Source: Ostrea edulis (Eukaryota). From it: DNA of 64,000 nt. The stretch's first letter is position 1, and the number at the start of each line of letters is the position of its first letter. Positions 1 to 64,000 of the stretch are shown here, piece by piece. The notes below the pieces were generated by a model. The model did not search any database. It worked only from the letters and a program-made list of their open reading frames with translations, and was not told the DNA's origin. A program made the translations under genes and the position numbers. The stretch covers positions 9,176,001 through 9,240,000 of the forward strand of contig NC_079172.1 of assembly GCF_947568905.1 (NCBI RefSeq), read 5' to 3'.

Positions 1-17
1 GATAATGATTAAAATCA

Positions 18-294
18 GCGGTTGGCCGAGAGGTTAGAGCGTTCGCCCCGCATGTGGTAGGCCGGGGTTCGAATCCCGGACGCGATAGACCTAAGTCGTT
101 AAAACAGGAAGTGACAGTTCCATCGCCAAACGCTCGGCATCAGGTGTGAATGTCACGGGTCCTCGGAGATGACCTTAAAAACGGATGCCCCGTGTCACAG
201 TAGGTGTGTCACGCTAAAGAACCGGTCTAGGTGACGTCTCCATACGAGTGAAAAATTCTCGAGCGAGACGTTAAGCAAGATACAATCAATCAAT
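18..294 (+). mobile_element. tRNA-derived SINE (family A), ~60-bp internal deletion
   Basis: tRNA-like head with A box (TGGCCGAGAGG) and B box (GGTTCGAATCC), then a body shared with other copies (...GGTGACGTCTCCATACGAGTGAAAAATTCTCGAG...GACGTTAA) and a (CAAT)n tail. The deletion joins AAGAACC to GGTCT relative to other copies. Confidence 0.85.
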
Positions 295-299
295 TCCAC

Positions 300-367
300 G
301 ATCCGCTCCTCTCTTCATTTTTTATTGTCGCTACACGTGTAGCGATAATAAAAAGGAGGAGCGGATC
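300..367. repeat. Short palindromic MITE-like hairpin
   Basis: GATCCGCTCCT...TTTTTATTGTCGCTACACGTGTAGCGATAATAAAAAGGAGGAGCGGATC is self-complementary. A similar half-arm occurs near 14430. Confidence 0.6.
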
Positions 368-434
368 ATTCGAACTGATTTTAAATCAGATTGCAACATT
401 TGTCTTTTCCTTTTTTTTTTTTTTTTTTTATCTT

Positions 435-668
435 ATTGCCTAGATGAGTAACTCATTGGCTTAGCATGTCGACAGCTGAACTGTAAATTGCGGATTAGAT
501 TCTAGCATAGGATTTAACTTTTTTTCCAGATTACTTTTTATTAAACCTGCATTAGTGGACTAAATAAAGTAAAATTGAAAGTTTTTAATTTTAAAATATT
601 GTTGTACAAACATGTAACCTCCACTTTTCATCTATATCAATTTCTCTGGTGTAGTATTCCTCCTTTTA
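435..668 (+). mobile_element. 3' part of a TTAA-type (Kolobok-like) non-autonomous element with tRNA-like internal segment
   Basis: Homologous to 50240-50459 (CCTAG.TGAGTA...GCTGAACTGTA...GACTAAATAAAGTAAA...TATCAATTTCTCT.GTGTAG). Ends CCTCCTTTTAA. Confidence 0.5.
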
Positions 669-1161
669 AAAGACACAAACTAACATTTTCAAAATCACGC
701 ACAATACTGTCTCCTTATCAATGCGATGTAAATACAAAATATCTTCCATTACTGCACTGAGGTCATTGTACTAAGTTTACTTTTGCATAAAGTTCAATAC
801 ATATATAGAATTTATTCTGCAGCACAGTGATAACGATTTTAGAATTTTTCAGCTTTTGTCCTTCTATACAATACAGTTGACATAGTTGGTAATCTTACTG
901 ATAAGAGTTACACAGCTAAATGTACTTGGCGATTACTTTGAATTTATCGAGGATGGGGTTTCCACTTCTGAACTTCGTTTTCTATTTGTCCATAGCTAGA
1001 ACATCTTTATGTGCTTCAGAAGGTAAAATTATTTAAAATCTTAGATTTTTCATCTATTTTTAGAATTTAATTTACACTCTACATTTCAATTTAATAAGAT
1101 ATTTATACAGGTACGTGCAATTGACATAAATGTATGGTTTATAAGATAAATAACATTTCAG

Positions 1162-4100
1162 GTTGGTTTTTACACGTGACGGACTTTCATTGGGACAGCA
1201 CGTACACCAGCAGGGATTTGTCTTGCAATGGCGTTGTGAATACTCACGGCGTCTATGGTGATTATTGGTGCGATTCTCCATATTCACTTATTGACGTCAC
1301 GATCAAAGCCATGAAAAATGCGACGTTGGATAAAACTGTGGATTTCATGCTATGGACAGGGTAATATCAAAACGTGTTTAAATCTACAATTTGGTAGAAA
1401 TTTGACTGTCAATTCTTATATAAAACTTTGACATTTTAAAAAAAAAATTCTGATTGATTGTGATATGCAAAATACGTAATATCCATTTTACACAGATTTC
1501 ATGCAAATGAAAATTACAGATATTTAAACGTTTACCTTAATTTCTTCAGCAATTTCATTTAAGATATCATTGCATTGTTTTGAGTTCCGTGAGGGTTCGG
1601 GTTAGAATAGATCCTTAGTTCCCCCTGCTTGTCATAAGAGGCAGCCAAATGGGGTGGTCCTTCGGATGAGAACGCAAAAACCGAGGTTCCATGTCATAGC
1701 AGGTGTGGCATGTGAAAGATCCCTCCCTGCTCAAAGGCCGTTTACAAGCGTCGAGCATAGGCTTAAATTTTGCAGCCCTTCACTGGCAGTGGTGACGTCT
1801 CCATACAAGTGAAAAAAATTCGAGGGACGTTAAACAATATTCAATCAATCAATCATTGCTTTGATTTATGAAATTCAAATCTATCTTGAAGTCTGATAGG
1901 ATGCAAGTAAATTAAACCTGAAATATCACGAAAAATTATATATTATTGAAAAAAGTCGCGTATGACCTTAAACTGCATTTGCAAATTGGTCAGCATATTT
2001 ACAAGTATACTGTATCAGTTATTTGGTTGAATTAGCATGATTTACTCTGCAGCTGTCATTAAAGTCTTTTCTAAACGATATTGAAAGGAAAGGCAATTTG
2101 AAAATGATTTTGGTTGAATGTAATAGCAGGCAAAGCTCACGTCAAGATGCGACGGGCTCAATCCAATGATTAAAACACACTTGAGTCACTAGTCCGAACT
2201 ATCTGACGTTTTCCTGGCACAGAAAATTTCAAAATCATTTAAAAAGGCAGGAAAACGTAAGATATTTCGGACTATTGAGTCACGTGATTTGCTCTAATGA
2301 TGGGGTTGCCCATAGATCGGTAAAGTTGGCTACTAGTAACCAGCTACTAGTAACTGGCTACTTAAAAAGAGAAAAGTTGGCTACTAGTAGCCAGCTACTT
2401 GAACCAGGAAAAGTTAGCTACTAGTAGCTAGTTACTAGAAGACAGCTACTAAAAGTAAGAAAAGTTAGGTACTCGTAGCCAGCTACTACAAGATATAAAA
2501 GTTATAATTAGTGATAGCCAGCTACCAGATAAAGGTTAATGAGCTTGAAAATTATTATTTATCAGATTTATTTCTAAAGAGGACGAGGAGTCGTATGAAA
2601 TTTCCTGCTCAATTATCCCCAATTGCATAACGTTGCAATGCAAAATACGAATAAACTTTTTCAACTGAGTGTTTACTTTAAAAATGATACGGATTGAATT
2701 CAGACCTTCATTAGTAAGAAACTTAATTTGTGTTTGTATTAGATATCTGACGAATTTATGACTATACATATGGCAAGAAGTGATAGATGGTGTTTTGATA
2801 CGCCACGAATTTTCAGATATCGCTTTTTAGGAAATCAGTTACTTATACATTTTGATTATCGGTACAATGAAATTTCAAGATATGTGTGAATACCTTAAGG
2901 AACTCCGTGTTTATATTGTATATTTCACTAACTTACAACGATACGTATGGCGAGTAGTGATATCGCGTATCGTGATATGTCATCAATTTTCAGATATCAC
3001 GCTTAAGGAAGTCAGCTACTTATACCTTTTAATGGCAGGTAAACTGAAATTTCAAGTTTTTCGCAAATATCTTAAGGCACTCTATGTTTGTATTAGATAT
3101 CTCATTAATTCACCAATATTCATATGAAGAGGAGTGGTATTATATATCTTCATAAGCCATCAATTTTCAGATATCACCATTAAGGAAATCAGCTACTTAT
3201 ACCTTTTGATTCCTGGTAACCTGAAATTTCAAGATTTTCGTAGATATCTTGAGAAAATTTGTGTTTATATTAGATATCTGACTAAATTACAACTATCAAA
3301 ATGAAGAGGAGTGATACTAGGTATCTTGATATGCCATCAATTTTCAAATATCACCCTTATGGAAGTCAGCTACTTTTACTATTTGATTCTAGGTAACCTG
3401 AAATTTCAAGTTTTCCGTACATATCTTAAGAAACTCTGCGTTTGTATTAGATATATCATAAATTTACCATCTCACATATGACAAGGAGTGATATTAAGTA
3501 TCTTAATATCACTGAAAATTGATGACGTATCACGATACGCAATATCACTACTCGCCATACGTATTGTTGTAAGTTAGTGAAATATACAATATAAACACGG
3601 AGTTCCTTAAGGTATTCACACATATCTTGAAATTTCATTGTACCGATAATCAAAATGTATAAGTAACTGATTTCCTAAAAAGCGATATCTGAAAATCCGT
3701 GGCGTACCTATCACTTCTTGCCATATGTATAGTCGTAAATTCGTCAGATATCTAATACAAACACAAAGTTTCTTACGGTATTCACACAAATGTTCAAATT
3801 TCAGGGTCACTCGTATCAAATTGTAAAAGTAGCAGATATCTCAAAATGGATGGTATATCAAATTAATGAAGGTCTGAATTCAATCCGTATCATATTTAAA
3901 GTAAACACTCTGTTGAAAAAGTTTATTCGTATTTTGCATTGCAACGTTATGCCATGAAATTTCATACGACTCCTCGTCCTCTTTAGAAATAAATCTGATA
4001 GATAATGATTTTCAAGCTCATTAACCTTTATCTGGTAGCTGGCTATCAGTAATTATAACTTTTATATCTTGTAGTAGCTGGCTACCAGTACCTAACTTTT

Positions 4101-4535
4101 CTTACTTTTAGTAGCTGGCTACTAGTGACTGGCTACTAGTAGCTAACTTTTCCTGGTTCAAGTAACTGGCTACTAGTAGCCAACTTTTCTCTTTTTAAGG
4201 AGCCATTTATTAGTAGCTAGTTACTAGTAGCCAACTTCACCGATCTGTTGCCCATATGCTTCTCGAAAATGTTGCCGTCACTGCGGTATAGATAAAATAA
4301 ATAATTTCTTTTAAAAGTTCCACAAACGTTTTTAAATTCCAGACAAGCTCTTTCATACTTTCGTACATGCATGATTTGTTGTTGTTGATAATTGAAGAAA
4401 CATTGCATCTAATATAACGTAACATGCATTGTATACATTGACTGCCAGTGACGTAGCTACCATGTATGATTGTATGTCAAAGCATCCACTTTTGTTCCAA
4501 AAAAAAAATAATATTGGTAAGATGAGTAAAGAAAA

Positions 4536-4612
<77 letters not shown>

Positions 4613-7600
4613 TTGTTTTCAAATCTTATCACTATGAGCTCACTTTTAGTATACTCTCGATTATTTCTGGTGATAAAGCCAGTTGACAAAGTCGCAGTTA
4701 AAGTTGAATAATTTTTAAGAAGGCTCAGACGGTCACACATGTTGAATCGGAAAGCTTCTTTTGGACAGAAATATTTTAGTTCTTTGATATAGTAATACAC
4801 ATGTACGTAAATTCACTTTCGGATACTCCATTCCACACACTTAAATTACCAATATTCCCGGAGCTTTGCCCCCTGCTTCCCCCCACCCAGGCCTAGGGCT
4901 CTGCCCTGGACCCGCTGGGGGCTGCTTTAGACCACCTGCTTTCAGAAAAGCATTGGTATGATTTTTGCCTTTCTACACCACCGACTGCATTATATGAAGA
5001 GGTGGATTAAATGTCTAAACTTGTGTTGCAATAAAAGGGTCTTCGCTCGTCTCCAACGGTCATATTGTAAAACATATTATTTACCTCACCTGTAATGGTA
5101 TTGAAAATATTTTACAGTGATAGCGTGCTCCATACAGGCGATGAACACCTAAGCTTAGACAACAATGTAGGGATCCTTCAAAATTTGACTGCTCACCTGC
5201 AACAGACGTTTCCCACCATGGATGTGTATGCAACTTACGGTAACCACGATTATTACCCGAATGGACAGTACCCACCTCATAACAATGAAATCTACAACAG
5301 GACGCTGGAGCACTGGAGGACCTGGATTAATGACAGCACTCAGGAAGCCACGTTCTTAAAAGGTCAGTGCCTGTGTTGGTTCTACATTTCGGTCGGACTT
5401 CGGACCCTTAATTATTTTCATTCATGCTGTACAAGTAAACAGCCATAAAAATTTATAAATCTCTTAGGCCGATCAATCCTCATGTGATGTCAGGGTTTTA
5501 CAAAAAAAAATATTAAATTAAACTTTGTGCATGATAGAAATATATCTTTTAGAGGAATTTTATTCGCTGAATTGAATATAAAATTTGGTAAACTATTACT
5601 ACTGAAAAAAGTTGATATTTTCCATAGATAATCAATTATTTATGATTTTTAAAAATGTTGTCAAGAGCAAGAACTCCTATGCTGGTATTTCTTCTACTGT
5701 ATGTCTATTATACATGATTTCCCCAATATCCACAATAAATTTATACATACATGTATTTATGAATTAGCATTTTTTTAAACTGTTGACATTTAGAATTTGT
5801 CATTTCAACAAGTTTTTATCTATTCTAATTATTTTGTATAACGAAAATGTGTGATTTTCTGATGTTAACATATACTTCTGTTTTTGTATGTCTGACATCT
5901 TTGAAAATGTGGCAACATACACATTTTCTTTGGTTAAATCTAACTATATTGAGTTGAAATTAATAGTTTTTCCACTCTCAACCATTGCTATTGATAAGTC
6001 ACACGAGGATCGATCAACCTTAAAATGTACTCATCTCGAAATTTCTATCTACCGCAAATATAAACCATCATCCTGACAAATCGGAAGAGAAATGCTTTAG
6101 AAAATCCATTTGTATATCATTTTTCTCAAACATTTAGTTTATCTCAATTCATCGATTTTGTTGCGGCAGCAGCACAGTGGTAGAGAAAACGTGTCACTAT
6201 CGGCAGGTCACGTGTTCCAGTACATTGATTGATTGATTAAATATTGTTTTACGTACCTCTCGAGAATAATTCACTCATATGGAGACGTCACCAATGCCGG
6301 CGAAGGGCTGCAAACTTTAGGCCTATGCTCGGCGCTTATGGCCATTGGGCAGGGAGGGGTCTTTATCGTGCCACACTTGCTGCGACACGGGACCTCGGTT
6401 TTTGCGGTCTCATCCGAAGGACCGCCCCATTTAGTCGCCTCTTACGACAAGCAAGGGGTACTGAGGACCTATTCTAACCCGGATCCCCACGGGATACGTG
6501 TTCCAGTACAAGTTGCAACTGTCCCGATGGCTTTAATATAAGTAGTGACTGTTCCGTCTGGTCTAAGAAGTAAAAGTCGCGGATGAAACCTTAAAACTGA
6601 TGTTCTGTACCATTGTAAGCTTTAGCACGATCAGGAACCACACAGACAAATTGACAGTGATAAAGATTTGTAGAACGTCATATAGGTTGCATTGGTGACC
6701 TCTGTATCATTATAATCATAGGTGCATACTACACATTGAAGACAAAGTACGGAATCAGAATCCTGGCCCTCAACACCAATCTTTACTACACATCAGACAA
6801 AGTCACTACTCACATGGACGATCCGGCGGATCAATTCGTTTGGATGAAGAATATTCTGCAGCAATCGAGAAGAGACAGTGAAAAAGTAACTCCATTCCAG
6901 ATGTATTGAATTAAATATTTTCAAGTGAAAATCCCCACCGGTTAAACAGTAATTCTATTGTAAGGGAATTCAAATGAACTAATATCACTTAAATGTAGAA
7001 TTATTCACAAAGGTTTTGATCACCGGGCATGTGCCGCCAGGGGTTGCTGCGGAAGGTGGTAAAACGTGGTTTTATCAACACTTCAACATTCACATGCTGC
7101 ACATTCTACATCAGTATAGTGATGTAATAATAGGACTTCATTTTGGACATGAACATGCGGATACATTCAGAATGTTTTATGACCATTCTGGTTAGCTTAA
7201 TTCTATTCCTACATTGTTTATAGTTATATATTTGTTTTTAAGCAGAATTAATACACAATGTGAACGGGAATTTTGAGATACTAGTAATCAGATCTATTTT
7301 AAGGATATCATTAAATAATGATAATTCTATTTTTGAGAACAAAATTTCGGAGGAAAATACATGTATATATTTATTAAAGGGCGACCAGTGATGACTATGT
7401 ACATCGCCCCCTCTGTCACTCCATGGCGATACAAGACTTCTGCAACAACGGGACCAAAGCACAACCCATCCTTCCGACTGATCAAGTATGACAGAATAAC
7501 AGGCAGGCATTTAGACTTGGTTCAATATTACATGGATCTACCAGAAAGTAATAAGCACAACAGGGCTATTTGGAACGTTGCATATATTGCCACTAGAGAC

Positions 7601-7849
7601 ATGAAAATCCCAGATATATCTCCATCATCTATGGATGATTTCGCAAATAGAACCAAAAATCCCACGAGCCAAGAGTTCCAGAACCACCTGAAATGGCGAA
7701 ACGCCAACGCGGAAGTGATGCCATGCGATGCTTTGTGTCATTCGTTACTTTTCTGCAATTTTATGAAGCTACAGGAACGTGATTTCAAAGTTTGCCTTAG
7801 AGACACTCAACACTATACAGCGACATTGGCTTTTGGGAAGAGAAAGTAA
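1162..7849 (+). CDS. SMPDL3: Acid sphingomyelinase-like phosphodiesterase 3 (calcineurin-like metallophosphoesterase), 5'-partial
   Basis: Exons 1162-1360, 5118-5362, 6722-6885, 7013-7190 and 7380-7849 have GT-AG boundaries and compatible phases. Metal-binding motifs are HVTDFHWD, WTGD, GNHD, GHVPPG and GHEHAD; family motifs are ALNTNLYY and IAPSVTPW...NPSFRL. The signal-peptide exon was not found. A versus B paralogue is unresolved. Confidence 0.92.
1584..1854 (+). mobile_element. SINE-like element, structured non-tRNA head (family B)
   Basis: Full head (TCCGTGAGGGTTCGGGTTAGAATAGATCC...), body and (CAAT)n tail. Near-perfect 10-bp TSD ATTG(T/C)TTTGA. Confidence 0.85.
2314..4246. mobile_element. 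Foldback-type non-autonomous DNA transposon
   Basis: Inverted arms of about 700 bp (AGATCGG... / ...CCGATCT), 9-bp TSD GTTGCCCAT (2305-2313, 4247-4255), internal 177-bp tandem units (2811, 2988, 3165, 3342) and GCTACTAGTA subrepeats at the termini. Confidence 0.88.
4540..4607. repeat. (TA)n(GA)n compound microsatellite
   Basis: Direct reading of the sequence. Confidence 0.95.
6225..6495 (-). mobile_element. SINE-like element, family B
   Basis: Full length. Perfect 15-bp TSD ACGTGTTCCAGTACA (6210-6224, 6496-6510); (ATTG)n tail on the plus strand. Confidence 0.92.
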
Positions 7850-7972
7850 TACACTATTTCAGTGTTGATAGAAGTTATTGTGCATAACATAAAATGATTT
7901 ACAAAACCTGTATAGACAAGTCTTCAAAAAAAATTCTTTTCATGCTTCTAGACTGTATCATTTTATGGCTTA

Positions 7973-8217
7973 TTGATTGATTGACTGATGTTTTCCGCCA
8001 CACTCAACAATTTTTCAGTTATATGGTGGCGCCCAGTTTTTATTGGTGGAAGAGAGAACCCAGACACAATGTACCTGGGAAGAGAGACCACCGACCTTCC
8101 GAAAGTAAACTGGAGAACTTTCTCACTTACCGGCGCGAGCGGGATTCGAACCCACGCCGACAGAGGTGAGAGGCCGTGTGATTTTGAGCGTGATGTTCTA
8201 ACCACTCAGCCACGGAG
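7973..8217 (-). mobile_element. tRNA-derived SINE (family C)
   Basis: On the minus strand: A box TGGCTGAGTGG, B box GGTTCGAATCC, a distinct central body and a (CAAT)n tail. 11-bp TSD TTTATGGCTTA (7962-7972, 8218-8228). Confidence 0.9.
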
Positions 8218-9113
8218 TTTATGGCTTAACTATCAACAAACATTGCAATATCCTTATAACTCAAAACAGACAGATGTAGTTGAAACTGCTCTATCCGACA
8301 TCTGTTTCACCCGTTTTAACTGTATATTTCGATCACCCGTTGTAACTGTATATTTCGACCTTAAATGCCATTTGTAGTCGTCTTTTTGTCATGTTCTTTA
8401 ACACAACGCAATCTCGCATCCGACACAAATTTTGACTACAACAGCATATCGGATTAGACAGGTGTTTTCTATACTTCGTATATCATGGTGAAATAGAAAT
8501 TGTACATAGACACCTATGTCGCATGAAGATGTCCAATTCAGAAGCTAATTCTACACATGGTCATAAAGTTTTACATAGAACTTTAGTTAAGTACAAGTAT
8601 TCATAAATAAATAAATAGACAACGAACTTAAAGAATAGGAGCACCTCTTTGTTCACAGAACCTGCGCAGTTGCGTAGTGATTTGGTTGCTAGCGACGTCT
8701 CTACATCAGTGACAAATCCTCAGTTAGAATGTAAAACAATTTAAAAAAAACAAAACAAAATGTTTATTCATATTCATTTTATAAACACGACATTGTGCAT
8801 TCAAGGCCATCGTTGTTGTCCTGACACGTTTCTAAACTTTGCATGTCGTCTCCAGCCATATTCATATCACACACCTCCATTCATTTCAAAGAGTCTGTTG
8901 TAAAATGATCTGTGAAAATGAATAGTAGAAACAGTGAAATATTTCCATATAATGCTGTACTACATACCACATACAGTGAATGACCATTGTCTACAAAATA
9001 TTAGATAAATATAATCTCGCATATTTAATCATATGACTATCATGTTATGAGATTGATCACTGTCAGTCATCTTCACCTTTCATAACATGATAGTCATTTG
9101 ATCAAATCCCAGT

Positions 9114-9897
9114 AACAAGAGGTCCATGGGCCACGATGTCCACCAGAGTCAGATTAATATCACAGCTGAATAAAATCATGCACTTTAATCCCAAATGTTA
9201 GTATGACAATTTTCAATCAAATGGATCAATATAAATGTGTTTATAATAGGAAAATGCTTTGATATTGATATGAAAAACTGCAGCTTTTGTGTTCTTGGTA
9301 TTTTAAAAGTTTCTATCCCATTATGGCTCAATCCTCAATTTGGAAACGTTTAAACGGTTTTTTCTTTCAATTAATCCTTATTTACCTCATTATATAAGAA
9401 GTAAAGTATCGAGGTAAAGAATCGGCAGAAATATATGTACTTCTGTATGTATAATTCTCACCAGGCGTATCACAGATGGTATACTTTTAAGAAACAATTC
9501 ACATTGACATGTTCTGCGTATGGTCAAGTTTTAAATCGAGGCAAGCTACCGACAAACAAGTTGATGGTACAGGGTTTTCAACAGTTTCAATTAAAGTCAG
9601 CATTTTGCAAATTCTATGGTCGTTTGGTTGAAAAAAGCCAGTGGTTCTTAATTCATAAAATCCAATATCCAATTTTTCATATTTATATTTTTCAATCATC
9701 TCACGTTTGAAGAGGGCGTAGTCCTTCATTTTAACACACTTGGGTCACCTTTATCTAAAAATGTGTTACAAGTATGGTTGAAATTGACCCATTTGTTTCT
9801 TAGAAGAAATCAATCATGTGAAAAATTTAACGAGGCCGATAGACGACAAATTTTGATCAGAAATCCATACTTGAACCTTCTGCTCATACAAGCTAAA
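9114..9897. mobile_element. Helentron-like non-autonomous element containing a Penelope-like RT 3' fragment (~9440-9620)
   Basis: Ends AACAAGAGGTCCATGGGCCAC... and ...GACAAATTTTGATCAGAAA...AGCTAAA match the copies at 50973-51902 and 32820-34006. The internal segment matches 45000-45160. Confidence 0.6.
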
Positions 9898-10234
9898 TAC
9901 CGCTAGAGGCGAAAGACTGATGTGTATAGATAATTTCGAGTCATGTAGGTTTAAATAGATCCTGGTTACTTTCATGCTCATCAACAACTCAAAGGTTCAA
10001 AAACGTTAATTTTCACACGTCCATTGAATTAGTCAGTCTGGTACACTTTACTCGGGTGACCATGAAACCCGTGAGATTCTTGTTTCAAAATGCGTTCATT
10101 ACTTTATAGCCGAACTGATGGAGAATATACTACAGTGATCTTATTCAGATGTTTTGATACTTCTCATTCTGCAACTTGACATAGAGCGTGCCATTTCGTT
10201 GATTATATCTAAATTGTGATGTCATTGTAAAGTA

Positions 10235-10500
10235 GGCCCGTGGGGATCCGGGTTAGAGTAGGTCCTCAGTACCCCTTGCTTGTCGTAAGAGGCGACTAAA
10301 TGGGGCGGCCCTTCGGATGACACCGCAAAAACCGAGGCCCTGTGTCACAGTAGGTGGGACACGATAAAGATCCTCCCTGCTCAAAGGCCGTAAGCGCCGA
10401 GCATAGGCCTAAATTTTGCAGCCCTTTACCGGCAATGGTGACGTCTCCGTATAAGTGAAATATTCTCGAGAGGGACGTAAAACAATACTCAATCAATCAA
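10235..10500 (+). mobile_element. SINE-like element, family B
   Basis: Full length. Perfect 13-bp TSD TCATTGTAAAGTA (10222-10234, 10501-10513). Confidence 0.92.
10237..10306 (+). ncRNA. Candidate pistol-like structured RNA / ribozyme forming the head of SINE family B
   Basis: Manual fold: P1 CCCG/CGGG; loop GGGG pairing with downstream CCCC (pseudoknot); linker UUAGA(A/G)UAG; P2 GUCC/GGGC; UCAG; GC; P3 UUGUCG/CGAC(U)AA; AU junction. Catalytic activity not demonstrated. Confidence 0.4.
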
Positions 10501-10991
10501 TCATTGTAAAGTAACGTCCCGATGCTTAGGAATCGGAACCTGATATCTTATAATAGCATCTCTACGTAGTACTCTATATTAAAGAATTCCATTCATATGT
10601 TATCTCCCTTTGCAGGGTCAGCCAAACGTCAATAGGTGAAAACTCAAGTTTTCCTTCTTTACCCTACCAAATGCAAGACGTTACCACTGTAAATTCTAGC
10701 TAATTATTAAGTTTTCATACAAGTTACTGAGTTGTACCACAACGGGGCATTGCTGTAATTGACTGCAATGATGGGGAAGTGTTACAGATCAGAAAATTAC
10801 AAAGGTCAACGTAGGGAAATACGATTTGGTGTGAAATGGACGTAACTACCGCGAAGTGTTGATACTTTATTATCGGGAAGCAATCTAAATGTATACATTG
10901 GCCACTTAGTTCAATCAATGCTAGTTGTCAGCGGTGGTAGTAGGATAGTAATCAAATATTTCACTTCCGTATTTTCTGACGCATCCGTTAC

Positions 10992-13398
10992 CTTCTTTTC
11001 CTAGTCATTGATGATAAAGCCACAGAAGTGGAAGTGGAAGTTGCTTTTATCCTGCACAAACAAGGATCCTCCCCCGCATAACCTCGGTTCTCGTCACATT
11101 TACAGGGTAGTCTGCATCCCTCCTCTGACAAATAGTCCACTGGTCTTGCTTCTGAAACACGTGCAATAGAAAACAATCGTAAATATCGGCAGATTAATAA
11201 AAATAGTTTTTCAATCATTACGCCGTTAAGATTGAGAGAAAGTTGTAGGAGAGACTTTTCTCATAAGTTATAGAAAATTCAGCATTACTGTAGAAGAAAG
11301 TTTATTCGTGAGAACAATATTTACACTGTACGCGTAATTTCGCGAGACTATCCATTCATGAAAATTCAGTTCTCGCGAATAAACTCTTACACATAGAAGA
11401 TTTAAGCAATAAATGATGATTCGTGAGAGTTATGTTTGTGAATAAATACATCACTATATCCACGCAAAAATAAGGTTTTTTTTTATCTCGCGAAAGGGAT
11501 CCAAAGTACACAGGATTTTATTGAACTTAAACAAGAAATGTCAAATGCATATCATTCCTAATATCACTTAGTATCCCAAACCTGATGACATTTTTTTTTT
11601 TGGTATTTTGAATTTAAAAAACCTTTAAATCAATTAAATCGTTATTCAGATTAACATTCTCTCCAAACTATGAAGATTATTTTTTCTAAACCTCGGACAT
11701 ATCATTCTATATATTTCTTGAATCCCATTTGCTAAGTTCTGCAAAAATATGTAATACTAAAATGCAATGCACAAACTAAACAAAAGGATAACATTCTATG
11801 CCCGGTAAGTAATGCTGCTCTAGTCAGCAATTGTCGCAGTTATAGATCTTTCCTTACCACAGATGAACTAACAAAACTTAGTACCTTAACGACTTACAAA
11901 TCATTTGATTTTAAGTCTTTATAGTAAAACCATTATATCTTTACTTTTGATGTTTATTACTTAGATAGGGAATGTTTTGATGAAATATTGCTTCAATATT
12001 TACGAGATATGACTGGAACAAAGATTATTCATGAAGAACGGTAACTCTCCACTGAACAACTATACGCTATTATAACCAATACTTCTCAGTGTTGGCAGAA
12101 AAGAAAATATCAAGGTCTGCATGTACATGTACCATTAGGATTGTATTGATTGATAAATCAGTTGAACAGATTTGAATTCCCACTAGGAATTTTTTATGTA
12201 ATTATTTACATGTAAGTCCATATTTCACACACAGACATATCTGTCTGATTCTATCACATGAGTATTTTATTAGTGCTGGGAATCTTGATTTACAATATCC
12301 AGTGTACATGTACATAGGATGAAAATTGTAAAAAATATTAAAATTGACATTCTTAGTAATACACATGGAACTGTGTGAATTGTCTGTTACAGTTGTGCGC
12401 CCTAGCAGAAGTTCTGTTCCTTTCATATTTTGCGTAATTTATCATTTCCCCTACACACTTATTTACAATGTACTTCGAACTGACGAACGTGAACAGTGTC
12501 CTGCCAGTTTCTCTAAGTTCCCATGACTGAGAAGAAAAAATAGCCTAGCAATTAACAACACGGACGGATTACCTGGAAACACTGACACAAGAGGCCTTTT
12601 TGATGACTCATAATACTCCTTACCACAGGTAACAACACGAAATAGACAAAATGTCTTGTGTGTTTCATTTGTTCAAGTTCTGAGTGGCTTCTAATGATGA
12701 AAGGTGAAGATAACTAACAGTGATCAATCTCATAATGATGTAACATAGTAGTGGTGTGATATAAAGTGCTTAGTTACAATGCATATTTTCACAACTAAAT
12801 ATAAAGAATTTTTTCATTCGCATTTGAATTTTTATTGTATATTATTATCTTCAAAAGCTCCGAAATTTAGTGAAGTTTCAGCATTGCCAAAAAGATTTTC
12901 CATATGGTTTCAGTTTTGCGGAAACTAGCGTTTTCATCCAGGGCATGTCTTTGAAAATAAATTCATGACAGACTTTTTTTTTATGAAAATAGAAAATATA
13001 ATATCATTGCTATTCCACACAGATACAGTGCACACAAACAATGCACATGTACACAGTGATTGCTTACCTGGAGGACACGTATACTGGATACACGGAAACG
13101 GGAAGTAAGAGTTCGTATGATCCAGCAACATTGATCCCGAGGGACATGGTTCACATGTGTCTGCAGTGTTGTCCACGTCACATCCTCTGACGTAATGGTC
13201 TTTGATTTAAAAAAAGAAGAAGATATTTTGAATACATTTCTTCAAACTTTGCTAAATTTCAGAGAATCAGTAGGAATAGGAAAAGTTAGAAGACCTACTT
13301 GGTTTACACTGTACAAATAGACAACATCTAGTTTCTCCGGTATCGAAATTTGTTCTTTGAACATGCCTACAGGATTCAATACCATGTACCACACGCAG
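10992..13398 (-). CDS. TNF-receptor-like cysteine-rich protein, partial model
   Basis: Exons 13398-13299, 13199-13068 and 11151-10992 splice in frame to ...RCCLFVQCKPNHYVRGCDVDNTADTCEPCPSGSMLLDHTNSYFPFPCIQYTCPPE...GCRLPCKCDENRGYAGEDPCLC... followed by a Ser/Thr stalk. Start, TM and tail exons were not resolved. Confidence 0.7.
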
Positions 13399-14716
13399 CT
13401 GTAAATAGAATAAATCTAATTGCTGGATTATTTGAAAAATGGATAAATAGATATGCAGACAAATAAAACATTATTTTTCTAAGTTTGTTCAACATTGTAT
13501 TTTCCTAGTATTTCACACTTAAAACGTTGCAATATTATCATTCATAATTTTGTGAACCCCGCTCTGTAGATTCCATTTGTTTGAGTCAAAGACACTTAGG
13601 TAGAATTGTCAGAATATCATTCTCTGAGTCAGATTGATTTCATACTAGTTTTTATAATGTCAGAGTGTAAGGCAGCAGATCTATTGTGATCAGATGGTGA
13701 GTGCAAAAGAAATTTGACCAAGTTAATTATACATGTAACTGTCGTATTTTAAATCTAGTACTGTTGAGCCTGCGTGTTAAAAGTCTCCTGCTACAAAGTT
13801 GACGAATGTTTAGTCACGTGATTACTGTTTTTTGTAAAGAAATGTTGATATGAAAATGTACTTACGGAGAGCACAATAAAACTCAATACAAAGTGCATCA
13901 TTTTTGACGTCATTTGTAAAATTCCTGAAAGTAAGCGTAAAATTATTTCATGCAAATCAAGGCTTCCTCATGTATATCCTTAAAATCAGTTAATCTTTGC
14001 GAATTTCTATATCAATTATTGTACGTGACATCATAGTAACAAAAACAATTCTTGAAATAACTATTATCCACCTTGTTCAATATAGGCGAGTGATCCTATG
14101 TATTTCGAACTGGCTTATACAATTTGTGGACCAGTAACGCTCTCTATATACTAACATGATGACGAGTCGCCTTCCTACTTTTTGGCCATTCCTAATCTAC
14201 TCCGTCATTCTGAGTTCTGAAAATCAAGGGATTTCCATTACCTTTTTACTACAAGACACATATTTCATTAGATTCGTAGGATGGGTTATAAAATCCAAGT
14301 GCGTGGATAGACCATCAAACAGATATTTGTTCCTTTTCCAGTACAGAGGCAGATAATTAGGTCTGACAGAAGTGATGATGATGACGCCACATCGTTTGCC
14401 TTTCATTTCTAAAGGGGCACGCAATGCTTGATCCGCTCCTTTTTATATTGCCGCTACTAGTGGCTGGTCGAGGAGCTGATAAGTGACATGTACACGGATT
14501 AATTGACAGGTTTTTTGTTGTGATAGAAATAAGGATGTTTATAAATAAATGAATCAAAAACATTTTTACATATGATTTTCATCACCATGATGTCATTCAG
14601 TTTATTGTTAAATTGATCACAAAGAATTTAATTCGTTGTAAAAGCTCTTTTCTCAGAAGCCGTTAAATTTGTTGCCATGTTGATAGCTGAGTCACGTAAC
14701 GTGTAAATATAAACAA

Positions 14717-15102
14717 GCTTCGACAGGTAGGTAGATCTGAGTTTTTCCTGTTTATAATAACTTAACCACTGTTGACGAAAATCGGGGAATGTAGTCAGCT
14801 GTAGAAATGATTAAACTACACGAAATAACCACAATTACCCATATCTAAAGCGGCAAGACGACATGATATGATTTTCCGAGAAGAAAAAGGGGTTGAATTT
14901 TGAATATTCCTCACGATTCTCGATTGTCAGGGTCAATATTGGCTCAATCAGCTAACCAGTCGAAATAAGTTGACCACTCTAGGGATGATTTGTGCAAGTT
15001 GAAATTAAAATATTCTACTTTTTTGATGTTGGTGTTTGTATTTTGCCAAAATTTCTATCCAAACGGGTCAGGTAATGCTTTAGGGGATAAGTTATGATTT
15101 AA
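14717..15102 (+). repeat. Left arm of a 386-bp inverted duplication
   Basis: Near-identical reverse complement of 16923-17308. Confidence 0.9.
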
Positions 15103-16129
15103 AGGAAGTGAACATGAAAAAAATATTTGTTGCATAATAAACTTAAAAGACCTCCTGAAACTAAAATAGTGTGACCTAAATCTAATTTGCTTGTTTCTAT
15201 TACGAGATTTGATCAATTGAACACTCTAAGTTAAAGGTTTATGGAGGTCATCCATTATTTCCCAGTATGCATCTGTGCTCTGACGTAGATGAGACACATT
15301 GTTGTTGACTGGGTCACTGTTATACAGCAGAGAAAGTTTATGGATTCATATTACGATTGATGGATAAGGTTTTGGAGCAAAAAGAATTGAAATCAAATCT
15401 AATTACAATGCATTAAGAAAAAGAAGAAAACACTCCCACAAAATATTTCCAGCTCCTCCAACTTCTGAACTTATACTCAGTACACTGTATGTTTCAAGTT
15501 TCCATATCAATTAATTTCATTAGATTTTAAATATTAAGGTGATTGTGTCATAAAAGTATTGCAACATAGGCAGTTTAGTAATTATTCTACTACACTCAAA
15601 ATTAACTAGTATTTTTATAACACATTAGATTCTGACATGTAATCAAAGTTTAGTCCAAGTCTCTGCGGCTGTAACAGAGTCGTTTATTCTGTAGCCATCA
15701 TGTTGCCTGATGGGTTGTTCTCTGGCATGTCGATTTGGTGCATTTGGTAAATACATTAATTGGAGGCGATCTCTGTCTAAATGGTCCCTGTGAAGTAGAG
15801 AAAACATGTTATCATAATCACAAGACCATAGCTTCCATGCTTATAAATTCATCCTAAAGAGTAAATTGACACAAGATCGACACCTACATGTATCTAGTGT
15901 AACATACCCCCCCCCCCCCCCCCCCGGTAATCTGACCTATGACCCCTTAACCATTTTACTAAGAAATCAATAGATTTCTATATCCTTATATGAACTTATT
16001 CCTTATAGACTTTAACATTTGGTGTTCTGAATTTGAAGTAAAGTACTAGACCAGAAAATGCAAAGTAACAACATATCCTGTTCAACATCATGTAGCGATT
16101 GTTGGACCGTTCTTGTCACACTGATTTTG

Positions 16130-16322
16130 GCTGCGGATAACTCCGTTTGCCTCATCGGGATGTGGGGATCACGGCGGGTGTGGCCGATTGACGGGCGATG
16201 CTTACTCCTCCTAGGCACCTAATCCAACCTCTGGTGTATCCAGGGGTCCGTGTTTGCCCAACTCTCTATTTTGTATTGCTTATAGGAGTTATGAGATTGG
16301 TCACTGTTCGTTATCTTCACCT
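16130..16322 (+). mobile_element. Penelope-like (Naiad-type) 3' end / pLTR fragment
   Basis: Matches 45255-45452. Confidence 0.85.
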
Positions 16323-16922
16323 TTCATCAAGAAAGCATAAGCGTTACCTAAGTATTTGACAATTAAACGTCATGCATAAGTATTCGACATTTACATAATC
16401 CGTTAATATTCTACATAGCATAAATAAGTTGCTTATACACGCCTTGGAATAATACACTCTATCTTCTTCAATTCTCTGCACCTACTATACATACAATTGA
16501 CATACTATCTGGGTCTAGTCTTGATTGCCACGTCTTTGGTTCTGAATAAGCAGCATCTTTATTTAGTTTCCTGAATAAATATACATATACGAGTACAATG
16601 CATGTACATTGAAGAAAAATATCTAATGCTTATTACATTTTTTTTTTGCATGGAAAAGAGTAGAGGTGAATTCGCAAATCGAAAACGGTATCAATCTTTT
16701 TCTCCCTAACACGACTAATATTTTCAAATACCTTCGTTACAAATAAAAGAAATTAATTTCAATAAATTCTAAATCATGCATATTGGTTATTGCAGATCCA
16801 GAATCGTACCTACTCATCTAACTTACGTCACGTAATACAAACTCATTCAGGTGCGTAATACTACTGGATCCAGCAGCGGGGTGTTTATTAACCAACTTTT
16901 CCTCTAAATCTTAACTAATCCA

Positions 16923-17308
16923 TTAAATCATAACTTATCCCCTAAAGCATTACCTGACCCGTTTGGATAGAAATTTTGGCAAAATACAAACACCAACATC
17001 AAAAAAGTAGAATATTTTAATTTCAACTTGCACAAATCATCCCTAGAGTGGTTAACTTATTTCGACTGGTTAGCTGATTGAGCCAATATTGACCCTGACA
17101 TTCGAGAATCGTGAGGAATATTCAAAATTCAACCCCTTTTTCCTCTCGGAAAATCATCTCATGTCGTCTTGCCGCTTTAGATATGGGTAATTGTGGTTAT
17201 TTCGTGTACTTTAATCATTTCTACAGCTGACTACATTCCCTGATTTTCGTCAACAGTGGTTAAATTATTATAAACAAGAAAAACTCAGATCTACCTACCT
17301 GTCGAAGC
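16923..17308 (-). repeat. Right arm of the 386-bp inverted duplication
   Basis: Reverse complement of 14717-15102. Confidence 0.9.
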
Positions 17309-17413
17309 GGCGTGTTGTTCTCTTTTAACTCATAACCGGAAACACTCAAAACGAATTTTCTTGCATAACCGTTACATTATGATTTAGGACATGGGTAGCG
17401 GTGCAGGGCTCTA

Positions 17414-18465
17414 TGGAGCGCCAAATTAACATAAACTCAAATAATTGAAGATATCTTCAATTATTTGAAGATATCATCAATTCACATATTGCTCTCTTTA
17501 ATTGAATTAATGCGCGCATTAAATCAATTATTGCTCTCATCAAATGAATTAATGCGCGCTTCCATTCAATTATTGCTCTCATCCATTGAATTAATGCGCG
17601 CATCAATTGAATTAATGAGAGCAATAATTGATTTAATGCGCGGATTAATTCAATTATTGCTCTCTTCAATTCAATTGATGAGAGCATCAATTGAATTAAT
17701 GAGAGCAATAATAGATTTGATGCGCGCATTAATTCAATAATTGCTCTCTTCAATTCAATTGATGAGAGCATCAATTTCGTAGAAATATTGCTCGCAATAA
17801 TTGATTTAGAGCTCGGTATAAATAATTTGATGATCTCTTTAATTCAATTGAAAATATCTTTAATTATTTACAATGCTTTTGTATAAGGAATTGATGCGCG
17901 CATCAATTCTTCTAAAGAGAGCAACAATTCAATTAAAGAGATCATTAATAAAATTGTAGATATGTTGAATAGAAGATATCTTTAATTATTTAGTTGCTCT
18001 CTCTAAAAGAATCATTGCTCTCTTCAAATGAATTAAAGATATCATTAATTCAATTGAAGAGAGCAATAATTGAATTAATGCGCGCATTAAATCCATTATT
18101 GCTCTCATCAAATGAATTAATGCGCGCATCAATTCAATTATTGCTCTCATCAATTGATTTAATGCGTGCATTATATCAATTATTGCTCTCTTTAATTGAA
18201 TTGTAGCGCGCATCAATTCAAATGTTGATATCATTAATTCATTTGAAGAGATCATTAATTCAATTAAAGCGCGCATCAATTCAGCAGAAGAATTAATGCT
18301 ATCATCAATTCATTTAATGCGCGCAATAATTCAAAATTGAAGATATCATTAATTATTTGAAGACATCTTTAATTAAATTGTTGCGCGCATCAAATGAATT
18401 GATGATATCTTCAAATAATTGAAGATATCTTCAATTATTTGAGTTTATGTTAATTTGGCGCTCCA
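17414..18465. mobile_element. MITE with ~70-bp TIRs, TA TSD and internal 21-bp tandem arrays
   Basis: TIR TGGAGCGCCAAATTAACATAAACTCAAATAATTGAAGATATC at both ends, flanked by TA. The interior is built of AATTGAATTAATGCGCGCATC-like 21-mers in both orientations. Confidence 0.88.
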
Positions 18466-18519
18466 TAAGGCTCGTACCTTAAAAATTAAAATTGTAGCGG
18501 TCTGTTGAGTTTTATTGCC

Positions 18520-18612
18520 GGTGGCAAGATAGCTCAGTCGGTAGAGCGCTTGACTACTAGAGAGATTGGAATTCTGGTCTGGTCGATTGCATATTCCTCC
18601 TTCCTGTTACAG
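18520..18612 (+). mobile_element. Degenerate tRNA-like repeat head
   Basis: GGTGGCAAGATAGCTCAGTCGGTAGAGC (A box/D arm); T arm eroded. Confidence 0.4.
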
Positions 18613-18911
18613 TCTGTGCCGTTGACCACCTCTCACCGCATCCAATCTAACACAATTAAGGGAATGGAGATTTGAAGGGACTGAAATCAGATAGGTTGGT
18701 TATCAACAAATTACTAGCGTTTTATGTATTGACATATTTTGAAGAAAAAAATGAGGACTAAAAATAACAAAGAAACAAAATGGCTCATAACAGGAAACTA
18801 AAATCAGCTATGAAATGAGTTTAGCACCAAGAACGTAGTTTTAGAATATTATTCCTTTCACCAAATGCAGCATTTGAAGAAATATCATTTTGGCAACTGC
18901 ATGTCAGTTAT

Positions 18912-19149
18912 TTGATTGATTGTATATTGTATAATGTCTCTTTTGAGAATTTTTCACTCATGGAGACGTCACCATTGCCGATGAAAGGCTGTAAAATTTA
19001 GGCCTATGCTCGGCGCTTACGGTCTTTGAGCAGGGAGGGATCTTTATCGTGCCACATCTGCTATGACACGTGGTCACGGTTTTTGTGGTCTCCTCCGAAG
19101 GACAAGTAAGGGGTACTGAGGACCTACTCTAACCCGGACCCCCCACTGG
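18912..19149 (-). mobile_element. SINE-like element, family B, internal deletion in the head
   Basis: Head and body present; the segment CGCCCCATTTAGTCGCCTCTTACGAC is lost between GAC microhomologies. Confidence 0.85.
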
Positions 19150-19424
19150 AACAATCATTTGATAGTTAGTATGGATTTTCGGTGACGAGTCTGATACTTG
19201 TCAGACCGAATTCAGAGTTGTCACACAACTACTTCTTCCTTGCTAACTAGTGTATTTTGATATCAGTGAGATCGAGGTATTACATATGTACCTGTAAGCA
19301 GTAGAGTTGTTTTTAAACTAATTATTTACAACCACCACGTGGTACATGTAGCTTACGCTTGTTTTGTTTTATTTATTTATTTATTTTGTAATTTATTATA
19401 TTTTATTTGCAGATAAAACAAAAT

Positions 19425-19990
19425 GGATTGCAATTTTGTGAAATATGAAGAAGTGGGTGATCCTTACTTTTGTGCGCAAAAATTCCAATCTGACACGTCA
19501 CCCTAAAACTCTGCATGGGAGTGACACCTTTACGTGCAGATTGTGATAAGTCATTTACCAAGAAAAGTACAAATTACGCTGCTATAACGAAATTTTTGTC
19601 ACCCTGCTTTGCCCTCACAGTGGAAAACACTACAATCTTTGAGATTCCTTTGAAAAACACATACGCTTTCTGCATGCTTCTAAAGGTTTGTGCGAAATCA
19701 TTTAAGGATATGGACTCACTGCAACGTTATAAGAAGACTCATTTGGGTTTGAAAGAAATTTATGACAACTGCCATGGAAGTTTTAAAGATTTGAGCTGGC
19801 ACAAGAAATACTGTATGAAAAAACACCCACACAAACAAATCACATAAATGCGCTAATTGTGGGGAAATGTTTTACAAACAAAGTCTGTTTTCAACATCAT
19901 AACAAGCGGTTACACCCAGCTGCAAATGTATTTGGATGCGGGGAGTTCAACTCTAAAGCGCCACTAGAAAATTTGTAATGAATAAAGATG
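19425..19990 (+). pseudogene. Degenerate multi-C2H2 zinc-finger ORF, probably TE-borne
   Basis: Frameshifted CEIC...SNLTRH, C..CDKSF and C.VC.KSF...H motifs. Confidence 0.5.
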
Positions 19991-20024
19991 TAGCTTTGTG
20001 ACACACTTAAAGTGTCAGCAAAGG

Positions 20025-21120
20025 GGTGGTCGCCGCCCCAATAATTTTGCAAAAAAAAAAAAAAAAGAATAGTAATGAGAAAGGTGAAGTAGGTACCTGG
20101 GTCCGACGTGTGTACACAATAATTAAAAATAGAGTATTAAGTATGCTTCATTAATTGATCTATCGATGTTTGGACGCTTTACATTGTACACCACTGCAAG
20201 TCGTTAAACATTTATCAAACAATATAACTGTTACAATAAATGAGCATATGAGCTGAATGAGCATGTGAATGAAAGGAAAATACCGAAGATGAATCAAAAT
20301 TACTGTCTAAAACAACTTTTTGAGATTTTTTGTTTACCTTTGTCACATATATTCCTGCATTTTGATTTCAAAAATGGACGGATTAACACGTATTAATCAA
20401 CCTGCTAATTTTAAATTTCCAAAGCGGTCTTTCGGCAAAAAGAATCCAGAACTACATGTACGTTCGTTCAACTCCTGATTCAAACCATACCTTTGGTTGC
20501 ATTATGACGAGGTACATGTATGTGTATGAGATTATTTTATATGTTTTAATTTATTCCATGATATTTTACAGGTTAATTTAATGAATTAATAAAGTAAATG
20601 CATCATTGGTTCATTTACAGTAATTACACTGAAGTCGATATTTCTGAAAATGATATACTGTTTATTTATACATGTATTTAAAAACATTTTCAGGCAAAAG
20701 ATCTGGCTTTCTGTTTCACTTGCATGGGCGCCGGAAAGGAAGGCAAAATTTCTAATTCCAAAGCTGAGGGCAGTTTTATATCTACAGGCTTCAGTAACTG
20801 GAAGGATGCCACGTCAAAATTCAGGAAACATCAAGATTCCGACTGCCATAAAGAGTCTGTGGAAAGAAAAGTTAAGTACTTATTTTTGATTTATATTTTT
20901 GTTTGCCAGGATACGTATCTGTGACTCTTCTGTTTTTGTTTTTCTACGTGTTTTTTTTGAAAGACCTTTTCAGGAGAGAATTATTGTTTAGTTTTATTTA
21001 TACTTCTCCTAGGAGGATATTTTGTTAAAAAGCAATTATTGTTTATGTTATGAAATAAAAATTGGAAAGAAGTGTTTTAGACCCATCGAACTAATCAGCC
21101 CTACCACATTCAAATGTCAG
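20025..21120 (+). mobile_element. Decayed hAT-type transposon fragment (TTF zinc finger)
   Basis: Peptide remnants FGKKNPE.RSFNS.FKPYLWLHYDE and AEGSFISTGFSNWKDATSKFRKHQDSDCHKE, typical of the ZnF_TTF region of hAT transposases. Confidence 0.65.
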
Positions 21121-21499
21121 GCGACAGATGACAGTACTAGCGGTTGTAGGGAATATAAGAATATGGATTAATGTATAAAAGACGAATACTTTTGTTTTGT
21201 GTTAGTTTACAATACAATTTTGTAAGGATACGGAGTCCATCGACATTTGGCAACGAGTTCTGCTTACAAGCCGGTGCTTGGAGATGTCTTGCACTCGCTA
21301 TGAGAATTTCCTCTTGTGAAAACGTTGTTTCATTGCTTTCTTTAGCATATTTTACTTTGGATTTTTTCCTTCTCGCGTACATTTACTCAATACCCTTTCA
21401 TTGTACTACGGAAGACTACATGTAACCAATACACCAACTGTCATTGGCACACCAATGTTTAAATTAAATTTGATTAATTGCTGTCATAGTATTTTTTGT

Positions 21500-22100
21500 C
21501 AGTTATTTTAGTTTAGTTTAGTTTATTTATTTAGGAATAGACACATATACAATATAAATACAAGGCAATATCACAGAGGAACACATATCTAAATCTAAAG
21601 TTGTTGATAAATACAAAAGATAAAAAGGTAAATTTTAACAGCTATTTGACTTTAAGAGCACAGTGAGTAAATTAATGTATATGCCTATGCCAAGGATAAC
21701 CCATGAAAGCCATATAGCTTATTTCCAATGGGGTCCTTTATTTCCAATGGAGTCCTTTATATAGAACAATTTTGGCGAATGTCTCTTGTTTATTTTTCGT
21801 TTTTAAAGAATCATTAAATCCAAGTCTCTTTGTCGGCAGTATCTTGGATTCATCTTTTCTATACCATTGCCAAATGGCAAGTGCTCCTCTAGGAGGTGCT
21901 GAGGGCTCGACAATGCTTTCATATATTATTTTTCTTCTTGCACTTTGTTTTTCCTTTTTGTCAAACTCGTGGTCCTTAAAAAATGGGATAATCAAGCATG
22001 CATCTTTGTTAGCTTACATAAGCCATTCAACTTTAAAGCAAGTTTCTGTGATGGAAACCATAAAACTCACTGCTGAAATTGCTTGCGACATCGGAAAATG
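21500..22100 (-). mobile_element. Old LINE 3'-end fragment (L2/CR1-like)
   Basis: (TAAAC)n-type tail and a GGACCCCATTGGAAATAAG...GCTTTCATGGGTTATCC terminal motif on the minus strand; no clean ORF. Confidence 0.35.
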
Positions 22101-22309
22101 GTCATTCATTCTAATTTTGTAAGCTTTTAAAAAAAACTTAAAACGAATATGCGATAGCGAATCTTTTTAAGATAGCTCTAGGCTGTTAAAATGGCCACGA
22201 ATGACCATATACGATAATGGACTTGATTTGTCTGTTGGTTTCAACACAACATAAGCAACACGAATTGTCAATTTATGGGTTTAATTTGTAAACATGTGTA
22301 CCAAATTAA

Positions 22310-22825
22310 AGGGACTGGTTCACGATTTTTGATAAAAATATTTTTCATTTTTGATGTTAAACATTAAAAATATAACTCATTTAATGTTGACATCCAAAAT
22401 TTGGACCTTCTGAATGCAAGAATAAAAGCAATATTTTAGCCTTGAATCTGTGTTATGTAAACAAAGACTCGAGTCATTTTATGTATACAAACAAGCAAGT
22501 AAAATATTGATTTTGTAAAATAAAGCATCTTAATTTTACGTAGTCACAAATTTTAACTTTTAGATGACACATTTTACCCCCAAAATGTTTGAAATGTGAA
22601 AGATATAATAAACTTAGATCGATATACATTTCTTTTGAAAATTTCGTAAACAATAACACACCGCAATCTCTGTTTACAAAACAAATAATAAACTCTCTAC
22701 AATGAGCTTCTGTGATAACGTATCACCTTAATTTTTATGTGAAATCTTTTAAACACATCAGGCAGTAGATTTTGATCATTAAAAGTGAAAAAGAAAATTT
22801 TGGGGAAAATCGTGAATCAGTCCCT
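22310..22825. mobile_element. TTAA-flanked MITE (Kolobok/piggyBac-like)
   Basis: TIRs AGGGACTGGTTCACGATTTT / AAAATCGTGAATCAGTCCCT, with TTAA on both sides. Confidence 0.85.
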
Positions 22826-23636
22826 TTAAGATAGGGATCTTTGAGAACTTTGGAAATTAATTTGGTATTTCTTTGAATATGATATTGGTTGGCTTCAGCC
22901 TCTATGATAATGTATAAATGTTGGTCGTTTGCACTTTGAATAGTCGCAGTCACCGATTCAGCTGGTAACCAATCTTCAAATGCAGACCTATCTATCCTTC
23001 AGCCAAGCACCGACATACATAATAATCGGGTAAACTATAATGCACAGACATCTGATAGTCTCCTGGAAACGGCCACTTTATCTCGATGGCTGCTTCTACA
23101 AAACCTAGCTCTGGTTTTCCAGCATTATTCAATGTGACTTATGCTACCGTCAGGTGATTTCTCGCCTAATAGTTCAGTAACATTTGAATATGAATAGTAT
23201 AAAGGTGGTTTCGAGGGTGTTATTTTAATGGTTTTTTTTGGTTTTTTTTTTTAAATATTATCAATTGAAGTGAATTCCATTTTCTAACTGTGTCAGGAAT
23301 AAAATAAAATGACTTTTTATATCTTCAAGTCTGCATCTAGGTAGTGTGTAATCGCTAGAATTATGGATATTATACGATAATAGAATTCTTTTAAATATTG
23401 GGGAATTAAATTATCATGAATTTTAGACATATTTGTTAAAACTGTGTACAATGGGCGGTCTTTGCTTAACATTTTCCCAGGCTGTCCCCTTCCACTACAC
23501 TGTAAAACGATGCTACATATACCTACCTTTTAAAAACAAATAAGAAATGAAGAAAATTAAATCAAACAACTTTGTTATTTCTGACCGACCGTCATATTTA
23601 TCGATCTTATTCATTTGGCCTGTTACCTTTAAATGG

Positions 23637-23695
<59 letters not shown>

Positions 23696-23774
23696 CACAA
23701 ACAAACAATTATAACACCCAACCTTACGTTTACCCCTAGGATCTAAACGATACATGTGAAAATCAATTAATTAA

Positions 23775-23870
23775 TATATAAAGCACTGAATAATCACAAC
23801 TAGGTACTGAAATTTTTCACCCCAGCCCGGGGTTCGAAAAATTTCAGTACCTAGTTGTGATTATTTAGTG

Positions 23871-23880
<10 letters not shown>
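23775..23880. repeat. Hairpin MITE relic next to (TA)n tracts
   Basis: TAAAGCACTGAATAATCACAACTAGGTACTGAAATTTTTC and its reverse complement around a short spacer; (TA)n at 23640-23692 and 23875-23902. Confidence 0.7.
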
Positions 23881-23904
<24 letters not shown>

Positions 23905-24177
23905 TCCCAGGCTTCCTTTTATTTTCTGATATATATCCACACAATATTAGACCTCTGCTAATTTTTTTCTACCATATATTTCTAGGGAATAACATTTATG
24001 TTTCCACTGTAATCATGCTTTGTAGGTGGGCGACACTGAGGAAGCCCAGTTTTTAACCTCACCGATATACCGCGTCCTTGTTCGCGACACTGCAGACGAC
24101 AAGGAGTATGCATTGTAAACACTTGATATGTGTATTAGAGCGTATACAGTGGTAGTATTCCACGTGGACTTCGAAAA

Positions 24178-27100
24178 ATGTCTTCCGTCTTTTTCTTCAG
24201 CTTCGTAGATCTGACCACACTTTTTATTTTCTTCATTGTGTTTTTGTTCCTGATCTACACGATGTCATCACCGCGTACAAGCATTCCTGGACCTTTTGCA
24301 TTACCGTTTGTTGGAAATCTACCTCGCTTCATTGGAATGGGAGCAAGAAAACACATAGAATTTTTAAAATTAAGCAGAAAGTATGGGGACGTGTTTCGTC
24401 TATATATTGGACCGTATATGCTTGTTTTTATATGTGGTTATAAAAACATTCATGAAGCGTTTGTTAAACATGCGTCGAGCTTCAGCCATCGTCCAAACTG
24501 GCTTCCTGCCATCAAAGAGAGAGCGGAAAAATATGGATATGGTAAGATCTTGATATCTACATGTAACTAAAAATAACTGCTATAGTTCCAGAACTTCATT
24601 ACTTGTATACATGTTTAGATTCATCATCGTATCATGGGGTATATGATTCATGTAAACAATGGGAACTTAGAGTACATTGTATATTCAGAGAAGACGATGT
24701 GGTATGCAGGAAGTACTCTATGCTCCCATTGTCTATTATAGCCCATAGCATAAACAATCTAGACATTCACACTTTATATATAGATTTTGAAGTATATAGG
24801 TTTTTATGTCGAAAAATAAAATTCATTGAAACGAATGGGGATATTTAATTTTCTTCAGGTAAAGTTATAAAAAAAATTTCCACCGTGGCTAGACACAATG
24901 AATTAAATGGAAATGCTCGCATAACTGTCGCTAATCTGACTACCAACTTTTAAATCTAGATCTCTTTAACATAATGTAAAATACTGGACTTCTATTGTGG
25001 CCATGAACCACAAGATATTGATTTATAAAGTAAGACCAGATGCACAGTTTGTTATTGCATCATGACACTGCAATTGTGACACTGCAACCTTGCTATTCAT
25101 TTGTAAACTGTTCATCCTCTATGGTAGTCTCGTTATAACCTAAGTATCCGGGGGTCTAACCACACTGGATATTTAACAACAAGAGGGTGTTTGTATATAC
25201 AGAAAATCTAAGTTAACATATTTTCAAACATTGGAGTCCTTTTCTTGATAAGAACATTTTTGATTTGATGAAATTTCCATTGTTGTTCTTTTAAAAATAC
25301 CAACATTGGAGTCCTTTTCTTGATAAGAACATTTTTGATTTGATGAAATTTCCATTGTTGTTCTTTTAAAAATACCAACATTGGAGTCCTTTTCTTGATA
25401 AGAACATTTTTGATTTGATAAAATTTCCATCGTTGTTCTTTTAAAAATACCATTTCATGTTTCTTTTTATGTTAGGATTATATCCCTAGTTTTAACACCA
25501 CGACCCATGGGATTGTGCTTTATAAACACAATTTAAATTACATGTTATGGCAAAACTTTCATAAAGGTACAAAAGTTGTGACCTACTGGTTTCAAGGGAA
25601 AAAAAATTCGTATTATCTCTGGAAAGGAATATAGTGCTGATCAAAATTACTTCAATTTTTAACACGTAAGAAATCTTTGAGCACAACGTCTATGATCGTT
25701 GTGACAATATACACACTATAACAAACGACATACATGTACAACTGTCAGAGTTATGAAGACGCGCTGACAAATGAGGCTGAAGTAAGCAACTTCAACCGTA
25801 TAACTTGTACTTCTTTCATCAATTCCTGTATGTTTACTGATCAGAGTATTTTGCACCAGAATATATGGCATGATAACAACCGTCTGTCAAAGCAATTATT
25901 ACCATCTCCATCACTATAGGATTCCATACGTTATTGGGTGTAAACATCTACGTGACTATGCGCTTTCTCCACCACGTAAACAACTGGTCATAATAACAAC
26001 AAACTATCTTGACCTCGTGTAAAGAAGGTTAACAGAAATACAGACACAATCCGATTTTATTATCTGTGGTTTGGTTTCCCGAATAAGTACACCAAGGGTA
26101 ACCTACGGTAATTTAAAACGTTCCACCCACCCCGGCCACCAGATCGTCTGCTGTCATTACTTAACACAAAACACAAACAGACGATCGCTAATTGTTCATA
26201 AGCGAGATTTTTTTATACACAGAGCAAAGCACTTCTCTTAATTAGTATTGATTTGGGGCAGTTAATGAATGGTTGATGATTCAGCATAAAAGCAATTAGG
26301 CTTGAGCAAGAATTGAGGGTTTTTATAGTAATGATGATACTGTAAAACTAATAAATTTATCCTATTACTAATCAAAGAACATGTCAACACGACTTCCCCA
26401 ATAGTACCATCAATAATCAACATGGACTTACTTTTAACAGTTTAATGCTTGTCAACACGACATCCCCAATAGTACCATCAATAATCAACATGGACTTACT
26501 TTTAACAGTTTAATGCTTGTCAACACGACATCCCCAATAGTACCATCAATAATCAATGCTTGCAGGAATTGTGTGGGGTAATGGAGATCATTGGAAAAAA
26601 GTACGTCGCTTTTCTCTACAGACAATGAGAGATTTTGGTGTAGGAAAGAAATCACTGGAAGAAATAATACTAGATGAGGCGAGGTTGCTAGGCGATGAGC
26701 TTGCGTCAAAGGAAGGTCAGCCAATCAGCGATGTAAAACACATGATGACGTTGTCAATAAGTAACGTCATTCATCACATTGTGTTTGGCTTCCGGTGAGT
26801 GTTATTTACATATCTGAGAGCTCCCTTTTCTGCATGTTTTTTCTCTCTTTCAGAATGTCAAATTCAAGTACATAAAATGATCTTTGCATACAAGAAAATT
26901 GATATCTTTCGCTTACTTGCAGTTATCCCCATGATGACAAAACATTTCTTAAGGTGATTAAACTGTTGGATGACATATTTAAAAATAGCGGAGCAGTGAC
27001 AGGGTCTCTTCCAAAATGGTGTCAGTTTGGAAAACTGGTATGTACCGTCAGATTAGAAATTCAATACGTTTCACTCTAGTATCATTCTCGGGGGTGGGGG

Positions 27101-29450
27101 TGGGTTATGGACAGAACTCGTATGTATTTCGACTTGAACATTACAAGTGAAGATGGAATATAAAAGATTAGCTCAACTTATAGATAAACATTGATGAAGT
27201 TTAAAACTTTAAACTCGGTAGCATTACTCGAAATATGTATATTGCGAAACGTAATTCACTAAAACATCTGAAGCCTTGTAAGACTCGATCGAAATACGTT
27301 CTAACAACAGGAGTATATTTCATTCAAATAAATTTTAAACGTGTAGAATCGGCGTCAGCATTTAGACGCTAAAGGAATGACCGGTAAATATAGTTGTAAT
27401 ATTGTAAGTATTTGTGTTGATAGTATTTACTGTCTTTGCATATAATTGTACGCTTCCATTCTATCTTCTTTGTAGAAGTCACGTATTCAGACTAGTAAGA
27501 AAGCGCTTGATCTCCTTGGAGAATATATAGTAAACCAGATAGCAGAACATGAAAACACATATGATGAAAATAACATAAGAGATTTCATTGATCTATACAT
27601 TCAAGCCCAGCATGCTGAAGAAAGAATAGAAGGAAATGATACAGGTTTTTATCTTCTATTTTAATATTCGGGAGTCGTATTTTAACCTCGCGCTGGAATA
27701 TAGTTAAGCAGTCATAATGAAAAATGTAACTTAACTCCATGCAATCATTCAAACGAGACAAGCAGATACCCATAGGCAGTTAAAAATATTGGTATAAAAC
27801 TTGATTCGTTTTCATTTTTTATTGGTAGGAACAGTTCATCATTTGTTCCGAGTAATATTGGATTTGTTTAGCGCTGGTACAGAGACAACCGGAACCTCTC
27901 TAGACTGGGCTTTACTCTATATGATAGGGTATCCCGAGATTCAACAAAAATGTTTCACCGAAATAGAAAAGGTGTGCAAAAAATGAAAATATACAAAGTA
28001 GGTAATGTTGCCTTTAGTAGCTGTAATTTTGTGAAATCGAGCCGGCCAAGTTCACGCGGACGGATTATAATCAAACGTATTTGCATTGAATGCCTTTGAT
28101 GGAACTTTATGTCCTTCATGATAACAAATATTGTTGACGTTGTAAGCTAACTATGAAAGTTGACCTTTGAAAAATATCAAACTTAACCCTTTGTTAAACA
28201 TTACATTTTATGAATATACACGCAATTAATTAATAAGAACAATTGTCGGATATCTTTATTTGCGGAAGTCATAATTGATTACGGCTACTCTCTCTTTTAA
28301 CAGGTTGTTGGCTTGGGACGAGAAGTTCGTTTGTCGGACAAGAGCTATCTGCCTTACGTCGAGGCAACGCTTTTAGAAGTTCTACGAATCTCAAATATTG
28401 GTGCGTCTTATAAACATACATTTATATTATGAAAGTAGAATAATTTCTTTTCTGTTACACATTTCTTTTTATTTCCTTGCGCATGATATGATTTATATCA
28501 ATGGATATACAAAGCACGCCAAATTAAATCATTGAAACTGGCAATACTATAATTTCTTTTTACGCATTCTATTATTTATTATGTAAAAATCATATGTGCT
28601 AGAATGATGAATAATAGCAAACTGTACATTAAATATAAATTTAAAGCAATTTGTTTTCCAATCTTTAGCAAGTATGTCTTTACCACACATGGCGACAGCA
28701 GATGTACACATATCTGGTCATAGGATACCGAAAAACGCTATTGTGTTTGGATTTTTAACAACATCACATTTAGACCCGACACATTTTCCTGAACCATATA
28801 TTTTCCGGCCAGAACGATTTCTTGATGATGTCACTGCAACAGTTCAGTATCAAGACAGATTTATACCTTTTTCAGTCGGTGGGTATATGCAGTATAGTAG
28901 TAAGATATCGGTATTATTTTGTATAACATATTAAACTCCTTTTACCTGATTAGGATATAGGGCTCACGGAGGGTGTGACCGGTCGACAGGGGATGCCTAC
29001 TCCTCCTAGGCACCTGATCCCACCTCTGGTGTCTCAAGGGGTCCGTGTTTAGATATCGGTATTATTTTGTAAGACATATTAAACTCCTTTTACCTGATTA
29101 GGATATAGGGCTCACGGAGGGTGTGACCGGTCGACAGGGGATGGCTACTCCTCCTAGGCACCTGCTCCCACCTGTGGTGTGTCCAGGGGTCCGTGTTTGT
29201 CCAGCTATCTATTTTGTATTGATTTTAGGAATTAACTTTAACAAACTTGTTTTTTCTTCTTTCAGGACCCAGAGCGTGTCCAGGAGAATCCTTAGCAAAA
29301 ACAGAAATGTTTCTCGTGTTTTGTAATCTTATTCAAAAGTTCCGATTTTCTAAAGTATCTGAAGATGATGTACTGAACTATTCCGGAACAACCGGTGTCA
29401 CGACATGTGCTGACCCATACCGACTTAAAGTAAACTTACGGCATCAGTAA
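24178..29450 (+). CDS. Cytochrome P450, clan 2 (CYP2-like), gene 1, 503 aa
   Basis: Exons 24178-24541, 26566-26794, 26923-27037, 27476-27644, 27829-27971, 28304-28400, 28669-28878 and 29266-29450 (1512 nt, in frame). TM anchor, PGP, WKKVR, AGTETT, EVLR, PERF and heme motif FSVGPRACPG. Confidence 0.95.
25227..25452. repeat. 75-bp tandem repeat x3
   Basis: Unit AACATTGGAGTCCTTTTCTTGATAAG...AAAAATACC. Confidence 0.9.
26382..26557. repeat. 68-bp tandem repeat x~2.6 abutting the exon-2 acceptor
   Basis: TGTCAACACGAC starts at 26382, 26450 and 26518. Confidence 0.9.
28903..29225 (+). mobile_element. Tandem pair (148-bp period) of Naiad-type pLTR fragments in P450 gene 1 intron 7
   Basis: AGATATCGGTATTATTTTG...GGGCTCACGG.GGGTGTGACCGGTCGACAGGGGATG repeated at 28903 and 29051. 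Confidence 0.85.
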
Positions 29451-29499
29451 AAAGATCTGTAAATATCTACTGCATGTCTATCACAGACTGGTTAAACCA

Positions 29500-31290
29500 C
29501 CGCTGGTTACGGATGGAAATTCTTTTCAATGACCCGTTGGTTCGTTAAAGTGAAATTTAGGTAGCTGATCCCATGCCACCTACACTGTTTCTAGTGGTCC
29601 GTATTTGCCCTACCATAAATCTTATATTCTTTATGTGAATTATGAGATTATCACTGTTCGTCATCTTCATTTATATATATGATGTCAATATATTATAAAC
29701 AATATCGTTGATCATAAAAGCATTTCAATGTTGTTGTCAATCTTATTTCAAGTTCAAATCTACACCCTGTGTTTCCTACAATTAAATATCGTCTATTTCA
29801 TTCGAACTTTTCAAATACAAACTTTACAGTGCCTAGATGTAAACCATATTGAAAAACCATAGTACATGTTCAATAGTTCAGCTAGACATATCATTACTGG
29901 TGATGCAAATATGGTTGAAAATGACGAGACTTAAATCATCCCATTTAAAATGGCCCGAAATTTCTGTAGTCAAGATTATAACTTCATCTATAGTATCAAA
30001 GTCTATGGAAGATTATGTCAGACGATGGGCTAAATACGAAGAAGACCTCACACTTTGTCAGAATAAATAAAGAATATAAGAGGAATATTGATATATCTCT
30101 TGCTGTGACCTTCAACTCGACATTTATGTACATCTTGTATAGCCAGGTGTCCGAATTTGCTCAACTCTCTATTTTGTATTGCTATGAGAAGTTATAAGAT
30201 TGATCCCTACTCGTTATCTTCAACTTTCATTGACGACCTTTTATTTATTAACAAAATTCATTTTCATCCATTTGTGGATTCGATATTCTGCTTCATTTTT
30301 GGATATTTCATTGAAAATAGAGGTCAATGGCAAACTAACAACACAATTGCATGACAAACAAGATGATTTCAGCTTCTTCATTTTCGACTTCTTATATGCA
30401 AGAGCTTGTTCTGGGTATAGTCAGTTTTTAAATCGAGGTAAGCTACTGACAAACAAGTTGATGGTACAGGGATTTCAACAGTCTCGATTGAAGTCAGCAT
30501 TTCACAAATTCTATGGTCGTTATAACGATCTAGTTCGTCAATACAACCTCGCATTGGGTCAAATGTTGTCTGACGTGTTTCATACCGATTGTTAAGCCGT
30601 TTTTGGCACACTGATTTTGACTGTGGATAACGCCGTTTACCTGATCAGGATATGGGGCTCACGGCGGGTGTGACCGGTCAACAGGGGATGCTTACTCCTC
30701 CTAGGCACCTGATCCCACCTCTGGTGTGTCCAGGGGTCCGTGTTTGCCCAACTATCTATTATGTACTTCTTGTAGGAGTTATGAGATTGATCACTGTTCG
30801 TTATCTTCACCTGGCATGTGTGTAGTAATATTCCATTATCACTTGCATATGGTATTTATGTCTCAACTTATACGATGCAAGCGAACATGTTCTATGTATG
30901 ATCAATTTTTAAATCGAGGTAGCCTACTGACAAATAAGTTGATGTTACTGGGTTTTTAACAGTCTTGTTTAAAGTCCGCCTTTTGCAAATTCTATGATCG
31001 TTATAATGATCTAATTTGCAAACACAAGCTATCACTGGGTCGAATGCTGTCTGACGTGTTTCATAGCAATTGTTAGGCCGTCCTTTACATTCTGATTTTG
31101 ACTTCGGATTGCTCCGTTTTTCTGATTAAGATATAGGGCTCATGGCGGATGTGACAGGTCAACAGGGGATGCTTAATCTCCCAGGGCATCTGATTTCACC
31201 TCTACAGGTACAGGGGTCCGTGTTTTCCTTTCTTTTAGTTTTGTATCTTTAATATTATTTATGAGATTGATCACTATTCCTTATCTCCGT
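29500..31290 (+). mobile_element. Cluster of Naiad-type Penelope fragments (linker/RT remnants plus tandem 3' ends with pLTRs)
   Basis: Similarity to 43400-43800 (29740-30080) and to 44820-45452 (30220-30810, 30820-31290). Confidence 0.8.
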
Positions 31291-31349
31291 CTTTGTGTTG
31301 TTCACGTGAACCAGTTACCAATAGTCAATAAAAATACATAGGCTCTCTA

Positions 31350-34006
31350 TTTTAGGTTACCTTAGTAAACTCAGGTAACCCATTGCAATTGGTCTGCGTC
31401 CGTCGTCATACGTCGTCCGCCGTGCGCTAACAATTGCACATTTTGAACTTCTTCTTGATTTCTACTTTTCCAGTTCTTTTCAAATTTGGTATGAAGCATT
31501 TTCGGGGCAAGGGGGCATAAATTGTAAATTTCAGAATTCCTGCAAAAACTGCCCAAAATTGACCATTTTTAAAAACTCTTCTTCACATCTGCACATGTGT
31601 AAGAAAAACTAAATGCATAGTGATGTAGAACAGGAAGGCCTCTTCCAAAATAGTAAATTTCATGATCTCCGGGGTAGAGGCTCTGAACCCGGGTGGTGCC
31701 AAACTTGGAATATAGTGTTATAAATGTGTAAACGCTTAAATAACATCGTTAGTGCTATTGGTACTAAATTGAACCTAAATGGATATTTAAGAAGAGCAGG
31801 TAGATCTTTACCAATATTATAATTTTGATGATCCCAGGGTTAGGGGTTTTGGCATCAGGTGGGACTAAAATGGTCAGTTTTTAAATGTGTGAAGAATAGA
31901 ACACTTTTAACTTCTTGATAACTGACATGATTTGAACATATTTTATTGTCCAGATGTTATAACAAAAGCATTAAGCAAAGGTCTTAAAACTTAGAACGCC
32001 CTCTCGTATATACACAGTGCCATTTCAATACACAGTGATAACTACCATTCCAATTCCTTTCAAATTTGGTATGAAGCATCTTGGGGACAAGGAGGGCATC
32101 AATTGTAAATTTCAGGACTCCTGCACCCGTAGGGGCAGGACAAAAACTACCCAAATTTTTAAAACATTCTTCTCTATAACTGCATATATGTATAAGAAAA
32201 AGTAAATGGATAGTAATGTAAATTTCATGATTCCCGGGGATCCTGACCTCAGGGCGGGTCTAAACTTGGAATATAGTGTTTATGTGTAAAACATTTAAAT
32301 AAAATCTTCTTTAGTGCTATTGATATTAAATTGAAACAAAATGAACATTTAGAGTAGGTAGTCTTTTACCAAAATTGTAAAATTGATGATCCCAGGGGTA
32401 GGGGTTTTTGTAGGGGTTTTTGTATCAGGGTAAGGCCAAAATGGTCAGTTATTAAATGTGTAAACAATTGAATATTTTTAACTTCTTGATAACTACCATT
32501 CCAATTCTTTTCAAATTTAGTATGAAGAATCTTAGGTGCAAAGGGGACGTACATTGTAAATTTCAGGACTCCTGCACACCCGGGGCCTTACGGGCGGAGC
32601 AAAAACTGCCAAAATTTACCAATTTTCAAAACCTCTTTCTCTATAACCACACATGTGTAAGTAAAGCTATATGCATTGTGATGTAGAGCAGGTAGGGGCT
32701 ACTGAAATTGTAGATTTCATGATCCCCAGGGTAGAGGTTCTGATCCCAGGGCGTGACCTACCTTGGTATAAAATGTTTCCTGTACATTACACCGAGTCTA
32801 AGTGTCATGTTTTAACGCACATTGTATTTTCCTCGCCCGAGTCAAAGATTCGAGTGAGGTTTTATGATTGAAGTTTCTCCGGCGTCTGTTGTTGTCATCG
32901 TCGTTAACTTTTCGTCTCCTAATCCAGAACTACTGCGCAAATTTCAATCAAGCTTTGCACAATTCATCTTTTGGTACATGCCCGCTTCAAAGGGGAGGTA
33001 ATAAAAAGGGCAGAAATAAGGTGGGATCATTTAAAAATCTCCACAAAACCCACAGGGTCAGGAAAGTTGAAAGTATCACGAATGCTTCCTGACATAGTAT
33101 AGATTCAAGTTTGTTCAAATCATGCCCCCCTCGGGGTAGGATGAGACAACAATAGGGGATCAAATATTTACATTGAAATATATAGGAAGATATTTTCAAG
33201 GATGACGGGGTCATGATTTGTCATATCAAAATATGCAAGCATCCTCAAGTAGTGCAATTTCAAGTTTTTTCAAATCATGACCCCCGGGGTCGACTGGGGT
33301 CACAATAAGGGATTGAAATTTTATTTAAGAAAATATAGGGAAACATCTCTGCATATATTCTGTATAACAATAGGGCCATGGTTAGGCTTATAAACATGCA
33401 AGTATGTTCAGATGGTGTAGATTGTTAAAATGTGGGTCTCGAGGGTAGGGTGGGGTATAATAGGAAATAAAAGTTTTATATGAAAATATACAGATATTAA
33501 CTAAAGCAAATGAGTAGCAGGGTCACACTAAATCGTATCAAAATGTAAATGTTTTACGTGTAAGTTCCGTGGATTAATCATTTTTTCATTCCCTTGTGAC
33601 AAATGTCGGGGAGAGGGTATTGTTTTTGTTCCGTCTGTCCGAAAATCTAATCTTGCTCATTGATTTTGAATGGAGGTATGATTTGGGTTTTCATATTTCA
33701 TATTTGCATTTCTTGTGGCAAGACCATTTAGTATCAAAGTGTTTGACCTTATGACTTTGACCTACTGTTAAGAAAACATAACCTAGGCAATATCTCCTGA
33801 ACAATGTAAGGTAGGGCTTTCGTATTTTGCATACAGATTCTTTGTGACAAACCATGATTTGTGACCTTGTGTAGTGACCCTCTAGGGCTAGATTTGGGAC
33901 CACAATATGGTTTAAACTATTTTATGGGAAGGAAAATTGAAAGAAACATTACAACAGCAGGGTCAATATGACACTGGTGAACAATGTGGCACATGGGTCT
34001 CTTGTT
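31350..34006. mobile_element. Compound Helentron-like non-autonomous elements with satellite-like internal repeats
   Basis: Starts TTTAGGTTACCTTAGTAAACTCAGGTAACC...CGTCCGTCGTC; second start near 32820; ends ...AATGTGGCACATGGGTCTCTTGTT. Repeated CAAATTTGGTATGAAGCAT units. Confidence 0.6.
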
Positions 34007-35741
34007 ATTCTAATGTGCATGATCGACAATGAATGATGAATTCCTCTGACTTTCATTTTCGCTATCGTATCTGTGTCTACGTGTTCCCCGCATTACTGCA
34101 CATGATTCAACATGTAATTCCTATGACATTCATTTCTTAAATATCTCGGTGTGCCCGTCTGTTTGATGAATATATAGATCATAAACAGAATGTTACTCTC
34201 TGTAATATAGATGATTTACAAATAACTAACATCAGGGTGACGTAAAGATTCAGTGCTCGAACTGGCGAAATATTTTCCAAAAATGGCGAAAAGGAATTAA
34301 AAAATGGCGAAAATAGTTTTTTTTGGGGGCAATATATTGATTATAAAAATACATGTCTTGTAAATAAGGTGATGGACAAAGATACCAAGAAAGGGTAAGT
34401 TTAGGAGAGACAGAGGAGTAATAAAATCAGACGGGGATATTTTGCACATCTATAAACACATATAATGCTATATTTTATTTACCATCAGTACTTCCTACTT
34501 AATTACTTATTGTACAAGTAACACATATGATCATTATCAAAGGACGACATATCACAAGATTTATAAAGACTCATATAACCATTATTTTGTCGGTAATTAC
34601 TATGAATTTTGGTTAAAGTTGATTTCAAATATCTTATCTGATGGACATTAAATAGGAAGGGGGAATGCTGTGTTTTCACATTCAGACAATATTATTAAAA
34701 CATATTCTACAGCCATATATAATCCCAAGGTTTTGAAAAGAATTTGAGTTCATATTTTGAAACGAAAAATTACACTTATAATTACTGCCTTTAACTTTAT
34801 TATACATGTTTTATGGTTAGATATCAAATATAAGTGCAGTGATTTAAAAATACACAAGGTTTTCAAGATTTAGAATGTAGTATAGGTCTGATATGAAATG
34901 AAAGATGTACTCTGTTTGTGTTGCACGTGTGTCTTGCTGAGATTAAGGACTGAATTTCATTAACAACCTCTAAAACAGGGGTTTGTCGGTTGTTGTAGTT
35001 TGTCATTTTTGGTTATAAATTTAATCCTGAGTTTGTTGAATGAATTTTAAATCATCATGGTGAATATTCAATTCCCAAAAAATCACAAATCGTGTTTAAC
35101 ATGCAGCAATGTCGTCTCTTACACCTTTCACCCATATCAAACCCGGAAGTCATTATGTCCCTTCAGACCTTTGATTTCAGTGTAATTGCTTTGAATTCGG
35201 TTTTCATATACTTTCGAGTTTACAGTCTAATTCAAGGAAAACCCTAGTTCCTGTTATCGTAAACATGCAGTACACCATCTTGCCTTGCTGCTCATTATCC
35301 GGGATAAATACCGGTAGTGAATCATCTGGTCCGACAATTGTAGTTCATCGCTCTCTGGATAATTAAACATTACAGTGTCAGTAAGCAGAACGCTCACATG
35401 TCACGTCCCAGCCATCACCACCTGAGGTACAAAAAACCATGTTTATTTTCAACAATCAACGTTAACAGTACCATAAATATATAATTGCAAGTCAAAATAT
35501 AGGTCAACCCACAAAGCGACATCGATTGATCAAATGGCTCTGCTGTCTAATTTAATACGTTATCGTTGGTTATAATTAAAAAGAAGATATGAAAACATAT
35601 ATAATACCTATTGTGCAAATTGAATATTCTATTTGATATATGCAAATCATAAACTGAAAACTACATGATCCGGAACTAACATACCTCAGCCTTGTTTAGT
35701 GCTGTCCCACATTCTGACCCTGTTTAAGCCTCGGGGATGCG

Positions 35742-35748
35742 TATAAAA
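35742..35748 (+). promoter_or_regulatory. Candidate TATA box of P450 gene 2
   Basis: TATAAAA about 55 bp upstream of the first in-frame ATG. Confidence 0.4.
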
Positions 35749-35802
35749 GAAACACCATTTAATACGACTGCCATTCACCGTGAAGACCCACGATAGAACA
35801 AA

Positions 35803-36728
35803 ATGTCTAAAACAATTTTGGGATCCGTGATGGATTCTTCTTGGGTAAAATTGTACTCGGTCTCCTTCCTTGATTTCTTCGATATGACCACTATCTTTAT
35901 TTTCACTCTTGTGTTTTTGACACTGGTATTTGTGATGGGTAGACCTAGAACTTCTATACCGGGACCATTTGCGTTCCCATTCATTGGAAATTTACCTCAG
36001 TTTATACGTATGGGAAGCAAACGACATTTGGAGCTTTTGTCACTTCGCAAGAAATACGGAAACGTGTTCCGTATGTATGTGGGACCCTATTTGATGGTTT
36101 TCATTAGCGGATATGAAAATATCCATGATGCTTTTGTGAAACATGCAGCTCAATTCAGCGATCGTCCAAACTGGTTACCCGACATTCAAAAGAGGATGAA
36201 AAAGACTGGCCACGGTAAGATTATCTTTGATTGAATATATTATGTAAAATCCCAATAATCTAATTTTAGTTATAACGCTAAATTTGAGGTAAACGATTAT
36301 TCTATTTTTCAATTAAATGGTTTGCATGTGAAAGTGTTCTGAAATAGACGTTTCGGTGGAAAACTGAAATACAAGGAATGAAGTCTGTGGCATATCATCT
36401 TATGATGGATATAAAATAGATTGTGATTGTTTATGCTAATTGTTGATCGACCGCTCTGCATTAATTGTACCTCAAACCATTTCATATCTACATGTAGGAT
36501 ATACTATCTGATGCTGTGAGTTCTTATACTAACCAGTTTGGAAGACCACGGAATTATTTAAGAATCATTACGCATCTTATCTATGACTGATACTTCGAAT
36601 GATTTATTATTAGGAATACGATTGCTTACGACAATCATGGTGATGTCACAGATAAAATGTTTTGTGTTAAGTTTTTTCAATTTCAGAAAAGTTTTACAAT
36701 ATCACTTCCCATTGACATCAGTGCAGAA

Positions 36729-36784
<56 letters not shown>

Positions 36785-37416
36785 AATGCTAACATTCGTT
36801 TACCTTTTCTCTTCTCAGGTCTTGTTTGGGCTAATGGGGAAAATTGGAAAAAAATACGTCGGTTTGCCCTACACAGTTTGCGCGATTTCGGTGTTGGGAA
36901 GAAATCTCTGGAGGAAGTTATCCAAGACGAGGCAAAATTACTCGGTGACATTTTCGCCTCCAAGGAAGGTGAAGCGGTAGCAGACGTTAAGCGGATGATG
37001 ACGACATCCATCAGTAACGTTATTCATCACGTGGTTTTTGGGTTCAGGTACATAAATCAAAAGAAAATTATTTCCAAGGAACGGTTTCAATATTCCGCAA
37101 GTTTACAAGTACAAAGAATAACTAATTTCAATAACACTTGCATCGAATGCTGAGATTTAGAACTTTTGGTGCTGATTATTTTGTAGGTATCTACATGATG
37201 ATGAGAAATTCCTGGGTTTGATTGATGCGTTTGACGTCTTATTTAAAGGGCCTGGGCCGGTTTTGCAATCAATCCCTAACTTTTTACAGTTGGGAGGGGT
37301 AAGACAAGATTTCAAAGGATTTCATTAATTTTTAATTGATGATAATTTTATTCACAAAAAGTGAAAGGGATTAGGCGGTAGGCAAAGCTTATTTCAGCCC
37401 TTTCCCAACACCAAGG

Positions 37417-37485
<69 letters not shown>

Positions 37486-40400
37486 ATATAGCATCCACAA
37501 GTCAAATTTTATATAAGATATTAACCATTTGCATCATATATCATTTTGAAGCATATCGAATGTAAATTAAGAAAATCGCATTTTGGGGGTAACAGGTCGT
37601 ATGTTGTTACTAAAATAGATTGCGAAATATCATGGTTGTGAAGTTGTTTGTGACCACTTTCCTATAACATATGTGTTTCAAATCAATGACCAATACATCT
37701 ATATTTCAATAAAAATCTATAAATATTCCATGCACTATTAATTTTTTAAACATCTAGTATTAATTGAAACTTTCATACTTTTAGAATGAATAGATTATAG
37801 ACAGATATTCGTAATCTAATGACACTATGTTCACGTTACGGTGAGTTACACTAACGTTTCACTAATTTATATAAAGTATTTTATAGATTACAGAGCGTAA
37901 ACAAATTGCTTACAATTCGGTCATGAGTTTATTGAAATATGTTTTTAACGATTAACTTTAATTCTCATTTGTCAAATTCATGATCACATTGACCAACAAG
38001 TTCATAACAGTTTTAGAAATATGACGTCAGATTTATTGATTGTATATTGTTTAATGTTCCTCGGGAGAATATATCACTCATATGGAGACGTCACCATTGC
38101 CGGTAGGTATATGCTTGGAGCTTACGAAGTTACACCTGCTGTTACACGAAACCTCGGTTTTTGTGGTCTCATCCGAAAGACCCAGCAATAAACTATTTTA
38201 AGTAAACTTCATTATAAGGGTTGATTTTTTTTAACTTACAATGACTTCGTGGAAATAAATTTCCTTAAAGAAATGCTCAGAAAAATAATTTTTTAAAATT
38301 AATATTCAAAGTCTAACATCTATGTGATTTCATACGGTATATATTGGGAAAGAGTTTTCATACACCCCTAATTGTGAAATAAAGTAATATAGTATCAAAT
38401 AATTAATGATAAATATTCAGGACGATCAAAGATCTAAACGCTATACAAAAGGAATACAAGTAGTGTTGTCTTTATAATTTAGAGGACTGCCGCGAAGGAG
38501 AGGCAAAAAGCAGGTGACATTATACTTGAATACATCCGACATCAGATTGCAGAGCACGAGAAAACTTATGATGAAAATAACATCAGAGATTTCATAGATC
38601 TGTATATTCAAGCAGAGAGAGAAGAAGGGGGAATAGAAGGAAAAGGTGAGTTAACCCTGATGTGGATTTGTGACTTAACTTATACACATGTTACAAAAAG
38701 CGCCTTATATCATTAAGAGAAAAAAAAACCCAGACTGTCGTAGGGTCAAATGCTGTCTGACGTGTTCCATACCTATTGTTAAGCCGTTCTTTACACACTG
38801 ATTTTGACTTCGGATTACTCCGTTTACCTGGCCAAGATATAGGGCTCATGACGAGTGTGACCGGTCAACAGGGGATGCTTACTCATCTTAGGCACCTGAT
38901 ACCATCTCTAGTATCTCCAGGGGTCCGTGTTTGCCCCACTCTTAATTTAGTATTCCTTATAGGAATCATCAGATTGATAAGTGTTAGTTATCTTCAACGT
39001 TTCAGAATATATAGCAAAAACTTAACAATAATTCTTTATCATTTTGTAGTTCATCACATGTTCAGAGTCATCATGGAGCTTTTCACAGCTGGCACTGAAA
39101 CTACAGGAACATCCCTGGATTGGACCTTTTTGTATATGATAAGTTACCCCGAGGTTCAACGGAAATGTTATGAAGAAATAAAGGAGGTAAATCATGTATG
39201 CATGTATCACTTTAATCAATCCTTTTAGTGCATTTTTATAAACATTTATGTAACATTTACTACTGTATTTTTTATTTAAGTTAAATGTATCTAATCCTTT
39301 TAGTGCATTTTTATAAACATTTATGTAACATTTACTACTGTATTTTTTATTTAAGTTAAATGTATCTAAAGTTTTCATACTTTCATCAGGTTATTGGTGT
39401 GGAAAGAGAGGTGCGTCTATCCGACAGGACAAATATTCCTTATGTTGAAGCCACGCTAATGGAAGTGCAGAGATTAGCAAACATTGGTATAAAACGCTTG
39501 AAAAATTCCTGACCAATAACTTAAAACATTTACACTAATTCACATACTCTAGTGCAGGCATTCATACAGTATAAACATACATATGCATGTAAATAGATAT
39601 GAATATTTTAATATTCTTTGGTAGTACGGTAGTCAAAGGTATAGAAAAAATATCAAAATTCCACACAGGTACTCGGTGAGTGATTTCATTCACGTGGTCT
39701 CTCAGATCATGCGATCCTACAACGTGTATGGAAATTTGCATAGTAACAAAATCGTTTTAAACATTATCACCTCTTATCAGATATCAACAACAGTGTATAT
39801 AATTAATTAGAAATGTCATATTTTAAACTGCTTTTTCAAAATCCAAATATATTTTTAACTCTCTTATGAACAGCGAGCTCATCGTTACCACACACGGCTA
39901 CAGAGGACGTTGCAATAGCTGGTCAGGTGATTCCAAAAAACTCCATTGTGATGGGATTCCTAACGACATCACATTTAGACCCCGAAAACTTTTCTCAACC
40001 ATACGAGTTCCGCCCAGAAAGATTTATTGACGAAGTTACTGGGAAAATATCAAAGAAAGACCATTTAATTCCTTTCTCCATAGGTGAGTATCAAACCATT
40101 GGTAGTTTATCATATTTCATATTAAAAGGTAATTTGTGTATGGAATGAAGTTGGTTTCTAACTATAAATATAAATTCAGTTGCTTTGAGTAAAATGACAT
40201 TCATGATGTAAATGTATACACATATCTATATTTACTGCATATATTATACATTTATTGACTTAGGTCGAGGTTAATATGTAATTTGTTGAGCCTGAGGACT
40301 CAACTGTTGCCTGGGGAATGTAGACGACACTTTGGTCCAAGGGTCCAACAAACCACATGCTGTCCGAGACCTTGTAAATAAATGTTTGGCATACCTTTGC

Positions 40401-41314
40401 ATTTACAACCACGAAGAGATTACCTCGTTCCAGTATTGGATTTTCTGTCGCAAAACATCTCAATGGAGGATCCATAATTTAATCTAACGAAATAATTGCG
40501 CTGAAATCCACCTAGCCACCTTGAACACATTTTCTGTGTTATTACTGCCTATGTCATTCATAGAATTGTCGATAATCAGCAAACATAATTGTTGTCGCAG
40601 ACGGAAACATCGGCATATCACGGAAATTGACGAGATGGATTTCGGATGAATAATCTTGTTGTTGATAATTGCAAGTTAACCCGAGTACTAGCGAATAATG
40701 ACTGGGAACTCGATGGTAGACTGAGGAGTCTAAAGTCGAGATTTCAGTCGACGGAGTAGTTTGAACATTGTCTTTGCTGCACTTTTTACTGCGAATGGTT
40801 AAACATAGAGTAATTCTCATAGGTACAACAATATCCTTTAATTCTTCAGCTTGTTTAATGCTTTTGCCAGCAAATCTTACTACGACTCACATTAGATAAT
40901 ATTACATTGACTATTCAATAAACGGTACAAGTTAATAAATCATATAAACTCCGTTTACCTGATCAGGATATAGGGTTCACGGCGGGTGTGACCGGTCGAC
41001 AGGGGATGCTTACTCCACCTCTGGTGTGTCAAAGGGTCCGTGTTTGCCCAACTATCTACTTTGTATTGCTTATAGGAGATATGAGATTGATCACTGTTCG
41101 TTATCTTCACATTTCATGCATTCTCTTTGTAGGTCCAAGAATATGCCCCGGGGAGTCTTTAGCTAGAACGGAAATGTTTATCGTGTTTTCTAACCTCATT
41201 CAAAAGTTTCGTTTTATGAAGGTGTCAGAGACAGATGTATTGAATTTTGAAGGCTTAATAGGAATCACTACGTGTGCTCATCCATACAGATTAAAAGTCC
41301 AAATGCGGAAGTAA
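35803..41314 (+). CDS. Cytochrome P450, clan 2, gene 2, 513 aa from the first ATG
   Basis: Exons 35803-36214, 36819-37047, 37187-37298, 38483-38645, 39050-39186, 39390-39486, 39874-40083 and 41133-41314 (1542 nt). AGTETT, EVQR, PERF, FSIGPRICPG. Confidence 0.95.
36731..36781. repeat. (TA)n microsatellite
   Basis: Direct reading; absent at the equivalent position of gene 3. Confidence 0.95.
37418..37483. repeat. (CA)n microsatellite
   Basis: Direct reading. Confidence 0.95.
38032..38180 (-). mobile_element. Headless SINE body (family A/B) in gene 2 intron 3
   Basis: Body and tail only, starting at GGTCTTTCGGATGAG. Gene 3 has the empty site (ATATGACGTCAGCAATAAAC, ~54460-54480). Confidence 0.8.
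38737..39005 (+). mobile_element. Older Naiad-type 3' end/pLTR in gene 2 intron 4
   Basis: Matches 45195-45452; an orthologous insertion lies in gene 3 (53660-53915). Confidence 0.8.
39216..39370. repeat. ~74-bp tandem duplication in gene 2 intron 5
   Basis: AATCCTTTTAGTGCATTTTTATAAAC...AAATGTATCT twice; single copy in gene 3. Confidence 0.85.
40948..41110 (+). mobile_element. Naiad-type pLTR in gene 2 intron 7
   Basis: Matches 45270-45450; ends about 20 bp before the last-exon acceptor. Confidence 0.85.
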
Positions 41315-41544
41315 ATGTAACAATACATGTATATTGTACCTGTAATATATTCATGAATTGTTTTATTATAATGTATGCGTGAGTGCGATGTAAAATATAT
41401 ATAAATGTACCCAAGTACGAATTGTTAATTCTGTTGCTTTCTTGAAATAAAATGATCTGCAACATACACGGGTAACATTTTATTTCAAATTTAAGGTTGA
41501 TTTCTGTTTCTGGCAAACATTGATAATGCATTCATCATGATAAT

Positions 41545-44500
41545 AGATATAGGGCTCACGGCGGGTGTGACCGGTCAACAGGGGATGCTTACTCCTCCTA
41601 GGCACCTGATCCCACCTCTGGTGTGTCCAGGGGTCCGTGTTTGCCCAATTATCTATTTTGTATTGCTTATAGGAGTTCTGAGATTGATCACTGTTCGTTA
41701 TCTTCACCTTACATTTAACCATCGAGTTTGTATCTCTGCTGGTGGACAGTCTGTCCCCGAGGATACTTGTCGCTCGATATATGTTCCTTCATGAATATAC
41801 ACAATAACGAAACAATACTGGCTGGCACGTCGCCCAGTATAAAAAGGTGTCACTCTGTGGAGTCTATAAGGGACACAGGCTCCTACAGATCGGTTGGTGT
41901 CCCTCGGATTATCCTTCGAGATATCAAAGATTTATCGTATGTACAATCGTCAGATTGTCAGCTTTGGTACAGAAACCAGAATTCTTATACCCAAATTAAA
42001 GCCTGTTATGTTCCTTTAAGAGATATATTTGATAATTCCTTTTCAGACCCCATGTGTTCAACCTCAAAATGTTCTGCAAAAAATTGCAAAACTTGTGATA
42101 TACTGATTACTAAAAATTCATTTAGTAGTAATTTAACTGGACGTAGTTTCTGTACCAAAACGTTTGATAATCTGACTTGTAAATCTTCGAACGTTGTCTA
42201 CGCCATTGAGTGTAACCTGTGTGACGTAATTTAAGTGGGAGAAACCAAGGGTTCACTTAATAAAAGAATATCGGGGCACAGATTTCAAATTAATAATGGT
42301 GGTAACCAACTTCTTTACAAGCATTTTAATGCACCGGACCACTTCATCTTGTCCATGAGGGTAAGGATTTTAGAAAAAAATTACCGTCACACAAACAATC
42401 CTACTTTAAGCACCCCTTTTCGTAGACAACGAGAAGATCACTGGATCAGGACCCTAGGCACTGTCTTTTCATATGGATGCAATGATAATGTATATGATGC
42501 GGGAAATTTGACTAGTCCACAAGGAAATAACGTGAATGCAAGGTGAAGATAACGAACAGTGATCAATCTCATAACTCCTACAAGAAGTACAAAATAGATA
42601 GTTGGGCAAATACGGACCCCTGGACACACCAGAGGTGGGATCAGGTGTCTAGGAGGAGTAAGCATCCCCTGTTGACCGGTCACACCCTCCGTGAGCCCTA
42701 TATCCTGATCAGGTAAACGGAGTTATCCGCAGTCAAAATCAGTGTGCCAAGAACGGCTTAACAATCGGTATGAAACACGTCAGACAGCATTTGACCCAAT
42801 GCGAGGTTGTATTGACGAACTAGATCGTTATAACGACCATAGAATTTTCGAAATGCTGACTTCAATCGAGACTGTTGAAATCCCTGTACCATCAACTTGT
42901 TTGTCAGTAGCTTACCTCGATTTAAAAACTGACTATATCCAGAACAAGCTCTTGCATATCGAATCAGTTGAGATATATAAACACCATATGTGATGGGACT
43001 CTTTCCCAATACCCAAAGACAGAAACGCAGTCATGGACATCGCTCATATAAAAGACCAAGTATAAATGATGTCACGTTTGATTCACTTTTAGCTTACGTC
43101 AACAGACAATTAGGTCCACATCATATTCGTACAGAACTTTCCTCTATTCCATTGAGAGTTTTACACACGTTATTTGAAGAAACTATGGCTAGTCTATACT
43201 TGGATTTTTCAACACCTGAATATAGACTGGACTCTATGATTATGGATGTTGCCTATCAGTCTCTATAAACCAGCACGGACCATGGATGATATTCCTTCCA
43301 AATCATGCCGTCAGTTCCTTAAGCTCAAATTAACAAACAAATGAATAGATGCCGTCAGCATAAGCAACATTCTTCGACATAAAAGGGTTCAGTCGTGTAT
43401 TCCAACTTATTTCAAGTTCAAGTCTACACCCTGTATTTTCTACAGCTATACTTCTACTATTGCATTCAAACTTTTTCATTATAAACAAACTTTGCAGTGC
43501 TTAGATATAGACCATCTTATACGTAATCCACCAACATGTTCTTCATCTTCTTTCAACTACAGTCCAGCTGGACATGTCATTACTGGTGATGTTGATATAG
43601 TTGAAAATGAGGACCTCAAATCACTTATTCTTAAAGGTCCTAAATACAGAGAACCTCGGTCTTTTAATTGGCGACAGAACTTCATCTCTATTATGAGTTC
43701 TATCGAAGATTATGCCAGACGATGGGCTAAATATGAAAAAGAAGAACTTGATACATTGTCAGAATGGGTTAAAAGCATAAGAGGGATATTAAAATCCCGC
43801 ATGAGACAAATGAAAACAAAAGTACGTACCATCTATCCGTCTGTGTTTAGTAAACCAGAAGTGATAAAAGAATTAGATAGGTTACATGAGGAATATGTTT
43901 TGGTTCCAGCTGACAAAGCTTGTAACAACATTGTCTTTTTTTGTAAGGCTCATTAGAACAACTGTATTTTAAACGATCACTTTTGGTAATCATACATATA
44001 CTCCAAACTGCTCTTTCAAAAGATGAAATTCTTCAAAACCATGCTTCAGTTTTAGACACATTTAATATTCCAGTCAATGGGTCGAATGAATATGAGTTAC
44101 CGTATCTAAACTGGATTCCTAAACTACATAAAAACCCTTACAAACAAAGATACATTGCTGGATCCAGTATGTGCTCTACCAAGCCCCTATCTTTGCTCCT
44201 CACGAAAATGTTAACAGCTGTGAAGGAGAAACTTCAAACTTACTGTGTGACTACATATGCCAGAAGTGGTGTTAATCAAATGTGGATTCTAAAAAATTCT
44301 AAAGTACTTTTAGTAAACTTGAAATTGCAGAATTTTTCCCAAATCAATAACATTAAAACCTGACTTTTCAACACTATACACGACCATTCCTCACGATAAA
44401 TTAAAGACTAGACTTTTTGACATCATAGACAGTTGCTTCTTCAACAAAAACGGAAAAGGGAAATATTCATATCTAGTGTTCAGTCATTCAAACACTTACT

Positions 44501-45452
44501 TTGTTAAACACCACTCTGATTCCACGCACAAGTACTCTGAAGTTGAAATACAAAATATGCTAGAGTTCCTCATTGACAATATCTTCGTGGTCTTTGGTGA
44601 TCAGGTCTTCCAACAGTCTGTTGGAATTCCCATGGGCACGAATTGTGCTCCTTTGCGAACTGACTTGTTTTTATATTCATATGAAGCAGAATTTATTCAA
44701 AAACTTCTACGTGAGAAGAAAAAATCTCTCGCTATGGCCTTCAATTCGACTTTTAGATATATCGATGACGTTTTGTCTATTAACAATGATAGCTTTCATT
44801 CATATGTCGATTTGATATATCCCTGTGAGCTCGAAATAAAGGACACCACAGAGTCGTCCGCTTCTGCTTCATACTTAGATATTTTATTGAAACTAGACAT
44901 TAACGACAAACTGACAACTCAACTGTATGACAAACGGGATGATTTCAGCTTCTCCATCGTCAACTTCCCACATTTATGTAGCAATATTCCATTATCACCT
45001 GCATATGGTGTTTATATATCTCAACTGATTCGATATGGAAGAGCTTGTTCTGCGTATAGTCAGTTTTTAAATCGAGGTAAGCTACTGACAAACAAGTTGA
45101 TGGTACAGGGATTTCAACAGTCTCCATTTAAGTCAGCATTTCGCAAATTCTATGGTCGTTATAACGATCTACTTCGTCAGTACAACCTCGTATTGGGTTA
45201 AATGCTGTCTGACGTGTTTCATACCGATTGTTAAGCCGTTCTTGGCACACTGATTTTGACTGCGGATAACTCCGTTTACCTGATCAGGATATAGGGCTCA
45301 CGGCAGGTGTGACCGGTCAACAGGGGATGCTTACTCCTCCTAGGCACCTGATCCCACCTCTGGTGTGTCCAGGGGTCCGTGTTTGTCCAACTATCTATTT
45401 TGTATTGCTTATAGGAGTTATGAGATTGATCACTGTTCGTTATCTTCACCTT
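41545..45452 (+). mobile_element. Full-length, inactivated Penelope-like retroelement with N-terminal GIY-YIG endonuclease and C-terminal RT (Naiad-type)
   Basis: Direct ~165-bp pLTRs (41545-41710, 45288-45452). EN motif VVYAIECNLC..*VGET..KRISGH..YKHF at ~42190-42330. RT motifs DFSTLYT, GIPMGTNCAP and RYIDD at 44360-44770. Several stops and frameshifts. Confidence 0.9.
42539..42987 (-). mobile_element. 5'-truncated copy of the same Penelope family nested in reverse orientation
   Basis: Reverse complement of ~45003-45452; interrupts GNNVN|VMGLF; ATG on both sides. Confidence 0.9.
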
Positions 45453-47626
45453 ACATATATCTTGAGATATTACTAAGCATTTGTTCTTGTACATCTGATA
45501 AAAATCAACAAGTCATTATAATAGACAAATATATGGAAAACCTGTAGTTCAAGAATATACCGGTATTACCTGCTGATTTATATCGCTTGGGTTCGAATTT
45601 ACTATTAAAGAGTAATTTATAGCAAAATTAATAGTAAATTCGGACTCAAGAGATATACCCTACAAATGTAATTGCCTGTGTGTTGAATCAGCTTGGTGCT
45701 TGCTTTGTTTAGAGTTCGGGCGAGTCTTTCCACCAATCACGTGACTATGTCGCTTTTGATGGCAGTCTATCGAATTTTACAGTCAATCTCATAAGATTTA
45801 TTGGGATGGACGTATCGTAATTCTATTAAAGCGTTGATAACTATAGTGTCACTCTTTTCTGAAATAACGGTAGTAAGTATTTGTGATCTGGATTGCTTTG
45901 TAAAAAAAATTTAAAGGGTTTGTCTGCTGTTCTAACAAGAATATTATAAGAACTCCTTAATAAATATTACCTTTCACCGGAATGAAATTGATCTGTTATA
46001 GTCTGCGTCTGTGTTTGAATGACATATTTTACATTCCTTTCTGTCCATTGAGGACGTTTAGTAATTTTACCAGACGACACAAGACTTGCACTAAGTGAAA
46101 ATAGCATTTGTTGTGTTCTGCATGAGAAAAGGTACAGTTCTGTTAGTAGATCTTATACAATTAAAATATGTATTGTGTTACCTTTTTAACTATGTACAAA
46201 GAACCTCCAGGGCCGGCGAAAAACAGTTCGTTATAAGCAAACTTCATTATATCCAATAGAAGTTTCAGTATTTACCTGTGGTGAGGGAATACATATCACT
46301 TCGCAATAAGTGTGAATTCGTCGTAAGCGCATAATTTAATTGTGATTAAGTATTAGCAAAGTTCCCACATCTGAAAAAAACCTTAGAGTCGGGAGTAACC
46401 TAGAAAAATTTACATAACTACAGCAATTGAGCATATATGGCAAGAGGGCAGGGCTTCGCAGTGTTATCAGAAGAATCAGCAGTCTGATGTTTGACTCTAC
46501 ACGTGCTCTGTAGCAGACGGTATTTCGAACAGGGAGACTGGCATGATTATATCAAAATAAAACTAAAGTTTCCCCGCATTTTCTCCACCTGTGAGGCACC
46601 GAAGGGATATGTTTATAGCTTAACAAAACTTTACCCTAGAAACTACGAAATGAATTCATCTTCGTATTAATACTTATGACTTTCCTCTTGGTACGTTTCA
46701 ATCATGAGCATGATTGGGGGGGGGGGGGGTGTAGCTCATGTGCATTGAAGGATTATTAAGAAAAAGTTTGTCCATTATCATATTTGGAGACCTGATATCT
46801 ACGATTGTCTCTTCTGACATTGTAATTTTCACACCAAAGAGTCCAGATTGAGAGTAATTTTAGTGTGATGGTTGATCAATTGGACATTTGTCATTATTGT
46901 TGAGAGACAATGAGAGTTACACAACTGACCTAGGAGATTGTTGCTTAATCAAACAAACACCATGCTTACCACTTCCAGTAAAAGCTACTGGTAATCCTGC
47001 AAAACACTAAAACAGTGATCAGACGAAACAGTCCTAATGAGTTATTTTCATAAAGTTAACTATGTTTTTAAGGAATGTGATTAATAAGTAAAAACAATTC
47101 TGGATTTACCTTTGATATCTGAGTAAATATTTTTTCTCTCCACTTTTTACAGTGATTTGTTTACATGGTTCCTTAGGTGTAATCCCTCTTATCGAGAACA
47201 AGAGAAGCATGTTCGTGCAATATGTGAGTCAACATCTGGTGTAAACAATAACAAAAGATAATCACACCCACAATTAAACTGCATATCTCTAGTTTGAAAT
47301 ACAAATTTAGTCCTGCTTCAAATTTTTGAAGCTAAAATTAAAACTTAATGAGAATTTATATCTAAAATAGATATGGCGCACTCTTGTCTTTACTACCATA
47401 TTATACGGTATACTATGATAAACTTTGATTATGTATTAAATATTACGAAAACACACTTTGATCATCTACAATTTAAACAAAAATATTTTCAGAGTTTGAT
47501 AGCTGAAATATGGTATGCATGACTAAAGTTAACATTTTTATCAAAATATGTTTATCAATGCAGGATCAGTTCAAAATATCACGAAATTTCTGGGTATTTT
47601 CATGGTAGATATTGGTACAATCTTAT

Positions 47627-48035
47627 CATGACCAGCCACTTTGGGTGTCTGTCGGATGCTGGGTAACGTTGGACGATCGCTGAATTGAGCTGCATGTTTC
47701 ACAAAAGCATCATGGATATTTTCATATCCGCTAATGACAACCATCAAATAGGGTCCCACATACATACGGAAAACGTTTCCGTATTTCTTACTAAGTGACA
47801 AAAGCTCTAAATGTCGTTTGTTTCCCATACGGATAAATTGAGGTAAATTTCCGATGAATTGGAGCGCAAAAGGTCCCGGTATAGAAGTTCTAGGTCTACC
47901 CATCACAAATACCAGTGTCAAGAACACAAGAGTGAAAATAAAGATAGTGGTCATATCGAAGAAATCAAGGAAGGAGACTGAGTACAATTTTACCCAAGAA
48001 GAATCCATCACGGATCCCAAAACTTTATCAGACAT
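47627..48035 (-). pseudogene. Orphan P450 exon 1 (copy of gene 2/3 exon 1)
   Basis: Nearly identical N-terminal P450 sequence with a 3-nt deletion; donor GTAAGAT changed to ATAAGAT; no exon 2 downstream. Upstream 48036-48290 duplicates 58378-58600. Confidence 0.88.
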
Positions 48036-48452
48036 TCTGTCGTACTGAAAGACTTCACAACGAATGACAACACAGTGATGTTCCCTCTCCGGTTGAATCT
48101 GCGCCCATCACAACTCCCAAAAAAGGGCAGAATGTGGGACGGCTATTGCTGAAAGTGATAAATGTTGCTTCTGTGGATCATATCATTTGCATTTCGGTGT
48201 CTCTATACATACTAAATAAGATGATTATTTGCGCAATATATGCCCTACGTGTTGCTTCTATAGATAACGAAAAAACTGCATTGCATTAATTCAATATGTC
48301 TAGGAACCGGTAAATATTTATTGGGGAGTTGGGACCAGTGCAAAATGCGATAGGACACACATGTTTGTTTGGCTTCCATACCGATAGGACTCCAACTTTT
48401 TAAAGTTTTAACACTGGTAGGACAGCAATTTGTTTTGCATATATATATATAT

Positions 48453-48606
48453 ATAATTTAAAAGAATAAAATCCAAAATGATCACAAAATAATCAACGAT
48501 CAGTTCTTTCAAGACAAACTGCCTGAAGAGCCGTAAAGCAAAAGTATTAGCAGGAACTGATCGTTGATTATTATGTGACCATTTTGGATTTTATTCTTTT
48601 AAATTA
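48453..48606. repeat. Short palindromic MITE next to (TA)n
   Basis: AAAAGAATAAAATCCAAAATG.TCACA.AATAATCAACGATCAGTTC and its reverse complement. Confidence 0.75.
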
Positions 48607-48765
48607 TTTAACAACTGTGCCGATTTCTTCAATTATTTTTTGACAAAAAAGTAAAATATAAACAAATCAAGATATTCATTTTACTATTGATCCATTTCAC
48701 TTACTGATAATGAATTAAAATAAATTCACATAATCATCACACTTCACACACTGCAATGTAGTGCA

Positions 48766-49065
48766 TTGCCTCCATTCTCATTGGAAAAAACCCCAATAAG
48801 TTTGATATCTGAATATAAAAATAATACCATAAATCATACAAGATATAAAGGAAAACCCATTTTCTTCGATAATTGGGCGAGATCTGGTATCTTATATGTT
48901 AGTGATGTGTTTGATGATGGAATTTTTAAACCGCTAGAACATTATTCAAATATTAATGACAAATCTAACTGGCTATGTGAATACAAAATTATTATGACAA
49001 TCACGAGAAAAATTCGAGGACTAAACGATTTTTCAAATTCAAGCTGTGTAAATAATCAAAATTGA
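48766..49065 (+). mobile_element. L1/Tx1-like ORF2 C-terminal fragment
   Basis: YKGKPIFFDNWARSGILYVSDVFD...NWLCEYKII resembles the post-RT region of Tx1/L1 elements. Confidence 0.55.
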
Positions 49066-49627
49066 AACTACAACTTTGATAAATGAAGGATGTTTATATC
49101 TATCATTATCCATTTATTGATAACGTTCTGTTTAGTACATGCAAGGTGAAGGTAACGAACAGTGATCAATCTCATAACTCCTACAAGCAATACAGAATAA
49201 AGAGTTGGGCAAACAACACTGTGATGGGATATCAGATTATTTACAACATGATATAACTCAGTGTTTTACAGCATGGTTCTTGACAGGAAGTCAAGGTTGA
49301 GGTTCATCTGATATATGGGTTTGAAATGTCACACATGCTTTGTACACAACCTTATTTTCAATAATTATCACAATGAATGATGATTTTATAAGAGTATAAT
49401 AAAGTTAAGTAGTAGAGCACAAATATTAAATCTGCACTCTGTGACTTTGTAGATGATCACAGGATTAATAATCAATTGCTAACTATGCAGTTTTTGGTAT
49501 GAAATAAGAAGAGTGTGGACAGATTCAATTGTATTTGGTTCTGTTTTACTGTTGCCTTATCTTAAAACCACAAAAATTACACTTTTTGAAATTAGACTGA
49601 TAGGTTTGTATACATGTATTGTTACAT

Positions 49628-50708
49628 TCACTTCCGCATTTGGACTTTTAATCTGTATGGATGAGCACTCGTGGTGATTCCTGTTAAGCCTTCAAAATTC
49701 AATACATCTGTCTCTGACACCTTCATGAAACGAAACTTTTGAATGAGGTTAGAAAACACGATAAACATTTCCGTTCTAGCTAAAGACTCCCCGGGACATA
49801 TTCTTGGACCTACAAAGAGAATACAAATGGTTTATTAACTTGTACCGTTTATTGAATAGTCATTGTAATAATTATCTAATGAAAGGTGAAAATAACGAAC
49901 AATGATAAATCTCATAATTCTTATAAGCAATACAAAATAGGTAGTTGTGTAAATTAAGCTTTTCAAGTTTAAGATTCCTAAGTAAATCTATCAATGTAGT
50001 CAAGTAGTATGAATTAAGCTTTTCAACTTTTAGATTATTCCTAAGTAAATCTATCAATGTAGTCAAGTAGTGTGAATTAAGCTTTTCATGTTTTAGATTA
50101 TTCCTAAGTAAATCTATCGGTGTAGTCGAGTAGTGTCAATTAAGGAGGTACTTTACATTGTCATAATGGCCGACTTCCTTTAGAAACATGGAGGAAAATG
50201 TAGATATCGGTAATATTTGTCTATTCATTTAAAAAATCATCGCCTAGCTGAGTAGCCCAGTAAGTAAGCACGTCGACTGCTGAACTGTAGATCGCGGGTT
50301 CCAGTACAGCAGGGGTTTCTTTTCAGATTGCTGTTTACTAAAACTGCATTTTGTGACTAAATAAAGTAAATTCGAAAGTTTACAATTACATATCCTCAAT
50401 GTACATATCTTCCACTTTTGATCCATATCAAATTTCTCTTGTGTAGCATATCTCCCTAATGTTTTCATGTTTTAGATTATTCCTAAGTAAATCTGTCGGT
50501 GTAGTCAAGTAGTGTAAATTAAGGTTTTCAAGTTTTAAATTCCTAAGTAAATTTATCATTGTAGTCAAGTAGTGTAAAGTAAACCTTTCAAGTTATAGAA
50601 TCATAAGTAAATCTATCAGTGTAGTCAAGTATGTGAATTAAGCTATTCACGTTTTAAATTCCTAAATGAATCTATCGGTTGATTGATTGAATATTGTTTA
50701 ACATCCCT

Positions 50709-50750
<42 letters not shown>

Positions 50751-51855
50751 TGAAGTGCTGCTAGATTTAGGCCTGTGCTCGGCGCTTACGCCTCTGAGCA
50801 GGGAGGGATCGTTATCGTGCCACACCTGCTGTGATCCGATCAAGAGGTAGGGCTCACGGTGGGTGTGACCGGTGAGATTGATCACTGTTCCTTATCTTCA
50901 CCTTTCATAAGTATGTTTGCTGATTATTGAAATGCATATATCGAAAAACCTATGGATGACATAGACAGTAAGAACACAGAGGCCCATGGGTCACATCGCT
51001 CACCTGAGTCACCTTGGCCCATATCTGAAGACTTTCCATATATATTTGCATGTAAAACCTTAGTTCCTATCCTGGCTCCAACCTACTCCTGGAGGCCATG
51101 CTTTTTACAAACTTGAATCTGCACTATGTCATAAAGCTTTCGTGTAAATGACAACTTCTTTGGCTCAATGGCTCTTGAGAAGAAGATTTTTAAAGATTTT
51201 CCCTACATATTTGTTTGTAAAACTTTGATCCCCTTTTGTGGCCTCAACCTACACTCGGGGATCATGATTTGAACAAACTTGAATCTGCACTATCTCAGGA
51301 AGCTTTCATGTAAATATAAGCTTTTCTGGCTCAGTGGTTCTTGCGAAGAATTTTTTTAAAAAGATTTTCTCTTTTTATTCCCATGTAAAACTTTGATCCC
51401 CTATTGTGACTCCAACCTGCCCCCGGAGGCCATGATTTGAATAAACTTGAATCTGCACTATGTCAGGAAGTTTTCGTGTAAATCTCAGTTCTTCTAGCTC
51501 ATCGGTTCCTGAGAAGGTTTTTAAAGATTTTCCCTATATATTTCAATGTAAAACTCTGATCCCCTATTGTGGCCCCATCCTACCCCTGGGGGCCATGATT
51601 TGAACAAACTTGAATCTGCACTATGTCAAGAAGCACTCATGTAAATGTCAGCTTCTCTGGCCCAATGGTTCTTAAGATGATATTTAAATGACCCTACCCT
51701 AATTATTGCATTTTTTGTGATTATCTCCCCTTTGGAGGGGACGTGGCCCTTCATTTGAACAAACTTGAAAGCCCTTCACCCAAGGATCCTGTGTGTCAAG
51801 TTTGGTTGAAATTGACCAAGTGGTTCTGGAGAAAAGATGAAAATGTGAAAAGTTT

Positions 51856-51886
<31 letters not shown>

Positions 51887-54800
51887 CCCAAAACACCTAA
51901 AAATATGTTCAATGTTGCTAGGTGGATTTCAGGGCAATTATTTCGTTAGATTAAATCATGGATCCTCCATTGAGATGTTTTTCGACGGAAAATCCAATTC
52001 TGGAACGAGGTAATTTCTTAGTGGTTGTAAAAACAAAGGTATGACAACACATTTATTGACTGGGTCTCGAACAACATGTGGTTTGTTGGACCTTTGGACC
52101 AAAATGTTTTCTGCATCCCCAGGCAACATATCAGTCGTCAGGCCCAATAAAATACATATTAACATCGACCCAAGTCAATAAATATGTAATATATTCAGTA
52201 AATATAGATAAGTGTATACATTTACATCATGAACGCAATACTACCCAGAACAACTGAATTTCCATTTATAGTTAGAAATCAACTTCATTCCATACACAAA
52301 TTATCTTCTAATATGAAATATGATAAACTACCAATGGTTTGATACTCACCTATGGAGAAAGGAATTAAATGGTCTTTCTTTGATATTTTCCCAGTAATTT
52401 CGTCAATAAATCTTTCTGGACGGAACTCGTATGGTTGAGAAAAGTTTTCGGGGTCTAAATGTGATGTCGTTAGGAATCCCACAACAATGGAGTTCTTTGG
52501 AATCACTTGACCAGCTATTACAACGTCCTCTGTAGCTGTGTGTGGTAGCGATGCATTCGCTATTCATAAGAAAGTTAAAAATGCATTTGAATTTTCAAAA
52601 AGTAGTTTAAAACATGTAATATCTTATGAACCTTATACACTGTTCTTGATATCTGATAAGAGGTGATGATGTTGAAAACAATTTTGTTACTGTGCAAATA
52701 TCTATATACGTTGTAGGACTATATGAGAGTAAATGTGGCACGTTAAAGATCCCTCCCTCCCTAAAGATCGTAATCTCCGAACATAGACCTACATTTTGCA
52801 GCTTTCACCGACCACGGTGACATATCCATACGAGTGAAAGTTTCTTGAGAAGGACGTTAAACAACATACATTGTACAATCCGAGATACCACGTAAACGAA
52901 ATTAATATCATTAAGTATCAAATTTGTGTAAAATCCTGATATCTTTTCTATATATTATACTGTCGTACTACTTAAGAATCATACATGTATCTTTCTATTT
53001 AAATACATGAGTATGTATGCATCTACTGTGTATATGCATGCACTGAAGTCAAAGTTTCTGTCAATCTTTCCAAGTTATTGGCCAGGAATTTTAATTTTTT
53101 TTATACCAATGTTTGCTAATCTCTGCACTTCCATTAGCGTGGCTTCAACATAAGGAATGTTTGTCCTGTCGGATAGACGCACCTCTCTTTCCACACCAAT
53201 AACCTGATGAAAGTATCAAAACTTTATACATGTATACATTTAACTTAAATAAAAAATACAATAGTAAATGTTACATAAATGTTTTAAAGAATCCACTATA
53301 AGGATCGGATTAAAAATTATACATGCATATAGGATTCACCTTCTTTATTTCTTCATAACATTTCCGTTGAACCTCGGGGTAACTTATCATATACAAAAAG
53401 GTCCAATCCAGGGATGTTCCTGTAGTTTCAGTGCCAGCTGTGAAAAGTTCCATGATGACACCGAACATGTGATGAACTACAAAATGATAAAGATTTACAT
53501 GTATCAACGAAAGGTGAAGATAACGAACAGTGATCAATCTCATAACTCCGATAAGGAATACAAAATAAAGAGTTGGGTAAACACGGATCCTTGTGCGTAC
53601 CAGAGGTGGGATCAGGTGCCTAGGAGATCAATGTTACGTTTTTGCAATATTCTGAAAGGTTGTAGACAATGAATAGCGAATATTCTCAAAATACCTACAA
53701 GGAATTCAAAATTAAAAGTAGGGGAAAAACCGGACCCCTGGATATACCAGAGATGGAATCATGTGCCTAGGAGGAGTAAGCATCTCTGTCGACCGGTCAC
53801 ACCCGCAGTGAGCCCTATATCTTAGTCAGGTAACTGTGTAATCTTTAGTCAAAATTAGTGTGTAAAGAACGGCTTAACATGAAACACGTCAGACTGTATT
53901 TGACCCAATGAGGGTTTTTTTCGTAATGATATGAGGCCTTTTTTGTAACGTCATGTGTATAAGTTAAGTCACAAATCCACATCAGGGTTAACTCACCTTT
54001 TCCTTCTATTCCCCCGTCTTCTCTCTCTGCTTGAATATACAGATCTATGAAATCTCTGATGTTATTTTCATCATAAGTTTTCTCGTGCTCTGCAATCTGA
54101 CGTCGAACGTATTCCAATACAGCATCTCTTGCTTTTTGCCTCTCCTTCGCGACAGTCCTCTAAATCATAAAGGCAATGATACTTGTATTCCTTTTGTATA
54201 TTGTTCAGATCTTTGGTCGCCCTGAACATTTATCATTTGATACAATATACTTTACTTCATAATTAGGGGCGCCCGATACCTGCCGTGTTTTAAATGGAGT
54301 CGTGCATAAACCTCGGAAATCACATTGATGTTAGATATGTTTATTCAAATTTTCTATGTTTTCTGAGCTTTTCTTTAAGGAAATATATTTCGACAAAGTC
54401 ACTGTAAGTTAAAGAAATAGAAAGAATAAACTCTTAAAATGAAGTTTACGAAAGATAGTTTATTGCTGACGTCATATTTCTAAAACTGGTGTTCAATGTG
54501 ATCATGGTTTAGACGCATCAAAATTAAAGTTAATCTTTAAAAATATTTCAAATCAAAGCTTTTGAATACAACTGCACAAGATGCTACAACTAAGTATTTA
54601 CTGGTTCAATACTGATCCCATTGGATGCAAACATATCACACACGTCAATTGCTAAACCCCATCCAGTTGAAAAATTTGGTGTCAATTCAAATTTTGAAAG
54701 GGTTTGGCAGGGACTATGTTTTGAGGCGGAAGGATTGATTAATCAAAAAGATCTAAATTCACATAATATTACAGTTTCTGTTTCATCAAATATATCTTCT

Positions 54801-57800
54801 ATTTTTATACTCCTATATGTGTATTTCAGTTTTATAATTCATGATACAAGTAGTTGAGACTTGGAACTAGCTCCAATGTTCTAATTTATTAATTTAGTTG
54901 ATATATGTTTTCCAAACAGAAAACCGATTATTAAAGAAGTTTAAATTTATTTACTCGAAATTTAGCATGAAAAATTCAGCATTATCGCCAAAAATTCAAA
55001 AATTTGATCTCCAAACCCCACTTTTTTTTTTAGTTCTAGTTCAAGACAAGACCTTGAAAATTATATGAAATATTAGAAATTGACATTACTCCTAATATGT
55101 CCTTTTAAACACTCAAATTTGATATCGTAAATTTTTTCGTATTTCAAGTGCAAAAAGGTCATTATTCATTTCCATTACTAGTATCAAACTTTTTGTATAT
55201 CTGAACTGTTAGAAGACATGATTATGTATCTATTTTATGTAATGATTGATTTGTGTTGTTTATGTTGTGTTGACACCAACAGATCAATCAAGTTTAATTG
55301 AATACCTCATACAGTGTAACTGCAAATAGGTGATGTTTAGAACACTATAGCTCAATAACAAGCATTGCGACCCTAGTTTTTCTTTTTAATTTCCTAATTT
55401 TCCTTCAATGTAGAAATAAAAAATACGCTTCCCAAAAAATTGACATTACTCCAAATCTCAGCTGCGAACTTCCTTAATTGTTTGCCTTAAGCTGTGAAAC
55501 TAGATATGTACGATGCTTTTAACTGAAATACACATTCCCAGCATGAGGATTGAAAAACACCTGTAACTGACTTATCTATGAGTTATAATCATATTTTTAT
55601 AATCATATGGTTATATTTGATATAAGTAAAATAATTAAGTATATATAGTTTATGGTATTTAACTAAGAACAAAATCCTTTGAAATATCGCCGTCCTGTGG
55701 GGATCTGGGTTAGAATAGGTCTTCAGTACCCCTTGCTTGTCGTAAGCGACGACTAAATGGGGCGGTTAGGATGAGACTGAATGAACCGAGGTCTCGTGTC
55801 CCAGCCGTTGCGGCACGATAAAGATCCCTCCCGGCTCAAAGGCCATAAGCGCCGAACAAAGACCTAAATTTTTCAACCCTTCACCAGCAATGGTGACGTC
55901 TCATATGAGTGAAAGACTTTAGAGAGGGACGATAAACAATATACAATCAATCAATAAATTTTGTCTTACCCCTCCCAACTGTAAAAAGCTAGGGATTGAT
56001 TGCAAAACTGCCCCAGGCCCTTTAAATAAGACGTCAAACGCATCAATCAAACCCAGGAATTTCTCGTCATCATGTGGATACCTACAAAAATAATCAGCAC
56101 CAAACGTTGTAAATCTCAGCATTCGATGCAAGCGTTATTGAAATTAGTAATTCTTTGTACTTGTAAACTTGCGGAATATTGAAACCGTTCCTTGGAAACA
56201 GATAAAGGACTTCTTAAATTTATGTACCTGAATCCAAAAACCACGTGATGAATAACGTTACTGATGGATGTCGTCATCATCCGCTTAACGTCTGCTATCG
56301 CTTCACCTTCCTTGGAGGCGAAAATGTCACCGAGTAATTTTGCCTCGTCTTGGATAACTTCCTCCAGAGATTTCTTCCCAACACCGAAATCGCGCATACT
56401 GTGTAGGGCAAACCGACGTATTTTTTTCCAGTTTTCCCCATTAGCCCACACAAGACCTGAAAAAAAGAAAGGTAAAGGAATGCTAATATTGAATACATCT
56501 ATGGTTCTGCACTGATGTCTATTGGACGTGAGCTTTTGAATCGTTTAGACTAAACACGAAACATTTTATCTGTGACATCACCACGTCTATCGTAAGCAAT
56601 ATTATTCCAGATTTAAACTACTTGAAGTATAAATCAAAAGTCGTAAATAAGATACACTGAGATGCTAAAATATTTCAGTGAGTTCGAGCTCCACTCTTGC
56701 CATGGCCACGTCAAACCTAAGACGTTAAACATTGATAGTGATTGCTCCGTCACCAAACCCTCGGCATTTAGAACTAAGAATCACGGGTCTTTCGGATATG
56801 ACCTTAAAAACGGTGGTCCCGTGACACGGCAGGCGTTGGTACAGTAAAGAACCCTCACTGCTACAGCCACGAGCGCTAAGCATAGGTCTAAATTTGTGGT
56901 AACTTCTGACACCTACAGCTGGTGACGTCTCTATATGAATGACAAATTATCGACAAGACGTAAAAAATCAATCAATCGACTACTTCTACTTCAATTTTCC
57001 ACCAAAATGTTCATTTACCCCCTCCCCTCTCTAAAACAAAAAACAAAACAAGAGATGTTTGTAAAGCACATATCCCCCCCCCCCATAGTGCAAAATTGAA
57101 AATGGTTATACACACACATCATTTAATTGATAGTAGCATCATCAATTCAAAATATTGAGCAGACAATATTTTCCTATGTCAAGAGTGGATTGACCATGTG
57201 ACTTAAAATCAATAGGGGTAATCTACTCCTTATGCTGTAGCAGTGTACCAAGTTTGGTGTCAATCAAGCAAATAATTCTTAAAGTATAGGGGATAATATA
57301 TCACTATGTCCAGTTTAACCTTTGACCTTTGACTATGTGACCCCGAAATCAATAGTGGCCATCTTCTCCTGAAGATGTACTAGTGTACCAAGTTTGATGT
57401 CTGTCAAGCAAAGGGTTATCAAGCTATTGAGCAACAGTATATTCTTATGTCCAGTTTGACCCTTGACCTTTGCCCATGTGACCTCAAAATCAATACGGGT
57501 TATCTTCTCCTGAAGATGTACCAATGTACCAAGTTTGACATCTGTCAAGCAAACGGTTCTCAAGATATTGAGCGGACAGTATATTATTCATATTATTCCT
57601 GTGTCCAGAGTAGATTGACCCTTGACCTTTGGACCTGAAAAACAATAGGGGTCCTCTTCTACTCATAACCAACCCACATATGAAATATCATTACGATCAA
57701 GTGAATGGTTCTCAAGATATTGAGCGGATAACATGTGGTCTACTGACCCACCGACCGACAGGTGCAAACCAATATGCCCTTCTTTCAAGGGGGGCATAAT

Positions 57801-58377
57801 CATATCTGTAATGACATGCAATATTTTGGCGTCAGAACATTTTCACATGATTAAAAAAAACATTACATTGAAAAATAGATTAATCTTTAACCTCAAATTT
57901 AGCGTTATAACTAAAATTAGATTATTGGGATTTTACATAATATATTCAATCAAAGATAATCTTACCGTGGCCAGTCTTTTTCATCCTCTTTTGAATGTTG
58001 GGTAACCAGTTTGGACGATTGCTGAATTGAGCTGCATGTTTCACAAACGCATCATGGATATTTTCATATCCGCTAATAAAAACCATCAAATAGGGTCCCA
58101 CATACATACGGAAAACGTTTCCGTATTTCTTGCGAAGTGACAAAAGTTCTAAATGTCGTTTGTTTCCCATAAGTATAAATTGAGGTAAATTTCCGATGAA
58201 TGGGAGCGCAAAAGGTCCCGGTATAGAAGTTCTAGGTCTACCCATCACAAATATCAGTGTCAAGAACACAAGAGTGAAAATAAAGATAGTCGTCATATCG
58301 AAGAAATGAAGGAAGGAGACCGAGTACAATTTTACCCAAGAAGAATCCATCACGAATCCCAAAACTGTATCAGACAT
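49628..58377 (-). CDS. Cytochrome P450, clan 2, gene 3 (inverted close paralogue of gene 2), 513 aa
   Basis: Exons 58377-57966, 56456-56228, 56081-55970, 54159-53997, 53476-53340, 53203-53107, 52559-52350 and 49809-49628. Exon lengths are identical to gene 2 and all P450 motifs are intact. Confidence 0.95.
49940..50678. repeat. ~60-bp minisatellite in gene 3 intron 7
   Basis: Unit GTAGTCAAGTAGTGTGAATTAAGCTTTTCA...ATTCCTAAGTAAATCTATC; interrupted at 50140. Confidence 0.85.
50144..50455 (+). mobile_element. TTAA-targeted (Kolobok-like) MITE inserted in the minisatellite
   Basis: Flanked by TTAA/CTAA; imperfect TIRs GGAGGTACTTTACA / TGTAGCATATCTCC; same family as 435-668. Confidence 0.6.
50679..50905. 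mobile_element. Truncated SINE body (minus) fused to Naiad pLTR pieces (plus)
   Basis: SINE tail/body 50679-50835, then GGGCTCACGGTGGGTGTGACCGG and GAGATTGATCACTGTTCCTTATCTTCACCTTTCAT. Confidence 0.75.
50973..51902. mobile_element. Helentron-like element carrying ~165-bp satellite units (Cg170-like by recollection)
   Basis: Ends AACACAGAGGCCCATGGGTCACATCGCTCACCTGAG and ACGACGGACAACGGACAAATTTTG...CTAAAA; AACTTTGATCCCC units at ~51056, 51221, 51389 and 51552. Confidence 0.75.
52735..52870 (+). mobile_element. Diverged SINE 3' fragment in gene 3 intron 6
   Basis: Matches the family A/B body; absent from gene 2 intron 6. Confidence 0.7.
53505..53915 (-). mobile_element. Two Naiad-type pLTR insertions in gene 3 intron 4
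   Basis: The older one is shared with gene 2; the younger fragment (53505-53630) is unique to gene 3. Confidence 0.8.
55691..55955 (+). mobile_element. SINE-like element, family B, in gene 3 intron 3
   Basis: Full head, body and tail. Gene 2 retains the empty site GTAAGACAAGATTTCAAAGGATT. Confidence 0.88.
56680..56978 (+). mobile_element. Diverged tRNA-SINE (family A-related)
   Basis: B-box remnant GAGTTCGAGCTCC, ACCTAAGACGTTAAA..., shared body and (CAAT)n tail. Confidence 0.75.
57047..57800. mobile_element. Helentron/MITE-like element with internal CCTTGACCTTTG tandem units
   Basis: Ends AACAAGAGATGTTTGTAAAGCAC and CAATATGCCCT..CAAGGGGGGCATAA. Confidence 0.65.
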
Positions 58378-59181
58378 TCTGTCGTACTGAAAGGCTTCAC
58401 TACGAATGACAACGCAGTAATGTTTCTCCAGTCGAATCTACGTCCGTTACAACTCCCAAACAAGGGCAGAATGTGGGACGGCTATTGCTGAAAGTGATAG
58501 ATGCATGTTGCTTCTGTGGATCGTGTTATTTGCATTACGGTATCTCCATACATACTAATAAGATGATTATTTGTACAATATATGCCTCACATGTTCTTTA
58601 AATGGGTTTTATAGATAGTGAAATAAACCACACTGCATTAATTCAATGTTTACGCAAAGGTTCGCTCAGGGACACCGACCTACATTTTGACTCGCAGTTG
58701 TTAGAGGTGACAAACTAGCTTGAATTAATGAGGTTGTTAATAATACTATAGATTGCATTGACAGATTTAAAGCGAGTACCCTTTTTTCGACCCATTTAAA
58801 TTCATAAACTTACCTGTATATTTGTGCATATGTATTTGTGTGTGTTTTATTGTTGGAGTTTTATTAATTTTTTGGGTGAAACTTGCAATTTTTGTGGCCT
58901 CGACTCAACTAATATAGATCAATTGTTTATACAATAAATACTAGTAATCTCTTGATCTTTGACTTGCATTGAAAAGGAAAAGTTGCTTAAAATTTACATC
59001 AAAGTTTCATGACGTTCAATTGGATCATGATAATTGAGAATATATTGTAAAATTCATGAAAATATTATGAATGAGAATCAATTAATTATGAGGATTAGCC
59101 CTAGGACCCCCAGGGTTAGCCTGACTGGCGACTTACATATAAACCTCCAAGCCCCTTTCTCGCGAAATCCTGAATCCGTCA

Positions 59182-59185
<4 letters not shown>

Positions 59186-59222
<37 letters not shown>
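59186..59222. repeat. (TA)n microsatellite
   Basis: Direct reading. Confidence 0.95.
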
Positions 59223-59225
<3 letters not shown>

Positions 59226-59411
59226 AGTAAATTGTAATATTTATTATAATGATTGTATGTACTCGTGTACCAGCATTTTCCTCTAGCCCACTCCACCCGT
59301 GAAACTGACTTCATGTGTATTGCATGTTGTCACGTGCAAAGGAGAAAATTCACAGTGTGTAGTTGGGCATCCTGTCTTATCTGAAGACTGAATAAAGAAT
59401 ATGCCATTCCC

Positions 59412-60026
59412 TAGTCTAGGTCACCTACACGTTTGTCAATGCAGTGTTCTACGAGACAAACGTCTAGGAGCATTCTACGATAAACATTTACACTCCATAA
59501 CGAGGCTTATCCGAATTCTGATAAAGCAGCTGATTGGCTGATGCATAACGATGACGGACGCAGTCGAACAGAAGATAAACAAAGTTTTATCAGATTTAAA
59601 AATCGAATTCTCGCTGAAACCTTTACAGAAAGAGTGTTTACTTAAATTAGCAAATAGGTCAGATGTGTTGGAAGTATTACCAACAGGCTATGGGAAATCG
59701 CTATTGTATACGATTCTACCGCAATTAATGTTTGAAGAAGACCTGCATAGTAATACTAGTTCTCGTGAAGTCAGCATAATTCTGGTCATATCGTCACTGG
59801 TTTCTCTAATGAAGGACCAAGTTTCGAACTTGCAAAAACACAACGTTTGCTTTCTTTAGAACAAGCGACACATAAACTGACATTTGGAACAACAGTTGTG
59901 CTCTTTGTTTTCTTCGGTGTCGCCATTTCAGTTTTTCGATAGCGCCCCCTCGTGGTTTAATATTTTTAAATAGAACGCTCCAAGGCGTTTGAGTGGGAAG
60001 TCAAACGGCTTGCGTGACCTAGGCTA
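59412..60026 (+). mobile_element. Internally deleted AcademH-like DNA transposon carrying a RecQ-like helicase fragment (59551-59859)
   Basis: TIRs TAGTCTAGGTCAC / GTGACCTAGGCTA; 9-bp TSD GCCATTCCC; SF2 motifs LKPLQ (Q motif), LPTGYGKS (Walker A) and ISSLVSLMKDQV (Ia). Confidence 0.78.
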
Positions 60027-60661
60027 GCCATTCCCACGTGACGTATCATGACTATGGAAAGGAATCACCGCCATAATTCTATGTATTCTTGTATTCTCAA
60101 TTCGAACCTTTATTTTACAATATGACATTTTTAATTCCATGTTACATTAAAACATTTCTTCTCAATTTCATTTTACTACATGACATCTATTTCAATTCCA
60201 TGTCACATTATTAAAACGGTATTTCAATTTTCCATTTGCTTTTATATTGCTTCATTCCCATATTGTTTTTATCATTCACATAAAAAAGTGGTTAGAGTAC
60301 ATATAACAAAGGTAAAATACTTTTATCTTAAGCTTGGTGTAAATAATTTTCTAGGGCATCATGGAATTTTAATCTGGTTCAAACAACCATGGGGGTTTCA
60401 AAAATGTCATTCTAAATGGCGTATAACACCTTCGCTTGTGCTAGTTTGCTTTTATCTGATCTCATAATTCTAAATGACGTATAACATCTTCACTTGTTCT
60501 AGTTTGTTTTTATCCGATCTCATCAAAATTCGCTCTAAATGTATAGGACATGTAAGTATGAACACACATGCGCCATCAGCTTGTATATTGCGGATATCGT
60601 ATGTGTATGTTCCGCCAGCGTATCCATTATTGTAACACCTTACACTGTGACATGATAAGAG

Positions 60662-60975
60662 CAGGGCCGTAAATTACATGGAGGCGGAGGAGGCAGCTGC
60701 CTCCTCCAACTTTTGAGCCAAAAAAAAATTAAAATTTAAAGTTCATTAGAATTTATGTTGTTTCCAATAACTAAGAACATAATACCTCCCTTAAAAAGCA
60801 TTCCAAATCTTTCTTTTAGAATGAGTTAGTCAAGTAACATCTTAGAAGGCCCTAGAATCAAGGATTTTGCACGAAACGTGTTCATTGTGCACAAAATGTG
60901 CTCAGCGTCTGGGGGCCCCCAGACCCCGGCCTAATTTCCTGCCTCCTCCAAATTGAAGGTTAATTTACGGCCCTG
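60662..60975. mobile_element. hAT-like MITE
   Basis: TIRs CAGGGCCGTAAATTA / TAATTTACGGCCCTG; flanking direct repeat TAAGAG (6 bp visible). Confidence 0.8.
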
Positions 60976-61244
60976 TAAGAGTACTGACAGAATGAGGTAA
61001 CACGCACAGTAATTGTAAAACAGGATGCCATGTCAGATACTGGATATTTCTACGGATCCGTCTGCTTAGTGATGTATTTCCTTGCCAAATTGCATGTAGC
61101 ATTTTAGCTGTCTGCGACTCTCGTTTACGTCCAAGAAGTATGATATATATTTGGCTTGCATTTCATGGGGAGAGGAGGAGAGACCATCGTATCTTCTTGG
61201 ACTTTTCCGGCAAGGGAAAAAAACGTTTTTCCGAGTTGCAATGT

Positions 61245-61247
<3 letters not shown>

Positions 61248-61291
<44 letters not shown>
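61248..61291. repeat. (GA)n microsatellite
   Basis: Direct reading. Confidence 0.95.
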
Positions 61292-61294
<3 letters not shown>

Positions 61295-61486
61295 GGGGTT
61301 AGCTACATGTACTTACTTATATGTAAGTCAAACCATCATGTCGCTGTAGCTGAGTATTAGAAAAGTTAGAACATGATAAAGTATTTCATACAGATAGCAG
61401 AATAGTGACAAAACATTCTGTTAAAAGAAATATTACATGATTGATTTTACTTGTATAAGGGTTTCGTAAACGCGGGCACTTGTTTT

Positions 61487-61760
61487 GATTGATTGATTTA
61501 TATTGTTTAACTCCCACCCGCGAATTTTTCACTCATATGGAGACATTACCATTGCCAGTGAAGGGCTGCAAAATTTAGGCCTATGCTCAGCGCTTATTGC
61601 CATTGAGCAGGGAAGGGTCTTTATCGATTCGTACCACACGTGCTGTGACACGGTACTTCGGTTTTTGTGGTCTCATCCGAAGGACCGCCCCATTTAGTTG
61701 CTTCTTACGACAAGCAAGGGGTACTGAAAATCTATGATTCTAACCGGGATACCAACGGGA
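61487..61760 (-). mobile_element. SINE-like element, family B, diverged head
   Basis: Full body; head CCCGTTGGTATCCCGGTTAGAATCATAG...GCTTGTCGTAAGAAGCAACTAAATGGGGC. Confidence 0.85.
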
Positions 61761-63601
61761 AGGCACCTGTGTTTTGTCTCAAAGGAAAATGTTGAATATT
61801 ACGCAGTGCACTCAGCACTTGGCTCATCTGAAGTTAAAATGTTTGAGTGAGTTAGCTTTGAGTTTTAAATTCCATTTTTAAAAAAGTTTCTCTATTTGAC
61901 AACTTCACACTGAATGTCGGTAAAGATTCGTATTCCATGTATTGAATTCACGACGATTTGAAAATCATACAGTCGACTCAGGCAAATAAATGGTAATCGC
62001 GGATTACGTAGTACTACTGGTATTTTTCTTTTTAAAAAAGATGAACGGTTGCGCACAAGTAATAATAATTTGGAATTTTGTTTTACTCATTCTTCTATGA
62101 GATTGAAGTTTAAGAGTTCATGCATCGCAGATCCTTGATAGTCGTGTTGGTCTACCTGTCACGAGGATCAGTGACTGATCCGTGCGTCTGGATGTGCAGA
62201 GAGGATAAGCTCTACATTTTAACAAGGACAAGTTTCTAAAATTCCAGTACCTCAACAAAGCAAAACGACCATTTTCATGGCTTCACCGTGTACAATGCCA
62301 CATGTGGGGACCGTGATTGGTGTAGAGCGGGGTTGTGATTTCGAAGCGACAAAAGTAGGTCGGTAAGTATTCAAAGACTTATTGTGTTTAATTAAAATAA
62401 ATCTAGAAAGCCAAAAATATTGCACGGAAGACAATAATTATTGACAAGCTAGCACTTGGAATTGGGGAGTCCAGAACTCTTTCGAAATGCTCAAACACTT
62501 CGACAATATACAGGTAGGGTAGGCGCCGGGTATATTTTTTGGTGTATCTCTTAAGTTTTCTTGATTCCTACTGCATAAAGTCCAAGTTTTTCAACCAGAA
62601 ACATTCCCTTTGAATGGTAACTCAATATTCTTCTGAAGAAACCAACACAAAATCATGGTATGCCGAGTATTTGACTGAAAATCCTGTGTGGCGTAGGGGG
62701 ATGAGAATCTTGTGGCGTAGGGGAATCGAGACTTCTTTCAATATTAGCAAAGTTCACATCTTCAACATTACATGTGAATACATGCATTGCTTTTGTTCAA
62801 AATATTATAAAGAAAAGTCTCAAATCATTTTGTTCAAAGAAAGGCATTAAAGGGTACATAAGTGAAATTGCCATGCATGTGTAACGGATTTTTGTGTACT
62901 GGTATGGGACATACGATAATGTCGGGTAGAATACAAATGTATATCATCGAAAACACCGGAGGTACTGTCGAAATGATATAAAACCCTATGAATACGGCGC
63001 AAACTTGCAGCTGTGAGTTAGTCTGACGAAGAGTGTTACAGCGTTAACATCGGTGAGATTAACATCGAAGTATTAGATAGTTTACTATATAGGCTTAAGA
63101 GTTTGGCAGTGTTAGTAAGTCACCATTGCTATGCGATATGCTTAACATTGTCAATGTATGTTCCTTGATATGATTTAGTGAAGTAACTTTGGTCGCTTTG
63201 GGATCTAATACGGGTTATGAGCAACGCTTGTTGCTTGGGTTATATGTAACGTTGCTTCAAGATCAAAGCACCGCGGTCGCTTTGATGTGACTTGGCTGAA
63301 GAAACCATTGTTGTTTGATTGTTAGTTTGAAAGAAGCCGAGTGATACATGTAACTCCGTACACATGAATCAATGATTTATTAACGTAGATAATTTTCTAT
63401 TGGGTTTATATGTATATAATCGTTTCTAAGTAGAATGTGTATATATGTGCATCTATTGTTGATAAATTCAAATCCTCAGCAAGTTATCTGAGGGAACCCT
63501 GTTGTAAATAATATAATAATGGTAGCTAGATAGGTTACACGTTACACATGGTTGACGTTTTCCATATGTTTAATAAAGTTAATTATTTTTTGTAGAGTAA
63601 A

Positions 63602-63976
63602 ATGGATAGCAGTTTTATGTATCACGTAGAAGAAGTGGATTCTCAAACAACCCAGCACGTACAATGTCATGTATGTGATGTATGCGGGAAGCATTATAAC
63701 GTCAAAATCAAACCTCACACGTAACCTAGAGTCACATCTTGTGAACACTGTGGTAGAACGTTTCCTTGTAAATATAACTTGGCGAGACACAAAAATATTC
63801 ATGATACACTTTTGTTTTGTCCACATTGTGAAGAAAAGTACAATACCAAACAGTCATTGGATTCACATAAATATTTAAACATAATAAATTGGGGAAAATA
63901 TGCGAATCTTGTGACAAAAAATTCAATGACAGTTATGCTCTTAGGAGAAACCTTAAATCAAAACAGAAATTTGTAA
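63602..63976 (+). pseudogene. Degenerate C2H2 zinc-finger ORF
   Basis: MDSSFMY...QCHVCDVCGK, SNLTR, NLARH..IH and FCPHCEEKY motifs split across frames. Confidence 0.5.
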
Positions 63977-64000
63977 GAACTTAATTTCTTTCATACATCA

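What the first reader, a model, noticed from the sequence alone, without database searches (positions are those of the whole stretch)
10237..10306. SINE-like retroposon headed by a pistol-ribozyme-like RNA instead of a tRNA
Six copies (1584, 6225, 10235, 18912, 55691, 61487) start with the same ~70-nt head, which has no A/B boxes. Two have perfect 13-15-bp TSDs, one a near-perfect 10-bp TSD, and all have (CAAT)n tails, so they were retrotransposed. The head reads CCCG-UGGGGAUC-CGGG-UUAGA(A/G)UAG-GUCC-UCAG-UA-CCCC-UU-GC-UUGUCG-UAAGAGG-CGACUAA-AU-GGGGC. This maps element by element onto the pistol ribozyme as I recall it (env25: CGUGG-UUAGGG-CCACG-UUAAAUAG-UUGC-UUAAG-CCCUAA-GCG-P3-GU-GCAA): P1 with a pseudoknotted loop, an A-rich linker, P2, 'AG' before the pseudoknot strand, 'GC' after it, a P3 hairpin and a 2-nt NU junction. 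The 1584 copy has a compensatory P2 change (GUCC/GGGC to AUCC/GGGU). I know pistol ribozymes only from bacteria and metagenomes, so a eukaryotic retroposon-linked version would be new. Caveats: G42 is missing, the pseudoknot has only 4-5 pairs, and pistol cleavage at A^U would remove the head that the copies retain. The RNA may therefore cleave elsewhere, be a new fold, or be a non-catalytic relic.
Basis: partly seen in the sequence, partly recalled or inferred. Interest (0 to 1): 0.85.

Follow-up and report, generated by a model that had tools for sequence, protein, structure and literature searches.

The report
Oyster LP-SINE with LINE-derived head
This is an abundant short retroposon of the flat oyster whose 72-base non-tRNA head fits the 'LINE-promoter' (LP) SINE type described in oysters in 2016, and none of the tests run here supports the idea that the head is a pistol ribozyme.

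Summary
The window has six full-length copies of a ~268-bp retroposon (three on each strand) with target-site duplications, (CAAT)n tails and a shared non-tRNA head. The genome has over 1000 candidate copies. The head is a sharply bounded 72-nt module. The body and tail are shared with tRNA-headed SINEs in the same window.

The genome's size matches Ostrea edulis. Matetovici et al. 2016 (PMC4758252) described this architecture as 'LP-SINEs' in Ostrea, Saccostrea, Haliotis, Littorina and scallops. They report a ~70-bp head homologous to the first ~70 bp of Nimb and RTE LINE 5'UTRs.

The pistol reading fails every test I could run:
- Rfam gives no match to any family, even at E<=10 on 96 nt.
- The fold is no more stable than shuffled sequence (z about 0).
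- The pistol-like helices total -7 kcal/mol against an MFE of -22.5.
- 4.8% of shuffles fit the same topology.
- 73 copies show no real covariation.
- The 'compensatory' change occurs in one copy, while up to 12 copies leave that pair broken.

I could not reach cross-phylum homologues, so a different structured-RNA or 5'-ribozyme role is untested. It is not excluded.

At least nine other first-stage notes flag the same head elsewhere in this genome.

The parts
10235..10306 (+). 72-nt LP-type head of the copy in the finding (GGCCCGTGGGG...AAATGGGGC). The first two bases vary between copies.
   Evidence: The 72-nt limit comes from solo heads and from the join with the shared body.
10307..10500 (+). 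Body and tail of the same copy. The body is shared with tRNA-headed SINEs. A variant polyA-signal-like hexamer (AATACT here, AATATA in the consensus) lies just before the (CAAT)n tail.
10222..10234 (+). 5' target-site duplication, TCATTGTAAAGTA
10501..10513 (+). 3' target-site duplication, TCATTGTAAAGTA. Its first three bases could equally be the end of the tail.
6225..6495 (-). Full-length copy closest to the family consensus. Head at 6424-6495, with 15-bp TSDs at 6496-6510 and 6210-6224.
1584..1857 (+). Older full-length copy (about 83% identical) carrying G28A + C72T
55692..55955 (+). Full-length copy (about 83% identical)
61486..61761 (-). Full-length copy (about 82% identical) with a near-perfect TSD
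18912..19150 (-). Copy with an internal deletion of about 24 nt in the 3' part of the head
18..294 (+). Sister SINE with a tRNA-derived head (A box TGGCCGAGAGG, B box GGTTCGAATCC) on the same body and (CAAT)n tail
56680..56977 (+). Second SINE with a tRNA-type head (GAGTTCGAGC) sharing the body and tail
50679..50834 (-). 5'-truncated copy (body and tail only)
52728..52864 (+). 5'-truncated or decayed body fragment
38030..38177 (-). Decayed fragments of body and tail

Best explanation
The element is a non-autonomous non-LTR retroposon of the 'LP-SINE' type in a flat oyster genome, most probably Ostrea edulis. It has three modules.
1. A 72-nt head that is not derived from tRNA, 5S, 7SL or snRNA. 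By its architecture it corresponds to the ~70-bp module that Matetovici et al. 2016 traced to the extreme 5' end of Nimb- and RTE-clade LINE 5'UTRs.
2. A body, reported as partial Nin-DC in the Saccostrea counterpart, that is shared with tRNA-headed SINEs.
3. A LINE-type tail ending in (CAAT)n.

Shown here: retroposition (TSDs, microsatellite tail, 5'-truncated copies), a sharp and heritable 5' end, head swapping on one body, and very high copy number.

Inferred: the RNA starts at the first base of the head, a purine, because the head carries a promoter that lies downstream of its own start site, as LINE 5'UTRs do. Transcription is more likely by RNA polymerase II than III. A partner LINE's reverse transcriptase then recognises the tail and copies the RNA by target-primed reverse transcription. 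I put the promoter role at about 50-60%. It has never been tested. The head is not a member of the pistol class.
For: - Six copies with TSDs and (CAAT)n tails, and more than 1000 candidates genome-wide.
- The head ends exactly at nt 72. Solo heads in other contexts stop there, and the tRNA-headed sister SINEs at 18-294 and about 56680-56977 share the sequence from about nt 73 onward.
- No tRNA and no Rfam family.
- G000 is 894,786,893 bp. The published Ostrea edulis assembly is 894.8 Mb in 10 chromosomes (PMC10979132).
- PMC4758252 reports TSD-flanked SINEs with a ~70-bp LINE-derived head in Ostrea edulis and O. conchaphila. It also reports a Saccostrea family whose LP head sits on the body and tail of two tRNA-SINE families, and variant polyA hexamers such as AATATA before the terminal repeats. 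The consensus here has AATATA directly before (CAAT)n.
- 48 of 56 LP-headed copies keep an internal TTTT, which would be a Pol III terminator. The two tRNA-headed copies that cover the site have only TTT.
- The terminal dinucleotide is partly subfamily-linked, so it is templated.
- Contigs from four coded organisms, including one true RNA-Seq run, contain the element and break at the head's 5' edge.
Against: - I could not align the head with the published LP consensus or with Nimb-17_LMi, I-3_DR or RTE-9_CPB. The paper's figures and supplements, and Repbase, are not held. The identification therefore rests on architecture, length and host genus, not on sequence.
- The paper lists AATATA and ACTAAA for Haliotis and Ostrea. 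If that order is as written, the published Ostrea family may differ from this one.
- No LINE carrying the head was found in the DNA I could fetch.
- Neither promoter activity nor the polymerase has been demonstrated by anyone.
- The T4 argument rests on only two tRNA-headed copies.
- Contigs cannot show transcription starts.
Confidence: 0.78

Rival explanations
1. The head is a new kind of structured RNA, possibly a self-cleaving ribozyme that cuts at or just before its own first base. It would free the retroposon RNA from upstream transcript, as HDV-like ribozymes do for R2 and L1Tc and as twister variants do for the RTE-clade LINE Perere-3.
For: - The copies have a precise 5' end flush with the TSD.
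- The literature reports that the ~70-nt module is shared by LINEs of two clades and by SINEs across molluscs, insects, fish and a turtle. That implies function, and the authors themselves point to the L1Tc promoter/ribozyme precedent.
- Perere-3 shows that 5' ribozymes occur on RTE LINEs in another lophotrochozoan.
- Solo heads at C2, C6 and C8 are 94-100% identical while their flanks are 75-81% identical.
Against: - No Rfam ribozyme family matches at E<=10.
- There is no sequence similarity to the S. mansoni twister.
- No HDV-like P1 can form from base 1 within the 72 nt (my own inspection).
- The MFE is no better than shuffles (z 0.00 to 0.42).
- Three different folds fit equally and none has covariation.
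- The subfamily change G28A spread without compensation.
Confidence: 0.08
2. The head is a eukaryotic member or close variant of the pistol ribozyme class.
For: - The order of possible helices (P1, loop-to-junction pseudoknot, P2, P3) matches the pistol topology.
- An A-rich linker follows P1.
Against: - The Pistol CM (gathering score 34.5 bits) gives no match on the head at E<=10 or in the genome.
- The nested helices sum to -7.0 kcal/mol against an MFE of -22.5.
- 145 of 3000 dinucleotide shuffles satisfy the same relaxed topology.
- The pseudoknot is 4 bp. P3 reaches the 2-nt junction only through two A-U pairs across a bulge, whereas pistols keep that junction strictly.
- Cleavage at that junction would detach the head, yet all copies keep it.
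- Pistols are known from bacteria, phages and metagenomes.
Confidence: 0.02
3. The head is a very degenerate tRNA- or other small-RNA-derived Pol III head, so the element is an ordinary SINE2/SINE3-type element.
For: - The head is tRNA-sized (72 nt).
- GGGTTAGAAT resembles the T-arm/B-box GGGTTCGAAT of the sister SINE.
- Ends 2-7 and 66-71 can pair like an acceptor stem.
Against: - ARAGORN and the Rfam tRNA, 5S, 7SL and snRNA models find nothing.
- The T-arm resemblance scores 15 against 13.9 +/- 2.3 in shuffles, and 636 of 2000 shuffles do as well.
- The B-box-like motif lies at nt 16-25 with no room for an A box, and it lacks the C at tRNA position 56, which I recall as conserved in B boxes.
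- The consensus has an internal TTTT.
Confidence: 0.05

Closest known systems
LP-SINEs (LINE-promoter SINEs) of molluscs: Oco/Oed_LP, Sgl_LP, Hdi/Hmi_LP, Lsa_2 and pectinid MESC SINEs (Matetovici et al. 2016, PMC4758252)
   Same: - A non-tRNA head of about 70 bp at the very 5' end.
- Variable-size TSDs and 3' tandem repeats preceded by a polyA-signal-like hexamer.
- Found in Ostrea.
- Body and tail shared with tRNA-headed SINEs, exactly as for Saccostrea Sgl_LP versus Sgl_tRNA_1/2.
   Different: Sequence identity with the published consensus could not be checked. The copy in the finding has AATACT and the family consensus AATATA before (CAAT)n, whereas the paper may list ACTAAA for Ostrea.
[quoted passage not shown]
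   Same: According to PMC4758252, these LINEs share only their first ~70 bp with the LP-SINE heads. That is the same size as the module delimited here.
L1Tc/ingi Pr77 (a 77-nt 5' module with promoter and HDV-like ribozyme activity)
   Same: A short module conserved only at the extreme 5' end of otherwise different retroposons. The 2016 authors named it as the analogy.
   Different: No HDV-like fold or Rfam match here, and no activity data.
Twister T-variants at the 5' end of Perere-3 (RTE clade) in Schistosoma mansoni (PMC8501958)
   Same: A structured 5' module retained in retroposed copies, with the TSD flush against its 5' end and a short tandem repeat at the 3' end.
   Different: No sequence similarity and no twister family match.
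Pistol self-cleaving ribozyme (Rfam RF02679; Harris et al. 2015, PMC4604425)
   Same: The same order of potential helices, and an A-rich linker.
   Different: - No CM match.
- A 4-bp pseudoknot and a bulged P3.
- No covariation.
- The cleavage site would remove the head.
- Known only from bacteria, phages and metagenomes.
SINEU / Tx1 LINEs with snRNA-derived 5' ends (Kojima 2015, as cited in PMC4758252)
   Same: LINE and SINE families share a short 5' module.
   Different: There the module is a recognisable U1/U2 snRNA. Here no RNA gene matches.

Membership tests
Pistol ribozyme (RF02679) | Scores against the family covariance model (gathering score 34.5 bits) | tested here: not met
   No match at E<=10 on 331 nt or on 96 nt, and none in the whole window at gathering. 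The genome-wide scan found 0, with only 62 of about 113,000 candidates scored.
Pistol ribozyme (RF02679) | P1, P2, P3 and a loop-to-junction pseudoknot supported by covariation (PMC4604425) | tested here: inconclusive
   The helices can be drawn. Across 73 copies, 92.3% of cells pair against 91.8% in shuffles. Each double change is a single copy, and 0-12 copies break each pair. Copies within one genome decay neutrally, so they cannot settle this.
Pistol ribozyme (RF02679) | A strictly conserved 2-nt junction between P3 and P2 that holds the cleavage site | tested here: inconclusive
   The junction is 2 nt (A66 U67) only if U46-A65 and U47-A64 across bulged U63 count as P3. With the 4-bp core of P3 the junction is 5 nt. 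A strict search for contiguous helices fails on the real sequence.
Pistol ribozyme (RF02679) | Ten highly conserved nucleotides | not testable with these tools
The consensus figure is not held. The failed CM score is an indirect negative.
Pistol ribozyme (RF02679) | Mg2+-dependent self-cleavage | not testable with these tools
   This needs a bench test. The runs available were contigs, which cannot show RNA ends.
LP-SINE (Matetovici et al. 2016) | A non-tRNA head of about 70 bp at the 5' terminus of a short TSD-flanked element with 3' tandem repeats | tested here: met
LP-SINE (Matetovici et al. 2016) | Head homologous to the first ~70 bp of the Nimb-17_LMi, I-3_DR and RTE-9_CPB 5'UTRs | not testable with these tools
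   Repbase and the paper's alignments are not held. A text search for head strings found nothing.
LP-SINE (Matetovici et al. 2016) | Body and tail exchangeable with tRNA-headed SINEs of the same species | tested here: met
   Window 18-294 and about 56680-56977 carry tRNA-type heads on the same body and (CAAT)n tail.
LP-SINE (Matetovici et al. 2016) | Occurs in Ostrea | tested here: met
   The genome is 894,786,893 bp and the O. edulis assembly is 894.8 Mb. The species is inferred from the matching size, not named by a tool. Another follow-up note in this scan calls the genome an oyster.
Classical Pol III SINE (tRNA, 5S or 7SL head) | A head derived from a Pol III small RNA, with internal A/B or A/IE/C boxes | tested here: not met
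   The consensus also has an internal TTTT.
HDV-like ribozyme | A nested double pseudoknot with P1 starting at the first nucleotide | tested here: not met
   No match to the HDV-type families in Rfam. By my own inspection the only 3' partner for bases 2-7 is 66-71, which leaves no room for P1.1, P4 or P2 inside the 72-nt module. CMs detect this class poorly, so the negative is moderate.
Twister ribozyme / T-variant | Conserved L4/P4 core (CCGGUCCCAAGCCCGG) and the L1/L2 motifs | tested here: not met
   No Rfam twister match. Local alignment to Sma-1-15 scores 13 against 14.2 +/- 2.4 in shuffles.

The most novel reading that the evidence does not exclude
The 72-nt LP module is a so far unrecognised class of functional RNA, for instance a 5'-terminal self-cleaving or RNP-nucleating element. 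It would be exchanged between Nimb and RTE LINEs and SINEs across Metazoa, and the oyster family, with over 1000 copies, would be a convenient natural test bed for it.
Probability: 0.07. Interest if true: 0.8.

Novelty: already known. Interest (0 to 1): 0.22.

Why it matters
As found, it is an ordinary repeat and part of the known 'jigsaw' of mollusc SINE modules. Its practical value is for annotation. This family, its tRNA-headed sisters and the solo heads should be masked as LP/Nin-type SINEs, not repeatedly flagged as ribozyme candidates. At least nine other first-stage notes in this genome flag the same head.

One question is still open. Why is a ~70-nt module kept at the extreme 5' end of LINEs of two clades and of several SINE families in different phyla? 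Neither its promoter activity nor any RNA-level activity has been tested since 2016. The oyster consensus delimited here (72 nt, with a sharp 3' border) gives a clean construct for that test.

Tried and rejected
- **Rfam.** Searched at gathering on the whole window, and at E<=10 on 331 nt and on 96 nt. Nothing was found.
- **Pistol model on the whole genome.** No match, but this is a weak test because few candidates were scored.
- **LINE carrying the head.**
  - A pattern that excluded the SINE body gave about 200 hits. These were SINE copies with indels, truncated copies, and a small family of solo heads inside AT-rich arrays. None was a LINE, and there were no ORFs downstream.
  - A search for LINE endonuclease domains listed many elements, including a 1282-aa ORF family.
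- **Cross-species homologues.**
  - Two viral-contig scans found nothing.
  - The metagenome scan found three contigs with decayed bivalve-like copies.
  - The prokaryote-genome scan found one chance match in an Anaerolineae MAG.
- **Literature.** A full-text search for head strings found nothing. No supplements are held for the 2016 paper.
- **RNA runs.** Only Logan contigs were available, so no transcript starts or cleavage ends could be read.
- **nhmmer.** A head profile searched over all held DNA found no divergent heads on other bodies.
- **tRNA origin.** Rejected, because the T-arm resemblance is at chance level.
- **Twister relationship.** Rejected.

Full report
**What is there**

The sequence at 10235-10500 is a 266-bp element. 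It begins GGCCCGTGGGGATCC and ends in CAATCAATCAATCA, and a perfect 12-13-bp duplication (TCATTGTAAAGTA) flanks it. BLAST of this copy against the window finds five more full-length copies and several 5'-truncated ones.

The full copies lie at 10235-10500 (+), 6225-6495 (-), 1584-1857 (+), 55692-55955 (+), 61486-61761 (-) and 18912-about 19150 (-). The last has lost about 24 nt of the head. Three are on the minus strand.

A 21-nt head probe is expected 0.00 times by chance. The genome search gives 1051 first-look candidates, and all 40 that were scored are 96-100% identical to the head. In 36 copies with flanks, the TSDs abut a terminal dinucleotide (AT, GT, AG, GG, TG) followed by the invariant CCCGTGGGG. 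That dinucleotide partly follows subfamily markers such as A24G, so it is inherited and not added at random.

**Limits of the head**

A pattern search that excluded the SINE body turned up heads followed by unrelated sequence. In four fetched loci the similarity to the SINE stops exactly at nt 72, at ...AAATGGGGC.

In the window itself, 18-294 is a SINE with a clear tRNA-type head (A box TGGCCGAGAGG, B box GGTTCGAATCC). About 56680-56977 is another. Both share the body from about nt 73 and the (CAAT)n tail with the element in question. The family is therefore modular: a 72-nt head, a shared body and a shared tail.

**Identity**

G000 has 894,786,893 bases. The published Ostrea edulis assembly is 894.8 Mb in ten chromosomes (PMC10979132).

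Matetovici et al. 2016 (PMC4758252) describe 'LP-SINEs' in Ostrea edulis and O. conchaphila, Saccostrea, Haliotis, Littorina and scallops. These are TSD-flanked short retroposons with terminal tandem repeats. Their first ~70 bp are homologous to the first ~70 bp of the 5'UTRs of Nimb-17_LMi (locust), I-3_DR (zebrafish) and RTE-9_CPB (turtle). In Saccostrea the LP head sits on the body (partial Nin-DC) and tail of two tRNA-headed families, which is the arrangement seen here. The authors note polyA-signal-like hexamers such as AATATA just before the repeats. The consensus here reads ...AACAATATACAATCAAT.

I could not compare sequences directly, because the figures, the supplements and Repbase are not held and a text search for head strings found nothing. 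The identification rests on architecture, module length and host genus. I rate it likely but not proven at the sequence level.

**The pistol reading**

- Rfam finds no family in the window at gathering. It finds none at E<=10 on 331 nt or on 96 nt.
- The Pistol model finds nothing in the genome, although few candidates were scored.
- ARAGORN finds no tRNA.
- The head folds no better than dinucleotide shuffles, with z from -0.42 to 0.42.
The MFE is -22.5 kcal/mol.
- The sequence is rich in G4 and C4 runs, so many 4-bp helices can be drawn. 145 of 3000 shuffles (4.8%) satisfy the same relaxed pistol topology.
- Pistols keep a strictly 2-nt junction between P3 and P2 (PMC4604425). Here that junction exists only if two A-U pairs across a bulged U are added to a 4-bp P3. 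A search for strictly contiguous helices fails on the real sequence.

**Covariation**

I aligned 73 distinct heads. For the pistol-like fold, 92.3% of cells pair, against 91.8% after shuffling. Every double change is a single copy, and 0-12 copies break each pair.

The cited G-C to A-U change in the 1584 copy is one of these single cases. At that pair, 12 copies do not form a standard pair, mostly from the subfamily change G28A, so copies carrying the 'broken' pair multiplied. A three-way-junction fold fits equally well, and RNAalifold prefers a third fold with a covariation term of -0.12. Copies within one genome decay neutrally, so they cannot decide between folds. Only the cross-phylum homologues can.

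**Other origins tested**

- The GGGTTAGAAT stretch resembles a T arm, but the alignment to the sister SINE's tRNA head is at chance level (15 against 13.9 +/- 2.3).
- There is no similarity to the S. mansoni twister that heads the RTE-clade LINE Perere-3. That paper (PMC8501958) does show that 5' ribozymes occur on such LINEs.
- An HDV-like fold cannot be built inside the 72 nt (my own inspection).

**Transcription**

48 of 56 LP-headed copies keep an internal TTTT. The two tRNA-headed copies that cover that site have TTT. This is a weak hint that the LP family is not transcribed by Pol III, in line with the 2016 proposal of a LINE-type promoter.

The element is present in contigs of four coded organisms, including one true RNA-Seq run. 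Contigs break into unrelated sequence exactly at the head's 5' edge. Contigs cannot show RNA starts or cleavage sites.

**Searches for relatives**

- Two viral scans found nothing.
- The metagenome scan found three contigs with decayed bivalve-like copies. One has a variant head that keeps GGTTAGATTAGG..CAGTACCCC but lacks the 3' hairpin.
- The prokaryote scan gave one chance hit.

**Verdict**

The retroposon reading is right. The pistol reading is not supported. The kind of element has been published for this genus since 2016.

What the 72-nt module does is still unknown. A promoter is the most likely role. A new 5' RNA element is possible, at about 7-8%. Many other first-stage notes on this genome flag the same head.

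Noticed in passing
L061-L063, L066, L044 (G000 C2:9.20 Mb, 9.21 Mb, 97.43 Mb; C9:67.38 Mb); further hits on C6:69.44 Mb, C8:53.52 Mb, C5 and C4: About 11 solo 72-nt heads sit inside AT-rich minisatellite-like arrays (units such as ATAGTACAGTAAATAAA), often in pairs 3.5-18 kb apart. The heads are 94-100% identical to each other while the flanks are only 75-81% identical. This could be a composite head-plus-VNTR element or a macrosatellite.
   Followed up: partly
window 18-294 and about 56680-56977: Two SINE families with a tRNA-derived head share the body and (CAAT)n tail of the LP family. One body therefore carries three head types.
   Followed up: partly
SINE consensus nt 181-184 (e.g. window 10415-10418): An internal TTTT is kept in 48 of 56 LP-headed copies. 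The two tRNA-headed copies seen have TTT at this site. This may separate Pol II-transcribed from Pol III-transcribed families.
   Followed up: partly
window 44476-45198 (+): A 241-aa open frame with a weak reverse-transcriptase match (RVT_1, E 7e-4, below the cut-off). It is probably a decayed retroelement fragment.
   Followed up: no
G000 e.g. C4:73821173, C1:42132452, C1:53865030, C5:16637026, C9:21362975: At least ten loci have an identical-scoring endonuclease domain inside an open frame of 1282 aa. This looks like a recently active LINE family and is a candidate partner or head donor. Its 5' ends could not be fetched.
   Followed up: no
L067:3129-3290 (metagenome contig OBLZ010032637.1): A related SINE from another bivalve-like source keeps the head block GGGGTTAGATTAGGCCCCCAGTACCCC. 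It replaces the 3' hairpin and the GGGGC with 21 unrelated bases before the shared body.
   Followed up: partly
L041:1445-1524: One copy has three changes together (U13C, U29A, U32C) in the GGGGAUCC/GGUCCUC region. They are not compensatory in any of the folds tested.
   Followed up: no
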